Assembly (NCBI GenBank): GCA_028714495.1
Contig: JAQTMH010000001.1
Coordinates: 179,814-243,813 of the forward strand
Direction: 5' to 3'
Source of the DNA: Patescibacteria group bacterium
GTDB taxonomy: Bacteria > Patescibacteriota > Patescibacteriia > JAHIZJ01
DNA: 64,000 bases
Shown here: positions 1 through 64,000 of the stretch, piece after piece
Layout of the letters: the number at the start of each line of letters is the position of its first letter
How positions within the stretch are numbered: position 1 is the stretch's first letter
The notes under the pieces: model-generated
What the model was told of the DNA's origin: nothing
Database searches by the model: none
What the model saw: the letters and a program-made list of their open reading frames with translations, nothing else
Translations under genes and position numbers: made by a program

Positions 1-1165
1 CGATCACTATGGCCCTCCTCGACAAAGTTGATGACACCCAACTCGGCCTCGCACCCTGTGTCGGCCTCTTGGTCTTCCGTGATCAGGGCGGTATCATCAT
101 CGGTGCCCAGAAGCTTGTTCCCTCATCAGCCCAGCGTTGAGACCAAACAGCGCCTGTCAGCCTGCGCTTTTCAAAGGCTGACTTTTTTATAAAAAAACGG
201 GCTGGCTCGGAAATGAGCAGCCCGGTTGTGCGATTTTGAGAGACCTTCGTCTCTAGTACCATGGTCTTGGCCGCATCAGCGTGCCGCACCGCCCGCACTT
301 CACAACCTCGAGTACACCCTCACGGAAACGCATCTTGATTGTCGGATTGCGATACTGCGAACAGCTGCTACAAGCGCCAGAGATGTTGAAGGCCATTGGC
401 AGATCACTGAATGAAGGCAGGGGTGGCGGTGGCGGCGGAACAAACGCCATCGGATAGCCGATCTGCATCCACTAAAAGCCACCGTTTGGATGGTCTACTC
501 GGTATCCAATCCTATGACCGGTACCGCCTCGAGTCGTTGGCAAACTTCCGTTATGCGTTACCACTTGAAGGGCCATCAGTACCTCCTTTGGTTAGACCAG
601 GTTTCCGTAACCCGGGAAAGGCCGTCCCATGCGACGCAGATGCCGACAACGGGCATAGTGCAGCGCCCCACAAAAAGCATGAAAGACACGACTGCCACGA
701 AACTCACGTACACGCCGGCGCTTGCGATTGGCTTCCTGTATGACTGGCTCAATCTTGCTCGATCAGCGCTGTCAGCAAAGTCATAGGCGGCCCTGGCAAA
801 GGAAGCAGTTTCAAATCGGCTTGATCAATGGTAACACTGTATCCCTGCCGGTCATAGAGAATGTCCAATAGATCTCTCGGATACCACATTTCACACCTCG
901 CTATTGATATGGCCTGGCACGGCTTGTCTGTGAAAACATTGAACGAACATCTACCCTCTCGGCAGGCTACCGGACATTTTCCGGCAACGCCCAAAGTTAA
1001 ACATAATTATATATAACAAGTCAAGTCAATATTTTGTAGGCGAGGTTGGCCAATCTTATCAAAACTTATTTCGTAAGCGAGCATTAACGCTCGCCTTATC
1101 CAATTTTGATTGATTCATTGGCTTATTTGTATTATTATTTATAAGGAAACTGATAATAAACCCAG

Positions 1166-1810
1166 ATGTATAGAGAAGTTATCGATTACCAACCCAGGAA
1201 TTCCGAGGAACTTTTCAGAGATACTCTTAGTCGGGATGACAAAGACAGAAATTTTCGGACCCATTTTCCTCCCATTATAGAACCTGGCGCTCCGGTTACC
1301 ATGCTTCCGGATAATAACGATGGATCGTCAAACTGGCAATTCGAAGAATATATTCCTCGGGATGGTATTGTTGTTATAAAAGTACCGTCAGAACAAAATC
1401 CAAAAGCATACTATAAACGAGAGGAGTTGCCACTATTAGTTTTTTATTTATTAAATCCAAACGCGGCCCCTCCTGAACTATCCTTGCCCTTACAATATTA
1501 TCTGGAGGTATGGGATACGTATACGCCTGATCCCAGCAAAAGGGCATACGGAAAATACGGAGATGAAATGAGCGATGAAATATGGGCTGCGCTAACCGCT
1601 GATCCTGACTGTCGGGAACGCCAGGCAATGACCTTGTTTAACATAGAGGCAGGGAAGACGAAAGTGCGCCAGCTTACCCGGATGCTGGAAACGGATAACC
1701 AGGCGACACTGCCACAGGACAAGTGTCCTTTTGATTTAATCCGGCGAGATACCCTGTTCGGTAAATTAGCAAAGGAAGCTGAGGACCAAAGGACCTTAGT
1801 AGCAAACTGA
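1166..1810 (+). CDS. hypothetical protein
   Basis: 214-aa ORF in AT-rich context after an AT-rich leader; no recognisable motifs. Confidence 0.4.
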   Translation: MYREVIDYQPRNSEELFRDTLSRDDKDRNFRTHFPPIIEPGAPVTMLPDNNDGSSNWQFEEYIPRDGIVVIKVPSEQNPKAYYKREELPLLVFYLLNPNAAPPELSLPLQYYLEVWDTYTPDPSKRAYGKYGDEMSDEIWAALTADPDCRERQAMTLFNIEAGKTKVRQLTRMLETDNQATLPQDKCPFDLIRRDTLFGKLAKEAEDQRTLVAN

Positions 1811-1876
1811 CATTACCCTGGACAAAAGTCGAAAATTGCGCTATAATTAAGGAAGAAAAATAAACACAAAAACCAA

Positions 1877-4090
1877 ATGCTACTTAAGTCCAGCAATAAG
1901 CTTTTGATAGGCTTTCTTGCGCTATTGGGTATCACTCTGGCCCTAGGCGCCGGAGTTGAAGTACTGGCCAAGCCCGCCGGCTTAAAAACTCAAACTTTCA
2001 AACAATCATCTCTGGCTGACGTCAATAGTTCAGCTTTTTTGTTTGATTCAAACTATACTTCTCCCACTCTGACCACCGAAGAAAAAATGAACGTCCTCGG
2101 CTTCAAATGGCAGGGTGATAAAAACGCGCGCTTCTGGATTCAAACTTCGCGCGATGAAAACTGGTCAGACTGGCTAAGGGTGCCCCAAATGGAAGGCCTC
2201 GCCGGCAAAAGCGATGAATATAATTACTCTGATTTGATTTTTTTCCCGGATACGAAAAGTTTCCGCTATCGCTATGAATCAGCCGAGGAAATAACCGGTG
2301 TTGAGGCGATAACCCTTAACCCAAGTGCTGGCCGAAATGTCCTAGGTTTTCTGAGGGCGCTGATTCCCGGAGCCAAGGCTGAATTAACGGTCATACCCCG
2401 AACCGAATGGGGCGCTGATGAAACAATTTCCACCTGGGAACCGGAATACGCCGAGCCGGTAAAATTCATCATCCACCACACGGCCGGGTCTGATGGATCG
2501 GTTGAACCTGAAGGGAGCCTGAGAGCTATTCAATACTGGCACGCCGTGGTCATGGGCTGGGGCGATATCGGCTACAATTACATCATCGACGCCAGTGGGA
2601 AAGTCTATGAGGGACGAAAAGGCGGCGACGGCGCGATCGGCGCCCACGCCTATCGCAATAGTACCTGCAATGAGCAACGTTTCGGCGGCAGCGACACGGG
2701 GATTGATTTCAACCGCGGGACAATCGGCATCGCCGTCATGGGTAACTATGAAGACAACGCACTGCCGGAAAGTTTGCTCGAGCCGATTGCCAATCTCATT
2801 GCGGAGAAATCTAAAGTTTTTGGGATTGAGCCGAATGGCGCGAGCGATTTTCAAGATTTAATAAACCTCCCAAATATATCCAGCCACCAGGATGTTGACT
2901 GCACACTCTGCCCGGGGAAAAACCTCTACGCCAGCCTGCCTCAAATCCGCGAACTGGCCCAAAATCTGTACCAAGCCGGCGGTGGCGTTCAACCGATCGT
3001 TTCAGCCAGGCTGACCAACACAAGCATCAGTCAATTTGAGCTCAAGGCCGGCGCGACTACCACTCTCTGGGCTGACTTCGTAAATACCGGCAATACCACT
3101 TGGCATAGCTATGGCAGTCCGCCGGTTCTATCCACGGCCAGCCCTGCTTCGGTTCTAAAAGCCGATTCCTGGGTTTCCAGCGCCACTGTCGCCCGACTAA
3201 CCACACCCAATGTCGCGCCAGGTGAAACCGGCCGTTTCGAATTCACTGTCGCGGCTCCAAATGACCGGCTGGAGGCAAGCGAAGTTTTTTATCTGGCTTA
3301 TAACGACCTGCCTCTGGCCGAAAGCGGCTTTGAGATAAAAGTCCAGGTCACCGGCCTGGAGCGGGCGGCGAAATTGGTTTCAGCAGACGTGAAAAAGGCT
3401 TCGTTCCTTGGGGCCCGTCTTAAAACCGTTCTAAAATATGAAAACCTCGGCACTAAGACTTGGACCCCGGCCGACACCTTCTTAAATATCTACGACCTGG
3501 GCGATAAAATCAGCCGCTACCGCGATAAATCGTGGAATGATGATTCCGGTAAAATTGCCCTCAAAGAGGCTTCGGTGCCAGCTGGCGGAACCGGCACTTT
3601 TGAATTCTACGAAATCTCTCCGAATCAAACCGGCCTTTACCGGCAAATTTTCCGTCTCTTTAACGAGAACCGGGACATAATTAATTCTTCCGCGTCGCTC
3701 ATTTCCCGGGTTGATTCTCTGTTTCGAGCCGAGCTGGTTTCAACTGATTTGCCTCTGGCTGTCAAAGCCGGCTGGCAGCCGACAGTCACGCTGAAATTTA
3801 AAAATACCGGCGGGGCCACCTGGGATAAGAATCTACGGCTCCAGATCTTTGACCAGGGCTTGAAAACCAGCCCCTTCTACAGCTCCACCTGGTCAACAGC
3901 CTCGGGCAATATCCGCTTAAAAGAAACAAGCGTTAAGCCAGGTGAAATTGGAACTTTCATCTTTAAGCTAAAATCGCCAAAACAGGTTGGACTCTTTCGC
4001 CACGTCTTTCGTCTCAAAAGCCAGAGCTATCCTTATAGTATCGAGGGCGGTGAAGTTACCCGGCTGACTCGGGTTGATCGGGTAATTTAA
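1877..4090 (+). CDS. N-acetylmuramoyl-L-alanine amidase (Amidase_2/PGRP domain) with N-terminal signal/TM and four C-terminal ~100-aa repeats
   Basis: Signal-like N-terminus MLLKSSNKLLIGFLALLGITLALGAG; amidase_2 core EWGADETISTW...IIHHTAGSDG...YWHAVVMGWGDIGYNYIIDASGKVYEGRKGG; internally repeated modules (LKAGATTTLWADFVNTGNTTW..., LKYENLGTKTWTP..., LKFKNTGGATWDK...). Confidence 0.75.
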   Translation: MLLKSSNKLLIGFLALLGITLALGAGVEVLAKPAGLKTQTFKQSSLADVNSSAFLFDSNYTSPTLTTEEKMNVLGFKWQGDKNARFWIQTSRDENWSDWLRVPQMEGLAGKSDEYNYSDLIFFPDTKSFRYRYESAEEITGVEAITLNPSAGRNVLGFLRALIPGAKAELTVIPRTEWGADETISTWEPEYAEPVKFIIHHTAGSDGSVEPEGSLRAIQYWHAVVMGWGDIGYNYIIDASGKVYEGRKGGDGAIGAHAYRNSTCNEQRFGGSDTGIDFNRGTIGIAVMGNYEDNALPESLLEPIANLIAEKSKVFGIEPNGASDFQDLINLPNISSHQDVDCTLCPGKNLYASLPQIRELAQNLYQAGGGVQPIVSARLTNTSISQFELKAGATTTLWADFVNTGNTTWHSYGSPPVLSTASPASVLKADSWVSSATVARLTTPNVAPGETGRFEFTVAAPNDRLEASEVFYLAYNDLPLAESGFEIKVQVTGLERAAKLVSADVKKASFLGARLKTVLKYENLGTKTWTPADTFLNIYDLGDKISRYRDKSWNDDSGKIALKEASVPAGGTGTFEFYEISPNQTGLYRQIFRLFNENRDIINSSASLISRVDSLFRAELVSTDLPLAVKAGWQPTVTLKFKNTGGATWDKNLRLQIFDQGLKTSPFYSSTWSTASGNIRLKETSVKPGEIGTFIFKLKSPKQVGLFRHVFRLKSQSYPYSIEGGEVTRLTRVDRVI

Positions 4091-4117
4091 TCACTTGCCT
4101 AAATTATAATAAAAAAA

Positions 4118-4150
4118 GAGGACCTGGTTGGAAAAACCTGGGTCCTTTGA
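4118..4150 (+). terminator. putative intrinsic terminator after amidase gene
   Basis: aggacctgg...cctgggtcct stem followed by tttgattt. Confidence 0.4.
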
Positions 4151-4188
4151 TTTCTCGAAGCGGAAGCTGAATTTCAGGTCAGATCAGT

Positions 4189-4470
4189 CTAAACCTGGGT
4201 CCGCCGGGCCTTCCTGCCCCTCTTTCCATTCTGCCGGGGAATCCTGGTCCTTACTGGTACAGCTCCGTTGCGGCCAGACGGTTGGCCTCCACCACTAGCT
4301 CGACGGTTCTCTTCGCGGATTCGCTCGTAGATCTCCTCGCGATGAACTGCTACGTGAGGCGGCGCGTCAATGCCGAGCTTCACTTGCCCGCCCTTGATAT
4401 CCAAAATGGTGACCTTGATCTTGTCGCCGATCCGGATATTCTCCCCCAACTTCCGTGTAAGAATGAGCAT
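4189..4470 (-). CDS. csrA: carbon storage regulator CsrA homolog with long basic/Gly-rich C-terminal extension
   Basis: [51 protein letters not shown] matches CsrA core; track ORF begins 9 codons upstream (MSDEHEEES) but MLIL is the conserved start; sits in a G+C-richer patch. Confidence 0.7.
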
Positions 4471-4743
4471 ACTTTCCTCCTCGTGTTCATCTGACACCTC
4501 TGTCCCTGAGGCATCCGCCCGACAGTCTATGTCATGAGATAAACTACCCCTCTGGTCGAACGCGTCATGCGGTGAAATACCGCTAATCTATGGGAAAGCC
4601 ATATCGGCCTAATAGCTAGTGGATTATAACAAGCTAAAACCCCATGTCAAGCGACTTTTAAAGGCAAAAAATGCCTTTACTTTGAGTCAAAAATATGGTA
4701 ATCTTGAATACGTATAAATTTATATCCACATATCAATTTTTTT

Positions 4744-5379
4744 ATGTACCTATCCTGGCTCGGCCTCAATTGCTTCAAAATTCAGACTAAAGATAGCGTT
4801 ATTATTACCGACCCTTTTCAGGACCAAACCGGCCTAAAAATGCCCCGTCTTCAGGCTGAATTGGTGCTTGTCACAGAGCCGGAAAATTCTCAATTTAACA
4901 ATATCCAAAGGCTTTCAGGCGAACCTTTCATAATTACTGGGGCTGGCGAGTATGAAATCAAGCAAATCTTCATCCGAGGCCTGGCCGACCAATTAAACGG
5001 ACAGCCGCTGCAGCCTGGCTCTAAAACTCTGTACTTTTTTGAAATCGAAAAAATCGCCTTTGGCCATTTAGGCGCCATCGACCATCTTTTAACAGACGCT
5101 CAGCTGGAAATCTTTGAGGATGTAGACGTTTTATTGGTTCCGATTGGCGGCAACCCCTCGCTCACCGCTGAAAAGGCCGCTGAGGTCATCAGCCAGATTG
5201 AGCCGAGAATCGTCATCCCAATGTACTACAAAACGCCCGGCCTAAAAGTCAATCTTCAGCCTCTGCAAAAATTTCTCACGGTCATGGGCATAAAAACTCC
5301 GGAGGAGTCGTCCCGGCTGAAGCTTACCCGCAATGAACTGCCTCAGGACGAAACTCGAACAATTATTCTCAAACCCTAA
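4744..5379 (+). CDS. MBL-fold metal-dependent hydrolase (UPF0173-like)
   Basis: N-terminal MYLSWLGLNCFKIQTKDSVIITDPF and FGHLGAIDH pattern typical of beta-lactamase-fold hydrolases. Confidence 0.6.
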   Translation: MYLSWLGLNCFKIQTKDSVIITDPFQDQTGLKMPRLQAELVLVTEPENSQFNNIQRLSGEPFIITGAGEYEIKQIFIRGLADQLNGQPLQPGSKTLYFFEIEKIAFGHLGAIDHLLTDAQLEIFEDVDVLLVPIGGNPSLTAEKAAEVISQIEPRIVIPMYYKTPGLKVNLQPLQKFLTVMGIKTPEESSRLKLTRNELPQDETRTIILKP

Positions 5380-5384
5380 GCCAT

Positions 5385-5834
5385 ATGCCGACTGCTAAAA
5401 CGAAAAAAACCATCAAAAGATCGCAGGCGCTAAGAGTTCGGGTAGTTAAAGAAGATCGATTGACCCGGCCTGAAGCTAAGGCTAATCCCCCGACCCTGAT
5501 CCAAGCACAAACCCAGGTGAAAAAAGAAAATAAAATCGAAAAACCGGGGCGAGTCTTTAAGCAAAAACAATACGCCTGGATTGGCGCCACTGCCAGTTTT
5601 GTGATTATCATGGTTGCCTGGCTGACCCTGGGTCAATATTTGCCCGGTCGCCACAGGTCAAATGAGGCTGATCAATCTCTAAAATCGCTGGGTAATTTAT
5701 TTTCAAAAATCACCACTGATTTTGATCAACACGCTGAAGATATCCGTTCGCAGATTTTTGGCGTAAAGAATTCTGCCAACAGCGAAGAGATTGTAAACCT
5801 GGAACAGCGCGTCTTCCCCCAATTTAATAAATAA
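5385..5834 (+). CDS. hypothetical membrane-anchored protein
   Basis: Lys-rich N-terminus then one TM (WIGATASFVIIMVAWLTLG). Confidence 0.35.
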   Translation: MPTAKTKKTIKRSQALRVRVVKEDRLTRPEAKANPPTLIQAQTQVKKENKIEKPGRVFKQKQYAWIGATASFVIIMVAWLTLGQYLPGRHRSNEADQSLKSLGNLFSKITTDFDQHAEDIRSQIFGVKNSANSEEIVNLEQRVFPQFNK

Positions 5835-5861
5835 AATCCTAACGTCAGTTCAATAAATCTT

Positions 5862-8309
5862 ATGGCTGAATCAATCGGAAAAGTAGCGCCCCGCCAAATT
5901 ACCGAAGAAATGAAGGAGTCTTATCTTGACTACGCCATGTCGGTAATAGTCGCCCGAGCCTTGCCTGATGTCCGCGACGGCCTGAAACCGGTTCACCGCC
6001 GCATCCTTTACGCCATGTGGGGCATCGGTCTCAGGCCCGGTTCAAAATTCAGAAAATCCGCCACGGTTGTCGGCGAAGTCTTGGGTAAATACCATCCCCA
6101 CGGCGACACCGCGGTTTATGATTCAATGGTCAGGCTGGCTCAAACCTTTTCTCTCCGCTATCCGCTGGTAGAGGGCCAGGGCAATTTCGGTTCAATAGAC
6201 GGGGATAACGCCGCGGCCATGCGCTACACTGAATCTCGTCTGGCCAAGATCTCCGAGGAGATGCTTTTTAATATTGAGAAAAAGACGGTTAATTTTATTC
6301 CAAACTACGACGGCTCCCAGGAAGAGCCCCAAGTCATGCCCGCCAGATTGCCCAATCTCTTGCTCAATGGCACTATGGGCATCGCCGTGGGCATGGCTAC
6401 CAACATCCCGCCTCATAATCTGGGCGAGGTGGTCGACGCGATAATCTGCCTGATTGATAATCCGAGTGCCTCGATCGAAGACTTGATGGAATTTGTGAAA
6501 GGACCCGATTTCCCGACCGGCGCCCAGATTTTCGGACTGAGCGACATCAAACAAGCCTATGCCACCGGCAAAGGCAGTGTGGTGATACGGTCAAAGGCAG
6601 AAATCGTCGAAGATAAATCAGGCCGCTTCAATATCATTGTCACCGAAATCCCCTACCAGGTAAATAAATCTCAGCTTCTGGAACACATTGCCAATCTGGT
6701 CCAGGAAAAGAAAATCGACGGCATTAAAGACCTGCGCGACGAATCTGACCGAGACGGCATCCGAATCGTGATCGAACTGAAAAAAGAAGCCTATCCAAAA
6801 AAGACTCTTAACCGCCTTTTTGACCTGACCCAGCTCCAGGATACTTTTCACTCCAATATGCTGGCTTTGGTCGACGGGATCCAGCCAAGAGTCCTAACTC
6901 TGAAAATGATTCTCGAGGAATATCTGAAGCACCAGCAAGAGGTGACCCGGCGCTATTTGACTTTTGATCTGGAACGGGCCAAGGAACGCGCTCACGTGCT
7001 TGAGGGCCTGAAAATCGCCCTGAAACAACTTGACCCGGTCATCCGAACGATCAAAAAGTCGAAAGATCGCGAGGAAGCAAAAGTAAACCTGATGAAACGC
7101 TTTCGACTGAGCGAGATCCAGAGTTTAGCCATTCTGGAAATGAAGCTTTCCCAGCTCGCCAACCTTGAGCAGCAAAAAATCTTGGATGAACTCAAGGAAA
7201 AGCTCAAACTGATCGCCGAATTAAAGTCTCTTTTGGCCTCGCCAAAAAAGATGCTGGCAGTGATAAAAAAAGACTTGCTCGAAATGAAAGCCAAATTCAA
7301 TAATCCCCGGCGCACCCAGGTCTTCCCCAACCCCGTCGATAAATTCACCCAGGAAGATCTGATTCCCAATGTCTCGACAATTGTTATGACTACTCGCGAC
7401 GGGTATATCAAACGAGTCGAACCGACGGCTTTCAAGACCCAGGGTCGCGGCGGCAAAGGCGTAATCGGCCTAACTACCAAGGAAGAAGACATGGTGGAGC
7501 ATTTCTTCACCACCATGACTCACGCCGACCTTCTCTTTTTCACTACCAAGGGCCGCGTTTTCCAGATGAAAACCTACGACATTCCCCAGGCCAGCCGCAC
7601 GGCTAAAGGCCAGGCGATCGTCAACTTTTTACAGCTCCCCAGCGATGAAAAGATTTCTGTGGTCCTGCCGCTTTCCGAACTGGGCGAATACAAATATCTC
7701 ACCATGGTGACCCGCGGCGGGGTGATTAAGAAAGTTGATATCGAAGAATTTACAAAGGTTCGCCGCTCCGGCCTCATCGCCATCCATATCAAACCAGGCG
7801 ACACGCTTGAATGGGTCAAGCCGTCAATCGGCCAGGATGATCTGATTCTGGTCAGCCGCGAGGGCAAGGCCATTCATTTCCGGGAAAAAGACGTCCGGCC
7901 CATGGGCCGAAGCGCCGCCGGCGTCCGCGGCATCAGGCTGAAAAAGGGCGATGAGGTAAGCGGCATGGATGTAATTCCTCAGGGAAAGATTCAAATTCAC
8001 GAACAGCTTTTGGTCGTAATGGAGAACGGCTTTGGCAAAAGGACCAATTTAAAGAATTATCGGATCCAGGGACGCGGCGGCACAGGCATTAAAACAGCCC
8101 ATATTACCCCGAAAACCGGTAAGATTGTTTCAGCCTTTATCGTCAATGCCAAACTGGAAAAAGAAGATTTAATAATCATGTCTGGCAAGGGACAAGTCAT
8201 CCGACTGCCCTTGAAATCCATCTCGGTTCTTGGCCGGGCAACCCAGGGAGTGCGTTTGATGCGCTTCTCAGAAGCGAATGATAAGGTCGCGTCAGTTACC
8301 TTCATTTAA
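5862..8309 (+). CDS. gyrA: DNA gyrase subunit A
   Basis: Canonical GyrA N-terminus: [34 protein letters not shown]; C-terminal beta-pinwheel repeats. Confidence 0.95.
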
Positions 8310-8338
8310 CTCTTTTCTCCCCTTCAATATCAAAATCC

Positions 8339-8376
8339 GTAGGCGAGGATGATCATCCCCGCCTGCTGTTTTTTTG
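8339..8376 (+). terminator. putative intrinsic terminator after gyrA
   Basis: aggcgagg..ccccgcct hairpin followed by gctgttttttt. Confidence 0.45.
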
Positions 8377-8432
8377 TGAAATAAAAATGCCCCGAGGTTA
8401 TTCAACCGCGGGGCGAGCAAACTTGCTCCAAG

Positions 8433-8777
8433 CTAGTACGAACTCACGACGATGACTGTGCCGTCAAACCAGGGCTGCTTGGTGATGATGGCGAAGCAGC
8501 CGTTATTACCGACCATGAAACGAAACACTCCATCCTTTGTCACTGCGATCTCGGCGAGGAGGAGTTCGACACAGATGTACTGACCGGCCGGTGCCAACTC
8601 GAGAATCCCATTTACAAGAGACCTCGAAAAAGTCTGAACGCAGATCCTCGGCGACCCTGGAGGCGTCGGCATCACTAGCTTGTACTCATTGTATTTCTGT
8701 CTCCCAAAACCGTTCACGTAGTTGCCAAATGTGCTGCCTTCGCTGTCAACTGGTCTTCCGTGTTCATCCGTTTTCAT
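8433..8777 (-). CDS. hypothetical protein (G+C-rich patch)
   Basis: 114-aa ORF with strong RBS (ggaggaagtc before ATG); no recognisable family. Confidence 0.4.
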   Translation of the reverse strand: MKTDEHGRPVDSEGSTFGNYVNGFGRQKYNEYKLVMPTPPGSPRICVQTFSRSLVNGILELAPAGQYICVELLLAEIAVTKDGVFRFMVGNNGCFAIITKQPWFDGTVIVVSSY

Positions 8778-9303
8778 GACTTCCTCCCAAGAAATGAACG
8801 GCTAACCCCGGGTTTTTGCGCGGCGGTGCCTGTCCGCATTCCGGGTATTACCTGTTGGCACCGCTTTCTTTTTATCACATTGGGTTATTTTGTCAATACA
8901 AACTATATACGCAATCAAAGAAGTGATGTTTTCTTTATCCGCCTTTTTCGAAAAAATGTGACAAAAGCGCCGCCCCCAGACCTTCCTAGCCACTTTAGTG
9001 GCGTACCCGACTATCCCGCCATAGAGCGGGATCCCGCCTTCCTAAGATATTTTTATAATAAGGTGGCGGGAAATCGGTTTGAAGAAGAGCGGGCGGCGCT
9101 TTTCGTCAAGTTTCCGCACTCGAAGAAAATAAAAGCTCTCCTACCAAGTCGATAGCCATACAAGTCCGCAAATAACGCTGGCTTTTTATTATTTTGACTT
9201 GTTGGATAAAAGGTGATAATTTATTAGCTGCGTTCATTAACAGGAAAAGGGTCGGAAAACCCGAAGGTCAATAGACCGCCAGCCCAGGGAAGGAGGGGTA
9301 ATC

Positions 9304-9789
9304 ATGAGCCAGCGAGTCAGCGAATTGATTTGGAACGGAAACCTTCGTCTTCAGCGAGGCTTGGACTTCTGGATTGAGCGGATCGGTGCTATCCGGCGTC
9401 GGAATATTGGCCATTTCGTTCTTGGCGCCTTTATTTCCGGCGTTGTTTCGCTCGTGTTCTACTTCTTCATTTTGGTTATCCTGGCGCTCTTTCTTGGAAT
9501 CGACATCTTCACCAATTTCCTGCCCAGATACTCCTTCTATGGGCTGGTATTGGTCAACACAGTTGTGGCCGGTCTTTCACTGGCGGTAAATCTGGGGCAA
9601 TGCGGCTTGAACGTCACTGGACGGCAGACTTTCCTTACCGCGTTTGTTCTTTTGGCAGTTCTGTCAGTCATCATCGTACTGTCCGGCCTAATGGCCAACG
9701 TCGAGAATCTGGGACACCCAGCACTCTGGATTTTCCTGGTTGCCTTGGGCGGTTTGATTCCGGCTTGTTCAGTCAAGACCTTTCTGTAA
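9304..9789 (+). CDS. hypothetical integral membrane protein
   Basis: aggagg RBS; four predicted TM segments. Confidence 0.45.
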   Translation: MSQRVSELIWNGNLRLQRGLDFWIERIGAIRRRNIGHFVLGAFISGVVSLVFYFFILVILALFLGIDIFTNFLPRYSFYGLVLVNTVVAGLSLAVNLGQCGLNVTGRQTFLTAFVLLAVLSVIIVLSGLMANVENLGHPALWIFLVALGGLIPACSVKTFL

Positions 9790-9995
9790 TTGATACAAGC
9801 CGCGCTTAAAAAGCGCTTCAAACCTCTTCGGCATCAACCGCAAGGGGTTTTTTCTTTGCCCAAAACCGGTATTAATGACACTACTAAACAAACCATCTGG
9901 AGATATCCTTGACAAAATCACCCGGAAAGCATATATTTACACGGATCAAATCCGACCTTGCCAAATCGCTAAAAAAATAATATACTTTAACCACT

Positions 9996-10220
9996 ATGGG
10001 ACTTCCAGGGAAAAAATGTCCGAGATCGGGAAAACGTCATCGCCTGGCTTGGTTTAAACAGAAAGCTGGCGTCTTAAGTATTTGCCCGAAATGTAAAAAG
10101 CCGGTGCGGCCTCATCACGCCTGCGGTTTTTGCGGTTATTACCGGGGTCGTTCGATTCTGGCCATAAAAATTAAAAAAACTAAGCCCGGCCAGAAAAAAA
10201 AGGAAGATAAGAAAGACTAA
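9996..10220 (+). CDS. rpmF: 50S ribosomal protein L32 with Lys-rich tail
   Basis: KRHRLAW..ICPKCKKPVRPHHACGFCGYY zinc-ribbon pattern of L32; immediately upstream of nusB. Confidence 0.65.
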   Translation: MGLPGKKCPRSGKRHRLAWFKQKAGVLSICPKCKKPVRPHHACGFCGYYRGRSILAIKIKKTKPGQKKKEDKKD

Positions 10221-10238
10221 AATACAAGCTTATTTAAG

Positions 10239-10688
10239 ATGTCAAATCGCCATCTCGGTCGCACCCTGGCTATGCAAACCCTTTATGAGTGGGATTTCAA
10301 CGGCCAAAAACGTACTGATTTAACGGCTACCGCCAAGGCCAATGTCGAAAAATTCGCTCCGGGCTTTGACGATATTGATTTTACGCTCCAGATAATCAAC
10401 GGCATCTTGAAAAATCTCAAGCCGATTGACCAAATAATTACTAAATACGCCCCGGAGTGGCCGCTGGAACAAATCACTGTGGTTGACCGCAATATCCTGC
10501 GCCTTGGCGTCTATGAATTGAAATTCGCCCCGGATATCCCGCCCAAAGTCGCCATCAATGAAGCGATTGAGCTGGCCAAAACCTTCGGCGGAGAATCATC
10601 GGGTAAATTCGTCAATGGCGTTCTAGGCGCGATTTACAAAGATATGGGCGACGCGCCAAAAGAAGCCGCCGTACCATCTAAAAAATAA
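10239..10688 (+). CDS. nusB: transcription antitermination factor NusB
   Basis: [13 protein letters not shown]..., [28 protein letters not shown] typical NusB. Confidence 0.85.
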
Positions 10689-10773
10689 CCCTTAACCTCA
10701 TCGGCGCAGGAAGCCCCGAGATCTTAAGACAAAGATATCGGGTTCCCTCTGCCGAGCGTCTCGAGGAAAAATT

Positions 10774-11475
10774 ATGAAAGACCTCTCAAAGCTCGAAGCT
10801 ATCATCGGCTGTACGTTCAAAAATATCAAACTCCTGGAACAAAGCCTAGTTCACCGCTCGTATCTCAACGAGCATCCGGATTTTCCGCTGAAGCACAACG
10901 AGCGGATGGAATTTTTAGGCGACGCCGTACTGGAGTTGGCTGTCACCAGATACCTTTTTCAAAAGTTTCAAGAAAAATCCGAAGGCGAATTGACCAATTG
11001 GCGCGCCAGCCTGGTAAAAAGTGAAACACTGGCTGACACTGCCGAAAGTATCGATCTCAACGATTTTCTGTACCTAAGCCGGGGCGAGGCTAAAGATACC
11101 AATTCAAAAGCGCGGCGCTACATATTGGCCAACGCTCTCGAAGCTCTCATCGGCGCCATTTATCTCGATCAGGGGTTTGAAGCCGCCGAGAAATTCATTG
11201 GCAGCTTCTTGCTTACAAAACTGGACGATATCTTGCAGAATCATCTCTATCTCGATCCGAAGAGCCGCTTCCAGGAAAAAAGCCAGGAGATCGCCGGAAT
11301 CACACCTCACTATAAAGTGCTCTCCGAGTCCGGCCCTGATCACGCCAAACGTTTTAACATCGGAGTATTTCTGGGTGATGACGAGATCGCTGTCGGTGAG
11401 GGCGCCTCAAAACAAGAAGCCGAGGAAAGCGCGGCGCAGCGGGCGCTCAAAGCCAAAGACTGGAATGGCACTTAA
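10774..11475 (+). CDS. rnc: ribonuclease III
   Basis: RNase III signature ERMEFLGDAVLELAV and C-terminal dsRBD (GPDHAKRFNIGV...GASKQEAEESAAQRAL). Confidence 0.9.
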   Translation: MKDLSKLEAIIGCTFKNIKLLEQSLVHRSYLNEHPDFPLKHNERMEFLGDAVLELAVTRYLFQKFQEKSEGELTNWRASLVKSETLADTAESIDLNDFLYLSRGEAKDTNSKARRYILANALEALIGAIYLDQGFEAAEKFIGSFLLTKLDDILQNHLYLDPKSRFQEKSQEIAGITPHYKVLSESGPDHAKRFNIGVFLGDDEIAVGEGASKQEAEESAAQRALKAKDWNGT

Positions 11476-11498
11476 ATAAATCATTTAATAATACCAGG

Positions 11499-11987
11499 AT
11501 GGAAATACTCAATTTTCTCCTCGTCGTTATCACCGCCCTGCTTATGGTAGTGGGGTTTTTGGGTACAATATTTCCGAGCATGCCCGGCTTGCCTTTGCTT
11601 TGGAGCGTCGTGGTAATTTACGCGTTAGTTACCGATTTTCAAAAAATCAATATTAATTTTCTTATCTTTACCACCTCACTGGTGGTATTGGTATTTTTTC
11701 TCGATTTTATCGCCAGCATCAGAGGTACGCGCAAGCTTGAGGCAAGTTTTTGGGGCGTGGGCGGCGCGCTGGCTGGTGGGGTTGTCGGCGCCGGTTTTAA
11801 TTCCCTGCCTGTCTTAGTCATTTTGCCGGTGGTTGGCGCTGTAATCGGCGAGCTTATTTCCGGCCGAGATGCGATTTACAAGATTGAAACCGAGGAATAC
11901 CATTTGGTCGGGTTTGTCGGCGGCACTATCGTGAAAGTGGCTGTGGGTGTCACTTTGATCGGCCTCTTCCTGTATAAAGTGCTGTAA
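11499..11987 (+). CDS. DUF456-like small membrane protein
   Basis: Gly-rich multi-TM protein; MEILNFLLVVITALLMVVGFLGTIFPSMPGLPLLW pattern. Confidence 0.5.
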   Translation: MEILNFLLVVITALLMVVGFLGTIFPSMPGLPLLWSVVVIYALVTDFQKININFLIFTTSLVVLVFFLDFIASIRGTRKLEASFWGVGGALAGGVVGAGFNSLPVLVILPVVGAVIGELISGRDAIYKIETEEYHLVGFVGGTIVKVAVGVTLIGLFLYKVL

Positions 11988-12048
11988 ATTCAACTAGCAA
12001 TTAATTATCCAAAAGCTGATTTATTCATGGCTTTTTTTATTTGGATCC

Positions 12049-12146
12049 ATGGAAGAAATTCAGAATTCAGAATTAAGAAGTAATAATTATTGAAGTCCCG
12101 CAACGGGACAACCGACCTTCTTCCTTCTGCATTCTGAATTATAAAT
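12049..12146. repeat. AT-rich palindromic element (gaattcagaatt family), copy A, left flank of pyrF/pyrE cassette
   Basis: gaagaaattcagaattcagaattaagaagtaataattattga-[gtcccgcaacgggac hairpin]-...cttctgcattctgaattataaatt; termini inverted-complementary. Confidence 0.6.
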
Positions 12147-12281
12147 TGTGTTCATTGGTCATACCAAGTTCCGCCCTTGGGGGATATTTGACCCCTTGTT
12201 TTATTTTTGTTAAGCTTTGGCCGATGTTGCACTCGAATGGTCATTGAAATAAAGGCGTCTTCAACAAAAAGGGGGTAGCCA

Positions 12282-13172
12282 ATGGGTTTCAGAGAACGAC
12301 TGGAACAGGCCTGGGCTCTGCAAAACAGTTTGGTCTGCGTCGGGCTGGACACCGATGTCCGGAAAATACCACTTCATCTTCGCGACCGGCCAGAGCATCT
12401 GGCAGTGCGCCGATTCAACGAAGACATTGTCAGGGCCTGCGCGCCATACTGTTCCGTGTTCAAGCTTCAGTTTGCCTTTTATCTCGAGGCTGGTCTGGTC
12501 CAAGTGGTGATCGACACCATCGCTTTCATCCGGCAGCACTACCCCAACCATGTGATCATTCTGGATGCCAAGTGGGGTGATGTGAAAGAAACGGCCAAGG
12601 CCTACCAGCGTTTTGGTAGCGGTCTCCTGAATTACGACGCAGTCACGCTCTGGCCAGGTACTGGTTCAGAATCAATGCGCCCCTTCTTCGATGATCCCGA
12701 GCACGGCGCCATCTTCGTCTGCCGGACTTCCAACCCAGGTAGCCCGGAACTACAGGATGCCCCTGTTTTCATTGGCTATGACGACGGCACCAGGGCCGCG
12801 AAAACCGAACCCTACTGGTTCTGGCAGGGCAAGCAAATTGCCCACTGGAATCAGCATGGCAATGTCGGACTGGTCATGGGCGCCACCTTCCCGGGCGAAC
12901 TCCGGCAGATGCGCGAAGCCGTGGGTGATGATATGTTCTCCCTGAATCCCGGCATTGGCGCACAAACAAAAGAGCAAGGAATCGAAAACCCAATCCAGGC
13001 CGCAGTCGAAGCCGGCCAGGACTCGAGTGGAAAAGGTATGATCATTAATTCCTCGCGCGGCATCATCTTTGCCTCTTCAGGTGAAGACTATGCTGAAGCC
13101 GCAGCTCGGGAAACCGAACGGCTCCGCGATGAGATCAACCGCTTCCGTATCCGACAGGAGGTGACTCGATGA
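12282..13172 (+). CDS. pyrF: orotidine 5'-phosphate decarboxylase, type 2-like
   Basis: LVCVGLDTD and DAKWGDV motifs correspond to OMPdecase LCVGLDP / DAKRGDI; aagggggt RBS; G+C-rich. Confidence 0.7.
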   Translation: MGFRERLEQAWALQNSLVCVGLDTDVRKIPLHLRDRPEHLAVRRFNEDIVRACAPYCSVFKLQFAFYLEAGLVQVVIDTIAFIRQHYPNHVIILDAKWGDVKETAKAYQRFGSGLLNYDAVTLWPGTGSESMRPFFDDPEHGAIFVCRTSNPGSPELQDAPVFIGYDDGTRAAKTEPYWFWQGKQIAHWNQHGNVGLVMGATFPGELRQMREAVGDDMFSLNPGIGAQTKEQGIENPIQAAVEAGQDSSGKGMIINSSRGIIFASSGEDYAEAAARETERLRDEINRFRIRQEVTR

Positions 13173-13894
13173 CCAAAGAACAAGTGCTGGCAATCCACGA
13201 TGTGGCTGGTTTGCGTCAACTCGGTCCTTGCAACTTCATGGATCGGGACATGACCGTCGAGGAGTTCCGGCATATCGCCGAACTCTGCGGCGCGTTCTGG
13301 ATCAGGCCGGATGTCCGAGATCCAAACATTCCACACGCTCTCTTGACCAAAGGTGGGCACAGCGACGGATTCGTGAACACCTTGGTCGTACTGTCCTACA
13401 CCAATCTCTGCCACATCCTAGCTCATCAGCTGGTGAATCGGATTCGCCGTGTCTATGATGGTCCAGTCGGCTGGGTCGTCGGCTCTGACCATGCTGGCGC
13501 CGCTTTTTCGCACAGCGTCGCTTTCATCCTTGGCGCCCGGCACGATTTTACCGAGAAAGGACCAAATGATACCCAGATCTGGAAACGCTTCCAGATCCTA
13601 CCTGGTGAAGTCGTACTCCAGGTCGAAGAACTGATGACCAGTTCCGGCACCCTGATGGCTGTCAGAAACGGCATCCGAGCGGGGAATGTTGAGCCGGTTA
13701 CCTTCGCTCCAGTGGTGGGTGTACTCGTCCACCGCTCTACAGTGTACGAAATCGAAGACGGGCCAGTAATCAGCGCCTTCCACTACGACATGACCAACTG
13801 GACGCAAGAAGAGTGTCATCTCTGCCCGATCGGCTCCGAAGCTCTGCCTCCCAAGGCGATCTGGGAGCAATTCGTTGCCAAGGGGAAGCCTTGA
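13169..13894 (+). CDS. type I phosphoribosyltransferase, orotate PRTase-like
   Basis: PRPP-binding motif VVLQVEELMTSSGTL; start overlaps pyrF stop (ATGA coupling). Confidence 0.6.
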   Translation: MTKEQVLAIHDVAGLRQLGPCNFMDRDMTVEEFRHIAELCGAFWIRPDVRDPNIPHALLTKGGHSDGFVNTLVVLSYTNLCHILAHQLVNRIRRVYDGPVGWVVGSDHAGAAFSHSVAFILGARHDFTEKGPNDTQIWKRFQILPGEVVLQVEELMTSSGTLMAVRNGIRAGNVEPVTFAPVVGVLVHRSTVYEIEDGPVISAFHYDMTNWTQEECHLCPIGSEALPPKAIWEQFVAKGKP

Positions 13895-13919
13895 GCTCTG
13901 TTAACTTCATTAGCCTATA

Positions 13920-13960
13920 GGGACAATTCCTGTCTTTATAGGCTATTTTTTATTTGCCTA
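13920..13960 (+). terminator. putative terminator after PRTase gene
   Basis: agcctataggg...ataggcta hairpin then tttttatttg. Confidence 0.45.
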
Positions 13961-14133
13961 GAGTTAATACAAGTAACGAATAATAGAAAATAATTTGGCA
14001 ATTATATCTTCAAATCCACCGCAAATAACCCGCCGTAAGCCCCAGATATTACCCAGCATGCAATAAGCTAGTTAAAAATGAAAATTGATAATGCTAATTA
14101 AATGCCAACCGGAGGCGGGTATTTGGGCCAACT

Positions 14134-14245
14134 GAAGAAATTCAGAATTCATCCCCGACTAGATCAGGGATCAGAAGTAATAATTATTGAACCCGCCTAT
14201 GGCGGGATACCTTCATTCTTACTTCTGAATTCTGAATTATAAATT
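14134..14245. repeat. AT-rich palindromic element (gaattcagaatt family), copy B, right flank of pyrF/pyrE cassette
   Basis: gaagaaattcagaattcat...gaagtaataattattgaa-[cccgcctatggcggg hairpin]-...acttctgaattctgaattataaattg; shares termini and core with copy A. Confidence 0.6.
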
Positions 14246-14738
14246 GGTACTAGATAAACTCATTTGATCCTAAACAATAAATTTTATTACCTAATCTTAG
14301 CCAAAATACCCTGTTGATAACTTATTGGCTCTAGGCATTGACAATTTGTCCGACATCTTCTATGCTTGGGGGCTTAGAAGACAAAACAAAATCTTTACAA
14401 TATAATATTAATAGTATCCGTGAGGCGATGAACTGCAGCCTGAATCTGGTCGCTTTCCCCCTAGAGTTTATTAAACTTTTGGGGGCGGGCTGCGGGGAGC
14501 TAGTAGCGAAACCGACATGGCGGAGGAAGTCCTTCGATACCAAAAACTGCCGCCGCCTCACGCCCAAGAGGCGTTTTTTGTTGGCCTGACCTTATTACCG
14601 GTTGCCTTTAGTGAAATACCTAAAGACAGCCGGTTTGTAAGGTTACTAAGCTCTTTGACAACACGGTGTAAGCGGAACAAAACGCCGAAATACAGCGCGA
14701 AGTTGTTTTCGGGGTTACCACAAAAAGGAGGACCGGTC

Positions 14739-15452
14739 ATGAAGCGCCTGTTTGTATTCTGTTTGGTGTTGACGTCCGTTCTGCTGGCCACGACGGCGAG
14801 TGGAGCGGATCGAGCCTTGGTTGAACGTACGCTGGTCTGGGTGGAGGGCAATCCCATTCCGCCGGACAGCACGCTCAATTCGTCAGGCTATCAATGGGGT
14901 GTTGCTCAAGACTCCCTGATTACCGTCAACGGATTCGTTGCCCAGGTTGCGCGCAAGCCGCCGGTAAAGGCCAAGGTGTATGCTGACACGCCCTACGGCC
15001 GTATGTGCGAGCGGGCTTTTGCCGCGGCAGTTTCGGCACGGGACCAGGGCAAGAACGATTGGGAAGCCGCTCAGGCTGGCGCGGCGGTCATGGAGAACGA
15101 ACGCAGCTTAGTCCGCTCAGCCAGTGTGATCGAGGGTGGATGGGAAGTCGAGTACACCAACGGCGAATCCGAATCATTCGAGCTGGGTCCGCCCGAGAAC
15201 AGAGGATCGCAAACGCCCCAAGAGAAGGCGGCGTTCTACCAGGAAGTTACCGACCAGGGCAAAATGATTGTGCTCGCATGGAATGGGGAGTGCAGATGGT
15301 TTCTGACACCGGCCAGCAGGGTGCTGTGGAACGAGCAGATTCTACGAGTATGGGACAACGAGCCGAACCCGCCTGGCCCTATGCCGCCACAGTTGGTGAG
15401 CCTGTTCTGTGATCCTACGCCCCTCAACCGCGAGAGCCACAAGGAGGAGTAA
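14739..15452 (+). CDS. secreted hypothetical protein (G+C-rich island)
   Basis: aaaaaggagga RBS; signal peptide MKRLFVFCLVLTSVLLATTASGA; track ORF starts earlier at 14517 but signal peptide and RBS favour 14739. Confidence 0.5.
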   Translation: MKRLFVFCLVLTSVLLATTASGADRALVERTLVWVEGNPIPPDSTLNSSGYQWGVAQDSLITVNGFVAQVARKPPVKAKVYADTPYGRMCERAFAAAVSARDQGKNDWEAAQAGAAVMENERSLVRSASVIEGGWEVEYTNGESESFELGPPENRGSQTPQEKAAFYQEVTDQGKMIVLAWNGECRWFLTPASRVLWNEQILRVWDNEPNPPGPMPPQLVSLFCDPTPLNRESHKEE

Positions 15453-15455
15453 GCC

Positions 15456-18284
15456 ATGAAGATCTCATTGATCTTGCTTGCGCTCCTTCTGATGTTCGGT
15501 TCAGCGGGAGCGACCAACCGCGATCCGGTCGGATCCTCGGCACTCCAGTATCATCCCTACGAATTTGGACTTGGGTGGGACGGACAGGAGTTCATCAATC
15601 TGGCGATTTCACAGGGACGAGACGCCATAGACTTCCATAACACCAGCGGAGGAAGCCAGATCCCGCAATGTGGTCTCGATCTGTTCAAGTGGTACCTAAA
15701 CGGCGGTCAAAGCGGATTCCGCGCGATTATCGAGGTGAGTACTCACGGCAACTCAAACCAGGCGACACATGAGGCCTTCCGCGACTCTACGAACAGAGAA
15801 ACCGCCTGGACATACCACTTACAGAACGGCTGGAGCACGACTGAGATCATCAGAACACAGTCGGTTGACGGCTATGGTATCGGCATCAAGGCGCCGGCCT
15901 TAGCCAGCCTATTCGACGGCGGCCACCAGGAGCTGGTCATCTATCACTCCTGCCATGCCTATGACTGGTTGAACACCGGGTACAACGATGCTCGGTGCGA
16001 GATCGGCTGTGTGGATTCAGACAACTGCCTGGTCAGTTACTTCTTGACACTGTTCAACCGGTTGGATGGACAGGAAGGACTGGAAAAGCGGGCGGTCAAT
16101 CAAGCGCTGTCTGGCTTAACATACCTCGGGTATCAGGGGAATGGCGAGACTGTGCTGGCCGCTTGCGTAACCAATGTCCTTCCGGCAGCCGGAACCGTGC
16201 TCACGGGAAACACTCAAGCAACTGTGTCTTTCGACACCGAGATGGACAATGATTTGTCATTCCGCTGGCCAGTAGTGATCGGAGACAATGCCCTAGTTGA
16301 TAATGTTGTTTGGTATCCGGACTACCTTGAGTTCACGCTGATACCCTATCGCGTCGGGCCAGTGACAGTTGAAATCCAGGCCTTGAGCAAGGGTGTAAAC
16401 GAACTGGATGGAAATCAAGTGCCGGTCGGTACGAACGGACAGGGTCCCAGCGAAGATCACTATGTGTTTTCGCTGACCAGCGCCGTCGATAACCCGAACA
16501 CTGCGGTGAGCTTTGAAGGCGCCGGAGCTTTCTCGGCCGAGGACGGCACCCACGTCTGGTGGGTAACCGATCCTGAGCTGGGTTCGCAACAGTTCGAAGT
16601 GTACGGCGGCGTAAACCGGTCACAACTCCTGGCTTCAGTGCCGGCGAGCGGCGGACCGGACCGGTCGTACTTCTACGAACTGGTCGTGCCGCCAAGCGAG
16701 TCGTATGAGGTGGTTGAGATCGACAATGATCCAACCACTGAATACTCGACCCGGCCGTTCTATCCGAGCGGCCCACCCGCGAACCTGGACCTTCTGCGCT
16801 CCATGAATGCCAAGTACGGCACGTGGACGCCCTGGGTATGGGAGGAGGGCGGACGGGATAACCCCATCTATGAACCGACCAACTTCGTCTACTACTCATC
16901 TCGGTCCGACTTTCTCGATCTCTGCCAGCCGGTCATCGACTGGTGGGAGGGCAAAGGTTTCACGTCGCAGGTAGTGACGGGAACCGAAAACCCCTACGAC
17001 TGCCAAGCGGTAGCAGAAGCTGTGTATAACGCGGCGATTGAGCATGAACTTCCCTGGCTGCCGTTTCTGGTGATCGTGGGCGAGGCCAACCAAGGGTCAG
17101 TCCCGGCTTACAATATAGTCGGGACAATCTACGTGGATGACGAAGACGATCAGTGTTACTGGTCAAGCTGCGCTTCTGATGCCAGCATCGTCGAGTTCGA
17201 TGGAGATAAGATCCCGAACATGCCGTGGAGTAGAGTGCCCGTTCACACGACCACGGAGCTGCAGTATGAAGTTACCTCGACCATGGAGTATTACGGACGG
17301 CTCCGGCCACAATCTCTGAGGGCAGTCATCTTCGACGGCGACCTGAACCCCAGCTGCAATCAGATGATCGAGCCGCGGGCCACGCTGACCATGATCCAAA
17401 CCCAGCTTGAAGCCGCAGGCATATCGACTGTGATGCTGAACGATTCTGACATTGAAGACTGCGGCGACATGGAAACACGGCACGACTGGGCTTGCGCGGA
17501 AATCAACGCCGGCATCACCGAACTGCTAGGCAATGGGTTTGGCACGAGCCGGTCGATTCTGCCAGGCTATTTCCAGGAAAAGATGTTCAATCCGGTCTTT
17601 ACCATGGCGGACCTGCCACGGTTGCAACGGATCGTGGTCGAATTTCCGGGTTGTGGCATGGGTGACATAGACCGGGACAATCCCTCCTATTACCCGTCCA
17701 TACCAAAGATGTATCTGACCGCGAATCCGGCCAACGGGACAACAGCAGTTGCCTGGATATCGCATTCCCGCGGCGGCCTACAATCTCTGCATCTGGCATT
17801 GGCTCGCGCCTATTTCGAGCAACGTGTTCGGTACCTGTATCGAACCGTGCAGGAAAACAACTTCCGGGCAATCCGACAGCTGGGTACGGAAAATCCGGCT
17901 GCTCGTGACTATCTCTTGATGGCCGGCGCCTATGGTTTCCCGGCGCGCATCGTCGAGATGTACGAAGCAGGAGCAACGCCGGAAACGGTTGCGGCCGATA
18001 TTCCGACCGGCTTGAGCATTAGTCCGAATCCGGTAGTCAGCAGCCTCAGCCATCTGTCTTTCGGGATGAAGGGCTATGGCCGCGTCGATCTGAAGCTCTA
18101 TGATATTCAGGGACGCTGTCAGCGGACCCTGGCTGACCGAGTTGTTCTTGAGCCCGGACTACACCGTATCGCGTGGGATGGACGCGACGACGCGGGTCGA
18201 TTGCTGTCAGCTGGCGTATACTACGCCCGGCTGTCGGTCAACCGGCATGATCGCGCGGCGGCGAAATTCGTGCTCGTGCGCTAG
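15456..18284 (+). CDS. large secreted protein with putative His/Cys (CD-clan-like) peptidase region and C-terminal beta-sandwich sorting-type domain (FlgD-Ig / Por_Secre_tail-like)
   Basis: aaggagg RBS; signal peptide MKISLILLALLLMFGSAGA; STHGN...VIYHSCHAYDW; C-terminus ...GRVDLKLYDIQGRCQRTLADRVVLEPGLHRIAWDGRDDAGRLLSAGVYYARL. Confidence 0.55.
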   Translation: MKISLILLALLLMFGSAGATNRDPVGSSALQYHPYEFGLGWDGQEFINLAISQGRDAIDFHNTSGGSQIPQCGLDLFKWYLNGGQSGFRAIIEVSTHGNSNQATHEAFRDSTNRETAWTYHLQNGWSTTEIIRTQSVDGYGIGIKAPALASLFDGGHQELVIYHSCHAYDWLNTGYNDARCEIGCVDSDNCLVSYFLTLFNRLDGQEGLEKRAVNQALSGLTYLGYQGNGETVLAACVTNVLPAAGTVLTGNTQATVSFDTEMDNDLSFRWPVVIGDNALVDNVVWYPDYLEFTLIPYRVGPVTVEIQALSKGVNELDGNQVPVGTNGQGPSEDHYVFSLTSAVDNPNTAVSFEGAGAFSAEDGTHVWWVTDPELGSQQFEVYGGVNRSQLLASVPASGGPDRSYFYELVVPPSESYEVVEIDNDPTTEYSTRPFYPSGPPANLDLLRSMNAKYGTWTPWVWEEGGRDNPIYEPTNFVYYSSRSDFLDLCQPVIDWWEGKGFTSQVVTGTENPYDCQAVAEAVYNAAIEHELPWLPFLVIVGEANQGSVPAYNIVGTIYVDDEDDQCYWSSCASDASIVEFDGDKIPNMPWSRVPVHTTTELQYEVTSTMEYYGRLRPQSLRAVIFDGDLNPSCNQMIEPRATLTMIQTQLEAAGISTVMLNDSDIEDCGDMETRHDWACAEINAGITELLGNGFGTSRSILPGYFQEKMFNPVFTMADLPRLQRIVVEFPGCGMGDIDRDNPSYYPSIPKMYLTANPANGTTAVAWISHSRGGLQSLHLALARAYFEQRVRYLYRTVQENNFRAIRQLGTENPAARDYLLMAGAYGFPARIVEMYEAGATPETVAADIPTGLSISPNPVVSSLSHLSFGMKGYGRVDLKLYDIQGRCQRTLADRVVLEPGLHRIAWDGRDDAGRLLSAGVYYARLSVNRHDRAAAKFVLVR

Positions 18285-18373
18285 TATTGGACCTTCAATC
18301 AGTGCCGTTCTTCGCTTGATGGGAGAACGGCCTTTATCTGAAAGTCTAATAATTATCCAAACTAGGAAAGGGG

Positions 18374-18592
18374 GTGACATACATGAAACGTTTTAATCAC
18401 ATATTACTATGGGGAATAATGATAGTAATAGAAGCGATTGTACTAAGTGTGGTTTTTTTTAGCGTAAAACCGAAACCGGTTGCTGCGCAGGGATCGGTCG
18501 TTGTAATAGACACTTGGGGATGCGCAAAGTGGTGTATGACACAGCCAGATCCTTGGGTTTGTATCGAGCGAAACTGCACAAAAGGGGAATAG
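18374..18592 (+). CDS. small membrane-anchored Cys-containing peptide
   Basis: agggggtga RBS; one TM then CAKWC...C...C. Confidence 0.3.
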   Translation: MTYMKRFNHILLWGIMIVIEAIVLSVVFFSVKPKPVAAQGSVVVIDTWGCAKWCMTQPDPWVCIERNCTKGE

Positions 18593-18802
18593 TAATGAGT
18601 GGGTAGTTAAGCATTTGTCTTAAACACTAGGGGCATGGGAGGGAAGGCAATCTTACACAAAAATATCCATCAACCATAAAAACCGTTCATTATTGGACGG
18701 TTTTTTGGTTGGCAAAGCTCACCTTGATTTATTGCTCAAAAACCATTACAATATCTATTGTGAATCCTGAAGTATTGTTCAAAAAATAGTCTCTGTTTTT
18801 TT

Positions 18803-21478
18803 ATGCATCTCCAGAAAATAGATATCCAGGGCTTTAAATCGTTCGCCAACAAAACCTCGATGGAATTCAATCGCGGAATTGCTGCTATTGTCGGGCCAAA
18901 CGGCTCGGGCAAATCAAACGTGGCCGACGCCATCCGCTGGGTCATGGGCGAGCAAAGTTTGAAGATCCTCCGCGGCAAAAAATCCGAGGATGTCATATTC
19001 TCCGGCTCAGACAAGAAGGCCCGTCTGGGCATGGCCGAAGTCACCCTACATATTAACAATGAGGACGGAGCCATGCCGATTGATTATCCCGAAGTGGCTA
19101 TCACGCGCCGGGTTTATCGGAACGGCGAGGCTGAATATCTTTTGAACAAACAGCGAGCCCGGCTTCAGGATATCATTTTGCTCTTGGCTAAATCTAACTT
19201 CGGCCAGCGGAGTTACTCGGTCATCGGCCAAGGAATGATCGATTCCATTCTGACTTCCAGTCCGCAGGAACGGAAGGATTTTTTTGACGAGGCGGCTGGC
19301 GTCCGACAGTTCCAAATCAAGCGCGAACAGGCCGAACAAAAACTCGAACGAACCAAAGACAATCTGCGGCAAGCCGATCTCCTGATGCAGGAAATCGAGC
19401 CGCGCCTGCGCTCCCTCACCCGCCAGGTTCGCCGCCTGGAGCGCCGGGAAACAATCGAGAGCGAGCTGCGAACCATCCAAAAGGAATACTATTCAAATCT
19501 CTGGAAAGAAATATCTGACGAACTGTCAAAAGTGCAAAATGAACAGTCAACCGCCAACCAAAAACATCAGCAGGCAGCCGCCAGCTTAAAAAAGGTGCAG
19601 CAGGAATTAGAAACGCTGGAAAAGGAAATTAGCCGGGAGGAGACATTTCGCCAACTTCAAAAAGAATACAACCGGATCCTGGACCAAAAAAATTCCCTGC
19701 TTCAAGACCAGGCCGTGCACAAAGCCCGTTGGGAGATCGAAGCGATCCAGGCCGGCGAGGTCAATCGCGTCTGGCTGGAGAAACGCATAGAGACTCTTAA
19801 CCGGCTGGCAAATGAAATTGTTGAGGATTTAAAACCGCTCCAGGCCAGCTTAATCGAAACTCAGAAAACGCTTGACGCAAAAAAGTCAGAGCAGGCAAAA
19901 ATTGTCAGTCAATTCGAGGAAATCGAAAAAAGATTGCTTCTGGCCAAAGAACGTCTGGAAAGCAAAAAGTCTATCGGCATGCCAGAAATCCAGGGACGCC
20001 TAACTGAGATCCAAAATAGCTACATTGAATTTATCGCCCGACTGGACCGTGCGACAACGCCTGAAGACGTGTCGAAGCTTAAACGCGCCGCCCGGGAAAT
20101 CCAGACTAATTTAAATAACTACATCAAAGAGCTCGGACGATCAGCGCCCGGCGCCACGCCGGAAGAGGTTTTAATACTGCAGAGCGAATTAACCAATTTT
20201 CTAAAAAGTAAGGACAGCTTAGTAAATGAAATAAACGAGTTGACTGTCAAACTGCGCACCCTCCAGGAAAAAGGCGGCCTTTTGCAAAACCAGCAAAACG
20301 AGGTTGAGGGCGAACTGAACCACCTGAAAAAAGAGATTGACCAGATTGACCAGCAGTCGAAATTGCCAGCCCAGGCTCGCGAATCCTACGAAAAAGACAG
20401 CGTGGAAATGGACCAACGTCTTCACGCGCTGGATCAGGAATTGAAAGTCGCTCGGGTAAAAATTACCGAATTTAACCAGGAAGAGCAAAAAAAGAAAGAT
20501 CATTTATTCAACCTTCAAAAAAGGTTCCGTGACGAGCAAAACAGCCTCAACGCCGTAACTCAAACACTGAATGAATTGCGCGTCAAACAGGTTAGGCTTG
20601 AAACCCGGCTCGACGATCTGGACCGGGAAATGAAAGAGGAAACGCCCGAGCCGATCCAGCAAGAAATAAAAGCTGATTTTGCCAAACTAATCGGCCAGTC
20701 TTCAAATTCTTTATTGCTAGATAAAATCCATCAACTAAAGCACCAGCTGGAGCTCACCGGAGGAATCGACGAGAACGTGACCGGTGAATATTCGCAAACA
20801 AACGAACGCTATACCTTCCTGAAAACCCAGTCGGATGATTTAAATAAAGCCATAATCTCTCTTGAGCAGGCTATCACCGATCTTGACGAAACCATCAAAC
20901 GCCAATTCGACGAATCGTTTCAAAAAATCAGCAAAGAATTTACAAAATATTTTAAAATGCTTTTCCGCGGCGGCAATGCCAAGCTGATTCTGCAGAAAAC
21001 CGATATTCTGGCCGAGGAAGAAAGCGACGACAATAGTGAAGACGAAGAAACGGAGGAGAAAGAAGAGGCTTCAGAGCCTGAACCGAAAAAAGTTATCGGC
21101 AAGGTTGTCTCAGGCATAGAAATCCAGGCTACTCCGCCGGGTAAAAGGCTCAGCAACGTCAATGTACTTTCCGGCGGTGAAAAAGCCCTCACTTCAATCG
21201 CCCTGATCTGCGCCATCATCGCCCATAATCCTTCGCCTTTCGTCGTTCTGGACGAAGTCGACGCCGCTCTGGATGAATCCAACTCAATCAAATTTTCAAG
21301 CATCCTTGACGAGCTTTCCCACAAAACCCAATTTATCACCATTACCCATAACCGCGCCACTATGTCAAAAGCCAATATCCTCTATGGCGTCACCATGCAG
21401 AGCGATGGGGTGTCAAAACTTCTCTCGGTTAAAATGGAGGAGGCAGAAGAGGTAATCAAACGGCATGGGAATAGGTGA
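18803..21478 (+). CDS. smc: chromosome segregation protein SMC (short form)
   Basis: N-terminal Walker A FKSFANKTSMEFNRGIAAIVGPNGSGKSNVADAIRWVMGEQS; long coiled coil; C-terminal LSGGEKALTSIALICAI...VVLDEVDAALD. Confidence 0.85.
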   Translation: MHLQKIDIQGFKSFANKTSMEFNRGIAAIVGPNGSGKSNVADAIRWVMGEQSLKILRGKKSEDVIFSGSDKKARLGMAEVTLHINNEDGAMPIDYPEVAITRRVYRNGEAEYLLNKQRARLQDIILLLAKSNFGQRSYSVIGQGMIDSILTSSPQERKDFFDEAAGVRQFQIKREQAEQKLERTKDNLRQADLLMQEIEPRLRSLTRQVRRLERRETIESELRTIQKEYYSNLWKEISDELSKVQNEQSTANQKHQQAAASLKKVQQELETLEKEISREETFRQLQKEYNRILDQKNSLLQDQAVHKARWEIEAIQAGEVNRVWLEKRIETLNRLANEIVEDLKPLQASLIETQKTLDAKKSEQAKIVSQFEEIEKRLLLAKERLESKKSIGMPEIQGRLTEIQNSYIEFIARLDRATTPEDVSKLKRAAREIQTNLNNYIKELGRSAPGATPEEVLILQSELTNFLKSKDSLVNEINELTVKLRTLQEKGGLLQNQQNEVEGELNHLKKEIDQIDQQSKLPAQARESYEKDSVEMDQRLHALDQELKVARVKITEFNQEEQKKKDHLFNLQKRFRDEQNSLNAVTQTLNELRVKQVRLETRLDDLDREMKEETPEPIQQEIKADFAKLIGQSSNSLLLDKIHQLKHQLELTGGIDENVTGEYSQTNERYTFLKTQSDDLNKAIISLEQAITDLDETIKRQFDESFQKISKEFTKYFKMLFRGGNAKLILQKTDILAEEESDDNSEDEETEEKEEASEPEPKKVIGKVVSGIEIQATPPGKRLSNVNVLSGGEKALTSIALICAIIAHNPSPFVVLDEVDAALDESNSIKFSSILDELSHKTQFITITHNRATMSKANILYGVTMQSDGVSKLLSVKMEEAEEVIKRHGNR

Positions 21479-21612
21479 CCCATTGACAAGGCAACATCAA
21501 TTGTTTAATATCACTCTAGCCATCAATGTGCTCGATATAGCAATTCAAAATTAAAAACGCAAAATTAAAAACCTTCATTATTGAATTCTAAATTTTTAAT
21601 TTTACATTCATC

Positions 21613-22122
21613 ATGTTAATGCTTCGACTCTCACCAACCGGCAAACGCGGTCAGAAATTCTTCCGCCTGATTGTCTCAGAAAAAACCAAGGACGTCTTCG
21701 GCAAATACCTGGAGCTTTTAGGCAACTACAATAACCACAAGTCCCCGGCTGAAGCAAATCTGAAGGTTGATCGAATAAAATACTGGCTGTCCCAGGGCGC
21801 TCAGCCTTCCCCTACTGTCCATAATCTTCTGGTTGATCAAAAAATAATTACCGAACCAAAAGTCGCCGCCTGGAAACCGAAGAAGAAAAAGGACGAAGAA
21901 GGGGCACCCAGGGCTGAAGGTGATAAAAAACCCGAAGCTTCGGCTGAAGTCATAAAAGAAAAACCAGCTGAGGCTCCGGTCGAAACGCCAGCTGAAAAAC
22001 CAGAGCCTAAGCCGTCGCAAACAAAACCTGAAGCGCCAGCTGAAAAACCAGCGGAAAAGAAATCCGAGGCCCCGGTGGAAAAACCCACTGAGTCCGCTCC
22101 GGAAAAGTCGAAAAGTGAATAA
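21613..22122 (+). CDS. rpsP: 30S ribosomal protein S16 with long K/E/P/A-rich C-terminal extension
   Basis: MLRLSPTGKRGQKFFRLIVSEKTKDVFGKYLELLGNYN matches S16 N-terminus; about 90-aa low-complexity tail. Confidence 0.85.
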   Translation: MLMLRLSPTGKRGQKFFRLIVSEKTKDVFGKYLELLGNYNNHKSPAEANLKVDRIKYWLSQGAQPSPTVHNLLVDQKIITEPKVAAWKPKKKKDEEGAPRAEGDKKPEASAEVIKEKPAEAPVETPAEKPEPKPSQTKPEAPAEKPAEKKSEAPVEKPTESAPEKSKSE

Positions 22123-22140
22123 CCGTTTGAATTTAAATAA

Positions 22141-22318
22141 TTAGGACTTACGCGTTTGAGACAAGTTCGAGGAAAAATGCGAGGATTTTGCGAGGCGTAG
22201 TCAAACTACGACGAGCAAGGACGCAGCATTTTGACGAAGAAATTGGCCAAAGCCGCTTACTGACCCGGCTTCGCCGGGTCAGTAAGCGGCAAGCGCGTAA
22301 GTCCTAATAATCACGAAG
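22141..22318. mobile_element. MITE-like element with 13-14 bp terminal inverted repeats, copy 1
   Basis: ttaggacttacgcg ... cgcgtaagtcctaa termini; internal hairpins cgtagtcaaactacg and gcttactgacccggcttcgccgggtcagtaagc; second copy at 51253-51425. Confidence 0.6.
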
Positions 22319-22457
22319 GGGGTATTGACACCTCCTTTGTTTTTTATATAATACAAATACATAGCCACGGCTGTATTCCCTCTCAAAACTAAAGCGAGAG
22401 TCGAAGTCGAACAGCTTTACCCGGCTATCGAACGTTACAATTAACTGTACACGAGCA

Positions 22458-22781
22458 ATGGCGAAAGAACATGACCAAGAGTTTATCGAGTATGTGGTCA
22501 AGGCGTTGGTTGACCGCCCCGAGGACGTAGCCTCCGACCGGACGGTTGACGAGATGGGTGTCTTAATCACCCTGAAAGTCAATCCTCAGGATCTGGGACA
22601 GGTTATCGGCCGACAGGGACAAACGGCCAAAGCGCTCCGCACTCTCCTTCGAGTCGTCGGAGCCAAAAACCACGCCCGGGTGAATTTGAAGATTTATGAG
22701 CCAGAAGGTTTCCGGAAAGGCGCCCTGCGAAGCGGACCAAAAGAGGACGCTGACACGGGCATGGATGACCTAAAACTGTAA
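22458..22781 (+). CDS. khpA: KH-domain RNA-binding protein (KhpA/YlqC-like)
   Basis: GVLITLKVNPQDLGQVIGRQGQTAKALRTLL KH motif (GxxG); lies between rpsP and trmD. Confidence 0.7.
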   Translation: MAKEHDQEFIEYVVKALVDRPEDVASDRTVDEMGVLITLKVNPQDLGQVIGRQGQTAKALRTLLRVVGAKNHARVNLKIYEPEGFRKGALRSGPKEDADTGMDDLKL

Positions 22782-22860
22782 CACTCTCTTGAGAGGACAA
22801 AAGCCGCTGAGTATGATACAATTCATCACAGCGGTTTTTGTATATTAAGTCGATGTAAAA

Positions 22861-22950
22861 TTCAAAATTAAAAAGGAAGAATTATTGTACCTGCCCTTGG
22901 CAGGTTCCAACATTATTACTTCTAAATTATTAATTCTGAATTGATTTTCC
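22861..22950. repeat. divergent member of AT-rich palindromic element family (copy C)
   Basis: aattcaaaattaaaaaggaagaattattgtacctgcc-cttg-ggcaggttccaacattattacttctaaattattaattctgaatt; GC hairpin in AT palindrome. Confidence 0.4.
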
Positions 22951-22952
22951 TT

Positions 22953-23618
22953 ATGCGTTTCGACATCTTGACAATATTTCCAAACATTTTTGACTCATAC
23001 CTTAATGAGAGTATCCTCAAGCGGGCTCAAAAAGCTGGGTTGGTTGAATTTCAAATTCACGACTTGCGCCGATTTACCAAAGACAAGCATAAAACCACCG
23101 ATGACCGACCCTATGGCGGCGGTCCAGGCATGGTAATGAAAGTCGAGCCGATTTATTCCGCCCTCAAATCACTCGCTGCCTTGCCGCCTAAGAAATCGAG
23201 GTCTCACGGCGTTATTCTTCTGACACCCCAGGGGCGAATCTTCTCCCAGGCAGAAGCCAAACGGCTGATAAAATTCAAACGTCTAACCCTGATTTGCGGT
23301 CACTATGAAGGATTTGACGAGCGAATCCGGGATTATGTTGATGAACAAATTTCGATCGGTGACTATGTCCTGACCGGCGGCGAATTGCCGGCCATGGTAA
23401 TTGTGGACGCGATATCCCGCCTGATTCCCGGGGTATTAGGCGACGCTGATTCATCGAAAGACGAGTCGTTTTCCAAAGACCAAAAAACTCTCGAATATCC
23501 ACATTACACCCGGCCGGAAAACTTTTTGGGCCAGCGCGTACCAAAAATCCTTCTCTCCGGCAACCACGCTCAGATCGCGGCCTGGCGGAATAAACATCTC
23601 AGAAAAAAACCTACCTAA
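22953..23618 (+). CDS. trmD: tRNA (guanine37-N1)-methyltransferase
   Basis: MRFDILTIFPNIF...DRPYGGGPGMVMKVEPI...LICGHYEGFDERI; track ORF begins 4 codons upstream. Confidence 0.9.
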   Translation: MRFDILTIFPNIFDSYLNESILKRAQKAGLVEFQIHDLRRFTKDKHKTTDDRPYGGGPGMVMKVEPIYSALKSLAALPPKKSRSHGVILLTPQGRIFSQAEAKRLIKFKRLTLICGHYEGFDERIRDYVDEQISIGDYVLTGGELPAMVIVDAISRLIPGVLGDADSSKDESFSKDQKTLEYPHYTRPENFLGQRVPKILLSGNHAQIAAWRNKHLRKKPT

Positions 23619-23621
23619 TTT

Positions 23622-24914
23622 ATGTCCCTCAGCAAATACCTCGGCATCGTTAGATATCCAAATTTCCTCAAACTTTGGGGTGCTCAAGTCTGTACCAAGC
23701 TGGCCGAGAATATGTTAAATTTCAGTCTGGTTATCCTGGTATTCCAGTTAAGCCAATCCAGTTTTCTAGTCAGCGTGCTGATAGTTCTCATCAGCATTCC
23801 ACCGATTCTCCTTTCGGCCGCGGCCGGAGTCGTCGCCGACATTCGCAATCGAAAAACAATTCTTGTCCTGTCAAACGTGCTCCGTTTCTTCCTCGTTATT
23901 TTGGCCATTGCTTTTAACCATCAGGCGTATGTTCTAATCGGAGTGGCTTTTATGTTGTCGGTGATCGCCCAGTTTTTCTCTCCAGCTGAAGTATCCTCTA
24001 TTCCAACCCTGGTTCCGAAAGAAAATCTTTTCACTGCCAACAGTTTTTATCAGTTCACGAGTTACGCCATGTTTCTCGCCGGGTACTCGATCGCCGGACC
24101 ATTTTTAAACCGCCTTGGCGCCAACAAGCTTTTTCTCTTTATCATGGGCCTCTACGCTGTCTCAAGTCTTCTAACTAGCCTTTTGCCGCCACTCGTTGAA
24201 CATCTGAAGAACCTTGCTGCCACTGAACTGCCGAGGATTTTTGACTGGCGAGCATTTAGCAAAAGGATGGTTGATGGGATTCGCTATATCTGGACCAACC
24301 ATATTATTCGGTTCGTTATTTTTCAGGCCGCGGTTGTCTTCAGCATCGAGCGAGCTTTTATTTCCCTGGCTCCGAGCTTTTCTCAAGACTTTCTTCGTCT
24401 GGACGTCGAGGGTTTGAGCCTCTTTGTTATTCTGCCGACTGGGATCGGAACGCTCTGCGGGGTCCTGCTCGCGAATAAACTCAAACATAAAATTAACAAA
24501 GGGAAGCTAATCACCGCTGGACTGTTTTTAGACGGTTTCGCTTTAACCGCGCTGGCTCTTTGGACCAGCATCCTTAGTTTAGTCCACGGACTTGGGATCC
24601 AAGTGTCAACTGAGGCGTTTATTCCAATTTTCGTAATTATCCTGGCTTGGATTTCGGGCTTGGCCGATCCCCTTATCCTGGTACCGGTTCAGACTACGAT
24701 TCACGAGCGCACTCCGGCTGAAGATCGCGGCCGGGTTTTTGGCGGGCTTTACACTTTCTCAAATCTCATGGGTTTAATTCCCGTCTTGATTATCGGCGCT
24801 TTATCAGCCGTTATAAAAATAAATCTTATTGTTATCGGCCTTGGGATAATTATTTTAGCCGTTACTGTCCAGGGCATCTTTTTCTTCCGTCGGTACAGCC
24901 TGGGAACAGAGTAG
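23622..24914 (+). CDS. MFS-family transporter
   Basis: about 12 predicted TM helices, MFS-like architecture. Confidence 0.65.
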   Translation: MSLSKYLGIVRYPNFLKLWGAQVCTKLAENMLNFSLVILVFQLSQSSFLVSVLIVLISIPPILLSAAAGVVADIRNRKTILVLSNVLRFFLVILAIAFNHQAYVLIGVAFMLSVIAQFFSPAEVSSIPTLVPKENLFTANSFYQFTSYAMFLAGYSIAGPFLNRLGANKLFLFIMGLYAVSSLLTSLLPPLVEHLKNLAATELPRIFDWRAFSKRMVDGIRYIWTNHIIRFVIFQAAVVFSIERAFISLAPSFSQDFLRLDVEGLSLFVILPTGIGTLCGVLLANKLKHKINKGKLITAGLFLDGFALTALALWTSILSLVHGLGIQVSTEAFIPIFVIILAWISGLADPLILVPVQTTIHERTPAEDRGRVFGGLYTFSNLMGLIPVLIIGALSAVIKINLIVIGLGIIILAVTVQGIFFFRRYSLGTE

Positions 24915-25260
24915 CTATTTGACAGACCCAGTAGAATACTATATATTGTAGGTGCGGGTGGAAAACCTGTGAAAACAAAAAATAGCCCATAATCATTAAA
25001 TGGGAGACAATATTTGACCTAAATTAGCCTTAAAACTGTTCGTTATCAAACAGGAGAAAAAACAGGGGTATCTGTAATTCGGGTATCACTGTTTTTTCTT
25101 CACTAAAAAATAGTGACGAGAAATGACCTTTGACATTCGCAAAGTGATAAGAAAGGCTCTAAAAATTCAATTCCAAGTCCTTTGATCCAAGCCCCTTCGG
25201 GGGCTTAAAGATTAAAGGCAAACATAAGAGCTATGGTCCTGTCTTAATTGACAGACCCAA
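24915..25260 (+). promoter_or_regulatory. rRNA leader with two promoter-like repeats
   Basis: atttgacagacccagtagaatactatatat (about 24916) and aattgacagacccaactctatttaat (about 25246), each a TTGACA -35 with an AT-rich -10 candidate. Confidence 0.4.
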
Positions 25261-25265
25261 CTCTA

Positions 25266-26770
<1,505 letters not shown>

Positions 26771-26927
26771 CTAGGGAGAAAAGTAGGGCAGGAGCTCTCA
26801 TGTTCCTGAAAAACAATCGTACGGTGTACGTATTGCCTTACAACAGTGGTCGGACCCGATCCTCGAATTTATTTCGGGGCATCGGGAGTAAATGCCTTTC
26901 TTATCACCTTGAGGATGTCAATGGAAA

Positions 26928-26956
26928 TAAAAATCCGTCTGTTTAGAGACGGGTTT
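26928..26956 (+). terminator. intrinsic terminator downstream of 16S
   Basis: ccgtctgtttagagacgg hairpin followed by ttttttaatt. Confidence 0.6.
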
Positions 26957-26993
26957 TTTAATTATTGGCATCTGATCAAATAAATATGTTTAC

Positions 26994-27476
26994 CTAAACA
27001 AAAGACAAAACAAATCCGATTAATAGCCCAAAAACAAGAATAAAGCTGGCAAATTTCAATATTTTAGATTTCGGTTTTATCGAGTAATTCGTCATCGTCC
27101 AAATTTCGCGCATATATTCCTCGGCCATTTTATCGTCAGAATCGAATACCTTCTTCAATTTATCTTCGTATTCTTCGAGTCCTTTGTCCGAAAAACCCCA
27201 CCAGCAAATAAAACTAAGGCGTTCTTTCCGCTTTCCGCGAAAAGGAAGAAAAACAACAGTTATCGCCATAACGAGCGTAATAAAGGAGCTGATGGCCAGT
27301 ACCAAAAAATTTGAGGCCTCAATGCGAATCATACTCAATCCAAAGATAACCGCGGCGATGCCAACCAAGAAAGAAGCTTTCTGGTCCAAACTGCCCCGCA
27401 GGCTGTTTTGAAGAGTAAGTGAATCACGCAATAAATTAATCGAGTTTTGATTGACTACCATATTTTTATCGATCAA
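26994..27476 (-). CDS. hypothetical membrane protein
   Basis: 160-aa ORF with two central TM helices and one C-terminal TM helix; adjacent to tRNA cluster. Confidence 0.4.
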   Translation of the reverse strand: MIDKNMVVNQNSINLLRDSLTLQNSLRGSLDQKASFLVGIAAVIFGLSMIRIEASNFLVLAISSFITLVMAITVVFLPFRGKRKERLSFICWWGFSDKGLEEYEDKLKKVFDSDDKMAEEYMREIWTMTNYSIKPKSKILKFASFILVFGLLIGFVLSFV

Positions 27477-27570
27477 TTATCAAACTGCATAATCAAATTA
27501 TAACCATTAGTTTATCCATCGTTCTTGATTGGTCGGGGATCGCGGACTCGAACCGCGGACCTCTCGCTCC

Positions 27571-27846
27571 CCCGCCCGACTGCCATGTAATATTTCTGTC
27601 AAACTATTGGTTGGGACGGCGAGCCTCGGATTATAATCCGAGGGAAATTGCTGTCTTCCCGCACCGAGTCGGGGTGCGCGGACTTGAACCGCGGACCTCT
27701 CGCTCCCAAAGCGAGCGTTCTAGCCAACTGAACTACACCCCGACTCGAGGCAGGACGTGCTTCTGCACTACGCCCCGACCAATCGCTGGACTGAACAATT
27801 GTAATTATCAAAGTATAGAGCAACGTAAGCAGCCAGGGCGGGCGGG
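27571..27846 (-). other. 276-nt intervening sequence in tRNA-Pro carrying tRNA-Pro copy B; termini cccgcccg...cgggcggg
   Basis: begins cccgcccgccctggctgc and ends ggcagtcgggcggg in tRNA orientation; no ORF; no recognisable group I P/Q/R/S elements by eye. Confidence 0.5.
27669..27742 (-). tRNA. tRNA-Pro(TGG), intact, no encoded CCA, nested in the insertion
   Basis: cggggtg ta gttc agttggcta gaac g ctcgc tttggga gcgag aggtc cgcgg ttcaagt ccgcg caccccg a. Confidence 0.8.
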
Positions 27847-28046
27847 CAAAGCGAGCGTTCTAGCCAACTGAACTAATCCCCGATGAAAAAATCCCATGTT
27901 TGGGAAAAGCTTTTCTTGTTTTTATATTTTAAGCCTGTTTTTATTACCCGCTGGTGCCGAGGGCCGGAATCCCGCACCACGCAGGGTGCGGGACAAGTCG
28001 AACCAGCATAATTATGAAATGGGCCTCTTTAGTAATTCCGCCCAAA

Positions 28047-28119
28047 TGCCTGGGGTCGGAGTTGAACCGACGACGCAAGGATTTTCAGTCCTTCGCTCTA
28101 CCACCTGAGCTACCCAGGC
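28047..28119 (-). tRNA. tRNA-Phe(GAA), no encoded CCA
   Basis: gcctggg ta gctc aggtggta gagc g aagga ctgaaaa tcctt gcgtc gtcgg ttcaact ccgac cccaggc a; flanked by inverted repeat aattccgcccaaatgcc / ggcatttgggcggaatt. Confidence 0.85.
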
Positions 28120-28182
28120 AGGCATTTGGGCGGAATTGATTTCACAGTAGGATTATATTAGCATATTTCAGTCCGGAGTTCA

Positions 28183-28225
28183 CCCCGTGCTTGTCACGGG
28201 GCTCTACCGACTGAGCTACCTCGGC
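28183..28225 (-). pseudogene. tRNA 5'-half-like fragment fused to GC hairpin
   Basis: gccgagg ta gctc agtcggta gagc followed by perfect hairpin ccccgtg-acaag-cacgggg; no T-arm or acceptor 3' strand found. Confidence 0.35.
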
Positions 28226-28258
28226 AAGTGCCCACGGCACCAGCGGGAAATCAATATT

Positions 28259-28299
28259 TGGTGGGCGATCCAGGAGTCGAACCTGGGACCTCGTCATTA
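28259..28299 (-). pseudogene. tRNA 3'-half fragment (Ile-like), CCA encoded, no matching 5' half
   Basis: taatgacgag gtc ccagg ttcgact cctgg atcgccc a cca; closely resembles the 3' half of tRNA-Ile(GAT) at 28396-28472 but with a different acceptor. Confidence 0.45.
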
Positions 28300-28334
28300 C
28301 CCGCCCGACTGCTCCGCACTCGGAGGCGGGCGGG
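28300..28334. repeat. 35-nt palindromic element sharing termini with the tRNA-Pro intervening sequence
   Basis: cccgcccgactgctccgcactcggaggcgggcggg; termini cccgcccg/cgggcggg; same cccgcccgactgc start as the 276-nt insertion; abuts the tRNA 3' half in its anticodon-loop position. Confidence 0.5.
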
Positions 28335-28395
28335 TGACCCCGCACAACTCGCCAGAGCTCGTTTGCGGGGCAGGCGCGCTGAACTCACAGGCGGA

Positions 28396-28472
28396 TGGTG
28401 GGCATGGGAGGAGTCGAACCTCCGACCTCGTCATTATCAGTGACGCGCTCTAACCATCTGAGCTACATGCCC
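28396..28472 (-). tRNA. tRNA-Ile(GAT), CCA encoded
   Basis: gggcatg ta gctc agatggtta gagc g cgtca ctgataa tgacg aggtc ggagg ttcgact cctcc catgccc a cca; flanked by ggcggatggtg / caccatccgcc helix. Confidence 0.85.
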
Positions 28473-28807
28473 ACCATCCGCCCATGCTATGTTCTAAAAT
28501 ACACTTCCCGCCTCGCACTCGACGAATAACACGAGGAGTGGTTAGAATTAACCATCTGCTTGCCCTGAACCATTACAGTACAGGGCTTGCCCCGAACCGA
28601 ACGACCGAAGGGAGTTCTGGTTCGGGGAGCTAATCGCCCTCGATCGGTTTTTATGGGGGCACTCTGACTATCCAAATCATTTGCCAAAAAATGTACGGCA
28701 ACTCCCAAACTTTAACAGAAATAGAATGTTTTGACAAGGGGTGCTATAATAACTATAGACTATGGGTATTATCATAATAACTCGATAAAAAGTAAACATT
28801 CAATATA

Positions 28808-29731
28808 ATGATCATGGCAGAATTTGACCATCTTTCCTACAAACCCTATCAACATCGGGTTTTTTTGATGCTTCTGCTATCTTTTTTCGTTTTTATGTTG
28901 GTCGCTGACGCCACGGTTTATTATCTTTTAACAAACGCCGCCTTCAGGCAAACCCAGAAAACACTTAAAGACGTCGCGACAGAAGTCTCGGCCAAAGTAC
29001 CAGTCGCTACGCTTGAACGTCTCATCGATTCTAGCCAACAGAATTCTGACGAATACCGCGAAATTGAATCAATCTTCCAGTCAGCCATGAGCGGAAATCC
29101 TTCGATTGACGATATCTACACTTTAAGACAAACGGCCACGCCTAATCGAATGTCCTTTATCGTAACTGGCGATACCACGCGGGATAGTAACGGCAACAAT
29201 GTCATTGAAGAATTCGAACAAAAAGCTATGCTTGGAGAAATCTATGATACTACAGATTTTCCTGAACTGGTAGCGGCCATGGAAAAACCAAGCGTTGATA
29301 AAACCATCACTTATGACAAGTGGGGCGCTTGGCTTTCCGGTTATGCCCCACTAAGAAACGCCAGCGGACAGAGCGTGGCTATACTCGGCGTTGATTATTC
29401 GGCTGAGATAATCCAGAAACAACGCAACGACACTCTTCAATCCCTCTTAATCGCTGACTTGATATTTCTACCGATACTTCTCCTGGCTTCATATTTTCTA
29501 TCTTTGCGTCTCAGCCGGCCTTTCCGCATTCTGGCGCAAGGCATGGACAAGCTGGCACAAGGTGATTTCAAATATCACCTACCCCTAAAACACCGCGGGG
29601 AAGAAAAGATCTTTGTCGAACTTTTCAATAATATCACGACTATGTTTTCCTCTAGACGGATTCGGGACGATAAAAAAAATTCGCCCGGGGAGGAAGCCGA
29701 TAAAACCGATCTGCCGATGAATGAGGAGTAG
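28808..29731 (+). CDS. membrane sensor protein with extracytoplasmic domain and HAMP domain, no output domain
   Basis: N-terminal TM, about 170-aa periplasmic region, second TM (LLIADLIFLPILLLASYFLSL), HAMP-like RPFRILAQGMDKLAQGDFKYHL. Confidence 0.5.
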   Translation: MIMAEFDHLSYKPYQHRVFLMLLLSFFVFMLVADATVYYLLTNAAFRQTQKTLKDVATEVSAKVPVATLERLIDSSQQNSDEYREIESIFQSAMSGNPSIDDIYTLRQTATPNRMSFIVTGDTTRDSNGNNVIEEFEQKAMLGEIYDTTDFPELVAAMEKPSVDKTITYDKWGAWLSGYAPLRNASGQSVAILGVDYSAEIIQKQRNDTLQSLLIADLIFLPILLLASYFLSLRLSRPFRILAQGMDKLAQGDFKYHLPLKHRGEEKIFVELFNNITTMFSSRRIRDDKKNSPGEEADKTDLPMNEE

Positions 29732-29766
29732 CCATTTCTCTATAGCTCTTAGTAATACAGACAAAT

Positions 29767-30897
29767 TTGCTATATTTCACCAGAACAAAACGTCCCTTAG
29801 TATATTGGAGTTTATGCGCTCTGGTTATAGTTCTCGCCGTTCTTACGGCTTTTTTTATTTTCCGCCGCGAACCAGATCCCACATTCAATATTATTTCTAT
29901 CATTACTAATACCGGAGATACAAATAACGAGGTTGACAATCAAAACCTCAATTCAAAGCCAACCGAAACCTCGCTTATTGCCGTCGGCGATATCATGCTT
30001 TCCCGAGTAGTGGGCAGCAAGTTGAAAAAAAATGGTTTTGATTACTCTTTTCGCGAAACCGCTGAATATTTAAAAACTGGAGATATCGTCTTCGGCAATT
30101 TGGAAACTTCGATCACGCCCGGACGTCAGATAAATACCGGCGAATTAAGTTTTCGGGCTGATCCAGGAGTCGAAACGGCTATGAAAGACGCGGGCTTTTC
30201 CCTAGTCTCTCTGGCCAATAACCATACGCCTAATTTCGGAGCGCCGGGGCTGTCCGATACCTTTTCCTATCTAAATGCCGCGGGCATTGATTTTGTCGGC
30301 GCCGGCGAAAACGAGGAACAAGCCTATGCTCCCGTATATATCGAACGACTGGGGCTGACTTTCGCCTTTCTGGCCTATAATGATGACGATGTGGTTCCAG
30401 CCGGCTATAAGGCTGGGTCGGATAGACCCGGTACGGCCTTTATGGACATTGCGAAACTAACTGAGTCAATTCAAAAAGCGAGAGAAAGGGCGAACTTCGT
30501 TATTATCTCAATGCACTCGGGTACTGAATACACGACTGAACCAAATAAATCGCAAAAAGAATTTGCCCATGCCGCCATTGACGCCGGCGCCGAATTGGTC
30601 ATCGGCCATCACCCGCACGTCATTCAAAAAGCCGAGATCTACCAAGGCAAATATATTTTCTACAGCCTGGGCAATTTCGTCTTTGACCAGATGTGGTCGC
30701 AGGAAACGCGCGAGGGTTTGGTGGCGAAATTTCTTTTCAATGCAAAAGGCTTGTTTAAAATCGAATTCCTGCCAATAATCATTTACGACTATGCTCAGCC
30801 CAAAGCGGCCGATACCGAATCAGCAATAAAAATGTTGGATATTCTAAATCTTGAAAATATCATCAATAACCGGTATATTGAACTCAAGCAACCCTAA
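29767..30897 (+). CDS. CapA/PGA_cap family metallophosphatase-like protein (poly-gamma-glutamate capsule synthesis family)
   Basis: LIAVGDIMLSR...FGNLET...LANNHTPNFG...ISMHSGTEY...VIGHHPHVIQ motifs. Confidence 0.7.
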   Translation: MLYFTRTKRPLVYWSLCALVIVLAVLTAFFIFRREPDPTFNIISIITNTGDTNNEVDNQNLNSKPTETSLIAVGDIMLSRVVGSKLKKNGFDYSFRETAEYLKTGDIVFGNLETSITPGRQINTGELSFRADPGVETAMKDAGFSLVSLANNHTPNFGAPGLSDTFSYLNAAGIDFVGAGENEEQAYAPVYIERLGLTFAFLAYNDDDVVPAGYKAGSDRPGTAFMDIAKLTESIQKARERANFVIISMHSGTEYTTEPNKSQKEFAHAAIDAGAELVIGHHPHVIQKAEIYQGKYIFYSLGNFVFDQMWSQETREGLVAKFLFNAKGLFKIEFLPIIIYDYAQPKAADTESAIKMLDILNLENIINNRYIELKQP

Positions 30898-30916
30898 CTA
30901 CTTTACGATTTTATCT

Positions 30917-31441
30917 ATGCCAAAAATCAAAACCATCCTCTACATAGCTACCACGATAAACGGCTACGTGGCCAAAGAAAACGATACCACTAGCTTTGTC
31001 TCTGATGTTGAGTGGCGAAGTTTTTTGGTCATGGTCAAGCGCACCGGCAACATGATAATCGGCCGACGAACCTACGAGGTTATGCGCCGGGCCGGAGAAT
31101 TAAAAGCCCTGGATCCAGTTACTATCATGGTAGTCACCTCTCAAGCTAAATACAAAGTCATTGGACCTAATAATTACGCAGTGAGAACTCCAATTAAAGC
31201 CTTAGATTATCTAAAAAAACTCGGCTTCAAAGAAGCTCTGGTCGCCGGTGGCGGGATTTTGAACTCGTCTTTTATCGCTAAAAAATTGATTGATGAAATA
31301 TATCTCGTCATTGAACCAGTGGCCTTTGGCAAGGGAATAAAGCTTTTTGCCGATAAGCCCTTCGACTTCAATCTCCAATTGCTTGACTTCAAGCGCCTCT
31401 CACCAGACGAAATCCAATTGCACTACAAAGTAATTAAATAA
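30917..31441 (+). CDS. dihydrofolate reductase family protein (RibD C-terminal domain-like)
   Basis: ILYIATTINGYVAK...MIIGRRTYEV...LVAGGGILNSSF pattern; internal Met start preferred over track start 30851. Confidence 0.65.
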   Translation: MPKIKTILYIATTINGYVAKENDTTSFVSDVEWRSFLVMVKRTGNMIIGRRTYEVMRRAGELKALDPVTIMVVTSQAKYKVIGPNNYAVRTPIKALDYLKKLGFKEALVAGGGILNSSFIAKKLIDEIYLVIEPVAFGKGIKLFADKPFDFNLQLLDFKRLSPDEIQLHYKVIK

Positions 31442-31487
31442 GCCTACAAATGAACTAGGGTGGCTGGATTTCTTTGGTTTTTTCAAT

Positions 31488-31520
31488 ATAAAAAACCCGC
31501 TTTGTCTGGGTTTTTTTACT
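31488..31520. terminator. putative bidirectional terminator between convergent genes
   Basis: aaaaaaccc-gctttgtct-gggttttttt. Confidence 0.45.
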
Positions 31521-31532
31521 TTATTAATCGCT

Positions 31533-32390
31533 TTATTTAAGCTCTTTCAGAAACGGGGTTAAGTCAACTTTTTCGGTTGGTCGTGAAACTAGGGTTTGAT
31601 TGGCCAGCGCCTTGAAATGACTTTCAAAAGTCGGGCGCGCTTCTTGGAAAAAAATACCGATAGGCAGGCGCGCGGTTTCGCCGGCCTTTTGATAAGCCGC
31701 CTGCCGGTTATTTGTCGGCCAGTTTTTCGAGTCCAGCTTGTATATTTTTGACCGGTATTCGTCGCGGATATTTTTAGCGTCGTAAAAAATCACACACGGC
31801 TGTAATAGCTCGACTACCGAGAAGCCTTTGTGGGTAAGGGCGCGTTTGTAAATTTCTTTCAAACTGGCCGTATCATCGGCGAAACCGCGCGCTACAAAAG
31901 TGGCTCCGGCTGTCAGCGCGATTTGCGGTCCATTGAGCGGCTGGTCAATTGAACCGACCAGGGCGGTTTTGGTTTTATCACCCAGTCGCGTTGTCGGCGA
32001 GGTTTGGCCAGTAGTTAAGCTATAGCGCTCGTTATTGTGGATAATGAGAGTCATGTTGACATTGCGACGGCAAGCGTGCAAAAAATGATTTCCACCTTCG
32101 CCATAGCCTCCGCCGTCTCCGGATAAAGCTACTACCGTCAAATCGTTATTGGCTAACTTAACCGCGGTCGCCACCGGAATGGTCCGGCCGTGAAGGCTGT
32201 GAAAACCGTAAAGGCGGTAATTATTCGCGCCGTTGCCATTGCAGCCAATATCAAATGTCATCACAACCTGATGGGGTTCCAAGCCCAGCTCGGCAAAGGC
32301 TTGGGTTAAAGCCGCGTAGGATCCATAGTTGCCACAAGCCGGGCACCAGGTCGGTTTATTATTTGTTTGAAAATCTTTTGCTTGAGCCAT
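31533..32390 (-). CDS. korB: 2-oxoacid:ferredoxin oxidoreductase beta subunit (TPP-binding)
   Basis: TWCPACGNYGSYAAL...GCNGNGANNYRLYGFHSLHGR...ALSGDGGGYGEGGNHF. Confidence 0.85.
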   Translation of the reverse strand: MAQAKDFQTNNKPTWCPACGNYGSYAALTQAFAELGLEPHQVVMTFDIGCNGNGANNYRLYGFHSLHGRTIPVATAVKLANNDLTVVALSGDGGGYGEGGNHFLHACRRNVNMTLIIHNNERYSLTTGQTSPTTRLGDKTKTALVGSIDQPLNGPQIALTAGATFVARGFADDTASLKEIYKRALTHKGFSVVELLQPCVIFYDAKNIRDEYRSKIYKLDSKNWPTNNRQAAYQKAGETARLPIGIFFQEARPTFESHFKALANQTLVSRPTEKVDLTPFLKELK

Positions 32391-32392
32391 AT

Positions 32393-34141
32393 TTAACCTT
32401 TTGAAGTGATTAAGCGCTTGACTTGTGCGACAATTTCATCAGGGTAAAATTGAGCGCCGTTATATTTTGAAATTCGGTCAGTAACTTTTATCCCAGTCTG
32501 TCCGCGCAAAATTTCCGCGAATTGACCGGTAAAATTATTCTCAATCGCCACTATCCGGCGTTGCCCTTGTAAAGCTTTTTTCATGGTTGATTCGCTCATT
32601 GGCCAGGGCGCCGTGATATGCAAATAATTCACCTGAGGCAAATCCTTCATCGCCTCTAGCACCGGACCTTTTGTTGAACCCCAGCCGAGAAGTGTTAATC
32701 GGGCCTTTTTCGGGCCAAAAAGCTTTGGTTTCGGCAGTTCAGCAAGCAGACGACTAAGCTTTCTAAATCGTTTTTCGGCTTGTTCAGCCACTACTTTGGC
32801 GGAAAAACCCTCAATCGAATAGCCAAACTCATCATGCTCGTCGCTGTTTGCCAGATGAATTCCGCCGCGACAGCCTGGAATAGCTCTGGGTGAAATGCCC
32901 GTCTTGGTATTGAGATAGCGTTTGTATCCCTTAATCCCGGCTAAGTCCTTTTCCGTCAAAATCTCGCCGCGTTCGATTTTAAAATTATTCGCCGGTACGG
33001 CTATCGACTGGTGGCCTTCTAAAATATATTTATCAAGGAGAATGAACACCGGAATCTGGTATTTCTCGGCGAGATTGAAGGCCTGTCCGGTCAATTCATA
33101 GGCTTCGGCCGCGTCGCCAGGCGCCAAAATTACCCGGATGAATTCCCCGTGGCCGGCTTTGGTGAGATAGGCCAGATCACCCTGGGCGGTCCAGGTCGGC
33201 AAACCCGTGGCTGGACCTGGCCGCTGGCCTTCAACTATGACCAGAGGCGTTTCAGTCATCGCGGCCAGGGCTAATCCTTCGGTCATCAGCGCGAAGCCGC
33301 CGCCTGACGTGGCTGTCATGGAACGGACGCCGGCATAGGCAGCGCCGATCGCCATGTGAATGGCTGAAATCTCGTCCTCCGGCTGTATCACAAACATGCC
33401 GGATTTTTCTGCCCAGTTAATTAAGTCATGAAGTATGGGCGAGGCCGGAGTCATTGGGTAGGAGGCCAGAAATTTACAGCCGGCTGAAATTGCTCCCAGC
33501 GCCACCATGTCGCTCGCGGTCACCAGTATTTTATCTGCTGGCCGGTTTTTAACCGGACTTAGGGTAAATGGGAATTTCCCAGGCTCAAGATTTTTCCGGG
33601 CATAGTCAAAGCCGGCCTGGACTGCCTTTTGGTTCATGACCACGACTTCGCTGCCTTTATCCCTGAAAACTTCGGCAATCGTCTGCCGGACAATAGCCAG
33701 GTCATATTTCAGAAGCGCCACAGTCGCTCCGATTGCCAGCATATTCGCGGCCAAAGGCGGTATCCCAGCCTCGTCGCCTAATTTTTTCAAAGGCAGCGGA
33801 TAAGCTTTTATCCCGTCAAATCCCTTCCGGCCCGGTTTAAAAGTGTCGCTGTCATAGAGGATGACCCCGCCCGATACCACATCAGGCTGGCAGTAGTCAA
33901 AAGCCTCCTGGGTCAGGGCGATTAAAAGCTGAGTTGACCGGTAGATCGCGGTCACCGGCTTGTTTGATATGCTTAAGCGATAAGTCACCAGGCCGCCGCG
34001 GATCCGCGAGGGGTACTCGGAACTGTCAAACGTAAAAAGTCCGCCCCGGCTGCACGCCTTGGCAAAAATTAAACCGGCTACCTGTTGGCCAGCGCCGGCA
34101 ACACCTCCGATTTTCCAGGTTAGTACTTCCGTTTTTGTCAT
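32393..34141 (-). CDS. korA: 2-oxoacid:ferredoxin oxidoreductase alpha subunit with N-terminal gamma domain
   Basis: gamma-type start TWKIGGVAGAGQQVAGLIFAKA...; alpha core ...MTATSGGGFALMTEGLALAAMTETPLVIV. Confidence 0.85.
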   Translation of the reverse strand: MTKTEVLTWKIGGVAGAGQQVAGLIFAKACSRGGLFTFDSSEYPSRIRGGLVTYRLSISNKPVTAIYRSTQLLIALTQEAFDYCQPDVVSGGVILYDSDTFKPGRKGFDGIKAYPLPLKKLGDEAGIPPLAANMLAIGATVALLKYDLAIVRQTIAEVFRDKGSEVVVMNQKAVQAGFDYARKNLEPGKFPFTLSPVKNRPADKILVTASDMVALGAISAGCKFLASYPMTPASPILHDLINWAEKSGMFVIQPEDEISAIHMAIGAAYAGVRSMTATSGGGFALMTEGLALAAMTETPLVIVEGQRPGPATGLPTWTAQGDLAYLTKAGHGEFIRVILAPGDAAEAYELTGQAFNLAEKYQIPVFILLDKYILEGHQSIAVPANNFKIERGEILTEKDLAGIKGYKRYLNTKTGISPRAIPGCRGGIHLANSDEHDEFGYSIEGFSAKVVAEQAEKRFRKLSRLLAELPKPKLFGPKKARLTLLGWGSTKGPVLEAMKDLPQVNYLHITAPWPMSESTMKKALQGQRRIVAIENNFTGQFAEILRGQTGIKVTDRISKYNGAQFYPDEIVAQVKRLITSKG

Positions 34142-34214
34142 ACTTTATACAGTTTAGCAAACTTTTTCTGATTGGTAAATCTCAAAAAAACACCCTTGAT
34201 TTTATCGGCCTATT

Positions 34215-34547
34215 TTGATACAATCCAGGAAGAATATGGATTTTTTCAAAGAAGTTTATCGTCTGGCGAAACAAATCTCCAGAGGCAAAGTCGCCACCTA
34301 TGGTCAAATTGCTGGCCTTATTTCAACGCCCCGGGCCGCTCGTCTGGTTGGATTTGCCCTGCGCCGCTCGCCTAACGACGTCCCTTGGCAGCGCGTGATC
34401 AATTCAAAGGGCATGATTTCAATCGAAAATCTCCATTGCCCCAAAGAATTGCAGGCCAAATTGCTTAAAAATGAAGGGGTTGAAGTTTTTAAAAGAGACG
34501 GCAATTACTTTGTTAATTTGAAAGCATACCAATGGCAACCAAAATAA
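34215..34547 (+). CDS. atl: alkyltransferase-like protein (MGMT DNA-binding domain; Trp replaces the active-site Cys)
   Basis: KVATYGQIAGLISTPRAARLVGFAL...VPWQRVINSKG; PCHRV position reads PWQRV. Confidence 0.65.
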   Translation: MIQSRKNMDFFKEVYRLAKQISRGKVATYGQIAGLISTPRAARLVGFALRRSPNDVPWQRVINSKGMISIENLHCPKELQAKLLKNEGVEVFKRDGNYFVNLKAYQWQPK

Positions 34548-35329
34548 ATCCAGCCAAACCGCTTAAAGTTATCAAAGCAAACGTTAATCCTCTGACAATC
34601 GCCAATCAGTATCTGTATCATGAGTTTCTAAAAATATTCTGGGATGTGGCTGACGCTCCTTTTAGAAAAAAAATTAAACGCTCAATCAACCGAATGTATC
34701 GGCGCGACGGCGCTCATAATTATTGGCTGCTGGTCGCGGCCATTTCCGAAGGCTGGAGACTTAAGTGGGTATTCCGGCTGCTGACCAACCCGGCCTATCG
34801 CTGGAATCTGGAGCTTCGAAAAATCAGCAATTTAACCATGACTGGTTTCAACCCGGCTGAAGTTGATAAACTAATTTTCAAATGCCGCCGCAATTTTTCC
34901 GAGTTCGCCGAATATTACCGAAACCATCCGGCTTTTTTCAAAAAATATATGCCGAATCTGAAGCCGCGACCAGAGCGTGACCAACATCCGGTTTTAGCTT
35001 ATTGGAATCTCCAGGAGAAACAACTGAGGCTATTTGACGGAATGCGCCGAGCCACTCTGGCTGCGATAAACAAAAAGCCTTATATCAAAGCCTACATCGG
35101 TTATCCAATCAAACAGGGCGGGCCAGCCGTGAATCTTGATAAAATTCAATTCCTGAAATTTCTCTTTGACGGCGCCCGAAGAGACGCTGGTACTGACCGG
35201 GCCTTTGTCAAAGTTGCTCGTGAAACAGTCAGGCAATACCAAAACGGCGCTCAAGCCTTCCGTCAAAGCCTCAAACCCTGGTCAGATGCGCGCACGAAAA
35301 AGTTTATCAAAGCTGTTTTAAAAAAATAA
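34532..35329 (+). CDS. hypothetical basic protein
   Basis: 265-aa ORF overlapping atl 3' end by 16 nt; no motif recognised. Confidence 0.4.
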   Translation: MATKINPAKPLKVIKANVNPLTIANQYLYHEFLKIFWDVADAPFRKKIKRSINRMYRRDGAHNYWLLVAAISEGWRLKWVFRLLTNPAYRWNLELRKISNLTMTGFNPAEVDKLIFKCRRNFSEFAEYYRNHPAFFKKYMPNLKPRPERDQHPVLAYWNLQEKQLRLFDGMRRATLAAINKKPYIKAYIGYPIKQGGPAVNLDKIQFLKFLFDGARRDAGTDRAFVKVARETVRQYQNGAQAFRQSLKPWSDARTKKFIKAVLKK

Positions 35330-35331
35330 CC

Positions 35332-35709
35332 ATGCCTAAAATAAAGAAAATCTACTATAATAAGCTGATTCGAGACAAGATTCCTCAAGTGATGGAGAAA
35401 AGCGGCGCTCGATACAATGTTCACGTTATATCGCAGAAACAGTTCAAGGAGGAACTGCTCAAAAAAGTCGGGGAAGAAGCTAGCGGTCTTCTGACATCAA
35501 AAAATAAAATCGGGGTTATCCAGGAAATTGGCGACGTGATAACGGTGATTGAAGAAATTAAACGGATTTTTAAAATCACTGACCGAGAGATAAAACAAAC
35601 AATGGTTAGGGCGTTCAAACGCAAAGGTGGATTCCGGAAAAGGCTTTACCTGGTCTGGTCAGAAGACACGGGCTATCGGACAAATGAGCGTCGGAATACT
35701 AAAAAATAA
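35332..35709 (+). CDS. MazG-like all-alpha NTP pyrophosphohydrolase family protein
   Basis: N-terminal KLIRDKIPQVMEKSG pattern typical of the small MazG/HisE-like family. Confidence 0.45.
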   Translation: MPKIKKIYYNKLIRDKIPQVMEKSGARYNVHVISQKQFKEELLKKVGEEASGLLTSKNKIGVIQEIGDVITVIEEIKRIFKITDREIKQTMVRAFKRKGGFRKRLYLVWSEDTGYRTNERRNTKK

Positions 35710-35714
35710 CACTC

Positions 35715-35788
35715 GCGGGTATCGTATAGTGGTAATACCACAGGTTTCCAACCTGTTGCCGGGGGTTCGATTCCCCCTACCCGCTCCA
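35715..35788 (+). tRNA. tRNA-Gly(TCC), CCA encoded
   Basis: gcgggta tc gtat agtggta atac c acagg tttccaa cctgt tgcc ggggg ttcgatt ccccc tacccgc t cca. Confidence 0.85.
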
Positions 35789-35899
35789 ACTGTCAATAAG
35801 ATTAATCTAGAACAGTTCTCCGCCCCCTAATAAAAAATCTAATAAACGGCGGATCCCCGCCAGCCGTCGGGCAGGCACCTTTGGCGGAGATGGACTTTA

Positions 35900-35936
35900 C
35901 CCCGCTGCTCGCGAGCGGCGGGGCCTACCCGCTCCA
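35900..35936 (+). repeat. GC hairpin fused to copy of tRNA-Gly(TCC) 3' acceptor end
   Basis: ccccgctgctcgcgagcggcgggg + cctacccgctcca; 12-nt direct repeat ctacccgctcca with the tRNA 3' end 147 bp upstream. Confidence 0.5.
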
Positions 35937-35981
35937 AATAATTAGATTCAATATATTTAATTCAATTCTAATTTAACATCA

Positions 35982-36410
35982 ATGGCCGACCAACCAACTA
36001 AAAAATTTAATCTCTGGCTTGGTAAAATCGAAACCAAAGAACAAGCTCTGAAAGTGATAAAAAACGTGTCTCTGGGTTTTTATTTTGTTGCAGGGTTGCA
36101 GATTCTTCTGGGTATCATTATCGGCAGTTGGGAAATCGTCGTTGACGGCGCAATTTTTGCCGTTTTCAGTTTCTTATTCAGTAAATTCAAAAATCGAACC
36201 TTGGCGATTATCTTGTTGGTTCTAAGCTGTCTGGCCCTGCTCTCGACCGGTTATAATATCGTCAGCAGCGGCCTCGGCGGTACTAATATTATTCTGGCGA
36301 TTATCATGGTTTGGGCAAGCATTAGGGCGATGCAAGCCACGGCTGTTTTATCAAAATCTAATCTTCTCACTCAAAATCCGCCGCCGCCTCCATCAACACC
36401 AATAAAATGA
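35982..36410 (+). CDS. hypothetical membrane protein with Pro-rich tail
   Basis: three TM helices; C-terminal NPPPPPSTP. Confidence 0.4.
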   Translation: MADQPTKKFNLWLGKIETKEQALKVIKNVSLGFYFVAGLQILLGIIIGSWEIVVDGAIFAVFSFLFSKFKNRTLAIILLVLSCLALLSTGYNIVSSGLGGTNIILAIIMVWASIRAMQATAVLSKSNLLTQNPPPPPSTPIK

Positions 36411-37147
36411 GCGACCAAATAATAAAGTATTGGGAGGAGCAACTCCCGGTTTTTGATAAAATTAAAGCCTTGGGTTTTAATCGTTATATCAATACTCTGC
36501 CAGATTTCAGCCGAGCGTTCATGCTCAAAGATAACTGCCTGCGTTGTATTGACGAAGGCACGCCTGGCGGGATTCGTTTGGCTGGCTCTGGAATCCTGCT
36601 GTCGGAAAACGAGGCAATAAGTGTTTTGAAAAATGCTGGAGTAGATGGAATTTACAGTCACGAGGAATGTGGGGCAGCCAAACTTTACGCCAAGGAAAAT
36701 AATCTCGATCCAAACCAAGCCGATAAATATGGCCAAGATTGGGCAAAAAAGCTGGCCAAGAAGTTTAATATAGGTTATAAAGGCTTTTTGAAAATAACCG
36801 AGATGGCCCGTCCCAGTGGATTTCATATCGCCCGAGTAGCTTATTACGACGGTACTGGAAAATTCAATCCCGATGAGGTAAAGGGCTTGCCTTCCGGTTT
36901 TGTTATCAGCCGGCGATATCTAAATCGTGAATACGCCTTAAAAGAAATGGGAATCGCGATTTCCATCGCCCTGAGTGACCATGGTTTTGGCGAGCTAATA
37001 ACTCCCGCTGAACCGTTTTTCCTGGTGCCGATTGGCGATTTAAACGATTCAAAAATGTCTCTAGAAGAGCTAACCAAAGAACTTCAACCACTGACTGAGA
37101 AATATCAAAAGAGAGTAATAATCGATGGTTTTGCGGCTACCATTTGA
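36407..37147 (+). CDS. hypothetical protein (Cys/His-containing, possible metal site)
   Basis: CIDEGTPGG and HEECGAA motifs loosely recall CxDxR / HxxCG of beta-carbonic anhydrases; not assignable. Confidence 0.4.
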   Translation: MSDQIIKYWEEQLPVFDKIKALGFNRYINTLPDFSRAFMLKDNCLRCIDEGTPGGIRLAGSGILLSENEAISVLKNAGVDGIYSHEECGAAKLYAKENNLDPNQADKYGQDWAKKLAKKFNIGYKGFLKITEMARPSGFHIARVAYYDGTGKFNPDEVKGLPSGFVISRRYLNREYALKEMGIAISIALSDHGFGELITPAEPFFLVPIGDLNDSKMSLEELTKELQPLTEKYQKRVIIDGFAATI

Positions 37148-37161
37148 AAATTAGAATATAA

Positions 37162-37196
37162 AAACAATCTTCTAATCAGAGATTGTTTTTTTATTG
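37162..37196 (+). terminator. intrinsic terminator
   Basis: aacaatcttctaatcagagattgtt hairpin then ttttttatt. Confidence 0.55.
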
Positions 37197-37270
37197 GTGG
37201 ACCCTACCGGGCTCGAACCGGTCACCTCCGCGATGCAAACGCGGCGCTCTACCAAATGAGCTAAGGGCCC
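37195..37270 (-). tRNA. tRNA-Ala(TGC), CCA encoded
   Basis: gggccct ta gctc atttggta gagc g ccgcg tttgcat cgcgg aggtg accgg ttcgagc ccggt agggtcc a cca. Confidence 0.85.
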
Positions 37271-37275
37271 AAATT

Positions 37276-37509
37276 CTAAGTTCCAAACATGCCTCTTAGT
37301 GAACTGAAGTCAGCAAACATAATCACACCTGCTAGAATTATCATTACTATTCCGATGAGTTGGATGAAAAAACGCGATCCGCCAAAAGTCGCGAATACTC
37401 CTCTTTCCGCTACACCGATCCGGCCATAAAAGCTTTGGATCCATTGTGGCTTAAGAGTAAAAACAAAACCGCCAGCCAAAATTAGAAATCCGATTAAAAA
37501 CTTCGTCAT
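37276..37509 (-). CDS. small membrane protein, hypothetical
   Basis: 77-aa ORF with two TM helices. Confidence 0.3.
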   Translation of the reverse strand: MTKFLIGFLILAGGFVFTLKPQWIQSFYGRIGVAERGVFATFGGSRFFIQLIGIVMIILAGVIMFADFSSLRGMFGT

Positions 37510-37529
37510 AAAAATTAAAGCTTATTTAA

Positions 37530-37604
37530 TGGTGGGCGCGGTAGGACTCGAACCTACGACTCTCTGCGTGTAGAGCAGATACTCTGCCACTGAGTTACGC
37601 GCCC
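37530..37604 (-). tRNA. tRNA-Val(TAC) with C at position 33 (tentative)
   Basis: gggcgcg ta actc agtggca gagt a tctgc tctacac gcaga gagtc gtagg ttcgagt cctac cgcgccc a cca. Confidence 0.65.
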
Positions 37605-37888
37605 AAAATAGCAGATGTTTAAAAAATATTCTAAAGAGGGGGGTCCCCATTGCAGTCTAAGGAGCGAAGCGACTGTTTGCGCTGGGGCAAGGGGCATGCG
37701 CCCTAAAGGCGGGGTGGAAACAGCTTGTCTGCTTACATGCGGGGGATGCCTTTGTTCTATGTCGGGGCCTCCATCGCGGTCTAAGGAACGAGAAGTGACT
37801 GAACGCGATGGGGAGAGGGGGCGCCTTGCTAAGGGTGAAGCGAACCGGACACCTCCGGTGCGCGTAACCCGCAGCAAGTGCGAACCCG

Positions 37889-37974
37889 TGGTGCCCAGGG
37901 CGGGACTTGAACCCGCACCCTCTTGCGAGGCTAGGCCCTCAACCTAGTGTGTATACCAATTCCACCACCTGGGC
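37889..37974 (-). tRNA. tRNA-Leu(GAG), long variable arm, CCA encoded
   Basis: gcccagg tg gtgg aattggtat acac a ctagg ttgaggg cctag cctcgcaagagggt gcggg ttcaagt cccgc cctgggc a cca. Confidence 0.8.
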
Positions 37975-38240
37975 AGGTAGATTACCTCTTTACATTATTT
38001 AAAATAACAAATATTAGTATTATACCAACCCAGAACCACGAGGGGGTTCTGGGCCCCGCACCTAACATGGTGCGGGGTTCCACCACCTGGGCAGGTAGAT
38101 TAGCCCTTTACCTTATTTGAAATAACAATATCTGCAACATACCGATTTAAACCACGAAGGTTCTTGTTACCTATCATTAATATTACGAGATTCCGACAAG
38201 CCCTGAACCCAACGTGGTTCAGGGCACCACCTGGGCAATA
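37975..38240. repeat. two degenerate repeat units upstream of tRNA-Leu, each a GC hairpin plus copy of the tRNA-Leu 5' end
   Basis: ccaccacctgggca(g/a) recurs at about 37962, 38081 and 38226; hairpins ccagaacc-acgaggg-ggttctgg, ccccgcacc-taacatg-gtgcgggg, ccctgaaccc-aacg-tggttcaggg. Confidence 0.5.
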
Positions 38241-38245
38241 AATCT

Positions 38246-38611
38246 CTAGGTCTTGCTTTTGGCTTTTAGGGTTTTTGATGCTTCTTTGACCGGACGGGCA
38301 TATGTATTGCGAAGATAATATAACTTTGCCCGGCGCACCTGGCCCTGTTTCACGATATCAATTTTGGCGATTCGCGGAGAATGAATAGGAAATATTCTTT
38401 CTACCCCCACACCCTCGGAAATCTTTCGGACTGTAATCGTAGCGTTAAGGCCTTGGCCGCCGTGCCGCGAAATTATCACCCCTTCAAAAATCTGAATGCG
38501 TTCTTTCTCTCCCTCGGTCACTTTTTGATGCACCCGGATGGTTTGTCCAGGTTTCAAATCAGGCAAATCGGTTTTTAGCTTCGACTTTTCGTTTTCCTTA
38601 AGAAGATCCAT
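38246..38611 (-). CDS. rplS: 50S ribosomal protein L19
   Basis: [83 protein letters not shown]. Confidence 0.85.
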
Positions 38612-38668
38612 AACAAAATAATTCAAATTATTAGACTAGAATAAGTATAGTCAAAACCCCTCTATCAG

Positions 38669-39595
38669 TCAACCCTGCCTAAGCTCAGTTATTATTTCTT
38701 TGAGTTGGGGAGGAAGGTCAATAAAAAACTTCTTTTCCTGACCAGCCGGATCGACCAAGGTCAAATGGTCGGCACAGAGGAACAGGCTGGTCCAGTGCTT
38801 TAAGCGGATATAACGTTTGATTTGATAAAGATTGTCGCCAACCAGCGGATGCCCTAAGCCGTGAAAATGAGCTCGGATTTGATGGGTTCGACCGGTCAGG
38901 GTGGTTACCTTAACCAGAGTGTATTTAGAAAACCTTTCGATAACTTCATACTCAGTCTCCGCCCATTTGGCGGGTTTCGTGCCAGGGGCGGTTTCTGAAA
39001 CACTGACTATTTTGCCGTCCTTTGAACGCTGCAGAAGGAAATTAATTGTGCCGCTGTCAGGTAAGCCCGCGCCGTAAACTAAAGCGGTGTAGCTTTTTTT
39101 AACAGCGTGAGCCTGAAAAAGCTTTTTGAAATGCTCAAACGCTTCCTGGGTGAGTGCCACGATCATTAAACCCGAAACTTCCTTATCCAGTCGGTGGACA
39201 ATGCCAGGACGCAAAGGGTCGTCACCAACTTTGATGATTTGAGGATATCTTGAAACCAAACCATTAACCAGGGTTTTGCTCTTGGTCGCCTCAGAGGGAT
39301 GGACGACCAGACCGGCCGGTTTATTGATTATCAGATAGTCGGGCGACTCAAAAACCGTCTCCCAGGTAATGGCCGGGTCAGGCGTTAAATCGATTTCCGG
39401 CGGTGATAATATTTCACCCGCGACAACATCGCCGCTCCGCAATTGCTGATGGGGCGAAGCGTCTTTCCCGTTGACCGATACCTGACCAGCGATAATCTGT
39501 TTCTGAATCCAGCTCCGGCTATAGCCCGGGAGCTGCAGACGAAGATAGATATCAAGCCGTTCTCCGTTTTTTTCGACTGTATATTTTATTTCCAT
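38669..39595 (-). CDS. rluD: RluA-family pseudouridine synthase with S4 domain (RluD-like)
   Basis: N-terminal S4 domain; LVVHPS...HRLDKEVSGLMIVA catalytic motif. Confidence 0.85.
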   Translation of the reverse strand: MEIKYTVEKNGERLDIYLRLQLPGYSRSWIQKQIIAGQVSVNGKDASPHQQLRSGDVVAGEILSPPEIDLTPDPAITWETVFESPDYLIINKPAGLVVHPSEATKSKTLVNGLVSRYPQIIKVGDDPLRPGIVHRLDKEVSGLMIVALTQEAFEHFKKLFQAHAVKKSYTALVYGAGLPDSGTINFLLQRSKDGKIVSVSETAPGTKPAKWAETEYEVIERFSKYTLVKVTTLTGRTHQIRAHFHGLGHPLVGDNLYQIKRYIRLKHWTSLFLCADHLTLVDPAGQEKKFFIDLPPQLKEIITELRQG

Positions 39596-41048
39596 ATTGA
39601 CGATCTAAAAATCCGAGGGCTTGCTTTTTAGTCCGTATCTTGCCCCGAAGCTGGGTTGCTCTCAATTGATGGATTATCTCTCCAATCAGAGGGCCAGGTT
39701 TAAGTTTTAATCGGGACATGATATCACGGCCGTTGAGCAAAATTTTCGGTTGCTTCTTTTTTTCATAACCAAGCCTTTTGATTTCCTTGGTCAGTTCCAC
39801 GGCATCGTAAAAATTCTTGAGTGAAGGCTCTCCCTCCATTGACAGACTGGCCGCCTGGTCGGCAAATATCAATTGGAGTAATTTTTGGCCCAGGGTCGGC
39901 TCGAGAAAATATTTTTCAAAGGTCGCCCGGTTAAACTTTATCGGGGAAGTGTGGGTAATGATCAAGTGGTAATGAATCAGCCAGGCCAGATGGCTTGAGT
40001 CAACTTTGCCCTGGTAACTTGAAAGGCGTAGACGTTCGGCGATATCAAAAGCCAGTTCGCCCCCTACTTGTTCGTGGCCGTAAAATGACAAGTGGTGGTT
40101 TAATCTAAGCTTCCGGGTATACGGCTTGCCGAGATCATGAAACAAAGTTGCTAAAATCAATTCTAAATCTGGCTTTACTCCTGGAAAATGCTTGTGAAAC
40201 ATCGGCGAAAATAAACGCTCCAACGCCAACCGGGTATGCGTCCAGACGTCGCCCTCAGAATGATATTCGGGTCCCTGCTGGCAATCTTTCAGATGAAGCA
40301 GCTCGGGGATCAAAGTCCGAAAAACGCCGCTTAATTCAAAAACATCAAACGCCCGCACCGCGTCAGCTTCAAAAGACTTGAGCAATTCGCGAGCGACTAT
40401 TTCCCGAGGCAGCTTTGAATTATTAAGAAACCCGATCATGGCTTTTGTTGCCTGCCAGGTTTTTGATTCAAAAGTAAACCGAAGCTGAATGGCCAGTCGC
40501 AGACCTCTCAAAATCCGCGAGTAGTCCTCTTGAAAACGTTTTTCGGTCTGTCCAACCGCCCGAATTATTCCAGCGGCTAAATCAGACAGTCCACCAGTTG
40601 GGTCAATGAGTTTTTTTCGCTTTAAATCCCAGGCCAGAGCGTTTATGGTGAAATCGCGCCTCAATAAATCTTCTTCAATCGGCATCTGATAATCAGTCTT
40701 GACCGCGAACTCGCGGTACCCGCCAGCCAGGTACAGCGAGTGTTCAGTCCGAGGTAGAGCAATATCGATCGGCTCGCCAAGAACAGAGTCTTTGGGCTGG
40801 AATTTAAATACCCCGAACGTTTTCCCTACCAGGTCAACTCGACCGAGACTTTTTAAAAATTTCTCCAGGGTGGCGGGCTTTACTCCGGAAATGACAAAGT
40901 CATAATCTTTTGAAGGCCGCCCCAAAATGATATCTCGAACCATGCCCCCAACCAGATACGCTTTGGCCTGGGGGAATTTTTTGAATAGCTTGGCGAAGTA
41001 GCCTAGGCTCGTTTCCTTGGCAATTGTTTGAGCGATATTTTCCATCAC
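39552..41048 (-). CDS. cca: tRNA nucleotidyltransferase (CCA-adding enzyme) with HD domain
   Basis: LVGGMVRDIILGRPSKDYDFVISG PolB-type head; HD domain (LFHDLGKP) C-terminal. Confidence 0.8.
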   Translation of the reverse strand: MMENIAQTIAKETSLGYFAKLFKKFPQAKAYLVGGMVRDIILGRPSKDYDFVISGVKPATLEKFLKSLGRVDLVGKTFGVFKFQPKDSVLGEPIDIALPRTEHSLYLAGGYREFAVKTDYQMPIEEDLLRRDFTINALAWDLKRKKLIDPTGGLSDLAAGIIRAVGQTEKRFQEDYSRILRGLRLAIQLRFTFESKTWQATKAMIGFLNNSKLPREIVARELLKSFEADAVRAFDVFELSGVFRTLIPELLHLKDCQQGPEYHSEGDVWTHTRLALERLFSPMFHKHFPGVKPDLELILATLFHDLGKPYTRKLRLNHHLSFYGHEQVGGELAFDIAERLRLSSYQGKVDSSHLAWLIHYHLIITHTSPIKFNRATFEKYFLEPTLGQKLLQLIFADQAASLSMEGEPSLKNFYDAVELTKEIKRLGYEKKKQPKILLNGRDIMSRLKLKPGPLIGEIIHQLRATQLRGKIRTKKQALGFLDRQYGNKIYSRKKRRTA

Positions 41049-41085
41049 CTACAATTGTACCATACTCCGAAAAGAAAAGAACCCG

Positions 41086-41637
41086 CTACCTTGGGGTGAC
41101 GGGTGCCGGCGAATGAGACAGATAATACTTAGCGGATTCTCGAGAAATGTGCAGACCCGAACAAAGGCGGGCCCTGAGCTTGACGACCTGGAAATCAGAC
41201 CTTTCCGGGTCATCAGTCAATTCGATCTCATCCCAGTGATGAGTAATCAGTCCAGCCATGGCGGCTTCTTTCACCCGATAGGCCATAAGCGCCTCTGGAC
41301 AATGAATCGGCTCATCTCCATGAAGCTTAGCCAACACATTGCCTATGGTGTTAGCCAAAACAGCGATTTCATACAGCTCCGAAGCCAAATCTAGGGCATC
41401 AATCTCTAGTTCCTTGAAGGCCTGACCGAACGGCTCTAGGTCTTCAAACGTAAGCCGTTCCTTCGTTCGCTGGAGACATTCCCTCAATAGAAGACGGCCT
41501 AGTGGTGAGACTAATAGTTCTTTGGCTCCGTGGTATCTCCTAACTAGATCATGGAAATCGTCCGGGTTCAGCTGATGGGCTGGTTTACCGAAAAAACTCC
41601 TAACCGGGGTATGCCTTCTATGCGGTTTGCGTTTCAT
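41086..41637 (-). CDS. hypothetical protein (G+C-rich patch adjoining tRNA-Val)
   Basis: track ORF runs into tRNA-Val; internal start MKRKPHRRH preferred; no family recognised. Confidence 0.35.
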   Translation of the reverse strand: MKRKPHRRHTPVRSFFGKPAHQLNPDDFHDLVRRYHGAKELLVSPLGRLLLRECLQRTKERLTFEDLEPFGQAFKELEIDALDLASELYEIAVLANTIGNVLAKLHGDEPIHCPEALMAYRVKEAAMAGLITHHWDEIELTDDPERSDFQVVKLRARLCSGLHISRESAKYYLSHSPAPVTPR

Positions 41638-41730
41638 GGCGCTTCTCCTTCTCTTCCGATGGGCTGTTCTAAAAAGAACGAGGGTTGTATGTGCTCGGGT
41701 GGGCGGGGTGATCTCCATCCCCCATCTTCC

Positions 41731-41807
41731 TGGTGCGCGTACCTGGACTTGAACCAGGGACCTCCACAATGTCAATGTGGCGCTCTAACCAACTGAGCTA
41801 TACGCGC
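41731..41807 (-). tRNA. tRNA-Val(GAC), CCA encoded
   Basis: gcgcgta ta gctc agttggtta gagc g ccaca ttgacat tgtgg aggtc cctgg ttcaagt ccagg tacgcgc a cca; flanked by ccatcccccatcttcc / ggaagatgggggat helix; partial copy aatgtggcgctctaaccaac plus hairpin cccccgtgaaaacggggg upstream. Confidence 0.85.
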
Positions 41808-42071
41808 GCACTAGGAAGATGGGGGATCAATGTGGCGCTCTAACCAACCTTGCCCCCGTGAAAACGGGGGTGAGCTAGACGCCCACCTGAACAAACAAAA
41901 TAAATTTAACGACATACATAATCACTTCTTACCTCATAGTGAGCATGCCCCGGATTATCCCCGATTAAATCGGGGACGGGGGACCCCCTGCCTTATAGCG
42001 ACGCTTCTGATATTATGGAAAGGTGTTGTAGCGTCGATATATCGATGACCTACCTATTTATTCACATTCTC

Positions 42072-42148
42072 ATGGTGGGCATGGATGGATTTGAACCATC
42101 GACCCCCGTCTTATAAGGGCGGTGCTCTAACCGCTGAGCTACATGCCC
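42072..42148 (-). tRNA. tRNA-Ile with TAT anticodon (tentative), CCA encoded
   Basis: gggcatg ta gctc agcggtta gagc a ccgcc cttataa gacgg gggtc gatgg ttcaaat ccatc catgccc a cca; same acceptor as tRNA-Ile(GAT); one C-A mismatch in anticodon stem. Confidence 0.6.
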
Positions 42149-42273
42149 ACCATGAGAATTAAATTGTATAGGTCATCGCTATAAGGGCGGTGTCCCGATC
42201 GGCTTGGCCGCGTCAAGACTGCCTACCCCAAAATATGCCCTAACTTTCCGCCAAATATATTCAATTTCTGTGG

Positions 42274-43260
42274 CTATCTTACTCCTGGCTGAGATTTCCG
42301 TCCAGCCAGACGTTCTGCCCACATTATTATTTTGCTCAACTTTTTTCCTTGGTCCAGTTTGAGAAAAAACAGTACCCAGGCGCTAAATTGAAAAGACGAG
42401 AGAACAGAGCCAACGAATACCGTAACCAGAAGAATAATAGCCGTCAGGACGTAGAGCAAAACATTGCTGGCGCCGGCCATACCCTGACTTAAAATCACAA
42501 CCAGGAGAAGGAACGGAACAGAAACTATTACCAGTACAATTATCAAACCGAGGCTGACAATAAAATTAATAACGAATATTATTACGGCCATCTCGATACT
42601 GGCCAGCCAATTTTTTATAAAAAGCTTCCAGCCTGACCGCACTGCCTCAGTCAGAGTTTGGCCCCGGGCGACCACGTAGCAAGCCGCGTATTTTGCCACA
42701 AAGCCAATAATCAAGCTAACGGCGAATGAAAGTAAAATCATTATCACGCTGACCACCACTCCAATAACCCCAAAAGCCACCAGCGAGGCGACCAAACCAG
42801 TCAGGATCAAGAAAATATAGTCAGCGATTTTCGCCAAAAGATAGACAATAAGGTTTTTCCAAAAATGTTTCTGGCCGATGGCAAAGGCTTGATTATACGC
42901 AACCGCCTTGCCGTTTTCAGCCTGGATCGTACTGTGGATTATCCCGCCCACCGAAATTACCGTCAGCCAAACCACTAGGATTAAAAGTAAAACAAACACC
43001 AGCATGACCACCACCGCGGTCAATGTGGTCGAGCTCACCAGTCCCCAGGCATCGGAAAATATTCCGCCAAAACCGCTTTTAAAAAGCTCACGCCAGCTGT
43101 CTAGAGATAGGGAACCCTCGGTTTGAAGATAATAATTCCTGATAAGAGTCTCAACCTCCTGGCCAATCCAGACCAGAAACAATCCAAAAAACCACAAAAA
43201 TTTATTGCGCCAAATGATTCTCCAGGCTTTTTTAATAATGTCGTTGTAAATGGAAACCAT
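42274..43260 (-). CDS. hypothetical polytopic membrane protein
   Basis: 328 aa, six or more TM helices. Confidence 0.45.
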   Translation of the reverse strand: MVSIYNDIIKKAWRIIWRNKFLWFFGLFLVWIGQEVETLIRNYYLQTEGSLSLDSWRELFKSGFGGIFSDAWGLVSSTTLTAVVVMLVFVLLLILVVWLTVISVGGIIHSTIQAENGKAVAYNQAFAIGQKHFWKNLIVYLLAKIADYIFLILTGLVASLVAFGVIGVVVSVIMILLSFAVSLIIGFVAKYAACYVVARGQTLTEAVRSGWKLFIKNWLASIEMAVIIFVINFIVSLGLIIVLVIVSVPFLLLVVILSQGMAGASNVLLYVLTAIILLVTVFVGSVLSSFQFSAWVLFFLKLDQGKKLSKIIMWAERLAGRKSQPGVR

Positions 43261-43317
43261 ATTTTTTCCTCCTGTTTATCCCTTAAGACTCGGTCTAAAC
43301 CAAAATCCTTCGGGTTT

Positions 43318-45144
43318 TTATGCTAAAGGTTTTTTATCAAAGAGGGCGTTAAACTCCGCTTGTTCAATCGTCTCTTTCTTGAGCAATAAACCAGCCAGCT
43401 GTTCGATTTTCGGTTTCATCTGAATAATGATTTTTTGGGCTCTGACATAGCACTGGCGAATTATTTTATTAACTTCGCGGTCGATTTGTGTAGCCGTAGC
43501 GTCGCCGTAATCCTGCTGCTCATGGATTTCCCGGCCCAGAAAAATCATTTCCTCGTGCTCGCCATAAGTGCGCGGACCGAGAGTGTCGCTCATGCCATAA
43601 CGGGTTACCAGCTTCCGGGTCAACTGAGTAGCTTCTTTCAGATCATTGCTGGCTCCGGTCGTAACCTCATTAAAAATATATTTCTCCACGGCGTGGCCAG
43701 CCAATAATACTGAGATTTCATCTATAAAATACGAACGAGAATGAAGATGTCTGTCTTCGGTCGGAAGCTTCAGGGTGTAACCGGCGGCGCTGCCCCGCGA
43801 CATGATCGAAACTTTTCGGATTGGATCGGCGTGCGGTGAAAAATGAGCCACAATGGCGTGGCCAGCCTCGTGAAAGGCCGCGATTTTTTTCTCCGTTTGA
43901 TTGAGTATATGGCTTTTGCGTTCCGGGCCCAGTAAAACCTTATCAATGCTTTCAAGGCATTCATCCATCGTCACTTTCTTTTTATTCCGCCGGGCGGTTA
44001 AAATCGCCGCCTCATTCAGCAAATTAGACAAATCAGCTCCGGAAAAACCCGGCGTCCGTTCAGCCAAGCTGCGCAAGTCAATATCCGGGGCCAGGGGCTT
44101 GCCCAGGGCGTGGACTTTGAGAATCGCCTCTCGGTCGCCGATATCCGGAAGATCAAGCATCACGCGGCGGTCAAAACGACCGGGCCTGAGCAAGGCCGGA
44201 TCGAGAACATCAGGCCGGTTCGTAGCCGCCATCACAATCACGTTTGTGTCAGTGTCAAAACCGTCCATCTCAACCAAAATTTGGTTCAGGGTCTGTTCGC
44301 GCTCGTCGTGCGAGCCGCCCAAACCCGAGCCGCGCTGCCGGCCAACCGCGTCTATCTCATCGATAAAGATTATGCAGGGCGCGGTTTTCTTTGCCCGCTT
44401 GAATAAATCGCGGACGCGTGAAGCGCCGACACCAACGAACATTTCGACAAACTCCGAGCCGGAAATATGAAAAAAGGGCACGTTGGCTTCACCGGCCACG
44501 GCTCTAGCCAATAATGTTTTTCCGGTTCCCGGCGGTCCGATCAGCAAAACGCCCTTGGGAATCCTAGCGCCCAGGGAAAGAAACCGCCGCGGCGTTTTAA
44601 GGAATTCAACGACTTCGGCTAATTCTTCCTTGGCTTCCTTAACGCCAGCCACGTCTTTAAACAAAATTCGGTTCTTAATATTGTTCTGATTTTCTCGGGC
44701 GCGGCTTTGGCCAAAAGTCATGGCCCGGTTGTTGCTTCCCTGAACCTGCCGCAACATGAAATAAATAAACCCGCCAATCAGCAAAAATGGCAGAAGAAAA
44801 GGCAGCAGCGTGCCCAGCCAGAAAGAAGTGCTGGAATCCGGCCTGACCTCGACATTCAAGCCTTTGATCTTTTCTTCAGCCACACCATAATTTTTCAAAA
44901 GGTCGCTTAAGGATTCAGTTGTCTCCTTATTGGCCGTTTGTTTTGTTCCATCATTGAGGCTGATATTGAGCTTGCTGCCTTCGACAATTATTTGTTTAAC
45001 GTCGGATTTTTCAATCTCTTGAACTAGCTGATTCAGGCTTACGACACCGACTTTTTGAGTTGTCGCTTGGTACAAACTGAACAAGCCCCCTACTAGCAAG
45101 AAGATTATTACAAAGACAATAAAGTTTTTTAGAGTTTTACTCAT
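43318..45144 (-). CDS. ftsH: ATP-dependent zinc metalloprotease FtsH
   Basis: AAA Walker [12 protein letters not shown], zinc motif HEAGHAIV. Confidence 0.95.
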
Positions 45145-45269
45145 TGTTTGGTTAAGCTAAGCTAATATATTATAAATGAATTTAGGACTTTTGGCAAATT
45201 TACGCAACAACCGGCTAGCCTGTGTGGCTCCAGGATTTTTTTAGTCTTTGGTTATATCTAATCTCTAAT

Positions 45270-46520
45270 TTAAGCGGCTGGCTGATCAGTGGGGGCCGGC
45301 TTTTCACCGGTAGCATCACCGGTTTCCCCTTTTTCGGCCTCAGGTAAATTTTCAGCAGTTGATGGTTCGGGCTTTTTCTCTTCTGCCTTGGGGCTAGCTG
45401 GTTCTTCTAAGGCTTTAATCGACAGCCCCAGGCGGTGATTGTCTGGTTCAATCGACAGAATTTTGAAATCGCGCACTTCTCCTTCTTTGACAATGTCTCC
45501 AGGGTGGCGGACAAGTTTTGAAGAAAGTTCCGATATATGCGCTAGCCCATGGATATCTTTATCCAGTTCGACAAACACGCCAAAGGGATTAAGCTTTAAC
45601 ACCTGACCTTTAACTACCTGACCGACCTTGTATTTATTAATCGCTTTTCTCCAGGGATCCTCCAGCAATTGCTTCAAACTTAGAGATATCCGGGCGTTAT
45701 CCAGGCTGATTATTTTCGCTTTTACCTTATCGCCGACTTTAATAATGTCCCGCGGGTCATCAATTCTCTGCCAGGCTAACTCCGATATGTGAACCAGGCC
45801 CTCGAGCCCGTCGCCGAATTCCACGAACGCTCCAAAATCAACCACGCCCGTAACCTTGCCTTCGACGATCTCTCCCAGCTTGTATTTTCCAATGGCTTCT
45901 TTCTGTTTTTCCTCCCAAGCCATTTTTTCGGAAACGATCAATTTTTCCTCGGCTTCATCAACATCAATTACCCGAACGCGGAAGTTCTGGCTAATGTATT
46001 GATTCAGCCTTTCCAAGATTTTATCTTTGTCGCCGCCCTCGACGCGCGGATAGTGCTCGACGGTCAGCTGGGAAACCGGTAAAAAACCGGCCACCCGTCC
46101 GACTTTTATCATCAAGCCGCCGCGGTTGGCCTCCGTGATCTCGGCGTCGACAATCTGTTTATCGCCCATCAGCTTGATTAGATTGTCCCAGGCTTTCTTG
46201 TGGCCGGCCTGACGGAAAGAAAGTTCCATCACGCCCTTCTCGTTTTCCAATTCCAGCACCGTGGCTTGGACCGTATCGCCTACCTTGACGTCAGTGTACT
46301 CCCCCGATTCATCGAAAAGCTCCCGGCCGCGCACCAGCCCGCTGCTTAAACCCTCAATGTCAACATGCGCCTCGTTTTTTGAGACGCTTAGGACTTTTCC
46401 CTCGATAATATCCCCGACTCGGGGTATTTTCATCAGCCCCTGCTCATCCAAAAGCTTCTCCATCTCTGAGGGGGGGGTAGGGGCAGCTTCGATATCCTTA
46501 TCTTTCTTAGCTGTTTTCAT
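45270..46520 (-). CDS. rpsA: 30S ribosomal protein S1 (four S1 domains)
   Basis: repeated S1 domains (GDIIEGKV..., GDTVQATV..., GEIVEGKV..., GQVVKGQV...). Confidence 0.9.
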   Translation of the reverse strand: MKTAKKDKDIEAAPTPPSEMEKLLDEQGLMKIPRVGDIIEGKVLSVSKNEAHVDIEGLSSGLVRGRELFDESGEYTDVKVGDTVQATVLELENEKGVMELSFRQAGHKKAWDNLIKLMGDKQIVDAEITEANRGGLMIKVGRVAGFLPVSQLTVEHYPRVEGGDKDKILERLNQYISQNFRVRVIDVDEAEEKLIVSEKMAWEEKQKEAIGKYKLGEIVEGKVTGVVDFGAFVEFGDGLEGLVHISELAWQRIDDPRDIIKVGDKVKAKIISLDNARISLSLKQLLEDPWRKAINKYKVGQVVKGQVLKLNPFGVFVELDKDIHGLAHISELSSKLVRHPGDIVKEGEVRDFKILSIEPDNHRLGLSIKALEEPASPKAEEKKPEPSTAENLPEAEKGETGDATGEKPAPTDQPAA

Positions 46521-46650
46521 AATGTTTTGGTTAATTATTAGGCATCAAAAAAACAGGCTTATTAAGAATTATAGGGCAAGTGGATTTTTTTGGCAAGAGT
46601 TCGGACCAACAACCTTTGACAAATACAACTTTTTGTGTTATGATGTAAAT

Positions 46651-47325
46651 ATGAAGTTACCTCAAGGCAGAATTAGTAGGCAAGCTCTAAACAACGCCAT
46701 TAAACCATTGGCCAAGGGCGGCATGTGGAATGTTAATCGTGCTTTGAAAAAAGAAGGGCTTGGTTATAAAAATAAACCTTCGGTTGCTTTGCATGACGTA
46801 AAAAGGATTGCCAAAGCTCTTCATCAAGGAAGAGGCAAATTTACCCTAAAAACTGACTGGCGGAAAACTACTCTGGTCGATCGAGTGAAACAAGCGCAAA
46901 AAGGCCTGAACGAACCAGCAAAATCCAGCCAGCCCAAACCGCAAGAAACCAACCAGGCTCTCGAAGCTAGGCTCAAACGAGCTAGAAATATTACCGGCAT
47001 GGATCGATATCAAAGCATCGGCGATTTCCGTCGCCACAAAGCGACAGACGCGCAAATAAAATCAGCCCAAGCCACGGCTGGCAGCCAAGTAAAAAAACCT
47101 TCTTTTGGGCGTCCAGCTGTGGTACCTACCAGCGTCGGCGGAATCCGCCCTGAAGAAATCTCACCAAAACGCGCCCATTCAATTGAAGCTCCCGAGGCTA
47201 GGAATGAAAATCCTATTCCAAAGCCTCCCGCGGAAAAAGATAGGTCAGCCGAGAATAACAAGAAAGATACTGAAAAGCCACTCAAAGATAGTGGCAATCT
47301 GCCTGACGATATGGCAATCGATTAA
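46651..47325 (+). CDS. hypothetical basic low-complexity protein
   Basis: track ORF starts at 46261 inside rpsA on the opposite strand; ATG at 46651 (MKLPQGRISRQALNN...) preferred. Confidence 0.35.
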   Translation: MKLPQGRISRQALNNAIKPLAKGGMWNVNRALKKEGLGYKNKPSVALHDVKRIAKALHQGRGKFTLKTDWRKTTLVDRVKQAQKGLNEPAKSSQPKPQETNQALEARLKRARNITGMDRYQSIGDFRRHKATDAQIKSAQATAGSQVKKPSFGRPAVVPTSVGGIRPEEISPKRAHSIEAPEARNENPIPKPPAEKDRSAENNKKDTEKPLKDSGNLPDDMAID

Positions 47326-47339
47326 ATTTCATAAAAATA

Positions 47340-47378
47340 AAAAACAGTGTGATATTTATACGCTGTTTTTTTATTAAA
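47340..47378. terminator. putative bidirectional terminator
   Basis: aaaaaacagtgtgatatttatacgctgttttttt. Confidence 0.5.
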
Positions 47379-47418
47379 AGAAAAGGGGGTGGCCAAAAGT
47401 CACCCCACACGCGCGAAG

Positions 47419-48534
47419 TTATCGAAACATGGCCTTCAAGCTGCCCCAGGAGCAATGTTCAACCGGCGTCTGATCAGCCGGGAAAGCGCCGATCAGCTCA
47501 TCAACGCAGCCAGTCGGATGGTTGCCTGACTGGCACGGCGATGTGGCTGACAAACGGTAACCGCCCGATGCCCGGTCAGAGAATTCAGGGTCCAGGGAGA
47601 AATTGCCGCCAGCGTCAATCCCGCACATCTCATCTCCAAAAGTGTGGCCGAAGATATCGCAGCACTGGAACGAACTGCCGCTGTCACAAACGCAACATAC
47701 GGCCGGACCGATGCCATAAGCCAGGATTGAGCAGTAGAAAGACACATAGCCCAAGCAGGTGATGTAAAATGAAGCCCCACGCTCAGCTTCGTTATCAGAC
47801 ACGGTGCAGTTGTTGAACACGGCTTGAGTATTGCTCGCCCAGATGCCGCCACCGCCCGATGAACACGTATTGTGATCGATCAAACAGCGGGTAAAGGTCG
47901 GGTCGCCACCGCTGTCAACGCAAGCAACACCTCCTCCGCCAACGTGGGCTATATTCTCAGAGAACCGACAGTCCTCAAACACCGAATTTGATCCGGCACA
48001 GTAGAGGCCGCCGCCGTAGTAGTCTGCCTGGTTGCCCGCAAAGACGCAATCTGAGAAGTGATTCGCTCCCCCGGATATTGATACGCCTCCGCCTCTGCAT
48101 CCAACGTTGTTGGTGATAATGTCGTTGACGAATTCAATTTCCGAGTAAGCACAGCTAATGCCGGCTCCATCACGCATGGACAGAAGACCCCCCCTGATGG
48201 TAAAGCCTTCAATCCGAGTCCCTGAATCACAAGAATCAGCCAGTATGACCCGACCCAGACTCTGGGCATCAATGATCGTGGTTTCTGGCCCGGCTTCGCT
48301 GATCAGAGAGACTCCACTCTTCATCACTACGCAGTGGTATATAACACCATACTGATCTCCAATTTCATGAACGCAGTCAGTATAGGTACCAGGACCCACG
48401 CTGACCACATCCCCGGCTTCGGCCACGTCAATCGCCGCCTGAATCGTAGCGTACTGATCCGGCACAGAATAGGTTTCAGCCAGACCGACACCAGCCATCG
48501 AAAAAACACACAGCGCAACAATCAACGTCCTCAT
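47419..48534 (-). CDS. secreted right-handed parallel beta-helix repeat protein (G+C-rich)
   Basis: signal peptide MRTLIVALCVFSMAGVGLA; repeated ...NxVxxNxAxxGGGG... beta-helix units (GGGVSISGG, GGGLYCAGS, GGGGVACVDSGG, SSGGGGIWAS). Confidence 0.65.
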   Translation of the reverse strand: MRTLIVALCVFSMAGVGLAETYSVPDQYATIQAAIDVAEAGDVVSVGPGTYTDCVHEIGDQYGVIYHCVVMKSGVSLISEAGPETTIIDAQSLGRVILADSCDSGTRIEGFTIRGGLLSMRDGAGISCAYSEIEFVNDIITNNVGCRGGGVSISGGANHFSDCVFAGNQADYYGGGLYCAGSNSVFEDCRFSENIAHVGGGGVACVDSGGDPTFTRCLIDHNTCSSGGGGIWASNTQAVFNNCTVSDNEAERGASFYITCLGYVSFYCSILAYGIGPAVCCVCDSGSSFQCCDIFGHTFGDEMCGIDAGGNFSLDPEFSDRASGGYRLSATSPCQSGNHPTGCVDELIGAFPADQTPVEHCSWGSLKAMFR

Positions 48535-48715
48535 TTCTCTACCCTCCTTCTTGGCTTTTTTGGCCCAGATTTATCAAAGAACAAGGTCCTTTCCCAGTAA
48601 TTTGACCTTAGGCCGATTAGTTTAAAATGTCAATATAAAAACAAAACAACGGGGGTTAATAATCCCTGTCGTCTTTATTTAGTGTACCTCTTCCACTATC
48701 TAAGCGTTTATTGAC

Positions 48716-48758
48716 TGGAGCGGGAGACCCCGCCGCTCGCGAGCGGCGGGGCGACCTC
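48716..48758 (-). repeat. copy of tRNA-Gly(GCC) acceptor ends with T-arm replaced by GC hairpin
   Basis: tggagcgggaga-ccccgccgctcgcgagcggcgggg-cgacctc versus genuine tggagcgggagacgggattcgcacccgcgacctc at 48834; same hairpin as at 35900. Confidence 0.5.
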
Positions 48759-48833
48759 TATAACAATTTGGCGGAAGAGGTCGCACCTATATCGAATAAC
48801 AAAAACACCCGGTATAACCGAGATGTCTTTGAC

Positions 48834-48908
48834 TGGAGCGGGAGACGGGATTCGCACCCGCGACCTCTTCCTTGGCAAGGAAGCATTCTACTACTGAACT
48901 ACTCCCGC
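48834..48908 (-). tRNA. tRNA-Gly(GCC), CCA encoded
   Basis: gcgggag ta gttc agtagta gaat g cttcc ttgccaa ggaag aggtc gcggg tgcgaat cccgt ctcccgc t cca. Confidence 0.85.
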
Positions 48909-49035
48909 AAGTGTCGTGGATAAACGCGAAGGTGGGTTGGCAAGTAAACATCAAACTATGCTGCCCGGCATACCCGACTAGATCAGGAACCGGGGGGAAC
49001 CGCCGTATAGGGGTTTTGTCCCGCAGCCCACGCTT

Positions 49036-49110
49036 TGGAGGCCAGGAGGGGAATCGAACCCCTGTATAAGGGTTTTGCAGACCCTCGCCTTACCGCTTGG
49101 CTACCTGGCC
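49036..49110 (-). tRNA. tRNA-Cys(GCA), CCA encoded
   Basis: ggccagg ta gcca agcggtaa ggcg a agggt ctgcaaa accct tatac agggg ttcgatt cccct cctggcc t cca; flanked by cacgctttgg / ccaaagcgtg helix. Confidence 0.85.
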
Positions 49111-49133
49111 ATCAGCTTCCAAAGCGTGGGAAC

Positions 49134-49204
49134 GGGATCCCGCCTTCATTATACTGTATAAAGGTGGCGGGACAGACCGCCGCCTTGCTACTTGGCTACC
49201 ACGC
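49134..49204 (-). pseudogene. degenerate tRNA-Cys-like tandem copy
   Basis: ggcgtgg ta gcca agtagcaa ggcg... retains the acceptor/D-arm of tRNA-Cys but anticodon and T arms are disrupted (cccgccacc...aaggcgggatcccg hairpin, also seen at about 9030-9070). Confidence 0.4.
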
Positions 49205-49278
49205 CAGATTACTGCGCTTTTACAACTATACCAAAAATTTAAAGAGGTGGTCAACGCCACTGCCACTAATTTAATCGG

Positions 49279-49791
49279 TTATAAAACCTCGATTTTCAGT
49301 ACCTTTACACCCCACTGCTTGGCCTCGGCCTTGCTCGGCATCCATATGTCAAAATGGTATTGGCTGGCGCCAGCACGCAGTCTGTCTTGAACGATAAAGG
49401 TTTTATTACCCGTTGTTCCAGGAATTCTGACTTTTGATCCGAAAGGTAAATAATTATAGGCAACAACTCCGGCATGGGTTTTTGAGCCTGAAGCAGTTGT
49501 AAATGGATCACCATCAGTTTCATCTATCGAGCTTGAATAAGCCGTAACCGTAGCGATGATAGTTTTCTTCACCGGCCGGTCCGGTACCTCAGGCAAACGT
49601 TCACAGGTCAATAAGCTAGAATTATTACCAGTCAATCTCAAATCCCTATAGATTGCCTCATGGGCATCAACTGTGATTGTCCGAATGCCATAAGCTGTCG
49701 TTTGCTGGGGGTAGATAAATTCAATCAAACCAAAGAATATCGCTATCGATGCAACTTTGCGTCTGGCCTTCAATTCTTTCAAATAAGACAT
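49279..49791 (-). CDS. 3D-domain (MltA-like) cell-wall-binding protein
   Basis: ATVTAYSSSIDETDGDPFTTASG...GVVAYNYLPFGSKVRIPG...FIVQDRLR 3D-domain pattern; N-terminal TM. Confidence 0.7.
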   Translation of the reverse strand: MSYLKELKARRKVASIAIFFGLIEFIYPQQTTAYGIRTITVDAHEAIYRDLRLTGNNSSLLTCERLPEVPDRPVKKTIIATVTAYSSSIDETDGDPFTTASGSKTHAGVVAYNYLPFGSKVRIPGTTGNKTFIVQDRLRAGASQYHFDIWMPSKAEAKQWGVKVLKIEVL

Positions 49792-49972
49792 ATTTTAAGC
49801 CTTTATTAATAATGTTTGACAAATTAAAAAAATCCTGGCATTACAGGATTTTTTGGCTACTGGCAGCATCCTAGCACAACTCTAAAATGCTGTCAATGGT
49901 GTTTTACGACACCTTAAAATGACTCACTATTTTCAGTAATTTTTAGGGTGATCTTTTGTATCCTAATTTATC

Positions 49973-50164
49973 TTAAGGCTTGAGCGAAATCGCCTGATAC
50001 GGGCAACTGTCTGCCGCGGCCTGGCAGTCACAACCAGCCTCTTCGCAAGTTCCTTTGGCGATTACTTGTGATTTGCCGCTATCATCCAGGGCGAAGACGT
50101 TCGGGCAAAGAGCAACGCAAGTACCGCAGCCCTGGCACTTTTCTTTATCAACAGTTGGTTTCAT
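49973..50164 (-). CDS. 4Fe-4S ferredoxin
   Basis: CQGCGTCVALCP ... CEEAGCDCQAAADSCP. Confidence 0.8.
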   Translation of the reverse strand: MKPTVDKEKCQGCGTCVALCPNVFALDDSGKSQVIAKGTCEEAGCDCQAAADSCPYQAISLKP

Positions 50165-50182
50165 TTTTTAGGATTTTTATTA

Positions 50183-50764
50183 TTAATTTTTTATCTTTCT
50201 AAGATCAGCACCGAGGCTGGCTCGAGTTACCTTTCGTCCAAGCTTTAAGCGGAGATACTCCCCGATTAAGAAACCTACCGGAACCAAAACCACATTACCG
50301 ATAAGCTGAGGTTTCAGGAAAGGCAGGCCCATGTAGTAGCAATAAAGAAGCCCATTCAAGCTTTTTTCATACCAAGGGGTAATCAGCCAGACTCCGAAAT
50401 TGGTATAGAGGTAGAAGAACAGGGAAAACGCCAAACCAGAGCCCAAACCCGCAAGAACAATTTTCTTGTTCAGTCCCATGAGCCTCAAACCCAGCCCCAA
50501 GCCACCTCCAATCAGATAGGCTGACCAGGTAAAAACGAAGATACTCGTGTTTCCGATGGCCATGTCCGAGCCTACCATTATTCCCAGTGGCACCGCGAAG
50601 GCATAAATTCCGCCCAGAAAAAAACCGGCGACTAGGGACAAGGTCGTGACCAGCTCAACATTCGGCGCGATGTGAAAAACCGTCCGACTACAAATACCAA
50701 TTATGATTAATCCAACGGCTAGAACCGCCTTGCGTCCGAGATAGGACAATATTTTTTCTCTCAT
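50183..50764 (-). CDS. ECF-transporter S-component-like membrane protein (candidate cobalamin uptake)
   Basis: about 6 TM helices, about 190 aa; downstream of cobalamin riboswitch and DUF4430-like gene. Confidence 0.45.
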   Translation of the reverse strand: MREKILSYLGRKAVLAVGLIIIGICSRTVFHIAPNVELVTTLSLVAGFFLGGIYAFAVPLGIMVGSDMAIGNTSIFVFTWSAYLIGGGLGLGLRLMGLNKKIVLAGLGSGLAFSLFFYLYTNFGVWLITPWYEKSLNGLLYCYYMGLPFLKPQLIGNVVLVPVGFLIGEYLRLKLGRKVTRASLGADLRKIKN

Positions 50765-50776
50765 GCTTTTTAAGGT

Positions 50777-51232
50777 TTAGAAGATGCTCTCTTGAAAACG
50801 AAATTCAATTTTGTCGCCGGCCTGAACTAACTGCTGATCAGCTCCGACCTGGGCTGACTCTCCATTGACATACAAAATCCAATACTTGTTATTTGTGCCA
50901 TTTTTCTGGCCGTTGATGCTTTCGATCAATACACCGGTGCTGTAGGATTTGGTTTCGTAGGCGAAAGATTTAAGCTTTGCCGCTCGTTCCAGAGTTTGAA
51001 GCGCGGTTTGGCCAGGCACCGGAGAGATGTTTTGATTGGTGATGTCATTGCCGTCATCGATAACCAGCTGAACATAATAACCCTGAGTTTCCGCTCCAGC
51101 TACCTTGCCTCGATCTTGAGGCTTTAGAGCGGCTAGTTCTGGTTGGGGTAGAGCTGACATGCTGTACATTAGAACCCCAGACACCAGGGCTGAAACGACT
51201 AACACTAACATTGATAATTGTGATTTTTTCAT
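50777..51232 (-). CDS. DUF4430-like secreted protein (B12-uptake-associated family)
   Basis: signal/TM N-terminus; YYVQLVIDDGN...WILYVNGESAQVGADQQLVQAGDKIEFRF pattern. Confidence 0.55.
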   Translation of the reverse strand: MKKSQLSMLVLVVSALVSGVLMYSMSALPQPELAALKPQDRGKVAGAETQGYYVQLVIDDGNDITNQNISPVPGQTALQTLERAAKLKSFAYETKSYSTGVLIESINGQKNGTNNKYWILYVNGESAQVGADQQLVQAGDKIEFRFQESIF

Positions 51233-51252
51233 ATTAGTTTTCTCTTAATTGT

Positions 51253-51425
51253 TAGGATAGGACTTACGCGTTTGAGCCAAGTTCAAGGCAAAATGCGAGG
51301 ATTGGGCGAAGCCGTAGTGGAACTACGGTGAGTCCAACCGCAGCATTTTAACGCAGAAATTGGCCAAAGCCGATTGCGGGCGGGCTCTGCCCGCTCGAAA
51401 ATCGGCAAACGCGTAATGTTCTAAA
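51253..51425. mobile_element. MITE-like TIR element, copy 2, inserted between the riboswitch and its gene
   Basis: taggacttacgcgtttgagccaagttcaagg...cgcgtaatgttctaa; collinear with copy 1 at 22141-22318, with different (compensatory) internal hairpins cgtagtggaactacg and gcgggcgggctctgcccgc. Confidence 0.6.
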
Positions 51426-51439
51426 TAAAAATCCCGAAA

Positions 51440-51630
51440 CCTTCGGGATGGGCCATCTTTTCGACCGAAGATTGGCAATATTTAATAGGGTATCCTGACT
51501 TATGGAGGAATTGCTCGTTGCGCCTTCCCACCCAGCCCATCACGATAGGCTGGACAGTGGCTTTTCACAACTTGCTTCTCCACTTACAGTGGCGGGACCG
51601 CGCTGGATTTTCACCAGCTTCCCCTTATAT
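51440..51630 (-). promoter_or_regulatory. cobalamin riboswitch
   Basis: minus-strand reading ggaagctggtgaaaatccagcgcggtcccgccactgtaagtggagaagc...aagtcaggataccc; diagnostic gguGAAAAUCC / CGGUCCCGCCACUGU core and B12-box-like AAGTCAGGA. Confidence 0.75.
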
Positions 51631-51785
51631 GTCTAATTGTTAATAAACTGCGACTTGACCTGTTGTTTTTTAATTCTAGTCTAAGCGTATTATGATGTCA
51701 AATTAGAATTCAAAATTCTAAATGTTAAATCATTGTTTCCGCCTCTCGACCCTGCTCTAGGCGGCTTCCTTCATTTTTAATTCTC

Positions 51786-52319
51786 TTAATAATCTATCCC
51801 GGGCTGGGCCAGAATACCCTTTCGAAACGGGTGCTTGATTTCTTTCATTTCGGTAACCAGGTCAGCCATTTTAATCACTCTGGGGTGGGCGCGGCGGCCG
51901 GTCAGGACTAAAGTCAACGAGTTGGGTTTATGTTTGATGAGATCGATAACTTTATTGAGCGGGATAAGCTTGCCAGCGACTGCGCCGTTTATTTCATCGA
52001 GTATTAATACATCGCACCGCTTAAGCCAATGCCTGGCCTCGCGGAAAGCCGCCCGAGCGGCCTTTTGATGCGCTGACAACGGCTGAGTGTCCTTTTGGAT
52101 CCCGACATAACCTCGACCCAGGGCCCTGATAATAAATCTTGGTTTCAGGCGCTGGGCAATTTTCATCTCTCCAGACTCTTTGGCGGATTTTACGAACTGC
52201 ACCATGGCCACCTTTTTATTATAGGCAGCCGCGCGCAGGGCTAAACCCAGAGCCGCGGTGGTTTTTCCCTTGCCCTGGCCGGTGTAAACGATTGTAAGCC
52301 CCCCGGGTTTTTTGGCCAT
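51786..52319 (-). CDS. cobO: cob(I)alamin adenosyltransferase (CobO/BtuR type)
   Basis: LTIVYTGQGKGKTTAALGLALRAAAYNKKVAMVQF...VLILDEINGA; internal Met start preferred. Confidence 0.85.
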   Translation of the reverse strand: MAKKPGGLTIVYTGQGKGKTTAALGLALRAAAYNKKVAMVQFVKSAKESGEMKIAQRLKPRFIIRALGRGYVGIQKDTQPLSAHQKAARAAFREARHWLKRCDVLILDEINGAVAGKLIPLNKVIDLIKHKPNSLTLVLTGRRAHPRVIKMADLVTEMKEIKHPFRKGILAQPGIDY

Positions 52320-52324
52320 AGCAT

Positions 52325-54613
52325 CTATGAAATACTGCAAGCTGAAAAGCCGCAGCCGGGACAGCTCATGCAGCCTTCTTTGATTTCAAGACGTGAGCCG
52401 CATTCTGGGCACTTATCCTTATCCACCATCTCACCCAAGGTCACCTCTTGTTTGATCGAACGGGTGCCGACAGAATCATCCTCCTTTTTCTTTTCCTCGG
52501 CGCCAATATTCAGCACCTGGGTTTCGCGGCTGCGATCGCGGTAAATAGTCACCCCCTTGCAACCAAGCTTGTAGGCTAAGAGGTAGACTTTTTCAACGTC
52601 ATCGATCGTGGCGTTGTGCGGAAAATTCACCGTCTTGGATACGGCATTGTCAGTATATTTCTGAAAAGCCGCCTGCATTTTAATATGGTCTTCGGGAGTG
52701 ATGTCATGAGCCGTTACGAAAACCTTCCGGACTTTTTCCGGTATTTCGGTGAATGACTGAATTGTGCCTTTTTCGGCGATTTTCCGCATCAATTCGTCGC
52801 TGTAAAAACCCTCGTCTTTCGCCACCCTTTCAAAATAGGGATTAACTTCGATCAGAGTATCGCCTGAATCGAGGATATTTTTCCGGACATAGGATATGGC
52901 AAATAACGGTTCGATGCCGGAAGAACATCCGGCGATGATGGAAATGGTGCCGGTGGGCGCGATGGTAGTCCGGGTGGAATTGCGGATTTTCTTGCCTTTT
53001 TTATCAGAGGCGTAAATGCTTTGGGTAAAGCTCGGAAAGGCGCCCCGAACATCCGCTAATTCTTCTGACATGGTCCGGGCTTCCCGGTTGACAAACTGCA
53101 TTATTTTTTCGCCCAGCTTCAAAGCCTCGGACGAGTTATAAGGCACCTCAAGTTGAACCAAAAGGTCGGCAAAGCCCATTATACCCAGGCCGATTTTCCG
53201 GTTCTTTTCCACCATTTCTTCAATCTGGGACAAGGGGAAACGGTTCATGTCAATTACGTTATCCAGAAAATGGGTCGCCGTGCGGACCGTGCGCCTGAGC
53301 GCGTCCCAATCAATTTCTTTCTTATCCGTTACTATCTTCGCCAAGTTAATTGAGCCAAGATTGCATGATTCAAAAGGCAGAAGCGGCTGCTCACCGCAGG
53401 GATTCGTTGACTCAATCTCGCCGATGGCCGGCGTTGGATTATGCCGGTTCATCTGGTCAATGAAGATTATTCCGGGATCGCCGTTTTTCCAGGCCATCGT
53501 AGTCATCAAATCAAAAACCTTGCTGGCTGAAATCTTTTTTGAAACTAATTTATTGCGGGGATTGATCAGTTCATAATCGCGGTCTTTCTCGACCGCTTTC
53601 ATAAATTCCTCGGTCACGGCCACTGAAATATTGAAATTATTCAGTTCCTGATTATTTTCCTTGCAGGTGATAAATTCGAAAATGTCCGGGTGATCAACTC
53701 TAATAATGCCCATGTTGGCTCCCCGCCTGGTACCGCCCTGTTTGACCGCTTCCGTGGCCGCGTTAAAAACCCGCATGAAGGAAATCGGGCCCGAGGCTAC
53801 CCCACCGGTTGATTTTACGATATCGCCCTTGGGTCGAAGCCGCGTAAAAGAAAAACCCGTGCCGCCGCCGCTTTGGTGGATCAAGGCCGTGTTTTTTATT
53901 GCTTCGAAAATGCTCGACATGTCATCGTCGACCGGCAGGACAAAACAGCCGGCCAATTGCTGGAGATCGCGGCCGGCGTTCATCAACGTCGGCGAATTCG
54001 GCAAAAATTCAAAGTTGCTCATCACCCGATAAAATTCCTTGGCCGTATCCTCAATATTCACGTCCTGGTGGTAGAGCGTTTTGTAGAGATTGTCGGCGTA
54101 AGCAATGTTATTGGCAACACGCTTAAACATTTCTTCGGGCGATTCCGTAATCTTGCCCTGTTCGTCCTTGCTCAAATACCTCTTTTGCAAAACCACCATG
54201 GCGTTGGGCGTGGATTTCACCTTGACCTGGTATTCCTGCAGCATTTTGCGGGCTTCGCGGATTTCCTTGTGCTTCTGACGGTAAATGATGTACGCTTTGG
54301 CCACTTTAAATAGGCTGCTGCGAACCAATATTTCCTCAACAATATCCTGCACCCCCTCGACTGCCGGAATCGCCCCAGCCGGCAATCGTTCAACTAAAAT
54401 GGTTACCGCTTCATCAGCCAGCCTGCGAGCCAAGGATTTATTCAGCTCATTGACCGAGATCATCGCTTTTTGGATGGCCAGGGCTATTTTATTATGGTCA
54501 AAGGGGACAACCTGGCCGTCACGCTTGCGAATTTCCTTCGGCATTTGCTTAAATCTTTTACTCAGAAGCCGGGTGGCGAAGTTTGTGGGTTGAGAAGTAG
54601 CTGTTTCTTTCAT
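52325..54613 (-). CDS. nrdJ: class II (adenosylcobalamin-dependent) ribonucleotide reductase with ATP-cone and C-terminal zinc ribbon
   Basis: ATP-cone IRKRDGQVVPFDHNKIALAIQKA; catalytic core NPCGEQPL, TIAPTGTISI; C-terminal CPECGS...CPGCGFSAC. Confidence 0.9.
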   Translation of the reverse strand: MKETATSQPTNFATRLLSKRFKQMPKEIRKRDGQVVPFDHNKIALAIQKAMISVNELNKSLARRLADEAVTILVERLPAGAIPAVEGVQDIVEEILVRSSLFKVAKAYIIYRQKHKEIREARKMLQEYQVKVKSTPNAMVVLQKRYLSKDEQGKITESPEEMFKRVANNIAYADNLYKTLYHQDVNIEDTAKEFYRVMSNFEFLPNSPTLMNAGRDLQQLAGCFVLPVDDDMSSIFEAIKNTALIHQSGGGTGFSFTRLRPKGDIVKSTGGVASGPISFMRVFNAATEAVKQGGTRRGANMGIIRVDHPDIFEFITCKENNQELNNFNISVAVTEEFMKAVEKDRDYELINPRNKLVSKKISASKVFDLMTTMAWKNGDPGIIFIDQMNRHNPTPAIGEIESTNPCGEQPLLPFESCNLGSINLAKIVTDKKEIDWDALRRTVRTATHFLDNVIDMNRFPLSQIEEMVEKNRKIGLGIMGFADLLVQLEVPYNSSEALKLGEKIMQFVNREARTMSEELADVRGAFPSFTQSIYASDKKGKKIRNSTRTTIAPTGTISIIAGCSSGIEPLFAISYVRKNILDSGDTLIEVNPYFERVAKDEGFYSDELMRKIAEKGTIQSFTEIPEKVRKVFVTAHDITPEDHIKMQAAFQKYTDNAVSKTVNFPHNATIDDVEKVYLLAYKLGCKGVTIYRDRSRETQVLNIGAEEKKKEDDSVGTRSIKQEVTLGEMVDKDKCPECGSRLEIKEGCMSCPGCGFSACSIS

Positions 54614-54621
54614 ATATTTAG

Positions 54622-55077
54622 TTATTTATCGGCTTTTTTTAATTTATCAATCTCCGAATCAAAAGTCTGCAGATCAGGGAAGGATTTATAAACCGAGGCG
54701 AATCTTAAATAGGCGACCGGATCCAGTTCTTTCAGCTTATCAATCACTATTTGGCCGATCTTTTGACTCGAAATTTGGCCGCCGCCGATTTTCTGGATCT
54801 CAATCTCAATCTGGGTAACCAGTTTTTGAATGTCCTCTTCGCTGAAAGGCCGCTTCTCGAGAGCCTTGCGAATGCCAGTCTCGAGCTTGACCCGCTTGTA
54901 AGCTTCGCGATTGCCGTCCTTCTTTATCACCTGGACGTCTAGGAGCACGATCCGCTCGTGGGTGGTGAAGCGAAAACGGCAGCTTAAACACTCCCGCCGG
55001 CGCCTGACCGTCATCTCGGCCGGAAAGACCCGGGAATCAACTACCTTAGTTTCAGCCTGACAGATGGGACACTGCAT
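54622..55077 (-). CDS. nrdR: transcriptional repressor NrdR
   Basis: MQCPICQAETKVVDSR...RRRRECLSCRFRFTTHERI zinc ribbon + ATP-cone. Confidence 0.9.
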   Translation of the reverse strand: MQCPICQAETKVVDSRVFPAEMTVRRRRECLSCRFRFTTHERIVLLDVQVIKKDGNREAYKRVKLETGIRKALEKRPFSEEDIQKLVTQIEIEIQKIGGGQISSQKIGQIVIDKLKELDPVAYLRFASVYKSFPDLQTFDSEIDKLKKADK

Positions 55078-55390
55078 AAGGAATTAGATCCCCGATTAAA
55101 TCGGGGACAAGATTAAAAATGTAAAAATTAATAAATAATAAGGAAAATTCGGGACTTAATTGAAGAGCAAAAAAAATTAAGCGGTTCTTCTGCCAATTTC
55201 ACCCTGCCTCCCACATCTCGTGCTGTGTTTATCAGTATAGCACAATTGTTCAGCCAGTGAAAAAAACAGTTAGCTTTATTTTTGGCTTATTTCAGGCCAG
55301 TAAACAAACGATGTGTGTCGGAAAACAAAATGGTGTGGATAACTTGATTGCTACTAGAGCGGAAAGCTGGATTTTCTTCAACTGGGCAAT

Positions 55391-55660
55391 TCAGCGTTCA
55401 CCCACAATCTCCTTTAAGAGACATTTTCCGCCGGAGGTATGCTTTATTTCAATTTGGGCGTTATTGGCAATTGTGTTTTTGGCAAGCATTTTCAAATTAA
55501 AACGTAAATTGGCCGGAGTTATCTCCTCACCGTGATCCTTTACCTCACCCAAATCGATCACCAGCTTGGTGATTTTCTTAAGTTTCTTGGTTTTGGCTGT
55601 ATTCATGGCCGCTCCAAGAATATCCTGAGCCGCGTAGAGATCGTGCATAATATTTATCAA
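55391..55660 (-). CDS. hypothetical small protein
   Basis: 89-aa ORF; no family recognised. Confidence 0.3.
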   Translation of the reverse strand: MINIMHDLYAAQDILGAAMNTAKTKKLKKITKLVIDLGEVKDHGEEITPANLRFNLKMLAKNTIANNAQIEIKHTSGGKCLLKEIVGER

Positions 55661-55762
55661 TCAACTAATTAACAAATAAACAATATTCATAATTTGTTTT
55701 TCACGGGTTAATTGGTTGATTAGTAAATTAATGGGTGGCGCAGGTCATGCGACCACCTGCAG

Positions 55763-56137
55763 TCACCCCAATTCCTGATTTACTCTTCGCACGAGATCCG
55801 ATGGCGTGATTTGCGTTTTTACGATGAAATCTACAGCGCCGAGCCGCTCGCTTTGTAGCTTCATCTCCTTTTTGGCTAGATTTGTCAGCATGATGACCGG
55901 AATATCGCGCGTGACGTCGTCACTTTTCAGCTTTTTCAGCACTTCGACGCCGCTTTCATTTACCAGGATCAAATCCAGTAGGATAATGTCGGGTTTTTCA
56001 GACCTGGCGGCCGTTATTCCCTCCCCGCCGTTTCGCGCCGATATTAATACAAAACCTTCTTTTTCAAACTTAAATCGGTACATATTAATCTGATCCTGAT
56101 CGTCTTCAATGAGTAAAATCTTGCATGTATTTGTCAT
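55763..56137 (-). CDS. response regulator, receiver domain only
   Basis: KILLIEDDQDQ...PDIILLDLIL...IMLTNLAKKE CheY-like. Confidence 0.8.
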   Translation of the reverse strand: MTNTCKILLIEDDQDQINMYRFKFEKEGFVLISARNGGEGITAARSEKPDIILLDLILVNESGVEVLKKLKSDDVTRDIPVIMLTNLAKKEMKLQSERLGAVDFIVKTQITPSDLVRRVNQELG

Positions 56138-56149
56138 TATTGTAGTCAG

Positions 56150-57373
56150 TTAGTGGGTAACGGGAACTGACTGATTACTCTTGGGCAGTGCATTTACTTG
56201 TTTATCCGGTCGGGCAATCGGCAGGCTGATATATATGTTCGTACCCTTTTTCAATTCACTTTCCGCCCATACCTTACCGTAATGGCCTTCGACGATCGCT
56301 TTTACGATAAACAAACCCAGACCGCTGCCGTCCGTGTACATGGCCGTGGCATTTTCCGCCCGGGCAAACTTATGAAACAACTTGCCGATCTCTTCCTTCG
56401 GGATGCCAATACCATTATCACTGACACAAACTATGATGTTTTCCCGTTCCTTCTTAACCGTAACCCTGACTACGCCTTTTTGCTGGCGTGTTGCTCTAGC
56501 CTCTTTGACCATCGCGGTGGACGGCGTGTATTTCAGCGCGTTACTAATCAAATTGTACACCGCTTGTTCCAAATACTTCGCTTCCCCCCGTATCATTGGC
56601 AGAGGCCTCTTCGGCTTCTGCCATCGCAGATCGATTTCCCGCTGTTTGGCTTCCAGCCGTGAGTTTTTCACTGCCTCATCTACTACGTCTTCCATGTGGA
56701 TAACGAGCGAATCCGTTTTGATGGAGAATTTATTGGCATCAAATTCCGAAGCGCAAAGAATGTCATTGATGATCATTTCCAGCTTTGTGCTTTTGTCCCT
56801 AACGCCTTGGAGGAATTCCCGCTGTTTGGCCTTGGGCAGGTCGTCCATATCTCCGTCCAGAATCATCGAAATCACTCCTTTGATGACCGACACGGGGGTG
56901 CGCAGCTGGTGGGAAGAGATATCGAGAAACTCCGATTGGGTACGAAGCATTTTTTGGAGATGTTTATTCTTTTCTTTGATGTCTTTGGTTTGGTCGCTGA
57001 CTTTTTGTTTCAAAGTCTCCGTTAATTCTATAAAGGCTTTTTTGGCTTTTCTTTCCGAAAAATTAGCCACAATTATACTTTCCGTGCTCCGGTCAAAATA
57101 ATATCCATAGACAATAATCAACACAAAAAGAGAAATAACCAGCGGTTCTGATATTTTTCTTTCGATCAAAAAGGAAGTGAGCAGCAGCGCGACGACCAAT
57201 ATCGAACTAATAAGCAAAAAGCGGGCGAACAAACATTTTTTGAATGCCAATTCACAATAGCGGCAACGTTTGGTAGGTGGTCCGTTGACGTTATTGGCCA
57301 GCCAACAGTTTTTATTGATATACCCCGCGCAGCCTAATTCCTTGCCAGTTTGCGCCCCTTGATTAGTCCCCAT
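56150..57373 (-). CDS. sensor histidine kinase (two N-terminal TM helices, HisKA + HATPase_c)
   Basis: H-box SSHQLRTPVSVIKG; N/G boxes ...NLISNALKYTP..., DNGIGIP, GSGLGLFIVK. Confidence 0.8.
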   Translation of the reverse strand: MGTNQGAQTGKELGCAGYINKNCWLANNVNGPPTKRCRYCELAFKKCLFARFLLISSILVVALLLTSFLIERKISEPLVISLFVLIIVYGYYFDRSTESIIVANFSERKAKKAFIELTETLKQKVSDQTKDIKEKNKHLQKMLRTQSEFLDISSHQLRTPVSVIKGVISMILDGDMDDLPKAKQREFLQGVRDKSTKLEMIINDILCASEFDANKFSIKTDSLVIHMEDVVDEAVKNSRLEAKQREIDLRWQKPKRPLPMIRGEAKYLEQAVYNLISNALKYTPSTAMVKEARATRQQKGVVRVTVKKERENIIVCVSDNGIGIPKEEIGKLFHKFARAENATAMYTDGSGLGLFIVKAIVEGHYGKVWAESELKKGTNIYISLPIARPDKQVNALPKSNQSVPVTH

Positions 57374-57806
57374 GTGCGCCGCGCTTAGTTAGCTTCTTGA
57401 AAAGCACGTACATAAGAGCGGCCAGACAAACATTGGCAAAACTTGCCAAGAGCGTCAGAAAAGACACCAACAAATCTAAACCCCAGGCAAACGTGGTAGA
57501 TTTGCCGTAATAGAGAAGAACAAACGATATCAGAAAAAGGGTTGCCGTAAATCCGTAGACGAACCTTAGTTCTCCCGGATCTTTTCCGATCGGCGTCTGG
57601 CTATGTTTCAGCACGTTTTTGGAAAACAAACTGTATAATTGATACAGAATGTTAAATTTCATCGAAAACACTCCAAATAAAAACAACAGGCCGGTTATGA
57701 GTACCAGCCAGATATTATGAATCAAGAAAGCGATCAGGGCTAAAAAACCGCACGTGGCCCTGAAAAAGTTCAAGGCGCGATTGTCGTAGATTTCGCATTG
57801 TGACAT
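57363..57806 (-). CDS. hypothetical membrane protein
   Basis: 147 aa, four TM helices. Confidence 0.4.
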   Translation of the reverse strand: MSQCEIYDNRALNFFRATCGFLALIAFLIHNIWLVLITGLLFLFGVFSMKFNILYQLYSLFSKNVLKHSQTPIGKDPGELRFVYGFTATLFLISFVLLYYGKSTTFAWGLDLLVSFLTLLASFANVCLAALMYVLFKKLTKRGAHGD

Positions 57807-57839
57807 GGTGTTTTTTTAAAAAAATTACTTATGTTTATA

Positions 57840-59165
57840 TTAGGGCTGAACACATTTTTTCACGGCGGAACACGCCTTTCTTACGTCCTCAAGGTCGTTA
57901 TAAACGTAAAAACTCAGCCGGCAACTCGCGGCCGGATCTAAACCGTAATAATGGTGCGCTAACGTCGCGCAATGGCAACCGGCCCTGGATTCCACGCCCC
58001 TGGCGCTTAATTCCTCGGCGATGGCAAACGGACTTTTGCCGGCGCAAGTGAAAGCAACCAAGGAGGTTCTGTGCGCTGGGTTTTTGGGACCAAATATACG
58101 CAAAGACGGCAGTTGTTCTAACATCCCCAGAGCCTCTGTTATCAACATAGTCTCGTGTTCTTCTACCGCCTTCATCGCCTCCTCAACGGCCGGCGCTTCC
58201 AGGGCTTTCTTGGTCATGAAATAATTTTTCTTTCCGGGATTTAAACTAAAATCCATGAGCAGTCGTATGGCTTGGGCCGAGAGAATCGTTCCTAAAATAT
58301 TGGGCGTGCCGGCCGTAAATTTCCAGGGAAGCTGGTTATACATTACCTTTTCGGGGCTGACCTGTCCCTCGGCGATCATGTCACCGCCATAGAGAAACGG
58401 CCTCATTTTCTCAAGCAGCTCCTGCCTGGCATATAGAGCACCAACTCCGAAAGGCGCCAGCATTTTATGAAAAGACCAAACAAAAAAATCAACGTCCAGC
58501 TGACTGACATTTACAAACATATTCGGAACAACTTGAGCTCCATCAATCAAGAGGTAAGATTTTTTTTCTCCATTCGGCTGAACATATCCGCTGGCGTCGG
58601 CAATGGCTCTTATTTTTTTCATGGGATTTTTCGTTCCTAAAAAATTCGATGCTCCGACGCAACAAACCAACTTGGTTCTCTCGTCAACCAACGACTTCAA
58701 GTGGTCAAGATCGAGTTCACCCGTTTCTTTATCGAATTTTGCGATTCTGCATTCTACATTAATTCCAAACTTTGGCAGTATTTCTTTGGATAGCGCATAC
58801 CATGGAACATAATTTGAATTATGCTCCATAAATGTCGTCACGACATTGTCCCCGTCTTTGAACTCAGTCATTAAAGAATACATGACTGAATTTATCGCCT
58901 CAGTCGCGTTTCTGTATAAAATAATATTTTTTCTCGACGGAGCGCCGATAAACTGAGCGATGGTATCATAAGAAGACTCAAACTCTTCGGTAGTCAGGAT
59001 CGAAGATTGCGACTGGCCACGATGGACATTGTCATATCGTACGATAAGTTTTTTCAATAAATCAAATAATTGTATCGGGACTTGCGTACTAGCAGCGTTA
59101 TTTGTAAGAATTCTTCCAGATTTTATCGCCGGGAAAAATTTTCTTATCTTTTTGGTTTCGATCAT
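57840..59165 (-). CDS. class V aminotransferase / cysteine desulfurase family protein
   Basis: PLP-Lys region SFHKMLAPFGVGALYAR; overall SufS/CsdA-like. Confidence 0.75.
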   Translation of the reverse strand: MIETKKIRKFFPAIKSGRILTNNAASTQVPIQLFDLLKKLIVRYDNVHRGQSQSSILTTEEFESSYDTIAQFIGAPSRKNIILYRNATEAINSVMYSLMTEFKDGDNVVTTFMEHNSNYVPWYALSKEILPKFGINVECRIAKFDKETGELDLDHLKSLVDERTKLVCCVGASNFLGTKNPMKKIRAIADASGYVQPNGEKKSYLLIDGAQVVPNMFVNVSQLDVDFFVWSFHKMLAPFGVGALYARQELLEKMRPFLYGGDMIAEGQVSPEKVMYNQLPWKFTAGTPNILGTILSAQAIRLLMDFSLNPGKKNYFMTKKALEAPAVEEAMKAVEEHETMLITEALGMLEQLPSLRIFGPKNPAHRTSLVAFTCAGKSPFAIAEELSARGVESRAGCHCATLAHHYYGLDPAASCRLSFYVYNDLEDVRKACSAVKKCVQP

Positions 59166-59468
59166 GGGTCGGTTATTTTTTATTCCTTTTTAATACTCTA
59201 AGCAGCTTGATTTTAATACTCCAGAGCTGTCAGTAGTACCTGTTTGCTGACGTTTCAGTTAAAAATCCTCCTAGATTTTCTACCTGATACGATAATTATA
59301 GCACAAAGTTGGCTAATTTTCAAGTCTTTTTCCCATTTTAAAAAATATCCTGCGCGACACAGGAGTCGTGTATGACAAGAAATTAAAAATTTAAATGAAT
59401 AATGAAATTAGTTCCGCGTTGCGGAATACAATAATTCTTCCTTCATAATTCTTAATTCTTCATTGTCT

Positions 59469-60719
59469 TCAATGGGTAGCGCAAGTCATGCAGGGATCAT
59501 AAGCCCGAATCAGTTTTTTAATGCTGGCGTGGCTGGCTGAATCATTGGTCTTGCCTTTTAAGAAAATCTTCAAATCAGCTTCCAGATTTGCCAGCATCTG
59601 GACAGTCGGGGTAATGATATTGCACTGACGGATAATTCCGTTTTTGTCGATTTCATAATAGTGGTAGAGCGTGCCGCGCGGGGCTTCAACCGCGCCCACC
59701 CCTTGGCCGGCTTTGAGTTTGTAGGCCTTGGCCGGCTGGGTCAATTCGCGCCTGGATAGGGGCTTTAAAAGCTTTTGAACTTCTTCAAGCGAGTGCATTA
59801 TCTCAATCAGCTGAGCGTAAATATTGTAGAAGTTGTTATAAATCGGCCGCGGGGGCAGGTATTTCAAGATTGATTTGGCCTTTGGATTCAGATTCTTTTC
59901 ATTCAAATGCAGTCTGGCCAGCGCGCCAACAAAATAACTCTTAGTTTTCCAAAAAGCTCGTTTCGACATTTCATATGGCCGCTGGATTTCCGTGACATCG
60001 TGTTCAAACTTACCGACTGGGATTTTTAAACCCTGGCTGGAAACGATCTGGTCGCCTTGATAAAAAGTGTATTTATGGCTATCCGTCAGAGCGTAAAATT
60101 CAGTCGGCCGGTTAAATTCGGGAAATTTTACTTTCCGATATACCTCTACCAAAGACCTGGCTTGATTGATTACCCGGGGAATGTCTTGAAGGATCTTTTT
60201 TATCTCGGCCTGAGTGGGAAGTTTTGTAAAGCCTCCAACTTTTGTCCTGAGCGGATGAATGCTCCGGCCGCCGAGCGTGGCAATCAGCCGGTTTCCAAAA
60301 TCACGGATTTTTAAGGCGTTAACCGTAGCTTCAGGAAAGCGCTTGCCCAGATCAAAGGCGTGCTTAAGGCCGAAATAATCACCCAAGGCCATAAAATAAG
60401 CGTGGAGGGCGTGACTTTGAATTGTCTGGCCCAATTCCATCACCTCGCGCAAAATAATATTCTGTGGAGAGAGCGTGATGCCCAGGGCGTTCTCCAGGGC
60501 TTTCAGCGAACAAAGGTTGTGCACCACCGGGCAAACTCCGCAAATCCTGGCGGTAATGAGCGGCGCCTCTTCGTAAGAGCGGCCAACTAAAATCGCCTCA
60601 ATCAAGCGGGCGCCTTCGTGAGTTTTTATCTTGGCTGATTTTATATCGCCGTTTTCAAGATCCGCTTCCAGACCGCCGTGGCCTTCGATTTTCGCGATGT
60701 GTTTTATGGTAATTTTCAT
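59469..60719 (-). CDS. NiFe hydrogenase large (catalytic) subunit, group 3-type
   Basis: N-terminal RICGVCPVVH and C-terminal DPCMTCATH metal-binding motifs. Confidence 0.9.
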   Translation of the reverse strand: MKITIKHIAKIEGHGGLEADLENGDIKSAKIKTHEGARLIEAILVGRSYEEAPLITARICGVCPVVHNLCSLKALENALGITLSPQNIILREVMELGQTIQSHALHAYFMALGDYFGLKHAFDLGKRFPEATVNALKIRDFGNRLIATLGGRSIHPLRTKVGGFTKLPTQAEIKKILQDIPRVINQARSLVEVYRKVKFPEFNRPTEFYALTDSHKYTFYQGDQIVSSQGLKIPVGKFEHDVTEIQRPYEMSKRAFWKTKSYFVGALARLHLNEKNLNPKAKSILKYLPPRPIYNNFYNIYAQLIEIMHSLEEVQKLLKPLSRRELTQPAKAYKLKAGQGVGAVEAPRGTLYHYYEIDKNGIIRQCNIITPTVQMLANLEADLKIFLKGKTNDSASHASIKKLIRAYDPCMTCATH

Positions 60720-60728
60720 CTGGCTTGG

Positions 60729-61505
60729 TTATTTAAATTTTTTCGCTTGGTTGGCTTGATCAATAAGCATTTTTTGGACGCCGTAAACCTGGAGGGCGTG
60801 CTTATATTCCTCTCGGCTGGCAAACGATTCAATCTGTCTTTGCAGGCTGTCTAAATTGGGCTCATTCACCGGCCCCCGACAACCCAGGCACTGCTGGCCA
60901 TGGGTGGTACAAATCGCCCGACAGCCGGCCCGAGTCACTGGCCCGAGGCAAATGATTTTTCGCTGCAAAAGACAGCCGGCTTGAACCAAGGGGCATTCAT
61001 AGCAAACCGGCTGGTCCGGAATCAGCGAGAGCTTACCGTCTTTTATGTCCAAAAGGTTTTGAGCGAATTCTTCATTATTTATCGGGCAGCCGGGAATTAT
61101 ATAATCGACTTTTACGTAATGCGCGATTGGAACTATTTCCGGATTTTCAATTTTATCAATCTGGGAATAGACGTATTTTAACTTTTCGTCCTTACTAACG
61201 TAGTTTTTTATTGCCTGGACGCAACCAATATGCGCGCAGTTGCCCAGGGCGATTAAAAACCCCGATTTATCCCGCATTTCTTTGAGCCGCGCCACGTCAT
61301 CGGCGGTAATGGGCGAGCCCTCGACTATGCCAATATCGTAGTGGGGCCTAGCCGGCAAATCTTCGACCAGGCTGAACTCACCTAAATCGTAATGCTTCAA
61401 TATTTCGAGCAGCCTCTCGCCCAAATCCAAAATGGCGAATTGGCAGCCCTCGCAGCAAGTCAGGCTGATTATCCCGATAACAGGTTTTTTGGGAAAGTTT
61501 GGCAT
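60729..61505 (-). CDS. NiFe hydrogenase small subunit
   Basis: ISLTCCEGCQ proximal-cluster motif; further Cys clusters CYECP, CLGPVTRAGC. Confidence 0.85.
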   Translation of the reverse strand: MPNFPKKPVIGIISLTCCEGCQFAILDLGERLLEILKHYDLGEFSLVEDLPARPHYDIGIVEGSPITADDVARLKEMRDKSGFLIALGNCAHIGCVQAIKNYVSKDEKLKYVYSQIDKIENPEIVPIAHYVKVDYIIPGCPINNEEFAQNLLDIKDGKLSLIPDQPVCYECPLVQAGCLLQRKIICLGPVTRAGCRAICTTHGQQCLGCRGPVNEPNLDSLQRQIESFASREEYKHALQVYGVQKMLIDQANQAKKFK

Positions 61506-61506
61506 A

Positions 61507-62238
61507 TTAAATCGTCAGGTTGGCTAATTTTATCGCTTCGCCGGTGTAACGGCTTAGGTTTTTTACCTGTTTCTGAGTCAAAATCTCGCAGGCGAAATTC
61601 CAATGGAAAGAAACCCAGTCTTTGATCTTAGGTTCCTGAATAAAAGTTTTTTCGTCGAATGAGCGCTGGACCGTTTTTAGTCGGGGCGAGCTTAAACGCA
61701 ACCTTCCCTCAGCCATTTCCAGAAAGCGGCTTTTTACAATTAAAGAATCTTTTTGGATCTCCTGAATCTGGCCCCAGCTCACCCGGCAATTATCCATGGT
61801 TTCGAGAGTGTGGGCAAGCGTTGGGTGGCCGGTATGAACAAAAACGTTAAAAACATGAAAAGTGTGATGCGGTTTGGCGCCTAAAGGGATTTTTCCGAGC
61901 AAATATTCCAGCGAGCGGGGACTAATCCTTTTTTTCAGATTCAAGCCTTCGGTCAAATGACGGTAAAGACCTTTCATGGCGGTTTTTTCCAAAAGATCAT
62001 TGCCGATCCAGTAAGCTTCAACCACTTTTTCATCAAATGCGTCCTCAATTAAATTACTATTGGCAATAAACCTCAAATAAGGCCAAAGGTTTTTGAAATT
62101 TACCAGAATATCCTTCAAGCCCTGATCAACCGTGTGGGTGATGCCATAGTCAAAAAGCGTCCGGTCGGCAGACGGTCCGCAATACGCCAGCCGATTGGGC
62201 ATGAAAGCGTAGGTTGTGCACGAAAGAATGCCTGACAT
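61507..62238 (-). CDS. hypothetical protein within hydrogenase cluster
   Basis: 243 aa between small subunit and EamA gene; start/stop tightly abutting neighbours. Confidence 0.4.
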   Translation of the reverse strand: MSGILSCTTYAFMPNRLAYCGPSADRTLFDYGITHTVDQGLKDILVNFKNLWPYLRFIANSNLIEDAFDEKVVEAYWIGNDLLEKTAMKGLYRHLTEGLNLKKRISPRSLEYLLGKIPLGAKPHHTFHVFNVFVHTGHPTLAHTLETMDNCRVSWGQIQEIQKDSLIVKSRFLEMAEGRLRLSSPRLKTVQRSFDEKTFIQEPKIKDWVSFHWNFACEILTQKQVKNLSRYTGEAIKLANLTI

Positions 62239-62241
62239 TGG

Positions 62242-63132
62242 TTAAACCCTTGCCGATTTAATTTGTTTTTGCCTGTTTACAAGGAAGATCAACGCCAGAC
62301 TGGCTAAAACCACAAAATTTCCAGCAGTCTGCGGCCACGAAGGAATTTGCCGGTCTATAACCAGCTGGCAAAATACCGTAATCGGAAAGCCCAAGGCCAA
62401 AATCGAAGTTGCCACAGCGACCGGGATGTACCGAAGGCCGCTATACCAAGTCACCACATAGCCAAAGAGAAAAAGCGACGTGACAATGGTCCACTGGATT
62501 TGCGGCCAAGTCAGATGAGCCAAAGCGGGCAGTTGGTTTGTCATTGTCCAAAATCCGAAAATAATAATCAGGCCGAAAAACATCCTACCCCATGAAGCCA
62601 GGAGAGGAGAAACGCTCCGCAAAACTTTTTTCGCGATAATCTGCTCGCCAGCCCATAGTAGCGTGGCCAGGAGTATCAAACCATCGCCCAGATGCAGCCC
62701 TTGCGGCGCTATTTTAAACATCAGAACCAGACCCACTACTAAGCTGGCCAATCCGAAATATGTCCAGCGGTTAATTTTCTCTTTTAGAAATACCAGGGCC
62801 AATATTGCCACCCAGACAAACATCGTTTTATGAATAAATGCGCCCTGGGCTGCGCTGGTCAAGCTTAAACCCTTGAAAAACAGCAGAAACGGCACGCCGC
62901 CACCCACCAGGCCGAGCAGCAGCAAGCCCAGCCATTGTTGTCTTCGTAATTTTTTTACTTCAGCAAATTTCTTCGTACCGGCAATTGCTAAAACAATAAA
63001 TAATACCACCAAGGCGTTTTTTAGGCCGGTAAAGATATAGGGGTTTGAAACGCTGACGCCGAACTTGTTGAAATAGACTGACAGGCCGGAAATCAGAGCC
63101 GTGGCCAGAATTAATTTGTAGCCTTTATTCAT
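62242..63132 (-). CDS. EamA/DMT-family transporter
   Basis: 10 TM helices in two 5-TM halves. Confidence 0.7.
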   Translation of the reverse strand: MNKGYKLILATALISGLSVYFNKFGVSVSNPYIFTGLKNALVVLFIVLAIAGTKKFAEVKKLRRQQWLGLLLLGLVGGGVPFLLFFKGLSLTSAAQGAFIHKTMFVWVAILALVFLKEKINRWTYFGLASLVVGLVLMFKIAPQGLHLGDGLILLATLLWAGEQIIAKKVLRSVSPLLASWGRMFFGLIIIFGFWTMTNQLPALAHLTWPQIQWTIVTSLFLFGYVVTWYSGLRYIPVAVATSILALGFPITVFCQLVIDRQIPSWPQTAGNFVVLASLALIFLVNRQKQIKSARV

Positions 63133-63319
63133 TTTTAAAAAGTTTTAATATTTTATTCGCTTCGGCCGAGCTAATTTTTTTTATCGCCAGATCGGCATTG
63201 ACCAACACCCAGTCTCCGGGCTTGGCTTTTGGGACTAGAGAGATGTCGATCGTACCAGTGCCAACCTTGGCTTTGTTATCAGCGACCGAGATAATCTTCT
63301 TGGGTACAGTCAGGCACAT
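63125..63319 (-). CDS. hypC: hydrogenase maturation factor HypC
   Basis: MCLTVPKKIISV...; HypC N-terminal MC(L/I)(A/G/T)(I/V)P. Confidence 0.8.
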   Translation of the reverse strand: MCLTVPKKIISVADNKAKVGTGTIDISLVPKAKPGDWVLVNADLAIKKISSAEANKILKLFKNE

Positions 63320-63362
63320 TTTATATCCAATTAGCTAATCAACCAATTAACTAATTAACCAA

Positions 63363-64000
63363 CTAAATCGCTCCCGGAATATCCTTTATCTTATCATAAG
63401 AAAATACCGGGCCATCTTTACAGACATAGAATGAGCCGATCGCGCAATGCTGGCAAACACCGACCGCGCAATCCATCCGGCGTTCAAAAGAAAGGTAAAT
63501 ATCCGTATCGGGAATGCCCAATTTCTTCAAACGCTCCAGCGTGAATCGGTACATGATCGGCGGACCGCAGGCTAAGACACCAACCTTCTCCATTATTTTT
63601 ACCTTATCAAAAAGATTGGTGATCAGGCCAACCTGATGCGGCCACGCGGCCGAAGGCTTGGACGCTATCAGATATAAGTCAATTTTCTTCCGCCAGTTAT
63701 CAAATTCATTGGCAAAAAGCAAATCCCTTTCGCTGGTAACGCCGAAAAATACCTGCAGCTTTTGTTTGGCGCTGGGTTTTTTCAGGTAATCAAGAATCAC
63801 GGTCCGCATGGTGACAAAGCCGCAGCCGCCGCCGATCAGAAGCAAATTCCTGTTGGCCAATTTGTTCATCGGAAAACCATGGCCATAAGGTCCGCGTATT
63901 TGAAGCCGGTCGCCGATTTTCAGTTGGTGGATCCTTTTGGTGACGGCACCGGCCTGACGCACGCAGATTTCTAAGGAACCAGTTTCCAGCGAACTTGAGC
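63363..64000 (-). CDS. hydrogenase gamma subunit, FAD/NAD(P)-binding with 2Fe-2S (PyrK-like); N-terminus beyond window edge
   Basis: LLLIGGGCGFVTMRTVI...CQHCAIGSFYVCKDGPVF; reading frame continues past position 64000. Confidence 0.75.
   Translation of the reverse strand, partial: SSSLETGSLEICVRQAGAVTKRIHQLKIGDRLQIRGPYGHGFPMNKLANRNLLLIGGGCGFVTMRTVILDYLKKPSAKQKLQVFFGVTSERDLLFANEFDNWRKKIDLYLIASKPSAAWPHQVGLITNLFDKVKIMEKVGVLACGPPIMYRFTLERLKKLGIPDTDIYLSFERRMDCAVGVCQHCAIGSFYVCKDGPVFSYDKIKDIPGAI

Follow-up and report, generated by a model that had tools for sequence, protein, structure and literature searches.

Several described systems resemble parts of the arrangement reported here. In bacterial pre-rRNA, leader and trailer pair around a mature stable RNA to form processing stems acted on by RNase III, and these stems, together with the rRNA intervening sequences that RNase III removes, are among the closest known systems. 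Small palindromic elements include MITEs, the Rickettsia palindromic elements, the GC clusters of yeast mitochondria and the Correia elements of Neisseria, and RNase III cuts the hairpins formed by the latter. Integrative elements whose insertion regenerates the target tRNA gene are kilobases long, carry an integrase and exchange only the 3' (rarely the 5') part of the gene by site-specific recombination; integrases are known to cross over in the anticodon and T loops. Disrupted tRNA genes occur in archaea, with split tRNAs in Nanoarchaeum and multi-intron tRNAs in Thermoproteales (reviews, PMC4033280, PMC4390854). Within the Patescibacteria, group I introns are found at position 35/36 in the tRNAs for Asn and Asp, and such introns require the 5' exon to end in uridine (PMC13011429). 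Full-text literature searches turned up no account of bacterial tRNA genes that are nested or flanked by hairpins.

The window, i.e., the whole 64,000-nt stretch of a Patescibacteria genome analyzed here, was proposed in a preliminary description to contain at least six tRNAs flanked by perfect inverted repeats that would extend the acceptor stem by 10-17 bp in the precursor. All repeats quoted there are present on the minus strand and their coordinates were verified, with the region assigned to them (28047-28472) covering only tRNA-Phe and tRNA-Ile(GAT). Perfect leader/trailer complementarity of 10-17 bp was found for five of the 11 window tRNAs, i.e., Phe, Ile(GAT), Ile(TAT), Val(GAC) and Cys (P ≤ 0.002 for the five long stems; flank shuffles), while tRNA-Pro, counted as the sixth, has a stem of 5 bp (P = 0.97). 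The remaining window tRNAs (two Gly, Ala, Val(TAC) and Leu), like Pro, showed no more than 5 bp. As stems thus accompany five to six of the 11 tRNAs, they are not the general tRNA context in this organism. Across nine loci of the family, leader and trailer pair perfectly over 10 bp or more in 13 of 55 tRNAs, with nine of these 13 helices exactly in register with N73; conversely, none of 106 control tRNAs from unrelated loci (1.17 Mb) has a stem of at least 9 bp. The background set was composed of distant relatives from a GTDB genome scan with RluD (≤46% identity) and a JGI metagenome scan with POR (≤63%), in which the orthologous tRNA context was absent.

Folding of the precursors, a check that the preliminary description had called for, placed the stem in the minimum-energy RNAfold structure of all six precursors (z from -4.3 to -8.0), as compared to z from -0.7 to -2.6 for three stem-less control tRNAs. 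The stems differ in geometry, and the proposed extension of the acceptor stem applies to a subset of them. A coaxial, in-register extension, in which position -1 pairs with N73 and positions -2 to -4 pair with CCA, is formed only in both Ile tRNAs and, over its short length, in Pro; the Ile(TAT) stem also has a longer, interrupted part reaching outward to about 42172. The Val(GAC) and Cys stems, on the other hand, are set off from the acceptor stem by 5' internal loops of 5-7 nt. The 17-bp repeat reported for tRNA-Phe is present, but its full pairing competes with the acceptor stem because the repeat includes the last four nucleotides of the tRNA (GGCA); an in-register version has 13 bp and a 4-nt bulge.

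Stem-bearing tRNAs were found to be nested in disrupted, older versions of the same tRNA, in most cases with the break at position 35/36 of the anticodon loop (Table 1). This placement of one gene inside another, our main finding, had been overlooked in the preliminary description. Its alternative suggestion, that the repeats serve excision or mobility structurally, is supported, as the stems are the inner parts of hairpin inserts within disrupted cognate tRNA genes. Folded in full, the nested units form a tRNA that is carried on a rod within another tRNA. Almost all of the insertion points mapped lie in cloverleaf loops, and short GC-rich hairpins are scattered through the broken copies. ARAGORN labels one of these relics "tRNA-???" and passes over the others. 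The broken Phe, Ile(GAT) and Val(GAC) copies represent the family-typical orthologues, and the intact copies are divergent. For example, the GCCGAGG-type tRNA-Phe, broken in the window, is intact in the related genome L117, and the acceptor stem of the intact Val(GAC) gene (GCGCGTA) is atypical for the family. The Val(GAC) leader arm starts at the exact break point of the outer anticodon loop. In L117, the outer Ile(GAT) halves flank a 176-nt insert at 35/36 and are 100% identical to the inner gene. At the Pro locus, the joined outer exons form a perfect tRNA-Pro (ARAGORN), and the 276-nt insert between them folds as a long interrupted rod carrying the inner tRNA-Pro as cargo; here the family-typical acceptor stem is on the inner copy and not on the outer one, which counts against the cassette reading developed below.

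Table 1. Coordinates of the nested tRNA loci and of the RNase III gene in the window
Feature	Position	Strand	Basis
RNase III gene (RNase III domain and dsRBD), candidate stalk-cutting enzyme	10774-11475	+	
3' exon of outer tRNA-Pro (36-76, including CCA)	27530-27570	-	
276-nt insert in outer Pro anticodon loop, ends CCCGCCCGCC...CAGTCGGGCGGG	27571-27846	-	
Inner tRNA-Pro(TGG), intact, CCA not encoded	27668-27742	-	ARAGORN, Rfam
Inner Pro stem, 5 bp, CGAGT / ACTCG	27743-27747 / 27665-27669	-	
Outer tRNA-Pro(TGG) 5' exon, positions 1-35	27847-27882	-	
Outer tRNA-Phe 3' end ATTCCGGCCCTCGGCACCA (27952-27970), preceded by 24-nt GC hairpin in T-loop	27952-27993	-	
Phe trailer arm GGCATTTGGGCGGAATT; begins with the last 4 nt of the tRNA	28034-28050	-	sequence, folding
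tRNA-Phe(GAA), intact, CCA not encoded, at tip of hairpin insert	28047-28119	-	ARAGORN; Rfam (68.3 bits)
Phe leader arm AATTCCGCCCAAATGCC	28121-28137	-	sequence, shuffles, folding
Outer tRNA-Phe 5' part, disrupted, GCCGAGG type; 18-nt GC hairpin at 28183-28200	28165-28225	-	
Older tRNA-Ile(GAT) relic, "tRNA-???", decayed 5' half	28259-28354	-	ARAGORN
3' half of Ile(GAT) relic, 40/41 identical to functional Ile(GAT) of L117	28259-28299	-	
35-nt hairpin insert at 35/36 of Ile(GAT) relic, CCCGCCCGCC...CAGTCGGGCGGG	28300-28334	-	
Ile(GAT) trailer arm ACCATCCGCC (A73, CCA, 6 nt of trailer)	28390-28399	-	
tRNA-Ile(GAT), intact, CCA encoded	28396-28472	-	ARAGORN, Rfam
Ile(GAT) leader arm GGCGGATGGT, in register with A73-CCA and 6 nt of trailer	28473-28482	-	
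Val(GAC) trailer arm AGGAAGATGGGGGAT	41717-41731	-	
tRNA-Val(GAC), intact	41731-41807	-	ARAGORN, Rfam
Val(GAC) leader arm ATCCCCCATCTTCCT, 15-bp stem	41813-41827	-	
Outer tRNA-Val(GAC) 5' half, family-typical GGGCGTC type, ends at A35	41827-41884	-	
Outer Val(GAC) D-loop hairpin, 18 nt	41853-41870	-	
Outer tRNA-Ile(TAT) 3' part TATAAGGCAGGGGGTC...; 19-nt T-loop hairpin at 41958-41976	41940-41997	-	
Ile(TAT) trailer arm ACCATGAGAAT	42066-42076	-	
tRNA-Ile(TAT), intact	42073-42148	-	ARAGORN, Rfam
Ile(TAT) leader arm ATTCTCATGGT	42149-42159	-	
Outer tRNA-Ile(TAT) 5'-half fragment CACCGCCCTTATA, ends in anticodon loop	42180-42192	-	
Outer tRNA-Cys 3' remnant	48996-49018	-	
Cys trailer arm TCCAAAGCGTGGG	49027-49039	-	
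tRNA-Cys(GCA), intact	49036-49110	-	ARAGORN, Rfam
Cys leader arm CCCACGCTTTGGA, 13-bp stem	49118-49130	-	
Outer tRNA-Cys 5' half, break after G34	49173-49205	-	

The nested architecture was also observed in eight further genomes, and own-sequence tRNA fragments lie near 21 of 55 tRNAs in the family as compared to 9 of 110 elsewhere (P = 7 × 10-6). By a crude test, a perfect stem was not significantly associated with a nearby own-sequence fragment (7 of 13 versus 17 of 42; P = 0.5). Chimeric tRNA regions produced by assembly or binning can be practically dismissed as a source of this pattern; while Logan contigs do break at tRNA regions, for five lineages, the assemblies from Logan, ENA, JGI and NCBI show collinearity and 99.95-100% identity over the nested regions, and the architecture recurs in other genomes. 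A search with ORF 26994-27476 gave no record of an independent assembly for 27.0-27.5 kb. Breaks of Logan contigs in tRNA-Ile and tRNA-Gly were not used as a sign of insertion polymorphism, as k-mers shared between tRNAs explain them equally well.

The ends of the inserts share CCCGCC...GGCGGGCAGG across genomes and tRNA types, always in sense orientation, and CCCGCC... / ...GGCGGG(CAGG) was found at 17 mapped junctions in seven genomes. An identical CGTACGGCGGGCAGG|TAA junction occurs in Ile(TAT) of L104 and Ile(GAT) of L117, and the stem of L113 is fused with the conserved motif of the insert ends. Outside the terminal 6-10 nt or so, arm sequences vary by tRNA type; within the window, hairpin families are duplicated. 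No target-site duplication was found at Pro or at Ile(GAT) of L117, where the exons join exactly, and a TATA at Ile(TAT) is ambiguous. No gene for a transposase, integrase or endonuclease was detected beside the cassettes, and no transposase or recombinase gene adjoins them in the window or at the relatives' loci. The 15-nt end motif has approx. 100 matches in viral contigs, in GC-rich phages, at chance level and with none adjoining a tRNA part; a phage origin was therefore rejected.

Known intron types did not account for the inserts. No match to the group I intron model RF00028 was obtained at E ≤ 5 with relaxed filters, a model that divergent introns can escape, and the last nucleotide of the 5' exons is G (Pro, Cys) or A (Val(GAC), Ile(GAT)) and not U. 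Bulge-helix-bulge introns were rejected as well, as the junctions are opposed in a continuous helix (in L117, A35 pairs with U36) and the internal loops are not of the 3-4-3 type; neither EndA nor an RNA ligase was found among the ORFs scanned (64 kb of a 344-kb contig). A conserved neighbor gene for RNA repair was also considered and rejected, as window ORF 41086-41637 shows no relationship to the LigT-like ORF that lies between tRNAs in L115.

Comparison of orthologous tRNAs, also called for in the preliminary description, showed that the flanks behave as a conserved, covarying helix. Stems of differing sequence are present at orthologous tRNAs in eight related Patescibacteria genomes; the syntenic relatives share 75-79% amino-acid identity in FtsH, and their four-fold sites are saturated (22-40% identity). 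For Ile(TAT), double-sided compensatory changes were found in 8 of 12 stem pairs, a value reached by none of 500 shuffles, and the Cys stem shows one compensatory change from G-C to A-T between the window and L111. As covariation is present, the flanks are not simple duplications of the kind that had been raised as a counter-explanation. Moreover, transition mismatches in the arms are more often G-U than A-C (20 versus 7, P = 0.019; background 32 versus 27), an excess that fits a stem acting at the RNA level. Between the window and L111, identity is 95% for the inner tRNA-Cys, 94% for the right arm (to 49019), 71% for the left arm and 56% for the outer 5' half, which indicates constraint on the arms and not on the outer halves. 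The Val(GAC), Cys, Ala and Gly(TCC) stems are patchy across genomes. The Ile(TAT) stem is missing in L108 and L116, an Ala stem occurs in L114 only and a Gly(TCC) stem in L104 only. For tRNA-Cys, the nested arrangement is present in the window, L111, L113 and L114, whereas L104 and L106 have a plain gene that abuts Gly(GCC). As these genomes are distant, the filled and empty Cys sites do not provide a strict empty-site test.

Set against the known systems, the loci described here share traits with each of them and also differ from each. As in pre-rRNA, leader and trailer pair around a mature stable RNA, the stem varies in sequence but retains pairing, and an RNase III gene is present, whereas here the helix encloses a single 75-nt tRNA, measures 10-17 bp, often runs straight into the acceptor stem and covers CCA, and occurs at some tRNAs only, tied to insertions. 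With the archaeal split and intron-containing tRNAs they have in common interruptions in the anticodon, D and T loops, GC-rich complements abutting the halves, and outer halves (Pro, and Ile of L117) that would make a perfect tRNA if joined; unlike these, they belong to a bacterium, form a continuous helix instead of a bulge-helix-bulge, are mostly decayed in their outer copies and hold an intact copy of the same tRNA in the insert. The group I introns of the Patescibacteria occur in the same phylum and at the same unusual 35/36 position (here in Pro, Val(GAC), the Ile(GAT) relic and Ile(GAT) of L117), but no intron core was detected here, and the inserts are rod-like, 35 to 276 nt long and carry tRNA cargo. 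Palindromic elements likewise consist of short GC-rich hairpins with common ends in small AT-rich genomes, insert into RNA genes and form transcript hairpins that could be RNase III substrates; here, however, the cargo is a tRNA gene matching the interrupted type, the arms beside the cargo are constrained, and there is neither a target duplication nor a known transposase. Insertions of tRNA-restoring integrative elements also bring replacement sequence and keep the tRNA functional, whereas here a whole tRNA arrives on a hairpin and both old halves remain.

Our preferred reading, to which we assign a probability of about 0.5, is that these loci are hairpin-armed tRNA replacement cassettes whose arms are maintained as an RNA processing and insulating stalk, probably opened by RNase III before RNase P acts. 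A cassette would consist of a left arm, a complete tRNA gene and a right arm, with the inner arm ends forming the leader/trailer helix, and would sit in an older cognate tRNA gene, mostly at 35/36, which its tRNA functionally replaces. Entry may have been by transposition-like insertion, possibly from other strains. Read-through from the resident promoter would then yield a tRNA on a stalk of 10-20 bp, in which the 5' leader pairs with the discriminator base, CCA and trailer; promoter and terminator scans gave nothing decisive on the origin of transcription of the cassette tRNAs. Selection would keep the stalk paired. It most likely works as an rRNA-type processing stem, and may also separate folding of the new tRNA from the near-identical flanking pseudo-halves. 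Leaders paired with RCCA are inhibitory to bacterial RNase P (PMC9433436), such that a stalk left in place would hinder processing; as a double-stranded substrate it may be opened by RNase III or by unwinding before RNase P cleavage and 3' trimming or CCA addition. The RNase III gene with a dsRBD noted in the preliminary description was confirmed and would provide a candidate enzyme. At 10-15 bp, an extension that does not stack on the acceptor and T stems is short for RNase III. Compared with the approximately two helical turns of double-stranded RNA expected of an RNase III substrate, the extensions observed (10-17 bp) attain approx. 20 bp only through stacking on the acceptor stem (7 bp) or in combination with outer rod segments. 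Against a role at the RNA level, arm-to-arm correction of the DNA could also keep the arms perfect.

One alternative, the main idea of the preliminary description, which we consider improbable, is that the helices are purely RNA-processing stems that evolved in place for a double-strand-specific nuclease, with the nearby tRNA fragments as unrelated debris. Covariation, the G-U bias, in-register pairing with N73-CCA and the RNase III gene are all consistent with this, as is the precedent of MALAT1 mascRNA, where RNase P processing can be promoted by a leader and trailer that lengthen a tRNA-like acceptor stem (PMC8457004). However, only a subset of tRNAs is affected, orthologues gain and lose stems (Ile(TAT), Cys, Ala, Gly(TCC)), the Val(GAC) stem starts at the outer break, the L113 stem merges with the end motif, and many perfect helices of 10-15 bp are unlikely to arise de novo. 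Gain and loss at orthologous sites would instead be expected if the helices were terminal inverted repeats belonging to a MITE-like or palindromic DNA element that is active, non-autonomous and devoid of a role as RNA, in which case similarity between genomes would reflect recent spread or horizontal transfer, and pairing would be kept for a transposition machinery or by DNA arm correction. The end motifs common to different genomes, including the junction shared by L104 and L117, the duplicated hairpins of the window, the concentration of insertion points in cloverleaf loops and the identity of outer and inner copies in L117, which implies a recent event, also argue for such an element. We nevertheless regard it as rather unlikely, given that no transposase or recombinase was seen, target-site duplications were not found, just approx. 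6-10 nt of the ends are conserved, the most conserved Cys arm segments are those beside the tRNA and not the termini, and the G-U over A-C bias points to a sense RNA.

Two further explanations address how the helices or fragments could have originated. Snap-back, self-primed copying, in which a tRNA-shaped single strand (for example, cDNA of a precursor matured at the 5' but not the 3' end) folds back at the acceptor stem and lengthens its 3' end, and the resulting hairpin is captured in a tRNA gene, would make the leader the reverse complement of N73-CCA-trailer. It predicts perfect, gap-free helices from -1:N73, as seen in 9 of 13 cases, and a reverse-transcriptase gene fragment is present in L117; we still consider it very unlikely, as internal loops separate stem and tRNA in Val(GAC), Cys and Ile(GAT) of L117, leaders are homologous between genomes with compensatory changes and are thus not fresh copies, the window contains no reverse transcriptase, and the outer end motif is left unexplained. 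Integration and decay of islands or phages at tRNA genes would leave att-site duplications, and Gly(TCC) and Gly(GCC) do have a 13-nt duplicate of their 3' end approx. 110-135 nt downstream, adjoining the same 24-nt palindrome, in a classic attL/attR layout. These direct repeats are limited to the two Gly genes, though, and integration into a tRNA displaces 3' (rarely 5') parts without placing a complete gene between both halves. As the inserts are also integrase-free and only 35-276 nt long, the end motif matches viral contigs merely at chance level, and neither leader/trailer complementarity nor covariation is explained, such scars appear a highly improbable source of the nested loci.

A more radical form of the cassette reading, which we put forward tentatively and consider possible but doubtful, is that the cassette represents a previously undescribed selfish or semi-domesticated unit, a promoter-less tRNA gene on a hairpin stalk that inserts into loops of cognate tRNA genes, chiefly at 35/36. 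Such a unit would use the promoter of the host gene, be released by RNA processing and serially replace the resident gene without the tRNA ever being lost. Cognate targeting could arise since, with single-copy tRNA genes, only self-replacing insertions would be viable; more radically, the tRNA sequence itself could guide insertion. This would also imply an RNase III-dependent route of tRNA maturation in bacteria.

If the cassette reading is correct, essential single-copy tRNA genes in the ultra-small genomes of Patescibacteria would be overwritten by incoming copies of themselves, and gene turnover, with possible horizontal exchange of tRNAs, would proceed in a form invisible to standard annotation. 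Bacteria would thereby have an equivalent of the disrupted, split and multi-intron tRNA genes that have to date been deemed archaeal, and the loci would bear on the long debate on whether disrupted tRNA genes stem from mobile insertions. They would also be a natural source of precursors whose 5' leader pairs completely with the discriminator base and CCA, a configuration with which model RNase P copes poorly, such that either a further maturation step, for example by RNase III or by a helicase, or a differently tolerant RNase P would be expected. Finally, the conserved insert ends would point to an enzyme acting on the loops of a tRNA-shaped nucleic acid.

The inverted repeats that the preliminary description placed around tRNA genes in the window were all found, on the minus strand, and their coordinates were verified. 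The longest perfect complement between leader and trailer was 13-17 bp for tRNA-Phe, 10 bp for tRNA-Ile(GAT), 11 bp for tRNA-Ile(TAT), 15 bp for tRNA-Val(GAC) and 13 bp for tRNA-Cys (P ≤ 0.002 for each of these five long stems; flank shuffling); it was only 5 bp for tRNA-Pro and 3-5 bp for the other five tRNAs in the window. Among 106 tRNAs from 1.17 Mb of unrelated, mostly CPR, loci, none had a complement of 9 bp or more. For all six precursors, RNAfold included the stem in the minimum-energy structure (z -4.3 to -8.0), and three stem-less tRNAs gave z values of -0.7 to -2.6. The claim that the flanks extend the acceptor stem held, free of gaps, for both tRNA-Ile genes and the short tRNA-Pro stem, where leader position -1 pairs with N73 and positions -2 to -4 with CCA. 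It did not hold for tRNA-Val(GAC) and tRNA-Cys, where an internal loop separates stem and tRNA, or for tRNA-Phe, where the final four bases of the tRNA form part of the 17-bp repeat, whose pairing competes with that of the acceptor stem. The leader/trailer observation is confirmed and is richer than first described.

When each tRNA was compared with the window by local BLAST and the arrangement was then read from the sequence, fragments of the same tRNAs were found beside the intact genes. An intact tRNA-Pro gene sits in a 276-nt insert between the two halves of an older, disrupted (outer) copy; joined, these halves form a perfect tRNA-Pro(TGG), whose acceptor stem differs from that of the inner gene through compensated changes. 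Folding of the whole unit predicted two cloverleaves, the second at the tip of a long interrupted rod that prolongs the anticodon stem of the first. The tRNA-Val(GAC) leader arm begins exactly at A35, the endpoint of an upstream tRNA-Val(GAC) 5' half; tRNA-Ile(TAT), tRNA-Cys and tRNA-Phe are each flanked by recognisable 5' and 3' remnants of their own tRNA; and one gene reported by ARAGORN as 'tRNA-???' is an older tRNA-Ile(GAT) in which a 35-nt hairpin sits between anticodon-loop nucleotides 35 and 36 (site 35/36). These data show cassettes with hairpin arms: each carries a complete tRNA and lies in a loop of the cognate gene, and complementarity between its arms is maintained. Logan contigs (SRR22315508/9) matched window positions 28438-35786 with zero mismatches, and the nested tRNA regions are identical in independent assemblies; the nested architecture is therefore no assembly artefact.

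Coordinates of features in the window
Feature	Position	Strand	Remark
RNase III gene	10774-11475		candidate stalk-cutting enzyme
c-di-GMP-II-type riboswitch	14412-14526		
Perfect 18-bp hairpin	22252-22290		in gap after S16 gene
Bacterial 16S rRNA gene	25266-26770		Rfam
Ile-GAT/Phe/Pro cluster	27530-28472		adjoins 16S gene, opposite strand
Outer tRNA-Pro 3' half	27570-27530	-	begins at G36, includes CCA
Outer tRNA-Pro 5' half	27882-27847	-	ends at G35
Older tRNA-Ile(GAT)	28259-28354		ARAGORN 'tRNA-???'
tRNA-Gly 3'-end duplicate	35900-35936	+	
Truncated tRNA-Leu copies	38029-38236	-	two, upstream of intact tRNA-Leu(GAG)
CCA-adding enzyme gene	39552-41048		
19-nt hairpin, first copy	41958-41976		in T-loop of broken tRNA-Ile(TAT)
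tRNA-Gly 3'-end duplicate	48716-48751	-	
Cobalamin riboswitch	51468-51659		upstream of DUF4430/DUF6580-type genes, syntenic in relatives
19-nt hairpin, second copy	55089-55107		12 nt upstream of ATG of ORF 54622-55077, away from any tRNA

The source organism is an uncultivated small-genome CPR bacterium, and Rfam identified 11 standard tRNAs in the window. No 23S gene follows the 16S gene. In L117, a locus from a related genome, 16S (5369-6985) and the Ile-GAT/Phe/Pro cluster (9094-9730) lie on the same strand, and there may be an insertion of approx. 110 nt in the L117 16S gene, as the match spans 1617 nt there versus 1505 nt in the window. The hairpin after the S16 gene (GCCGCTTACTGACCCGGC TTC GCCGGGTCAGTAAGCGGC), which is unrelated to tRNAs, is the longest perfect one in the window.

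For tRNA-Phe, tRNA-Ile(GAT) and tRNA-Val(GAC), it is the broken copy in the window that represents the family-typical orthologue, the intact copy being divergent; identity to the functional L117 genes was 19/19 for the outer Phe 3' end and 40/41 for the Ile-GAT relic. This pattern, of which tRNA-Pro is the reverse case, points to replacement of the resident gene by an incoming copy rather than to local duplication.

Scans of GTDB and JGI for relatives yielded distant genomes only; syntenic loci in eight further genomes were obtained through homologues of a 328-aa membrane protein adjoining the tRNAs. Their common gene order is S1, FtsH, the 328-aa protein, tRNA-Ile(TAT) and tRNA-Val(GAC), CCA-adding enzyme, RluD, L19 and tRNA-Leu/Val/Ala. 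FtsH shows 75-79% amino-acid identity among these relatives and four-fold degenerate sites are only 22-40% identical, so neutral sites are saturated. The stems recur in the orthologous tRNAs, with paired changes on both arms. An in-register tRNA-Ile(TAT) stem of 10-13 bp is present in the window, L104, L106, L111 and L114, with different arm sequences (TGAGAA, TCAGTA, CGAGAGA, TAGATAC, CGGGATA), and is absent from L108 and L116. In the eight-genome alignment, 8 of its 12 pairs changed on both sides and 76% of cells were paired, counting the two stem-less genomes; no shuffle or slid register came near the observed pairing. tRNA-Val(GAC) stems occur in the window, L104, L116 and L111 (weaker in L108), and a tRNA-Cys stem is shared by the window and L111, which differ in it by one G-C to A-T exchange; among the family loci, an Ala stem was seen only in L114 and a Gly-TCC stem only in L104. 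Overall, a perfect helix of 10 bp or more is present at 13 of 55 tRNAs in family loci, nine of the 13 being exactly in register. Two stalked tRNAs, Val-GAC of L104 (11717-11795) and Ala of L114 (17400-17477), have ACCCA rather than ACCA at their ends and TGGGT in front of them, hence the 8-bp acceptor stem called by ARAGORN. The L114 Ala leader arm can alternatively pair with a copy of the trailer sequence that lies upstream (AAACTATCGAGG), so that two mutually exclusive hairpins are possible.

Nesting is found across the family and appears to be ongoing. In L117, a 176-nt insert with ends CCCGCCTGCC and GGCGGGCAGG occupies site 35/36 of a tRNA-Ile(GAT) whose outer halves show 100% identity with the inner gene, and the unit is predicted to fold as a tRNA on a rod inside a tRNA; in L111, tRNA-Ile(TAT) is nested at three levels. 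A common end motif, always oriented in the tRNA sense, flanks inserts that interrupt the D-loop or anticodon loop in fragments of Val, Ile, Ala, Phe and Gly tRNAs from seven genomes (left CCCGCC; right GGCGGG, often followed by CAGG), and the junction CGTACGGCGGGCAGG|TAA is identical in L104 (Ile-TAT) and L117 (Ile-GAT). Of 55 family tRNAs, 21 have a fragment of their own sequence, 13 nt or longer, within 350 nt, as compared to 9 of 110 elsewhere (P = 7 × 10-6). In L013, L015 and L006 (Absconditabacterales/Peribacteria), several tRNAs have exact own fragments of 19-27 nt within 350 nt; duplication of tRNA fragments may extend more widely through CPR, unless genes there were missed by ARAGORN. 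Mapped insertion points fall nearly all in cloverleaf loops, which suggests that insertion may act on a folded single strand. No target duplication was seen at the inserts and no recombinase near the cassettes. Genes among or near relatives' tRNA clusters include a 2H-phosphoesterase/LigT-like ORF (L115 11601-12239; Pfam E = 4.7e-6), a small GIY-YIG nuclease ORF between tRNA-Val and tRNA-Ala (L108 10801-11136) and the end of a reverse-transcriptase gene (L117 1-53); each is a candidate, and none is conserved beside cassettes.

Broken copies bear short GC-rich perfect hairpins (CCCC...GGGG form) in the D-loop, at position 26 or in the T-loop, and such hairpins are concentrated within approx. 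250 nt of tRNAs in the window. The truncated tRNA-Leu copies comprise the promoter-proximal region and the first 12-23 nt of the tRNA, and their D-loop holds three perfect hairpins of 24-26 nt (CCCCGCACC..GGTGCGGGG, CCCAGAACC..GGTTCTGGG, GCCCTGAACC..GGTTCAGGGC); this arrangement is tandem, not nested, and the intact gene has no stalk. tRNA-Gly(TCC) and tRNA-Gly(GCC) have 13 nt of their own 3' end duplicated approx. 110-135 nt downstream, in both cases directly after a near-identical 24-nt palindrome, CCCCGC(T/C)GCTCGCGAGCGGCGGGG; the layout is attL/attR-like and an integrase is absent. An identical 19-nt hairpin, TCCCCGATTAAATCGGGGA, occurs twice.

The earlier proposal of a processing stem or a role in excision or mobility was partly borne out, by the insert nature of the arms and by signs that pairing in the sense RNA is constrained. 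Between the window and L111, identity in the Cys unit is 95% for the tRNA, 94% for the right arm, 71% for the left arm (higher beside the tRNA) and 56% for the outer 5' half; the arms are conserved as the disrupted gene decays. The tRNA-Ile(TAT) leaders can be aligned among the window, L106 and L114, and both arms changed together. Transition mismatches in the arms were of the G-U type in 20 cases versus 7 of the A-C type (P = 0.019), as compared to 32 versus 27 in non-significant flanks. Cys arm conservation, joint Ile-TAT changes and the G-U excess favour constraint on sense-RNA pairing, to judge from these sequence comparisons. All three are also compatible with correction of one arm by the other at the DNA level or with recent spread of element variants. 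The D-loop hairpin of the outer tRNA-Val (window 41853-41870, L104 11578-11595) has the same loop (TTTTCA) and flanks in both and two compensated stem changes (CCCCCG/CGGGGG versus CACCCA/TGGGTG). It covaries despite lying in an apparently dead gene, which is unexpected at saturated divergence and hints either that outer fragments have a function or that the whole Val unit was recently transferred; it also warns that selection on tRNA maturation cannot fully account for the pattern.

In the proposed mechanism, the resident promoter would drive transcription of the cassette, and the arms would pair into a stalk, allowing the inner tRNA to fold separately from the near-identical outer halves. 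The stalk would have to be removed before maturation; leader pairing with RCCA inhibits bacterial RNase P, and unwinding is required (PMC9433436). RNase III, which is encoded in the window as previously described, could cut the stalk when it stacks on the acceptor and T stems; if the cut left two nucleotides protruding 3' at A76, a 2-nt leader would remain for RNase P to remove. The Phe and Pro tRNAs, whose genes encode no CCA, would receive it from the CCA-adding enzyme. Elsewhere, in MALAT1 mascRNA, RNase P action can be promoted by an extended acceptor stem (PMC8457004).

The inserts share site 35/36 with newly described group I introns of the same phylum (PMC13011429); unlike these, the exons end in G or A, not U, inserts are as short as 35 nt, and no group I core was detected. 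A GC-rich helix abutting two tRNA halves recalls archaeal split tRNAs, but no bulge-helix-bulge appeared in the folds. The hairpins are similar to the palindromic mobile elements seen in reduced genomes, and the self-replacement logic resembles that of integrative elements restoring their tRNA target, in a different layout. Full-text literature searches turned up no description in bacteria of a tRNA gene lying within its own anticodon loop, nor of conserved stalks that pair leader and CCA. The phenomenon draws on known kinds, i.e., disrupted tRNA genes, small palindromic insertions and leader-trailer processing stems; that this family harbors a new type of self-replacing tRNA cassette is a tentative reading, to which we assign a probability of roughly 0.3.

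What the first reader, a model, noticed from the sequence alone, without database searches (positions are those of the whole stretch)
28259..28334. A 35-nt palindromic mini-element with the same termini as the tRNA-Pro insertion abuts an orphan tRNA 3' half
The sequence cccgcccgactgctccgcactcggaggcgggcggg (28300-28334) has 8-bp inverted termini, cccgcccg and cgggcggg. It also opens with the same cccgcccgactgc as the 276-nt insertion in tRNA-Pro. It sits at the anticodon-loop position of a tRNA-Ile-like 3' half (taatgacgag...atcgccc a cca, 28259-28299). The matching 5' half is not present. The 35-mer therefore looks like the minimal core of an element family whose larger member carries a tRNA as cargo. 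The shared termini and the shared target position (tRNA anticodon loop) argue for a mechanistic link, either a conserved splice-site helix or a transposition footprint.
Basis: seen in the sequence. Interest (0 to 1): 0.8.

Follow-up and report, generated by a model that had tools for sequence, protein, structure and literature searches.

The report
Hairpin-ended inserts nesting tRNA genes
The 35-base palindrome is the empty, collapsed form of a family of GC-rich, hairpin-ended DNA inserts that split tRNA genes of this tiny (Patescibacteria) bacterium at the anticodon and usually bring a working copy of the same tRNA with them, leaving tRNA genes nested inside dead tRNA genes.

Summary
The sequence facts hold. 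The 35-mer (28300-28334) is a stable hairpin. It abuts a tRNA-Ile 3' half at the anticodon loop and shares both ends (CCCGCCCGCC ... GCAGTCGGGCGGG) with the 276-nt insert that splits a tRNA-Pro gene.

One claim is wrong. The Ile 3' half is not orphan: its 5' start (GGGCGATTAGCTC, 28639->28627) lies upstream, and an intact tRNA-Ile(GAT) sits between them.

The window comes from a Patescibacteria genome. By a strict test, 7 of its 11 tRNA genes carry relic pieces of a second copy, and most of those relics hold CCC...GGG hairpins in former tRNA loops.

The same termini bound inserts in tRNA-Ile (35/36) and tRNA-Val (37/38) of relatives. They also bound a 30-nt mini hairpin in a relic tRNA-Ala that sits beside a decayed GIY-YIG nuclease gene.

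No group I/II intron signal and no bulge-helix-bulge motif were found.

Best reading: mobile, hairpin-ended, tRNA-replacing cassettes, with the 35-mer as a cargo-less remnant. Endonuclease-driven homing is inferred from relatives only. I found no published description of this arrangement.

The parts
28300..28334 (-). 35-nt hairpin mini-element. Its 5' arm is CCCGCCCGCC (28334->28325). An inner mini-hairpin TCCG-AGTG-CGGA follows. Its 3' arm is GCAGTCGGGCGGG (28312->28300).
   Evidence: The termini are identical to those of the tRNA-Pro insert. The first 22 nt match, 19 of 22, the 5' end of the ~400-nt insert in tRNA-Ile of L087.
28259..28299 (-). 3' half (T36 to CCA) of a relic tRNA-Ile(GAT): TAATGACGAGGTCCCAGGTTCGACTCCTGGATCGCCCACCA.
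   Evidence: Its acceptor strand ATCGCCC pairs with GGGCGAT at 28639->28633. The orthologous junction ...GGGCAGG|TAATGACGAGG is present in L087.
28335..28395 (-). Trailer TCCGCC, then a degenerate Ile D-arm/anticodon-stem piece TGTGAGTTCAGCGCGCCTG, then a 33-nt hairpin (28338-28370), then TCA.
   Evidence: This block is conserved in L087, with compensatory changes in the hairpin (CCCCGC..GCGGGG versus CCCCGT..ACGGGG).
28396..28472 (-). Intact tRNA-Ile(GAT), the presumed working gene, lying between the relic halves.
   Evidence: ARAGORN; Rfam tRNA 75.3 bits.
28473..28486 (-). Leader CATGGGCGGATGGT. It pairs 14 of 14 with ACCATCCGCCTGTG (the discriminator-CCA end of the tRNA plus its trailer) and so extends the acceptor stem.
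28559..28639 (-). 5' start of the relic tRNA-Ile (GGGCGATTAGCTC), interrupted in the D loop by two hairpin+CAAG units (28590-28627 and 28562-28586).
   Evidence: It aligns with the outermost Ile 5' half of L087, which carries a hairpin at the same place.
27847..27882 (-). 5' half of the outer tRNA-Pro(TGG), ending ...CTCGCTTTG (through G35).
27571..27846 (-). 276-nt insert in the anticodon (35/36, or 34/35 by a one-base slide) of the outer tRNA-Pro. It starts CCCGCCCGCC and ends GCAGTCGGGCGGG. It also holds a degenerate middle-shell Pro fragment (CGGGGCGTAGTGCAG...).
   Evidence: It has no Rfam intron match.
27668..27742 (-). Intact inner tRNA-Pro(TGG) with no encoded CCA. It is bracketed by a leader-trailer helix (13 of 15 paired).
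27530..27570 (-). 3' half of the outer tRNA-Pro, GGAGCGAG...ATCCCCGACCA.
   Evidence: The joined halves give a perfect cloverleaf. The acceptor stem differs from the inner copy by compensatory changes.
27952..28225 (-). Nested tRNA-Phe locus between the Ile and Pro loci. The relic outer Phe is in two pieces (28225->28164 and 28007->27952), with hairpins at 25/26 and in the T loop. It encloses an intact tRNA-Phe(GAA) at 28046-28120, flanked by the inverted repeat AATTCCGCCCAAATGCC/GGCATTTGGGCGGAATT.
   Evidence: The same architecture is seen in L087.

Best explanation
The 35-mer is the cargo-less, collapsed form (the two termini joined) of a family of GC-rich, hairpin-ended insertion cassettes found in one clade of Patescibacteria.

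A full cassette is bounded by inverted termini (consensus CCCGCCCGCC ... GGCGGGCGGG) that pair into a stem flush with the break. It sits inside a tRNA gene, usually in the middle of the anticodon loop (35/36). It carries an intact tRNA of the same identity, bracketed by its own leader-trailer helix.

Shown:
- The architecture itself.
- Precise insertion without target duplication.
- The same termini at five places, in four tRNA species and three genomes.
- Presence/absence differences among relatives.
- An intact copy accompanying every interrupted gene.

Inferred:
- The inner tRNA does the work.
- The split outer gene is a relic that decays and collects further CCC...GGG hairpins in its former loops.
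- Cassettes spread by break-induced copying (homing), using the conserved tRNA halves as homology arms. The break is possibly made by small GIY-YIG nucleases, whose genes lie inside the same kind of tRNA duplications in relatives.
- Later loss of the nuclease gene and of the interior leaves termini-only remnants such as the 35-mer.
- The leader-trailer helices probably let RNase III free the inner pre-tRNA from the surrounding relic RNA.
For: - Same termini in the Pro insert and the 35-mer.
- Homologous termini flush with the anticodon loop in relatives. L087 tRNA-Ile(GAT) at 35/36 encloses about 400 nt with an intact tRNA-Ile. L217 tRNA-Val(GAC) at 37/38 has a 3' terminus that is the exact complement of CCCGCCCGCC. 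L217 also has a 30-nt mini hairpin in a relic tRNA-Ala.
- In about 197 kb of close-relative DNA, 8 of 12 family 10-mers lie at tRNA(-relic) junctions.
- The joined outer Pro halves give a perfect tRNA.
- Nesting is pervasive and clade-specific. A strict 13-mer test finds relic fragments beside 7 of 11 tRNAs in the window and beside 0-3 tRNAs per close-relative locus. It finds them beside only 1 of about 45 tRNAs in more distant loci.
- 15 of 26 CCC...GGG hairpins lie in the 5.8% of the window made up of tRNA loci (p = 1e-12).
- Presence/absence polymorphism: in L081 the Cys, Gly and Val(GAC) genes are uninterrupted.
- Different alleles in the two shells. The outer Cys acceptor stem of the window (GGCGTGG) equals the only Cys of L083, while the inner one (GGCCAGG) equals the Cys of L081 and L086. 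The 3' end of the outer Cys abuts tRNA-Gly as the L081 gene does, so the outer copy is the resident gene.
- The outer Val is chimeric: resident-like acceptor stem and inner-like anticodon stem. This is what co-conversion would produce.
- GIY-YIG genes inside tRNA duplications of relatives. L216 has intact Val(TAC), then an ORF, then hairpins, then a relic Val(TAC). L083 has one next to Gly(GCC). L217 has a pseudogene between a relic Ala (with the mini hairpin) and the intact Ala.
- The phage GIY-YIG enzyme SegB cuts within tRNA genes and drives tRNA segment duplication (PMC13096335).
- Leader-trailer helices occur on nested tRNAs only. For Ile(TAT) they covary in 12 pairs, and 0 of 500 shuffles reach the observed score.
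- An RNase III gene lies at 10774-11475.
Against: - No nuclease, transposase, integrase or reverse transcriptase gene was found in the window.
- The GIY-YIG proteins of relatives are catalytic domain only (86-111 aa) and reach only sub-threshold scores for the homing-endonuclease family. Small proteins of this kind are common in bacteria, so their position could be coincidental.
- None of them lies in a cassette with the CCCGCCCGCC termini, except next to the L217 mini hairpin.
- Outer relics are retained across genomes whose FtsH proteins are only 76-79% identical, with compensatory changes in their hairpins. That is unexpected for dead DNA in a small genome and could mean a function.
- Whether the 35-mer arose by deletion of the interior or by separate insertion cannot be decided.
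- The insert position is not uniform (34/35, 35/36, 37/38, D arm).
- No whole genome was available, so I cannot show that every interrupted tRNA has an intact partner genome-wide.
Confidence: 0.5

Rival explanations
1. The inserts are a new kind of bacterial tRNA intervening sequence removed at the RNA level. For example, the flush GC stem could be cut by RNase III or another nuclease and the halves rejoined by a ligase. Outer tRNAs such as the outer tRNA-Pro would then be functional, and the 35-mer would be a minimal intron.
For: - The joined outer tRNA-Pro halves are a perfect cloverleaf with CCA.
- Inserts sit at 35/36, the site of the self-splicing group I introns described in Patescibacteria (PMC13011429).
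- Hairpins sit at loop apices, where a structured RNA tolerates additions.
- Hairpins keep their pairing through compensatory changes.
- RNase III is encoded in the window.
Against: - No group I/II intron match even at E<=10, and 35 nt is far too short for a ribozyme.
- No bulge-helix-bulge motif.
- Most outer copies cannot make a tRNA after the inserts are removed. The Ile relic fails ARAGORN and lacks 3 loop bases. The outer Val lacks a T arm. The outer Phe lacks the 3' strand of its anticodon stem.
- Every interrupted gene has an intact copy inside it or beside it.
- No ligase or splicing endonuclease gene was seen in the window.
Confidence: 0.08
2. The GC stems are functional leader-trailer (processing or insulating) helices of pre-tRNAs. 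The relic halves come from ordinary duplication and recombination between tRNA copies. The shared termini reflect gene conversion between neighbouring loci, not mobility. On this view the 35-mer is a leader-trailer stem left behind after the tRNA between its arms was deleted.
For: - Leader-trailer helices covary strongly and are limited to nested tRNAs.
- In L217 the termini are themselves the leader-trailer helix of the inner tRNA-Val.
- The Pro and Ile loci of the window lie only about 700 nt apart, so conversion between them is conceivable.
- RNase III is present.
Against: - The same 10-mer termini occur in different tRNA species and different genomes (window Pro and Ile, L087 Ile, L217 Val and Ala). 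Local conversion does not explain that.
- Nesting (5' half, full gene, 3' half) is not the product of simple tandem duplication or single-crossover recombination.
- Inner and outer copies carry different alleles.
- Un-nested tRNAs in the same genomes lack such helices, so they are not a general processing requirement.
Confidence: 0.2
3. The hairpins are REP/MITE-like palindromic repeats moved in trans by a transposase encoded elsewhere (for example a RAYT or IS200/IS605-type enzyme acting on single-stranded hairpins). On this view they accumulate in dead tRNA copies by chance or by structural preference, and the tRNA duplications have a separate cause.
For: - They are short GC-rich palindromes present in several near-identical copies. 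TCCCCGATTAAATCGGGGA occurs at 41958 and at 55089. CCCCGC(C/T)GCTCGCGAGCGGCGGGG occurs at 35900 and 48728.
- A subset carries a constant CAAG tail, reminiscent of the tetranucleotide head of REPs.
- They lack target duplications, as IS200/IS605-type elements do.
- A few copies lie outside tRNA loci (9013-9071 and 55089).
Against: - No such transposase gene lies in the window or in the fetched relatives' loci.
- This reading does not explain why the large members enclose an intact tRNA of the same identity as the gene they split.
- It does not explain why the same termini bound both the large and the mini forms.
- The sequences are far more varied than typical REP families.
Confidence: 0.17
4. 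The resemblance is chance between generic GC-rich hairpins or terminators, or it is an assembly artefact of a metagenome-assembled genome.
For: The termini have low complexity (C and G only). A collection-wide search for the 5' arm returned only chance matches in high-GC contigs.
Against: - There is an exact 13-mer plus an exact 10-mer shared at equivalent junctions. The 13-mer occurs only twice in 64 kb.
- The same junction recurs in independent assemblies (L083, L084 and L085 come from three samples) and in different MAGs.
- Enrichment at tRNA loci has p = 1e-12.
Confidence: 0.03

Closest known systems
Free-standing GIY-YIG homing endonuclease cassettes that duplicate part of their target gene. 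Examples: phage T4/T6 SegB in tRNA clusters (PMC13096335; Brok-Volchanskaya 2008, cited there), and, from my own knowledge, the endonuclease ORF plus atp6 3'-end element of Allomyces mitochondria.
   Same: A selfish insert disrupts a conserved gene but brings a replacement copy, leaving the resident piece as a relic. tRNA genes are the target. Relatives show intact, decayed and absent nuclease genes at such sites, as in a homing cycle.
   Different: Here a whole tRNA is nested inside the anticodon loop of its cognate gene. The cassettes are 100-400 nt and are bounded by conserved inverted GC-rich termini. The window has no nuclease gene. The relatives' GIY-YIG proteins lack a DNA-binding domain, and their activity is untested.
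Group I introns at position 35/36 of Patescibacteria tRNA genes (Nakagawa et al. 2026, PMC13011429).
   Same: Same phylum, same kind of host gene and the same unusual insertion position in the anticodon. ARAGORN listed none of the interrupted copies as a tRNA, and the paper reports that standard annotation tools miss its intron-containing genes.
   Different: No group I core is detectable. The insert ends pair with each other rather than forming P1 and P10. Sizes go down to 30-35 nt. The insert contains another tRNA. The host tRNAs are Pro, Ile, Val and Cys rather than Asn and Asp.
Archaeal multiple and non-canonical tRNA introns and split tRNAs (Thermoproteales, Nanoarchaeum; reviewed in PMC4033280 and PMC4390854).
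   Same: Short inserts at D-loop, anticodon-loop and T-loop positions of tRNA genes. GC-rich complementary sequences lie at the break points. Intron mobility between tRNA genes has been proposed.
   Different: The host is a bacterium (16S rRNA, cobalamin and c-di-GMP-II riboswitches). There is no bulge-helix-bulge motif, no splicing endonuclease gene was seen, interrupted copies are often incomplete, and an intact copy is always present.
REP/BIME palindromic repeats and MITEs; mobile GC clusters and double-hairpin elements of fungal mitochondria (from my own knowledge).
   Same: Short GC-rich palindromes in an otherwise moderate-GC genome, present as multiple related copies, with no coding capacity. 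They insert into structured RNA genes or between genes.
   Different: These show a strong bias to tRNA(-relic) loops. The larger members carry a tRNA. No target duplication and no partner transposase were found.
Leader-trailer helices of rRNA precursors (PMC11404451).
   Same: Complementary flanks form a long covarying helix around a stable RNA. RNase III is encoded.
   Different: They flank single tRNAs, they pair with the encoded ACCA end, and they occur only on nested tRNAs.

Membership tests
Group I intron | Conserved catalytic core (P3-P9) recognisable by the Rfam covariance model. | tested here: not met
   No Intron_gpI match at the gathering score, nor at E<=10 in 27400-28700, nor at E<=1 in L087 850-2100.
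Group I intron | 5' exon ends in U, intron ends in G, and the length is about 200 nt or more. | tested here: not met
   All inserts end in G. The Pro junction can be read as U|...G after a one-base slide. The Ile junction in L087 is A|, and the mini forms are only 30-35 nt.
Group II intron | Domains V/VI or a reverse-transcriptase ORF. | tested here: not met
   No Rfam match. No RT domain was found in the ORFs scanned.
Archaeal/eukaryal endonuclease-spliced tRNA intron | Bulge-helix-bulge (or relaxed hBH) motif at the exon-intron junctions. | tested here: not met
   Folding the junctions gives a flush GC stem with a 4-nt one-sided internal loop. There are no staggered 3-nt bulges.
Archaeal/eukaryal endonuclease-spliced tRNA intron | Splicing endonuclease and ligase encoded in the genome. 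| not testable with these tools
   None was found among about 40 window ORFs scanned. The rest of the genome could not be fetched.
MITE / IS-derived element | Terminal inverted repeats and multiple related copies. | tested here: met
   The termini CCCGCCCGCC/GGCGGGCGGG bound five elements in three genomes.
MITE / IS-derived element | Target-site duplication. | tested here: not met
   The Pro insert is precise, and the joined flanks give an exact 7-nt anticodon loop with no repeat. No repeat was seen at the Ile or Val junctions either.
MITE / IS-derived element | Cognate autonomous element with a transposase. | tested here: inconclusive
   None was found in the window or in the fetched loci of relatives. 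Whole genomes were not available.
REP/BIME with RAYT | A 20-40-nt imperfect GC-rich palindrome with a conserved tetranucleotide next to it. | tested here: inconclusive
   A subset carries a CAAG tail (window 28586-28589, 28559-28562, 41849-41852 and 55108-55111; L086 and L087). The 35-mer and many other copies do not.
REP/BIME with RAYT | RAYT (Y1 transposase) gene in the genome. | not testable with these tools
   Not seen in the window.
Homing-endonuclease gene-replacement cassette (SegB-like) | Endonuclease gene inside or next to the duplicated target. | tested here: inconclusive
   Met in relatives: L216 10801-11136, L083 6530-6805, and the L217 pseudogene at 19048-19155. Not met in the window (tblastn E>0.8).
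Homing-endonuclease gene-replacement cassette (SegB-like) | Duplicate of the target gene, with the resident copy left as a relic, and presence/absence among relatives. | tested here: met
Homing-endonuclease gene-replacement cassette (SegB-like) | Site-specific cleavage of the uninterrupted allele; a full-length homing enzyme with a DNA-binding domain. | tested here: not met
   The proteins are 86-111 aa and contain the catalytic domain only. TIGR01453 scores are 16.6-28.2 bits against a cut-off of 56. Cleavage activity is not testable here.
Leader-trailer processing helix | Complementary flanks that covary across species. | tested here: met
   For Ile(TAT) in 7 genomes, 86.5% of cells are paired, 12 pairs change on both sides, 0 of 500 shuffles reach the observed score, and slid controls give 32-47%.
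Integrative element at a tRNA 3' end | Direct repeat of the tRNA 3' end plus an integrase. | tested here: not met
   Direct 3'-end repeats exist at the two Gly loci, but no integrase gene lies in the window. The 35-mer and the Pro insert are in the anticodon loop and have inverted, not direct, ends.

The most novel reading that the evidence does not exclude
The hairpin-ended inserts are a previously unknown class of protein-dependent intervening sequences in bacterial tRNAs. On this reading the flush GC stem is cut out of the precursor and the halves are religated. Outer tRNAs such as the split tRNA-Pro would then be functional, and an intron would deliver a second tRNA from its interior.
Probability: 0.07. 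Interest if true: 0.95.

Novelty: new variant of a known kind. Interest (0 to 1): 0.68.

Why it matters
- If the reading is right, tRNA genes in a clade of ultra-small bacteria are repeatedly invaded by miniature cassettes that destroy the resident gene while delivering a replacement. The result is 'Russian-doll' tRNA loci up to three shells deep.
- That would be a compact form of selfish gene replacement (addiction by substitution) acting on the most conserved genes of a reduced genome. It would also be a route for tRNA alleles to move between lineages.
- It affects annotation. ARAGORN reported only the intact copies as tRNA genes and gave one spurious call, and relic halves can be mistaken for split or intron-containing genes.
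- It offers testable material on three questions: how small GIY-YIG nucleases choose targets, whether hairpin loops in DNA or RNA are preferred insertion sites, and why leader-trailer helices evolve around tRNAs.

Tried and rejected
1. Group I/II intron: rejected by Rfam scans at permissive thresholds.
2. Bulge-helix-bulge intron: rejected by folding the junctions.
3. Collection-wide search for the element (CCCGCCYGCCN{0,5}GAGTGCGGA in metagenome contigs).
4. GTDB representative genomes. The source genome is absent and the best FtsH identity is 67%. The tRNA loci inspected by eye in L002 and L003 look normal, and the strict test found a relic beside only 1 of about 45 tRNAs across these loci (L068).
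5. An exact look-up of the window's FtsH found nothing. Closer relatives had to be reached through protein hits.
6. Homologues of the neighbouring HAMP protein. Only L087 kept synteny with the 16S-Pro-Phe-Ile cluster. L088, L090 and L211-L214 did not.
7. Search for a GIY-YIG gene or remnant in the window: none.
8. The conserved orphan ORF next to the nested tRNA-Val (41086-41637). It has only three close homologues. The AlphaFold model is confident (pLDDT 87) but has no significant PDB match, so there is no sign of a nuclease.
9. A common target sequence at the junctions: none found (CTTTG|GGAG, ACTGA|TAAT, TGACA|TTGT, GTAGA|GCAT).
10. A sister MAG with about 90% identity in that ORF exists (P0161, contig of 115,098 bp).
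Full report
**What is at the coordinates.** All tRNA genes of this region are on the minus strand. Read on that strand, 28334->28300 is CCCGCCCGCCTCCGAGTGCGGAGCAGTCGGGCGGG. It is followed at once by TAATGACGAGGTCCCAGGTTCGACTCCTGGATCGCCCACCA (28299->28259), a tRNA-Ile 3' half that begins at T36 of the anticodon loop. The 35-mer folds into a hairpin: an 8-bp outer stem, a small internal loop, and a 4-5-bp inner stem. The energy is -24.1 kcal/mol as RNA (z -3.4) and -14.8 as DNA (z -4.05).

A 276-nt insert (27846->27571) splits a tRNA-Pro(TGG) gene. It starts with the same CCCGCCCGCC and ends with the same GCAGTCGGGCGGG. The 13-mer occurs only at these two places in the 64 kb. Joining the Pro flanks (27882->27847 and 27570->27530) gives a perfect tRNA-Pro with CCA, so the insertion is precise and leaves no target duplication. 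The break lies at 35/36, or 34/35 by a one-base slide. Inside the insert lies an intact tRNA-Pro(TGG) (27742->27668), together with a degenerate third copy.

The Ile 3' half is not orphan. Its acceptor strand ATCGCCC is matched by GGGCGATTAGCTC at 28639->28627, which is the start of a tRNA-Ile whose D loop carries two hairpin+CAAG units. Between that start and the 35-mer lie three things:
- an intact tRNA-Ile(GAT) (28472->28396), wrapped in a 14-bp leader-trailer helix;
- a degenerate Ile piece (28389->28371);
- another 33-nt hairpin (28370->28338).

The Ile locus therefore has the same nested plan as the Pro locus. It is further decayed: with the 35-mer removed it is no longer a tRNA, and about three loop bases are missing. 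ARAGORN's 'tRNA-???' at 28259-28354 is an artefact.

**The phenomenon is general in this genome.** The window comes from a Patescibacteria (CPR) metagenome-assembled genome. It has a bacterial 16S rRNA, cobalamin and c-di-GMP-II riboswitches, and FtsH identical to an NCBI Patescibacteria MAG.

By a strict test (a 13-nt exact match to non-tRNA DNA within 800 nt), 7 of its 11 tRNA genes are accompanied by fragments of a second copy of themselves. More are visible by eye:
- tRNA-Phe, Val(GAC), Ile(TAT) and Cys are nested in the anticodon loop of a relic copy.
- tRNA-Leu is preceded by two further 5' starts.
- The two tRNA-Gly genes are followed by a second 3' end.

The relic copies are peppered with GC-rich hairpins that start CCC and end GGG, sitting in what were the D, anticodon and T loops. 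Of 26 such hairpins in the window, 15 lie in the 5.8% of sequence made up of tRNA loci (p = 1e-12). Intact tRNAs never carry them.

**Relatives.** I fetched seven loci from genomes whose FtsH is 75-79% identical; gene order is conserved. They show the same kind of nesting at some tRNAs and not at others. L081 has uninterrupted Cys, Gly and Val(GAC) genes. The strict relic test is positive for 0-3 tRNAs per close-relative locus. Among about 45 tRNAs of more distant Patescibacteria and Chloroflexi loci it is positive only once.

Three observations bear directly on the 35-mer.
1. In L087 the orthologous tRNA-Ile(GAT) cluster has an outermost Ile gene split at 35/36 (…GTCACTGA|CCCGCCTGCCGGAGTGCGGAC… …GGTGGGCAGG|TAATGACGAGG…). 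The insert is about 400 nt and contains an intact tRNA-Ile. The first 22 nt of the window's 35-mer match that 5' end at 19 of 22 positions, and the insert-end|TAATGACGAGG junction has its counterpart there (...GGGCAGG| in L087 versus ...GGGCGGG| in the window).
2. In L217 a tRNA-Val(GAC) is split at 37/38 by CCCGCGCGCC…[intact tRNA-Val]…GGCGGGCGGG. Its 3' end is the exact complement of CCCGCCCGCC.
3. In L217 a 30-nt mini hairpin with the same ends (CCCGCCCGGCATGCCGTCGTGGCAGGCGGG) sits in the D arm of a relic tRNA-Ala.

The termini family therefore bounds both full and empty elements, in four tRNA species and three genomes. That argues for copying of a defined sequence rather than for convergent GC stems. 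Whether the window's 35-mer arose by loss of the interior or by a separate insertion cannot be settled.

**Not an intron by any known route.**
- Rfam finds no group I or II intron at the gathering score, nor at E<=10 over the region, nor in the L087 cluster.
- The junction folds into a stem flush with the exons and a one-sided 4-nt loop, not a bulge-helix-bulge.
- Most outer copies could not yield a tRNA even if every insert were removed.
- Each interrupted gene comes with an intact one.

The position 35/36 is nevertheless the site at which self-splicing group I introns were recently described in Patescibacteria tRNA-Asn and tRNA-Asp (PMC13011429). That coincidence is unexplained.

**Which copy is resident.**
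- The 3' end of the window's outer tRNA-Cys abuts tRNA-Gly(GCC), as the single Cys gene of L081 does. Its acceptor stem (GGCGTGG) is that of L083's only Cys. The inner copy (GGCCAGG) matches the Cys of L081 and L086.
- The inner tRNA-Pro and tRNA-Phe lack an encoded CCA, whereas their outer copies have it.
- The outer tRNA-Val of the window and of L083 has a resident-type acceptor stem but the anticodon-stem strand of the inner allele. This is the mosaic expected if a cassette was copied into a resident gene with co-conversion of the flanks.
- The outer tRNA-Pro is pristine while a middle shell inside the insert is badly decayed. That fits a cassette recently copied into a fresh gene better than steady ageing from the outside in.

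**A candidate driver, seen only in relatives.**
- In L216 an intact tRNA-Val(TAC) is followed by a GIY-YIG ORF, two hairpins, and a relic Val(TAC) running from the D loop to CCA.
- In L083 a homologous ORF follows tRNA-Gly(GCC).
- In L217 a pseudogene of the same family, with an in-frame stop, lies between the relic tRNA-Ala that carries the mini hairpin and the intact tRNA-Ala.

These proteins are only 86-111 aa and score below threshold for the intron-endonuclease family, so their role is a lead, not a result. The precedent is phage SegB, a GIY-YIG enzyme that cuts within tRNA genes and drives recombination-dependent duplication of tRNA segments (PMC13096335). The window itself has no such gene and no transposase, integrase or reverse transcriptase among the ORFs scanned.

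**Leader-trailer helices.** Nested tRNAs, and only those, are bracketed by flanks that extend the acceptor stem by 10-18 bp. The extension pairs even with the encoded ACCA, through a TGGT in the leader. For tRNA-Ile(TAT) the helix is kept in five of seven genomes. Twelve pairs change on both sides, 0 of 500 shuffles reach the observed score, and slid controls pair at 32-47% against 86.5%. RNase III is encoded at 10774-11475. I infer that these helices insulate and release the inner pre-tRNA from relic RNA that is partly complementary to it. In L217 the family termini are themselves this helix, so the 'mobile element' and 'processing helix' readings overlap.

**Verdict.** The splice-helix alternative is not supported. 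The best explanation (about 0.5) is a family of hairpin-ended, tRNA-replacing insertion cassettes, with the 35-mer as a cargo-less remnant; spread by break-induced copying is inferred. Rivals:
- pure processing helices plus gene conversion (0.2);
- REP/MITE-like repeats moved by an unseen transposase (0.17);
- a new RNA-level intervening sequence (0.08);
- chance or artefact (0.03).

Six literature searches found no description of nested tRNA genes with such termini in bacteria.

Noticed in passing
window 41650-41900 (minus strand): tRNA-Val(GAC) (41731-41807) is nested at 35/36 of a relic Val gene. The relic has a hairpin+CAAG in its D loop and has lost its T arm. The insert is bounded by TCCCCCATCTTCC/GGAAGATGGGGGA. 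The same junction is present in L083. The D-loop hairpin is kept in L086 with compensatory changes.
   Followed up: yes
window 41940-42280 (minus strand): tRNA-Ile(TAT) (42073-42148) is nested at 35/36 of a degenerate Ile(TAT) relic (insert ends TAGCGA.../...TCGCTA). Remnants of this nest occur in all close relatives, and L215 has three shells.
   Followed up: partly
window 48990-49230 (minus strand): tRNA-Cys(GCA) (49036-49110) is nested at 34/35 of a relic Cys gene (insert ends TCCCGCC.../...GCGGGA). The outer and inner copies are different alleles, each matching different relatives.
   Followed up: yes
window 37889-38240 (minus strand): tRNA-Leu(GAG) is preceded by two extra 5' starts (GCCCAGGTGGTG...), each cut off in the D loop by one or two CCC...GGG hairpins. 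Two long, similar hairpins follow the gene (37650-37830).
   Followed up: no
window 35789-35940 (+) and 48700-48833 (-): Both tRNA-Gly genes are followed, about 100-130 nt downstream, by a near-identical hairpin CCCCGC(C/T)GCTCGCGAGCGGCGGGG fused to a second copy of the tRNA 3' end. In L083 the equivalent space after tRNA-Gly(GCC) holds a GIY-YIG gene.
   Followed up: partly
window 41086-41637 (minus strand): A 183-aa orphan ORF lies directly downstream of the nested tRNA-Val. It has only three close homologues among 5.8 billion proteins, plus a 28%-identical ORF at the same place in L215. It is absent from other relatives. The AlphaFold model is confident and mostly helical, with no PDB match.
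   Followed up: yes
window 8965-9104: Two adjacent CCC...GGG-type hairpins (9013-9032 and 9032-9071; the second resembles the one in the Cys insert at 49138-49172) are enclosed by a 13-bp inverted repeat AAAAGCGCCGCCC/GGGCGGCGCTTTT. The region is intergenic, has no Rfam match and has no tRNA nearby. It may be an empty cassette or a disrupted unknown RNA.
   Followed up: no
window 55089-55107: The hairpin TCCCCGATTAAATCGGGGA plus CAAG is identical to the one in the relic Ile(TAT) T loop (41958-41976). Here it lies just upstream of nrdR, outside any tRNA locus.
   Followed up: no
window 25266-26770: A complete 16S rRNA gene has no 23S, 5S or spacer tRNAs after it. The next features are an oppositely oriented small gene and the tRNA cluster. 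The same 16S-Pro-Phe-Ile adjacency is seen in L087.
   Followed up: partly
window 26994-27476 (minus strand): A 160-aa membrane protein with a borderline match to the Pycsar effector transmembrane family (PycTM, 27.6 bits against a cut-off of 27.2). It lies next to the outer tRNA-Pro 3' half.
   Followed up: no
window 14412-14526 and 51468-51659: A c-di-GMP-II (GAG variant) riboswitch lies ahead of the ORFs at 14517-18284 (the second carries a peptidase C25 domain). A cobalamin riboswitch lies ahead of the DUF4430/DUF6580 genes.
   Followed up: no
L083 16828-18390 and L068 15419-15616: In L083 a large serine recombinase gene overlaps the start of tRNA-Leu(GAG), which suggests an integrated element there. 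In a distant Yanofskybacteria locus (L068), tRNA-Leu(GAG) also has fragments of itself on both sides, so nesting may occur outside this clade.
   Followed up: no
window 27892-27905 (minus strand): A terminator-like hairpin with a T run ends three bases before the outer tRNA-Pro 5' half. If it works, the outer 5' half would not be transcribed from the upstream Phe locus.
   Followed up: no

Follow-up and report, generated by a model that had tools for sequence, protein, structure and literature searches.

The DNA analyzed here, a 64,000-nt stretch of a Patescibacteria contig (JAQTMH010000001.1, positions 179,814 to 243,813; hereafter the window), contains two functional glycine tRNA genes, tRNA-Gly(TCC) at locus A and tRNA-Gly(GCC) at locus B. 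Downstream of each of them lies a chimera composed of a GC-rich palindrome and a short relic of the tRNA's own 3' end (Table 1). The initial annotation had reported a partial 3'-end copy behind each tRNA-Gly, and both loci read as claimed, although the direct repeats are longer than the 12 nt given for locus A, namely 14 nt at locus A and 18 nt at locus B. At locus A, the repeat ends one base beyond the CCA, and the relic, which is the acceptor strand alone of tRNA-Gly(TCC), directly abuts the palindrome. The repeat of locus B includes a shared G (48711-48728 = 48829-48846) and reaches 5 nt beyond the CCA. The repeats are separated by 134 nt at locus A and by 100 nt at locus B. The locus A spacer is made up of small palindromes of the TCCGCC..GGCGGA type, which were found to be widespread in Patescibacteria loci by a motif family comparison with other loci; TCCGCC/GGCGGA is enriched just ~2.3-fold near the window tRNAs.

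Table 1. Features of the two tRNA-Gly loci (positions in the window).
Feature	Position	Strand	Evidence or remark
Locus A: functional tRNA-Gly(TCC)	35715-35788	+	ARAGORN; Rfam tRNA, 65 bits
Locus A: spacer of small GC palindromes	35817-35890	+	Sequence, fold, coordinates
Locus A: outer inverted repeat in spacer, TCTCCGCC / GGCGGAGA	35817-35824 and 35883-35890	+	
Locus A: inner hairpin in spacer, GGCGGATCCCCGCC	35848-35861	+	
Locus A: palindrome copy A, CCCCGCTGCTCGCGAGCGGCGGGG, 24 nt, canonical form, one T.G mismatch	35900-35923	+	
Locus A: relic of tRNA-Gly(TCC) acceptor 3' strand + CCA + 1 nt, CCTACCCGCTCCAA	35924-35937	+	Direct repeat of 35776-35789
Locus B: relic of tRNA-Gly(GCC) acceptor 3' strand + CCA + 5 nt of 3' flank, TCTCCCGCTCCAGTCAA	48711-48727	-	Direct repeat of 48829-48845
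Locus B: palindrome copy B, CCCCGCCGCTCGCGAGCGGCGGGG, perfect form	48728-48751	.	In T-arm place of pseudo-tRNA
Locus B: decayed anticodon arm + variable region of pseudo-tRNA-Gly(GCC), GCGACCTCTTCCGCCAAATTGTTATAGAGGTCG	48752-48784	-	tRNA alignment, hairpin scan, fold
Locus B: terminator-like hairpin + T-run, CTCGGTTATACCGGG TGTTTTTGTT, directly 3' of tRNA-Gly(GCC), upstream of chimera	48798-48822	-	Terminator scan
Locus B: functional tRNA-Gly(GCC)	48834-48908	-	ARAGORN; Rfam tRNA, 67.5 bits
Locus B: possible decayed 5' half of tRNA-Gly(GCC), weak, ends at anticodon loop TTGCCAA	48937-48969	-	Local alignment score 25, not above shuffles

Locus B also holds a diverged tRNA-Gly(GCC) copy of ~45 nt. 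The local alignment between this tRNA and its downstream region, which spans the anticodon arm through the 3' flank, reached a score of 42, compared with a maximum of 30 in shuffled sequences (n=300). Within the pseudo-tRNA, the palindrome substitutes exactly for the 15-nt T-arm: read on the tRNA strand, it follows AGAGGTCG, the same sequence that precedes the T-arm in tRNA-Gly(GCC), and the GCGACCTCTTCCGCCAAATTGTTATAGAGGTCG region at present folds as an 8-bp stem. The hairpin is flanked by tRNA-derived sequence on either side; it therefore appears to have entered a pre-existing pseudo-copy and not to have been the terminus of the copy-generating element. The weak 5' half was included in Table 1 because other window tRNAs share that layout. 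The previously noted replacement of the T-arm by a shared hairpin is thus exact at locus B, whereas locus A copies the acceptor strand only; similarly, the hairpin is one conserved unit at both loci but differs in detail, with a T.G mismatch at locus A and a perfect palindrome at locus B.

The palindrome occurs in the window at these two loci only, with 0 matches expected in shuffled sequences, and both loci were reproduced at 100% identity in two independent Logan assemblies (L119-L121). The contigs in these assemblies break off within the tRNA genes, implying that the region is repetitive, and this could be read in favor of an assembly problem. In view of the shuffle expectation, the identical sequence from two separate runs and the presence of the same 22-mer in MAGs that stem from many studies and were sequenced on many platforms, a chance resemblance or assembly artefact can practically be dismissed.

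The direct repeats run past the CCA into flanking DNA and were therefore made at the DNA level, like att-type or insertion-type duplications. An att duplication had been proposed initially. Spelled out, an element inserted by a tyrosine or serine recombinase would have brought a replacement tRNA 3' end, so that the hairpin-plus-acceptor piece would represent attR, the hairpin would be the element terminus or a recombinase site, and the element would since have shrunk to about 100-130 nt. It agrees with the repeats being tRNA 3' ends that run 1-5 nt beyond the CCA, with the copied segment of locus B beginning in the anticodon arm (a classic crossover zone), with the new terminator-like site after the working tRNA-Gly(GCC), and with the 20-nt 3'-end repeats, beginning in the T-loop, in other contigs with the same tRNA. 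The attL/attR remnants reportedly left by elements integrated in tRNA genes are likewise repeats of a 3' segment downstream of an intact tRNA, past the gene end and starting in the anticodon loop or T-loop. However, the present loci differ from them in having no integrase or cargo, in being bounded to 100-134 nt, in the occurrence of 5' fragments and two-sided nesting, and in the overwritten T-arm of the relic. Neither a recombinase nor a transposase or GIY-YIG protein was found in the Pfam scan of 28 window ORFs; the check for recombinases and cargo near the two loci found none, and the repeats enclose no ORF. Every window ORF of at least 45 aa was also searched with a GIY-YIG profile, with no match. 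The protein adjoining locus A has no homologue besides itself, with exact-protein matches from the same organism only. Furthermore, the hairpin is internal to the locus B relic and not at an element end, it also appears in ORFs and far from tRNAs, and many window relics consist of 5' fragments or flank an intact tRNA on either side, unlike the product of one integrase event. Hence the repeats past the CCA stand as att-like, while recombinase, cargo and a terminal position of the hairpin do not. We consider an att duplication an unlikely source of the chimeras, although it may account for the origin of the relics, though not for the hairpin.

In other genomes, the palindrome was found in pseudo-tRNAs, intergenic DNA, the centre of other palindromes and ORFs across many Patescibacteria. 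It is a 24-bp GC-rich unit of the form N-CCCGCYGCTCGCGAGCRGCGGG-N', usually with C..G ends and one conserved T.G mismatch. Among the matches listed in the genome scan, it was present in at least 118 loci, 76 of which were low-GC, and the low-GC loci belonged almost entirely to Patescibacteria of many classes. Copy number among these matches ranged from 1 to ~18 per genome (~18 in MAG159 and ~10 in MAG021), and many copies are located at the ends of contigs. The T.G mismatch was observed in 58 of 81 low-GC copies, a perfect palindrome in 20 and a T-A form in 2, while the same two positions were random in matches from high-GC genomes. A two-ended DSB-extension model for the palindrome was rejected, as it predicts ~25% T-A forms. 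The flanks are variable and lack a GTAG or CGTC head; a search for a second conserved motif beside the palindrome by flank k-mer enrichment gave genome-specific words only. A phage origin was also rejected: the single match among viral contigs was in a 70% GC contig and is probably due to chance.

Most palindrome copies (65/81) are intergenic, which, together with the 10-bp GC stem that follows the tRNA genes, would fit an intrinsic terminator or 3'-end stabilizer of tRNA transcripts, a role that the initial annotation had also considered. Neither window copy is followed by a T-run or was called in the terminator scan, tRNA-Gly(GCC) already has a terminator-like site of its own at 48808-48822, between the gene and the chimera, and 16 of the 81 copies are within ORFs, several of them in well-conserved enzymes; such a function therefore seems very improbable. 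Nor is the hairpin part of a system dedicated to glycine tRNAs, as many Patescibacteria also have it at pseudo-tRNAs for Trp and Phe, in spacers separating housekeeping genes and in frame in ORFs. Some 14 of the 80 copies border directly on tRNA sequence, whether real or pseudo (Trp, Phe and other types). A ubiquitous hairpin with tRNA-end similarity at these two loci only had been named as the outcome that would speak against any system; the hairpin is indeed ubiquitous, but its association with tRNA ends extends beyond the two loci. What recurs at the two glycine tRNAs is an encounter between a widespread repeat and a frequent type of relic.

Several observations bear on how the palindrome inserts. 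In MAG021, a 16-bp palindrome, TCCGCCAGCTGGCGGA, exists in 9 empty copies and in 7 copies filled with C-22mer-G plus a CCAG duplication. Flanking direct repeats of 4 nt were detected at 13 of 80 copies (0.9 expected; maximum of 4 in 300 permutations) and repeats of 3 nt at 10 copies (2.8 expected), corresponding to about 5 and about 10 independent events, respectively. In clean cases, 3-4 bp of the target are duplicated; elsewhere, a stretch of similar length is replaced, and the copy in a superoxide dismutase (SOD) gene is such a replacement, as both window copies appear to be; all three lack a target duplication. In-frame copies were identified in SOD, an EpmA/LysRS-like gene, a UvrD-like helicase, a PriA-like gene and a membrane protein. 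The palindrome is translated as PPLASGG or PAAREQRG in six long ORFs, and SOD orthologues at 83-86% identity are devoid of the palindrome-encoded PPLASSG. Its tolerance in protein loops is explained by its length of 24 nt and by the absence of a stop codon in any frame. Compared with MITEs, 3-4-bp duplications occur in a subset of copies only, and MAG021 provides both empty and filled sites; nothing beyond the 24-bp unit and no parent IS was seen, which departs from the size (about 50-500 bp) and parentage by which MITEs are recognized. No Y1 transposase (RAYT) flanked by the palindrome was found in the window or in the 8-kb flanks of the copies. The sole IS200-type Y1 gene found (MAG021, L054:5761-6117) has different flanking repeats, no further Y1 genes were found there, and a link between the palindrome and Y1 transposases seems unlikely.

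The relics themselves are part of a broader pattern. Self-copies of at least 12 nt within 400 nt were found for 8 of the 12 window tRNA calls, one of the 8 being a pseudo-tRNA-Ile itself, versus 35 of 271 calls in other contigs. Several intact window tRNAs are bordered by short inverted repeats and embedded in an older pseudo-tRNA that is split around them, and the D-, anticodon- and T-loops of window relics bear further GC hairpins. The same nesting was found in other Patescibacteria contigs. Contig L168 shows, with its site empty, the counterpart of the pseudo-tRNA-Ile that bears a hairpin at 28259-28354. The latter segment was falsely called as 'tRNA-???'. We also tried reading the complementary GC tracts beside pseudo-halves as split tRNAs joined by trans-splicing; this was abandoned, since the outer halves are decayed and have an intact tRNA between them. 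Small GIY-YIG ORFs are present in related Patescibacteria loci, either between a palindrome-bearing pseudo-tRNA and an intact tRNA-Trp or immediately behind tRNA-Gly(GCC), the latter with a repeat of roughly 48 nt. Endonuclease-driven invasion of tRNA genes may thus be a source of relics. A general link between GIY-YIG proteins and the palindrome was rejected, as it applies to the tRNA-Trp loci and L205 but fails for the window and for most copies. Some tRNA regions are known to harbor free-standing GIY-YIG homing endonuclease genes, such as SegB of phage T4 (PMC2330249); in contrast, the window has no GIY-YIG gene, and classical homing leaves no duplicated gene fragments.

The joining of a hairpin to an acceptor strand could also have a function as a tRNA-like RNA or DNA signal, in which the hairpin, the single-stranded acceptor 3' strand and the CCA would mimic the T-arm/acceptor end of tRNA-Gly. 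Putative roles would be a decoy or substrate for a tRNA-end enzyme (CCA-adding enzyme, RNase Z or a toxin), a primer site, or, within the precursor, an alternative strand with which the tRNA 5' strand could pair. In the minimum-energy folds of tRNA and downstream region, the tRNA 5' acceptor strand indeed pairs with the downstream copy (z-scores of -3.8 and -6.9), but such favorable folds are the trivial outcome of any duplicated strand, and the only 5' acceptor strand available is that of the tRNA itself. The precise replacement of the T-arm at locus B and the stable hairpins that precede the relic tRNA-Gly(GCC) acceptor strand in several independent lineages (window locus B, the L137 group, L197 and L205) would suit a mimic; on the other hand, the chimera of locus B is separated from its tRNA by the terminator-like site, and of 91 metagenome contigs whose tRNA-Gly(GCC) 3' end is identical, none of which is a close syntenic relative, not one carries the palindrome or keeps the arrangement. 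The conserved G.T mismatch would become a G.U pair in RNA, yet the predicted transcript has C.A instead in 16 of 21 co-oriented cases. Moreover, the palindrome is translated inside proteins, and Rfam searches of the window and related loci (gathering or E<=1 thresholds) matched no known RNA family to the chimeras. A functional mimic is therefore improbable in our view.

Taken together, we favor, with a probability of about 0.6, the reading that the chimeras are dead 3' partial copies of tRNA-Gly genes, left by an old insertion or duplication and later invaded by a small mobile palindrome. An old insertion or duplication at the tRNA-Gly gene would have displaced its 3' part downstream, the working gene would have kept or regained an intact 3' end, and the palindrome would subsequently have invaded the displaced relic. 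The order of these events (relic first, palindrome later) and the mechanism are what we infer from the two loci, and presumably neither relic nor palindrome has a function for the cell. The palindrome would spread within Patescibacteria genomes as a non-autonomous selfish element, landing in dispensable DNA with a preference for hairpin-forming sequence, such as other palindromes and the arms or loops of pseudo-tRNAs, or adjoining them; it is seen only in dead tRNA copies because functional tRNAs cannot tolerate the insertion. The glycine link in the window was probably helped by CCCGC/GCGGG, which is common to the palindrome arms and the tRNA-Gly acceptor stem. The mover is perhaps a hairpin-recognizing single-strand DNA enzyme. 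Some findings count against this selfish-repeat reading. Replacement of a T-arm is not predicted by simple cut-and-fill insertion, and both window palindromes being at tRNA-Gly is mildly unexpected if pseudo-tRNA targets are equivalent. For a REP or MITE family, it is unusual that 22-24 nt stay nearly identical between very divergent classes, and this could reflect a host function or a conserved binding protein. The recurrent hairpin before the relic tRNA-Gly(GCC) acceptor strand could hint at selection for a hairpin-plus-tail structure.

No published description of this palindrome family or of nested tRNA relics in Patescibacteria was found by full-text searches of the literature, and a paper on group I introns (PMC13011429) makes no mention of either. 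The closest parallels are other short palindromes. Similar to the REP/BIME elements mobilized with RAYTs, the Patescibacteria palindrome is short, imperfect, non-coding, mostly intergenic and present in many copies per genome, and in both cases a conserved stem mismatch gives the hairpin polarity and an orientation bias is seen. However, it has no GTAG or CGTC head, no RAYT was found adjoining its copies, about a fifth of its copies are inside ORFs, and its 22-24-mer is nearly identical over many classes, whereas REP families are specific to species or genera. Rickettsia palindromic elements (RPE), reportedly ~100-150 bp and confined to Rickettsia, are also selfish palindromes found in frame in protein genes, in RNA genes and in intergenic DNA of small reduced genomes, where the extra peptide is tolerated. 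The present unit is 24 bp long, GC-rich and sometimes replaces sequence, and a sequence relationship with RPE is implausible. In yeast mitochondrial DNA, the mobile GC clusters comprise several classes of very short, GC-rich palindromes with short target duplications and no encoded enzyme. They resemble the Patescibacteria palindrome in size and composition and in their location between genes, within genes and within structural RNA genes, but here the host is a bacterium and not an organelle, the window has 48% GC instead of being extremely AT-rich, and a single sequence is conserved.

A wider and more tentative proposal, to which we attach clearly less confidence, is that the palindrome is a new smallest mobile unit and, jointly, that tRNA genes are serially overwritten by nested cassettes. 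In such a cassette, an intact tRNA would be flanked by short inverted repeats and sometimes accompanied by a GIY-YIG endonuclease gene. The cassette would insert into the anticodon loop of a resident gene of the same identity, producing nested pseudo-halves that are then filled with palindromes. If this is true, tRNAs would undergo a selfish gene-replacement cycle, with the tRNA-Gly chimeras as late stages, and no dispersed mobile unit smaller than the 24-bp palindrome would have been described in bacteria. Its nearly letter-perfect conservation across the Patescibacteria radiation, including the T.G mismatch, would then imply a conserved trans-acting hairpin-specific enzyme or host function. 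These repeats break assemblies, with contigs ending in tRNAs, and create false tRNA calls, and conserved enzymes gain peptides from palindrome insertions. Patescibacteria genomes are tiny and thought to be streamlined; small mobile DNA that annotation pipelines miss would, if our reading is true, nevertheless shape them, and the conserved mismatch offers a handle for tracing the enzyme that moves the palindrome.

The window is a housekeeping region of a Patescibacteria genome: besides 12 tRNA calls and a bacterial 16S gene, it encodes ribosomal proteins and a ribonucleotide reductase. A 24-bp GC-rich near-palindrome occurs here in two places only, with none expected by chance, and each time it is joined to a relic (a dead partial copy) of the adjacent tRNA-Gly gene (loci A and B; see table). 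In intact tRNA-Gly(GCC), the 15-nt T-arm CGGGTGCGAATCCCG lies between AGAGGTCG and TCTCCCGCTCCAGTCAA; since the flanks of the T-arm surround copy B in the relic, the palindrome occupies the exact T-arm position. Alignment of this tRNA with its downstream region scored 42 (maximum of 300 shuffles, 30) and covered the anticodon arm through 5 nt beyond CCA. Both loci were 100% identical in contigs from two independently assembled sequencing runs. Thus, the sequence, the alignment above shuffles and the identical independent assemblies confirm the chimeras described at both tRNA-Gly genes in the initial annotation. The repeats it reported also exist, but the lengths given were too short, the true repeats being somewhat longer.

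Coordinates of tRNA genes, relics, palindromes and other features in the window
Feature	Position	Strand	Remarks
tRNA-Gly(TCC), locus A	35715-35788	+	
Palindrome copy A, CCCCGCTGCTCGCGAGCGGCGGGG	35900-35923		111 nt past tRNA-Gly(TCC) end
Relic acceptor piece, locus A, CCTACCCGCTCCAA	35924-35937		directly after copy A; repeat of 35776-35789
tRNA-Gly(GCC), locus B	48834-48908	-	
Terminator-like site of tRNA-Gly(GCC) itself	48808-48822		between gene and chimera
Palindrome copy B, CCCCGCCGCTCGCGAGCGGCGGGG	48728-48751		between GCGACCTCTTCCGCCAAATTGTTATAGAGGTCG and TCTCCCGCTCCAGTCAA, read on - strand
tRNA-Phe	28046-28120	-	intact, inner gene of nest 27952-28225
tRNA-Phe inverted repeat, AATTCCGCCCAA / TTGGGCGGAATT	28034-28045 / 28126-28137		perfect, 12 nt
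Pseudo-tRNA-Phe 5' part	28202-28225		hairpin at 28183-28201
Pseudo-tRNA-Phe 3' part	27952-28006		hairpin 27970-27993 in T-loop
tRNA-Val(GAC) nest	41718-41884		inverted repeat TCCCCCATCTTCC / GGAAGATGGGGGA, 13 nt
tRNA-Cys nest	48996-49205		inverted repeat CCCACGCTT / AAGCGTGGG, 9 nt
tRNA-Ile(UAU) nest	41937-42179		inverted repeat imperfect, about 11-15 nt
tRNA-Ile, anticodon TAT	42073-42148	-	
Hairpin in pseudo-tRNA-Ile(UAU)	41959-41975		in place of T-arm
tRNA-Pro nest	27530-27882		intact gene between same-tRNA pseudo-halves ending near anticodon
Pseudo-tRNA-Ile(GAT)	28259-28354	-	ARAGORN 'tRNA-???' with 4-base anticodon
tRNA-Leu	37889-37974		
tRNA-Leu 5' fragments	38017-38092, 38201-38236	-	tandem, upstream of tRNA-Leu, each with own upstream flank
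16S gene	25266-26770	+	no 23S within window
Hairpin GCCGCTTACTGACCCGGC TTC GCCGGGTCAGTAAGCGGC	22252-22290		perfect 18-bp stem, 3-nt loop; window's longest hairpin; between S16 gene and following ORF
c-di-GMP-II riboswitch	14412-14526	+	
Cobalamin riboswitch	51468-51659	-	upstream of DUF4430 and DUF6580 genes; region adjoins corrinoid adenosyltransferase and ribonucleotide reductase
ORF	26994-27476	-	weak match to Pycsar effector TM domain

A scan for CCCGCNGCTCGCGAGCNGCGGG across one genome per species returned at least 118 loci. Among the matches listed, 76 loci had less than 52% GC, and by their titles nearly all came from a wide range of Patescibacteria classes (Saccharibacteria, Doudna-, Falkow-, Moran-, Uhr-, Collier- and Gottesmanbacteria, Parcubacteria and Microgenomates); one set of third-party MAGs in this low-GC group carries the label Gammaproteobacteria. 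All other matches came from high-GC genomes and were random at the two free positions; these matches are chance or unrelated. Assemblies among the matches listed had 1 to about 18 copies, and many copies were found at contig ends or adjoining gaps; those of MAG159, an assembly with many copies, are flanked by housekeeping genes, for example ThrRS and FtsEX. The same single T.G mismatch (C.A on the other strand) was present in 58 of the 81 low-GC copies listed, while 20 were perfect and only 2 had T-A, implying that the canonical unit is an imperfect palindrome with polarity. Copy A has this one-mismatch form and copy B the perfect one. For neighbour genes in the same orientation, the C.A form was on the coding strand in 16 of 21 cases among the matches listed. 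This bias counts against a G.U pair in RNA being selected and suggests an effect at the level of the DNA strand. A terminator role was ruled out: no T-run follows the palindrome, and the terminator scan called neither window copy.

The palindrome behaves like an insertion. In MAG021, another copy-rich assembly, the 16-bp palindrome TCCGCCAGCTGGCGGA is also repetitive, with 9 intact copies, and 7 filled copies read TCCGCCAG-C[22-mer]G-CCAG-CTGGCGGA, the 22-mer being the palindrome core; these represent a 24-bp insert plus a 4-bp target duplication, sometimes inside the same larger repeat as the intact site. Among the matches listed, direct repeats at the 24-bp boundary were observed for 13 of 80 low-GC copies at 4 nt (0.9 expected; maximum 4 in 300 permutations) and 10 of 80 at 3 nt (2.8 expected), leaving about 5 and 10 independent cases, respectively, once composite-repeat copies were collapsed. 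Two of these duplications lie in the pseudo-tRNA-Trp of L080 (ggtcTCCA-T[..]A-TCCAaaacc) and L046 (ggtATA-T[..]A-ATAacg; L-numbers denote loci or contigs from other genomes or metagenomes). The palindrome also lies within long ORFs (16 of 81 copies listed). It is 24 nt long, is free of stop codons in all frames, and encodes PPLASGG or PAAREQRG in superoxide dismutase (SOD), an EpmA/LysRS-like enzyme, a UvrD-like helicase, a PriA-like protein and a membrane protein. The SOD carrier has APPLASSGVGP where orthologues 83-86% identical have ASSGTGGKRP or AANSAGGQRP, and one orthologue at 82% also has the insert; here the palindrome substituted for a stretch of near-equal length rather than purely adding. 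Copies A and B likewise have no target duplication and resemble replacements. Such replacement-type copies, together with near-identical sequence across very distant classes, do not fit simple cut-and-fill insertion, and a host function or conversion-type spread is therefore also possible.

About 14 of 80 palindrome copies among the matches listed touch real or pseudo tRNA sequence. The junction tccaaC[..]Gcgattcc in tRNA-Trp-like sequence is the same in five assemblies, and L045 has a tRNA-Phe 5' fragment that stops at the palindrome, shortly before the real tRNA-Phe. In L023, L040, L066, L082 and L112, a small GIY-YIG ORF (about 80-110 aa) is located between a palindrome-bearing pseudo-tRNA-Trp and the intact tRNA-Trp, a placement suggesting that an endonuclease drives the invasion of tRNA genes and brings in a replacement copy. 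These loci are downstream of rpmG, and the units in L023 form a tandem pair. A second palindrome family, TCCGCC-N3-6-GGCGGA, is common in Patescibacteria loci (L006, L024, L072, L076, L108 of MAG021, L034, L040, L196, L199 and others), sometimes in tandem with CCCGCC-N-GGCGGG; the 16-bp MAG021 repeat is its version there. Its halves adjoin both window chimeras and also form the inverted repeats bracketing tRNA-Phe and tRNA-Ile(GAT).

Relics are frequent in the window: self-copies of at least 12 nt within 400 nt accompany 8 of its 12 tRNA calls (including a pseudo-tRNA-Ile) vs 35 of 271 tRNAs on other contigs. Several intact tRNAs are flanked by short inverted repeats and nested in an older pseudo-tRNA of matching identity whose split falls near the anticodon. 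In the Phe nest, the outer acceptor stem is gccgagg/cctcggc, as in the tRNA-Phe of L045, whereas that of the inner, working gene is gcctggg/cccaggc; the identical pair is nested alike in L186 and L201, and the same layout was found in L181 (Val) and L168 (Ile). The complementary tracts CCCGCCCG / CGGGCGGG of the Pro nest abut the pseudo-halves, about 95 nt either side of the gene, and not the gene itself. Outer pseudo-halves hold other GC hairpins in the D-loop, anticodon loop or T-loop, and the pseudo-tRNA-Ile(UAU) relic has a different hairpin in place of the T-arm, like locus B. In pseudo-tRNA-Ile(GAT), a 35-nt GC hairpin (CCCGCCCG-19 nt-CGGGCGGG) replaces CTGA of the anticodon loop, which is intact in the hairpin-free homologous relic of L168. 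In the tRNA-Leu fragments, the D-loop has received one or two GC hairpins; these and the hairpins at 27970-27993 and 28590-27 have the common form CCCnnnACC..GGTnnnGGG with paired stem changes.

The idea of a system dedicated to glycine tRNAs, raised by the initial annotation, was not borne out, as the palindrome occupies many non-Gly sites and was found downstream of tRNA-Gly(GCC) in 0 of 91 metagenome contigs with identical last 30 nt. Most of these contigs have a plain terminator after the gene. In L137, L142, L146, L154, L158 and L197, the terminator is followed first by a structured, GC-rich insert (about 85 nt or longer) and then by 20 nt copied from the tRNA 3' end, with compensatory stem changes between variants (AAAGAGCC/GGCTTTT vs GGCACG/CGTGCT). 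Four of these regions are L137:2327-2478, L146:2456-2606, L158:1135-1289 and L197:2272-2476, in which the insert of about 85 nt pairs through its first 7 nt with the T-loop and stem of the relic. Downstream of the same tRNA, L205 carries a repeat of roughly 48 nt that takes in the start of a GIY-YIG gene, a further case suggestive of endonuclease-driven invasion. No Rfam family matched the downstream inserts of the L137 group or L205. Thus, relics at tRNA-Gly(GCC) recur, whereas this palindrome there does not. Judging from sequence, the five bases common to the palindrome arms and the tRNA-Gly acceptor stem (CCCGC/GCGGG) may favour recombination at these genes.

It is most likely that the old 3' part of each tRNA-Gly gene was displaced when DNA was inserted or duplicated there, possibly through an integrating element, a cassette driven by an endonuclease, or local duplication; the displaced relic would have decayed, and the mobile palindrome would afterwards have taken the place of the T-arm. 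The relic at locus B is older than its palindrome because tRNA-derived sequence lies on both sides of the latter. No recombinase, transposase or GIY-YIG protein was found among 28 window ORFs scanned against Pfam, and searching every window ORF of 45 aa or longer with a GIY-YIG profile gave no hit. The conserved mismatch and the preference for hairpin centres recall folded-single-strand elements such as REP/RAYT, IS200/IS605 ends and integron attC. No such enzyme could be linked to the palindrome, the only Y1 transposase gene found (in MAG021) being flanked by a different repeat. This IS200-type gene (L054:5761-6117, minus strand; PF01797, E = 5.5e-23) has its own repeats of about 60 nt on both sides (agcccagccatagaatggcagggctatgg...), a REP/RAYT-like arrangement within one Patescibacteria genome.

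Short palindromic repeats are already familiar, as are direct repeats of tRNA 3' ends; full-text literature searches turned up no account of this palindrome or of nested tRNA relics in Patescibacteria. The closest analogues of the palindrome are REP elements, Rickettsia palindromic elements and yeast mitochondrial GC clusters. The abundance of tRNA relics and the hairpins they bear imply that relics are favoured landing sites for palindromes, and the two tRNA-Gly chimeras are instances of such landings.
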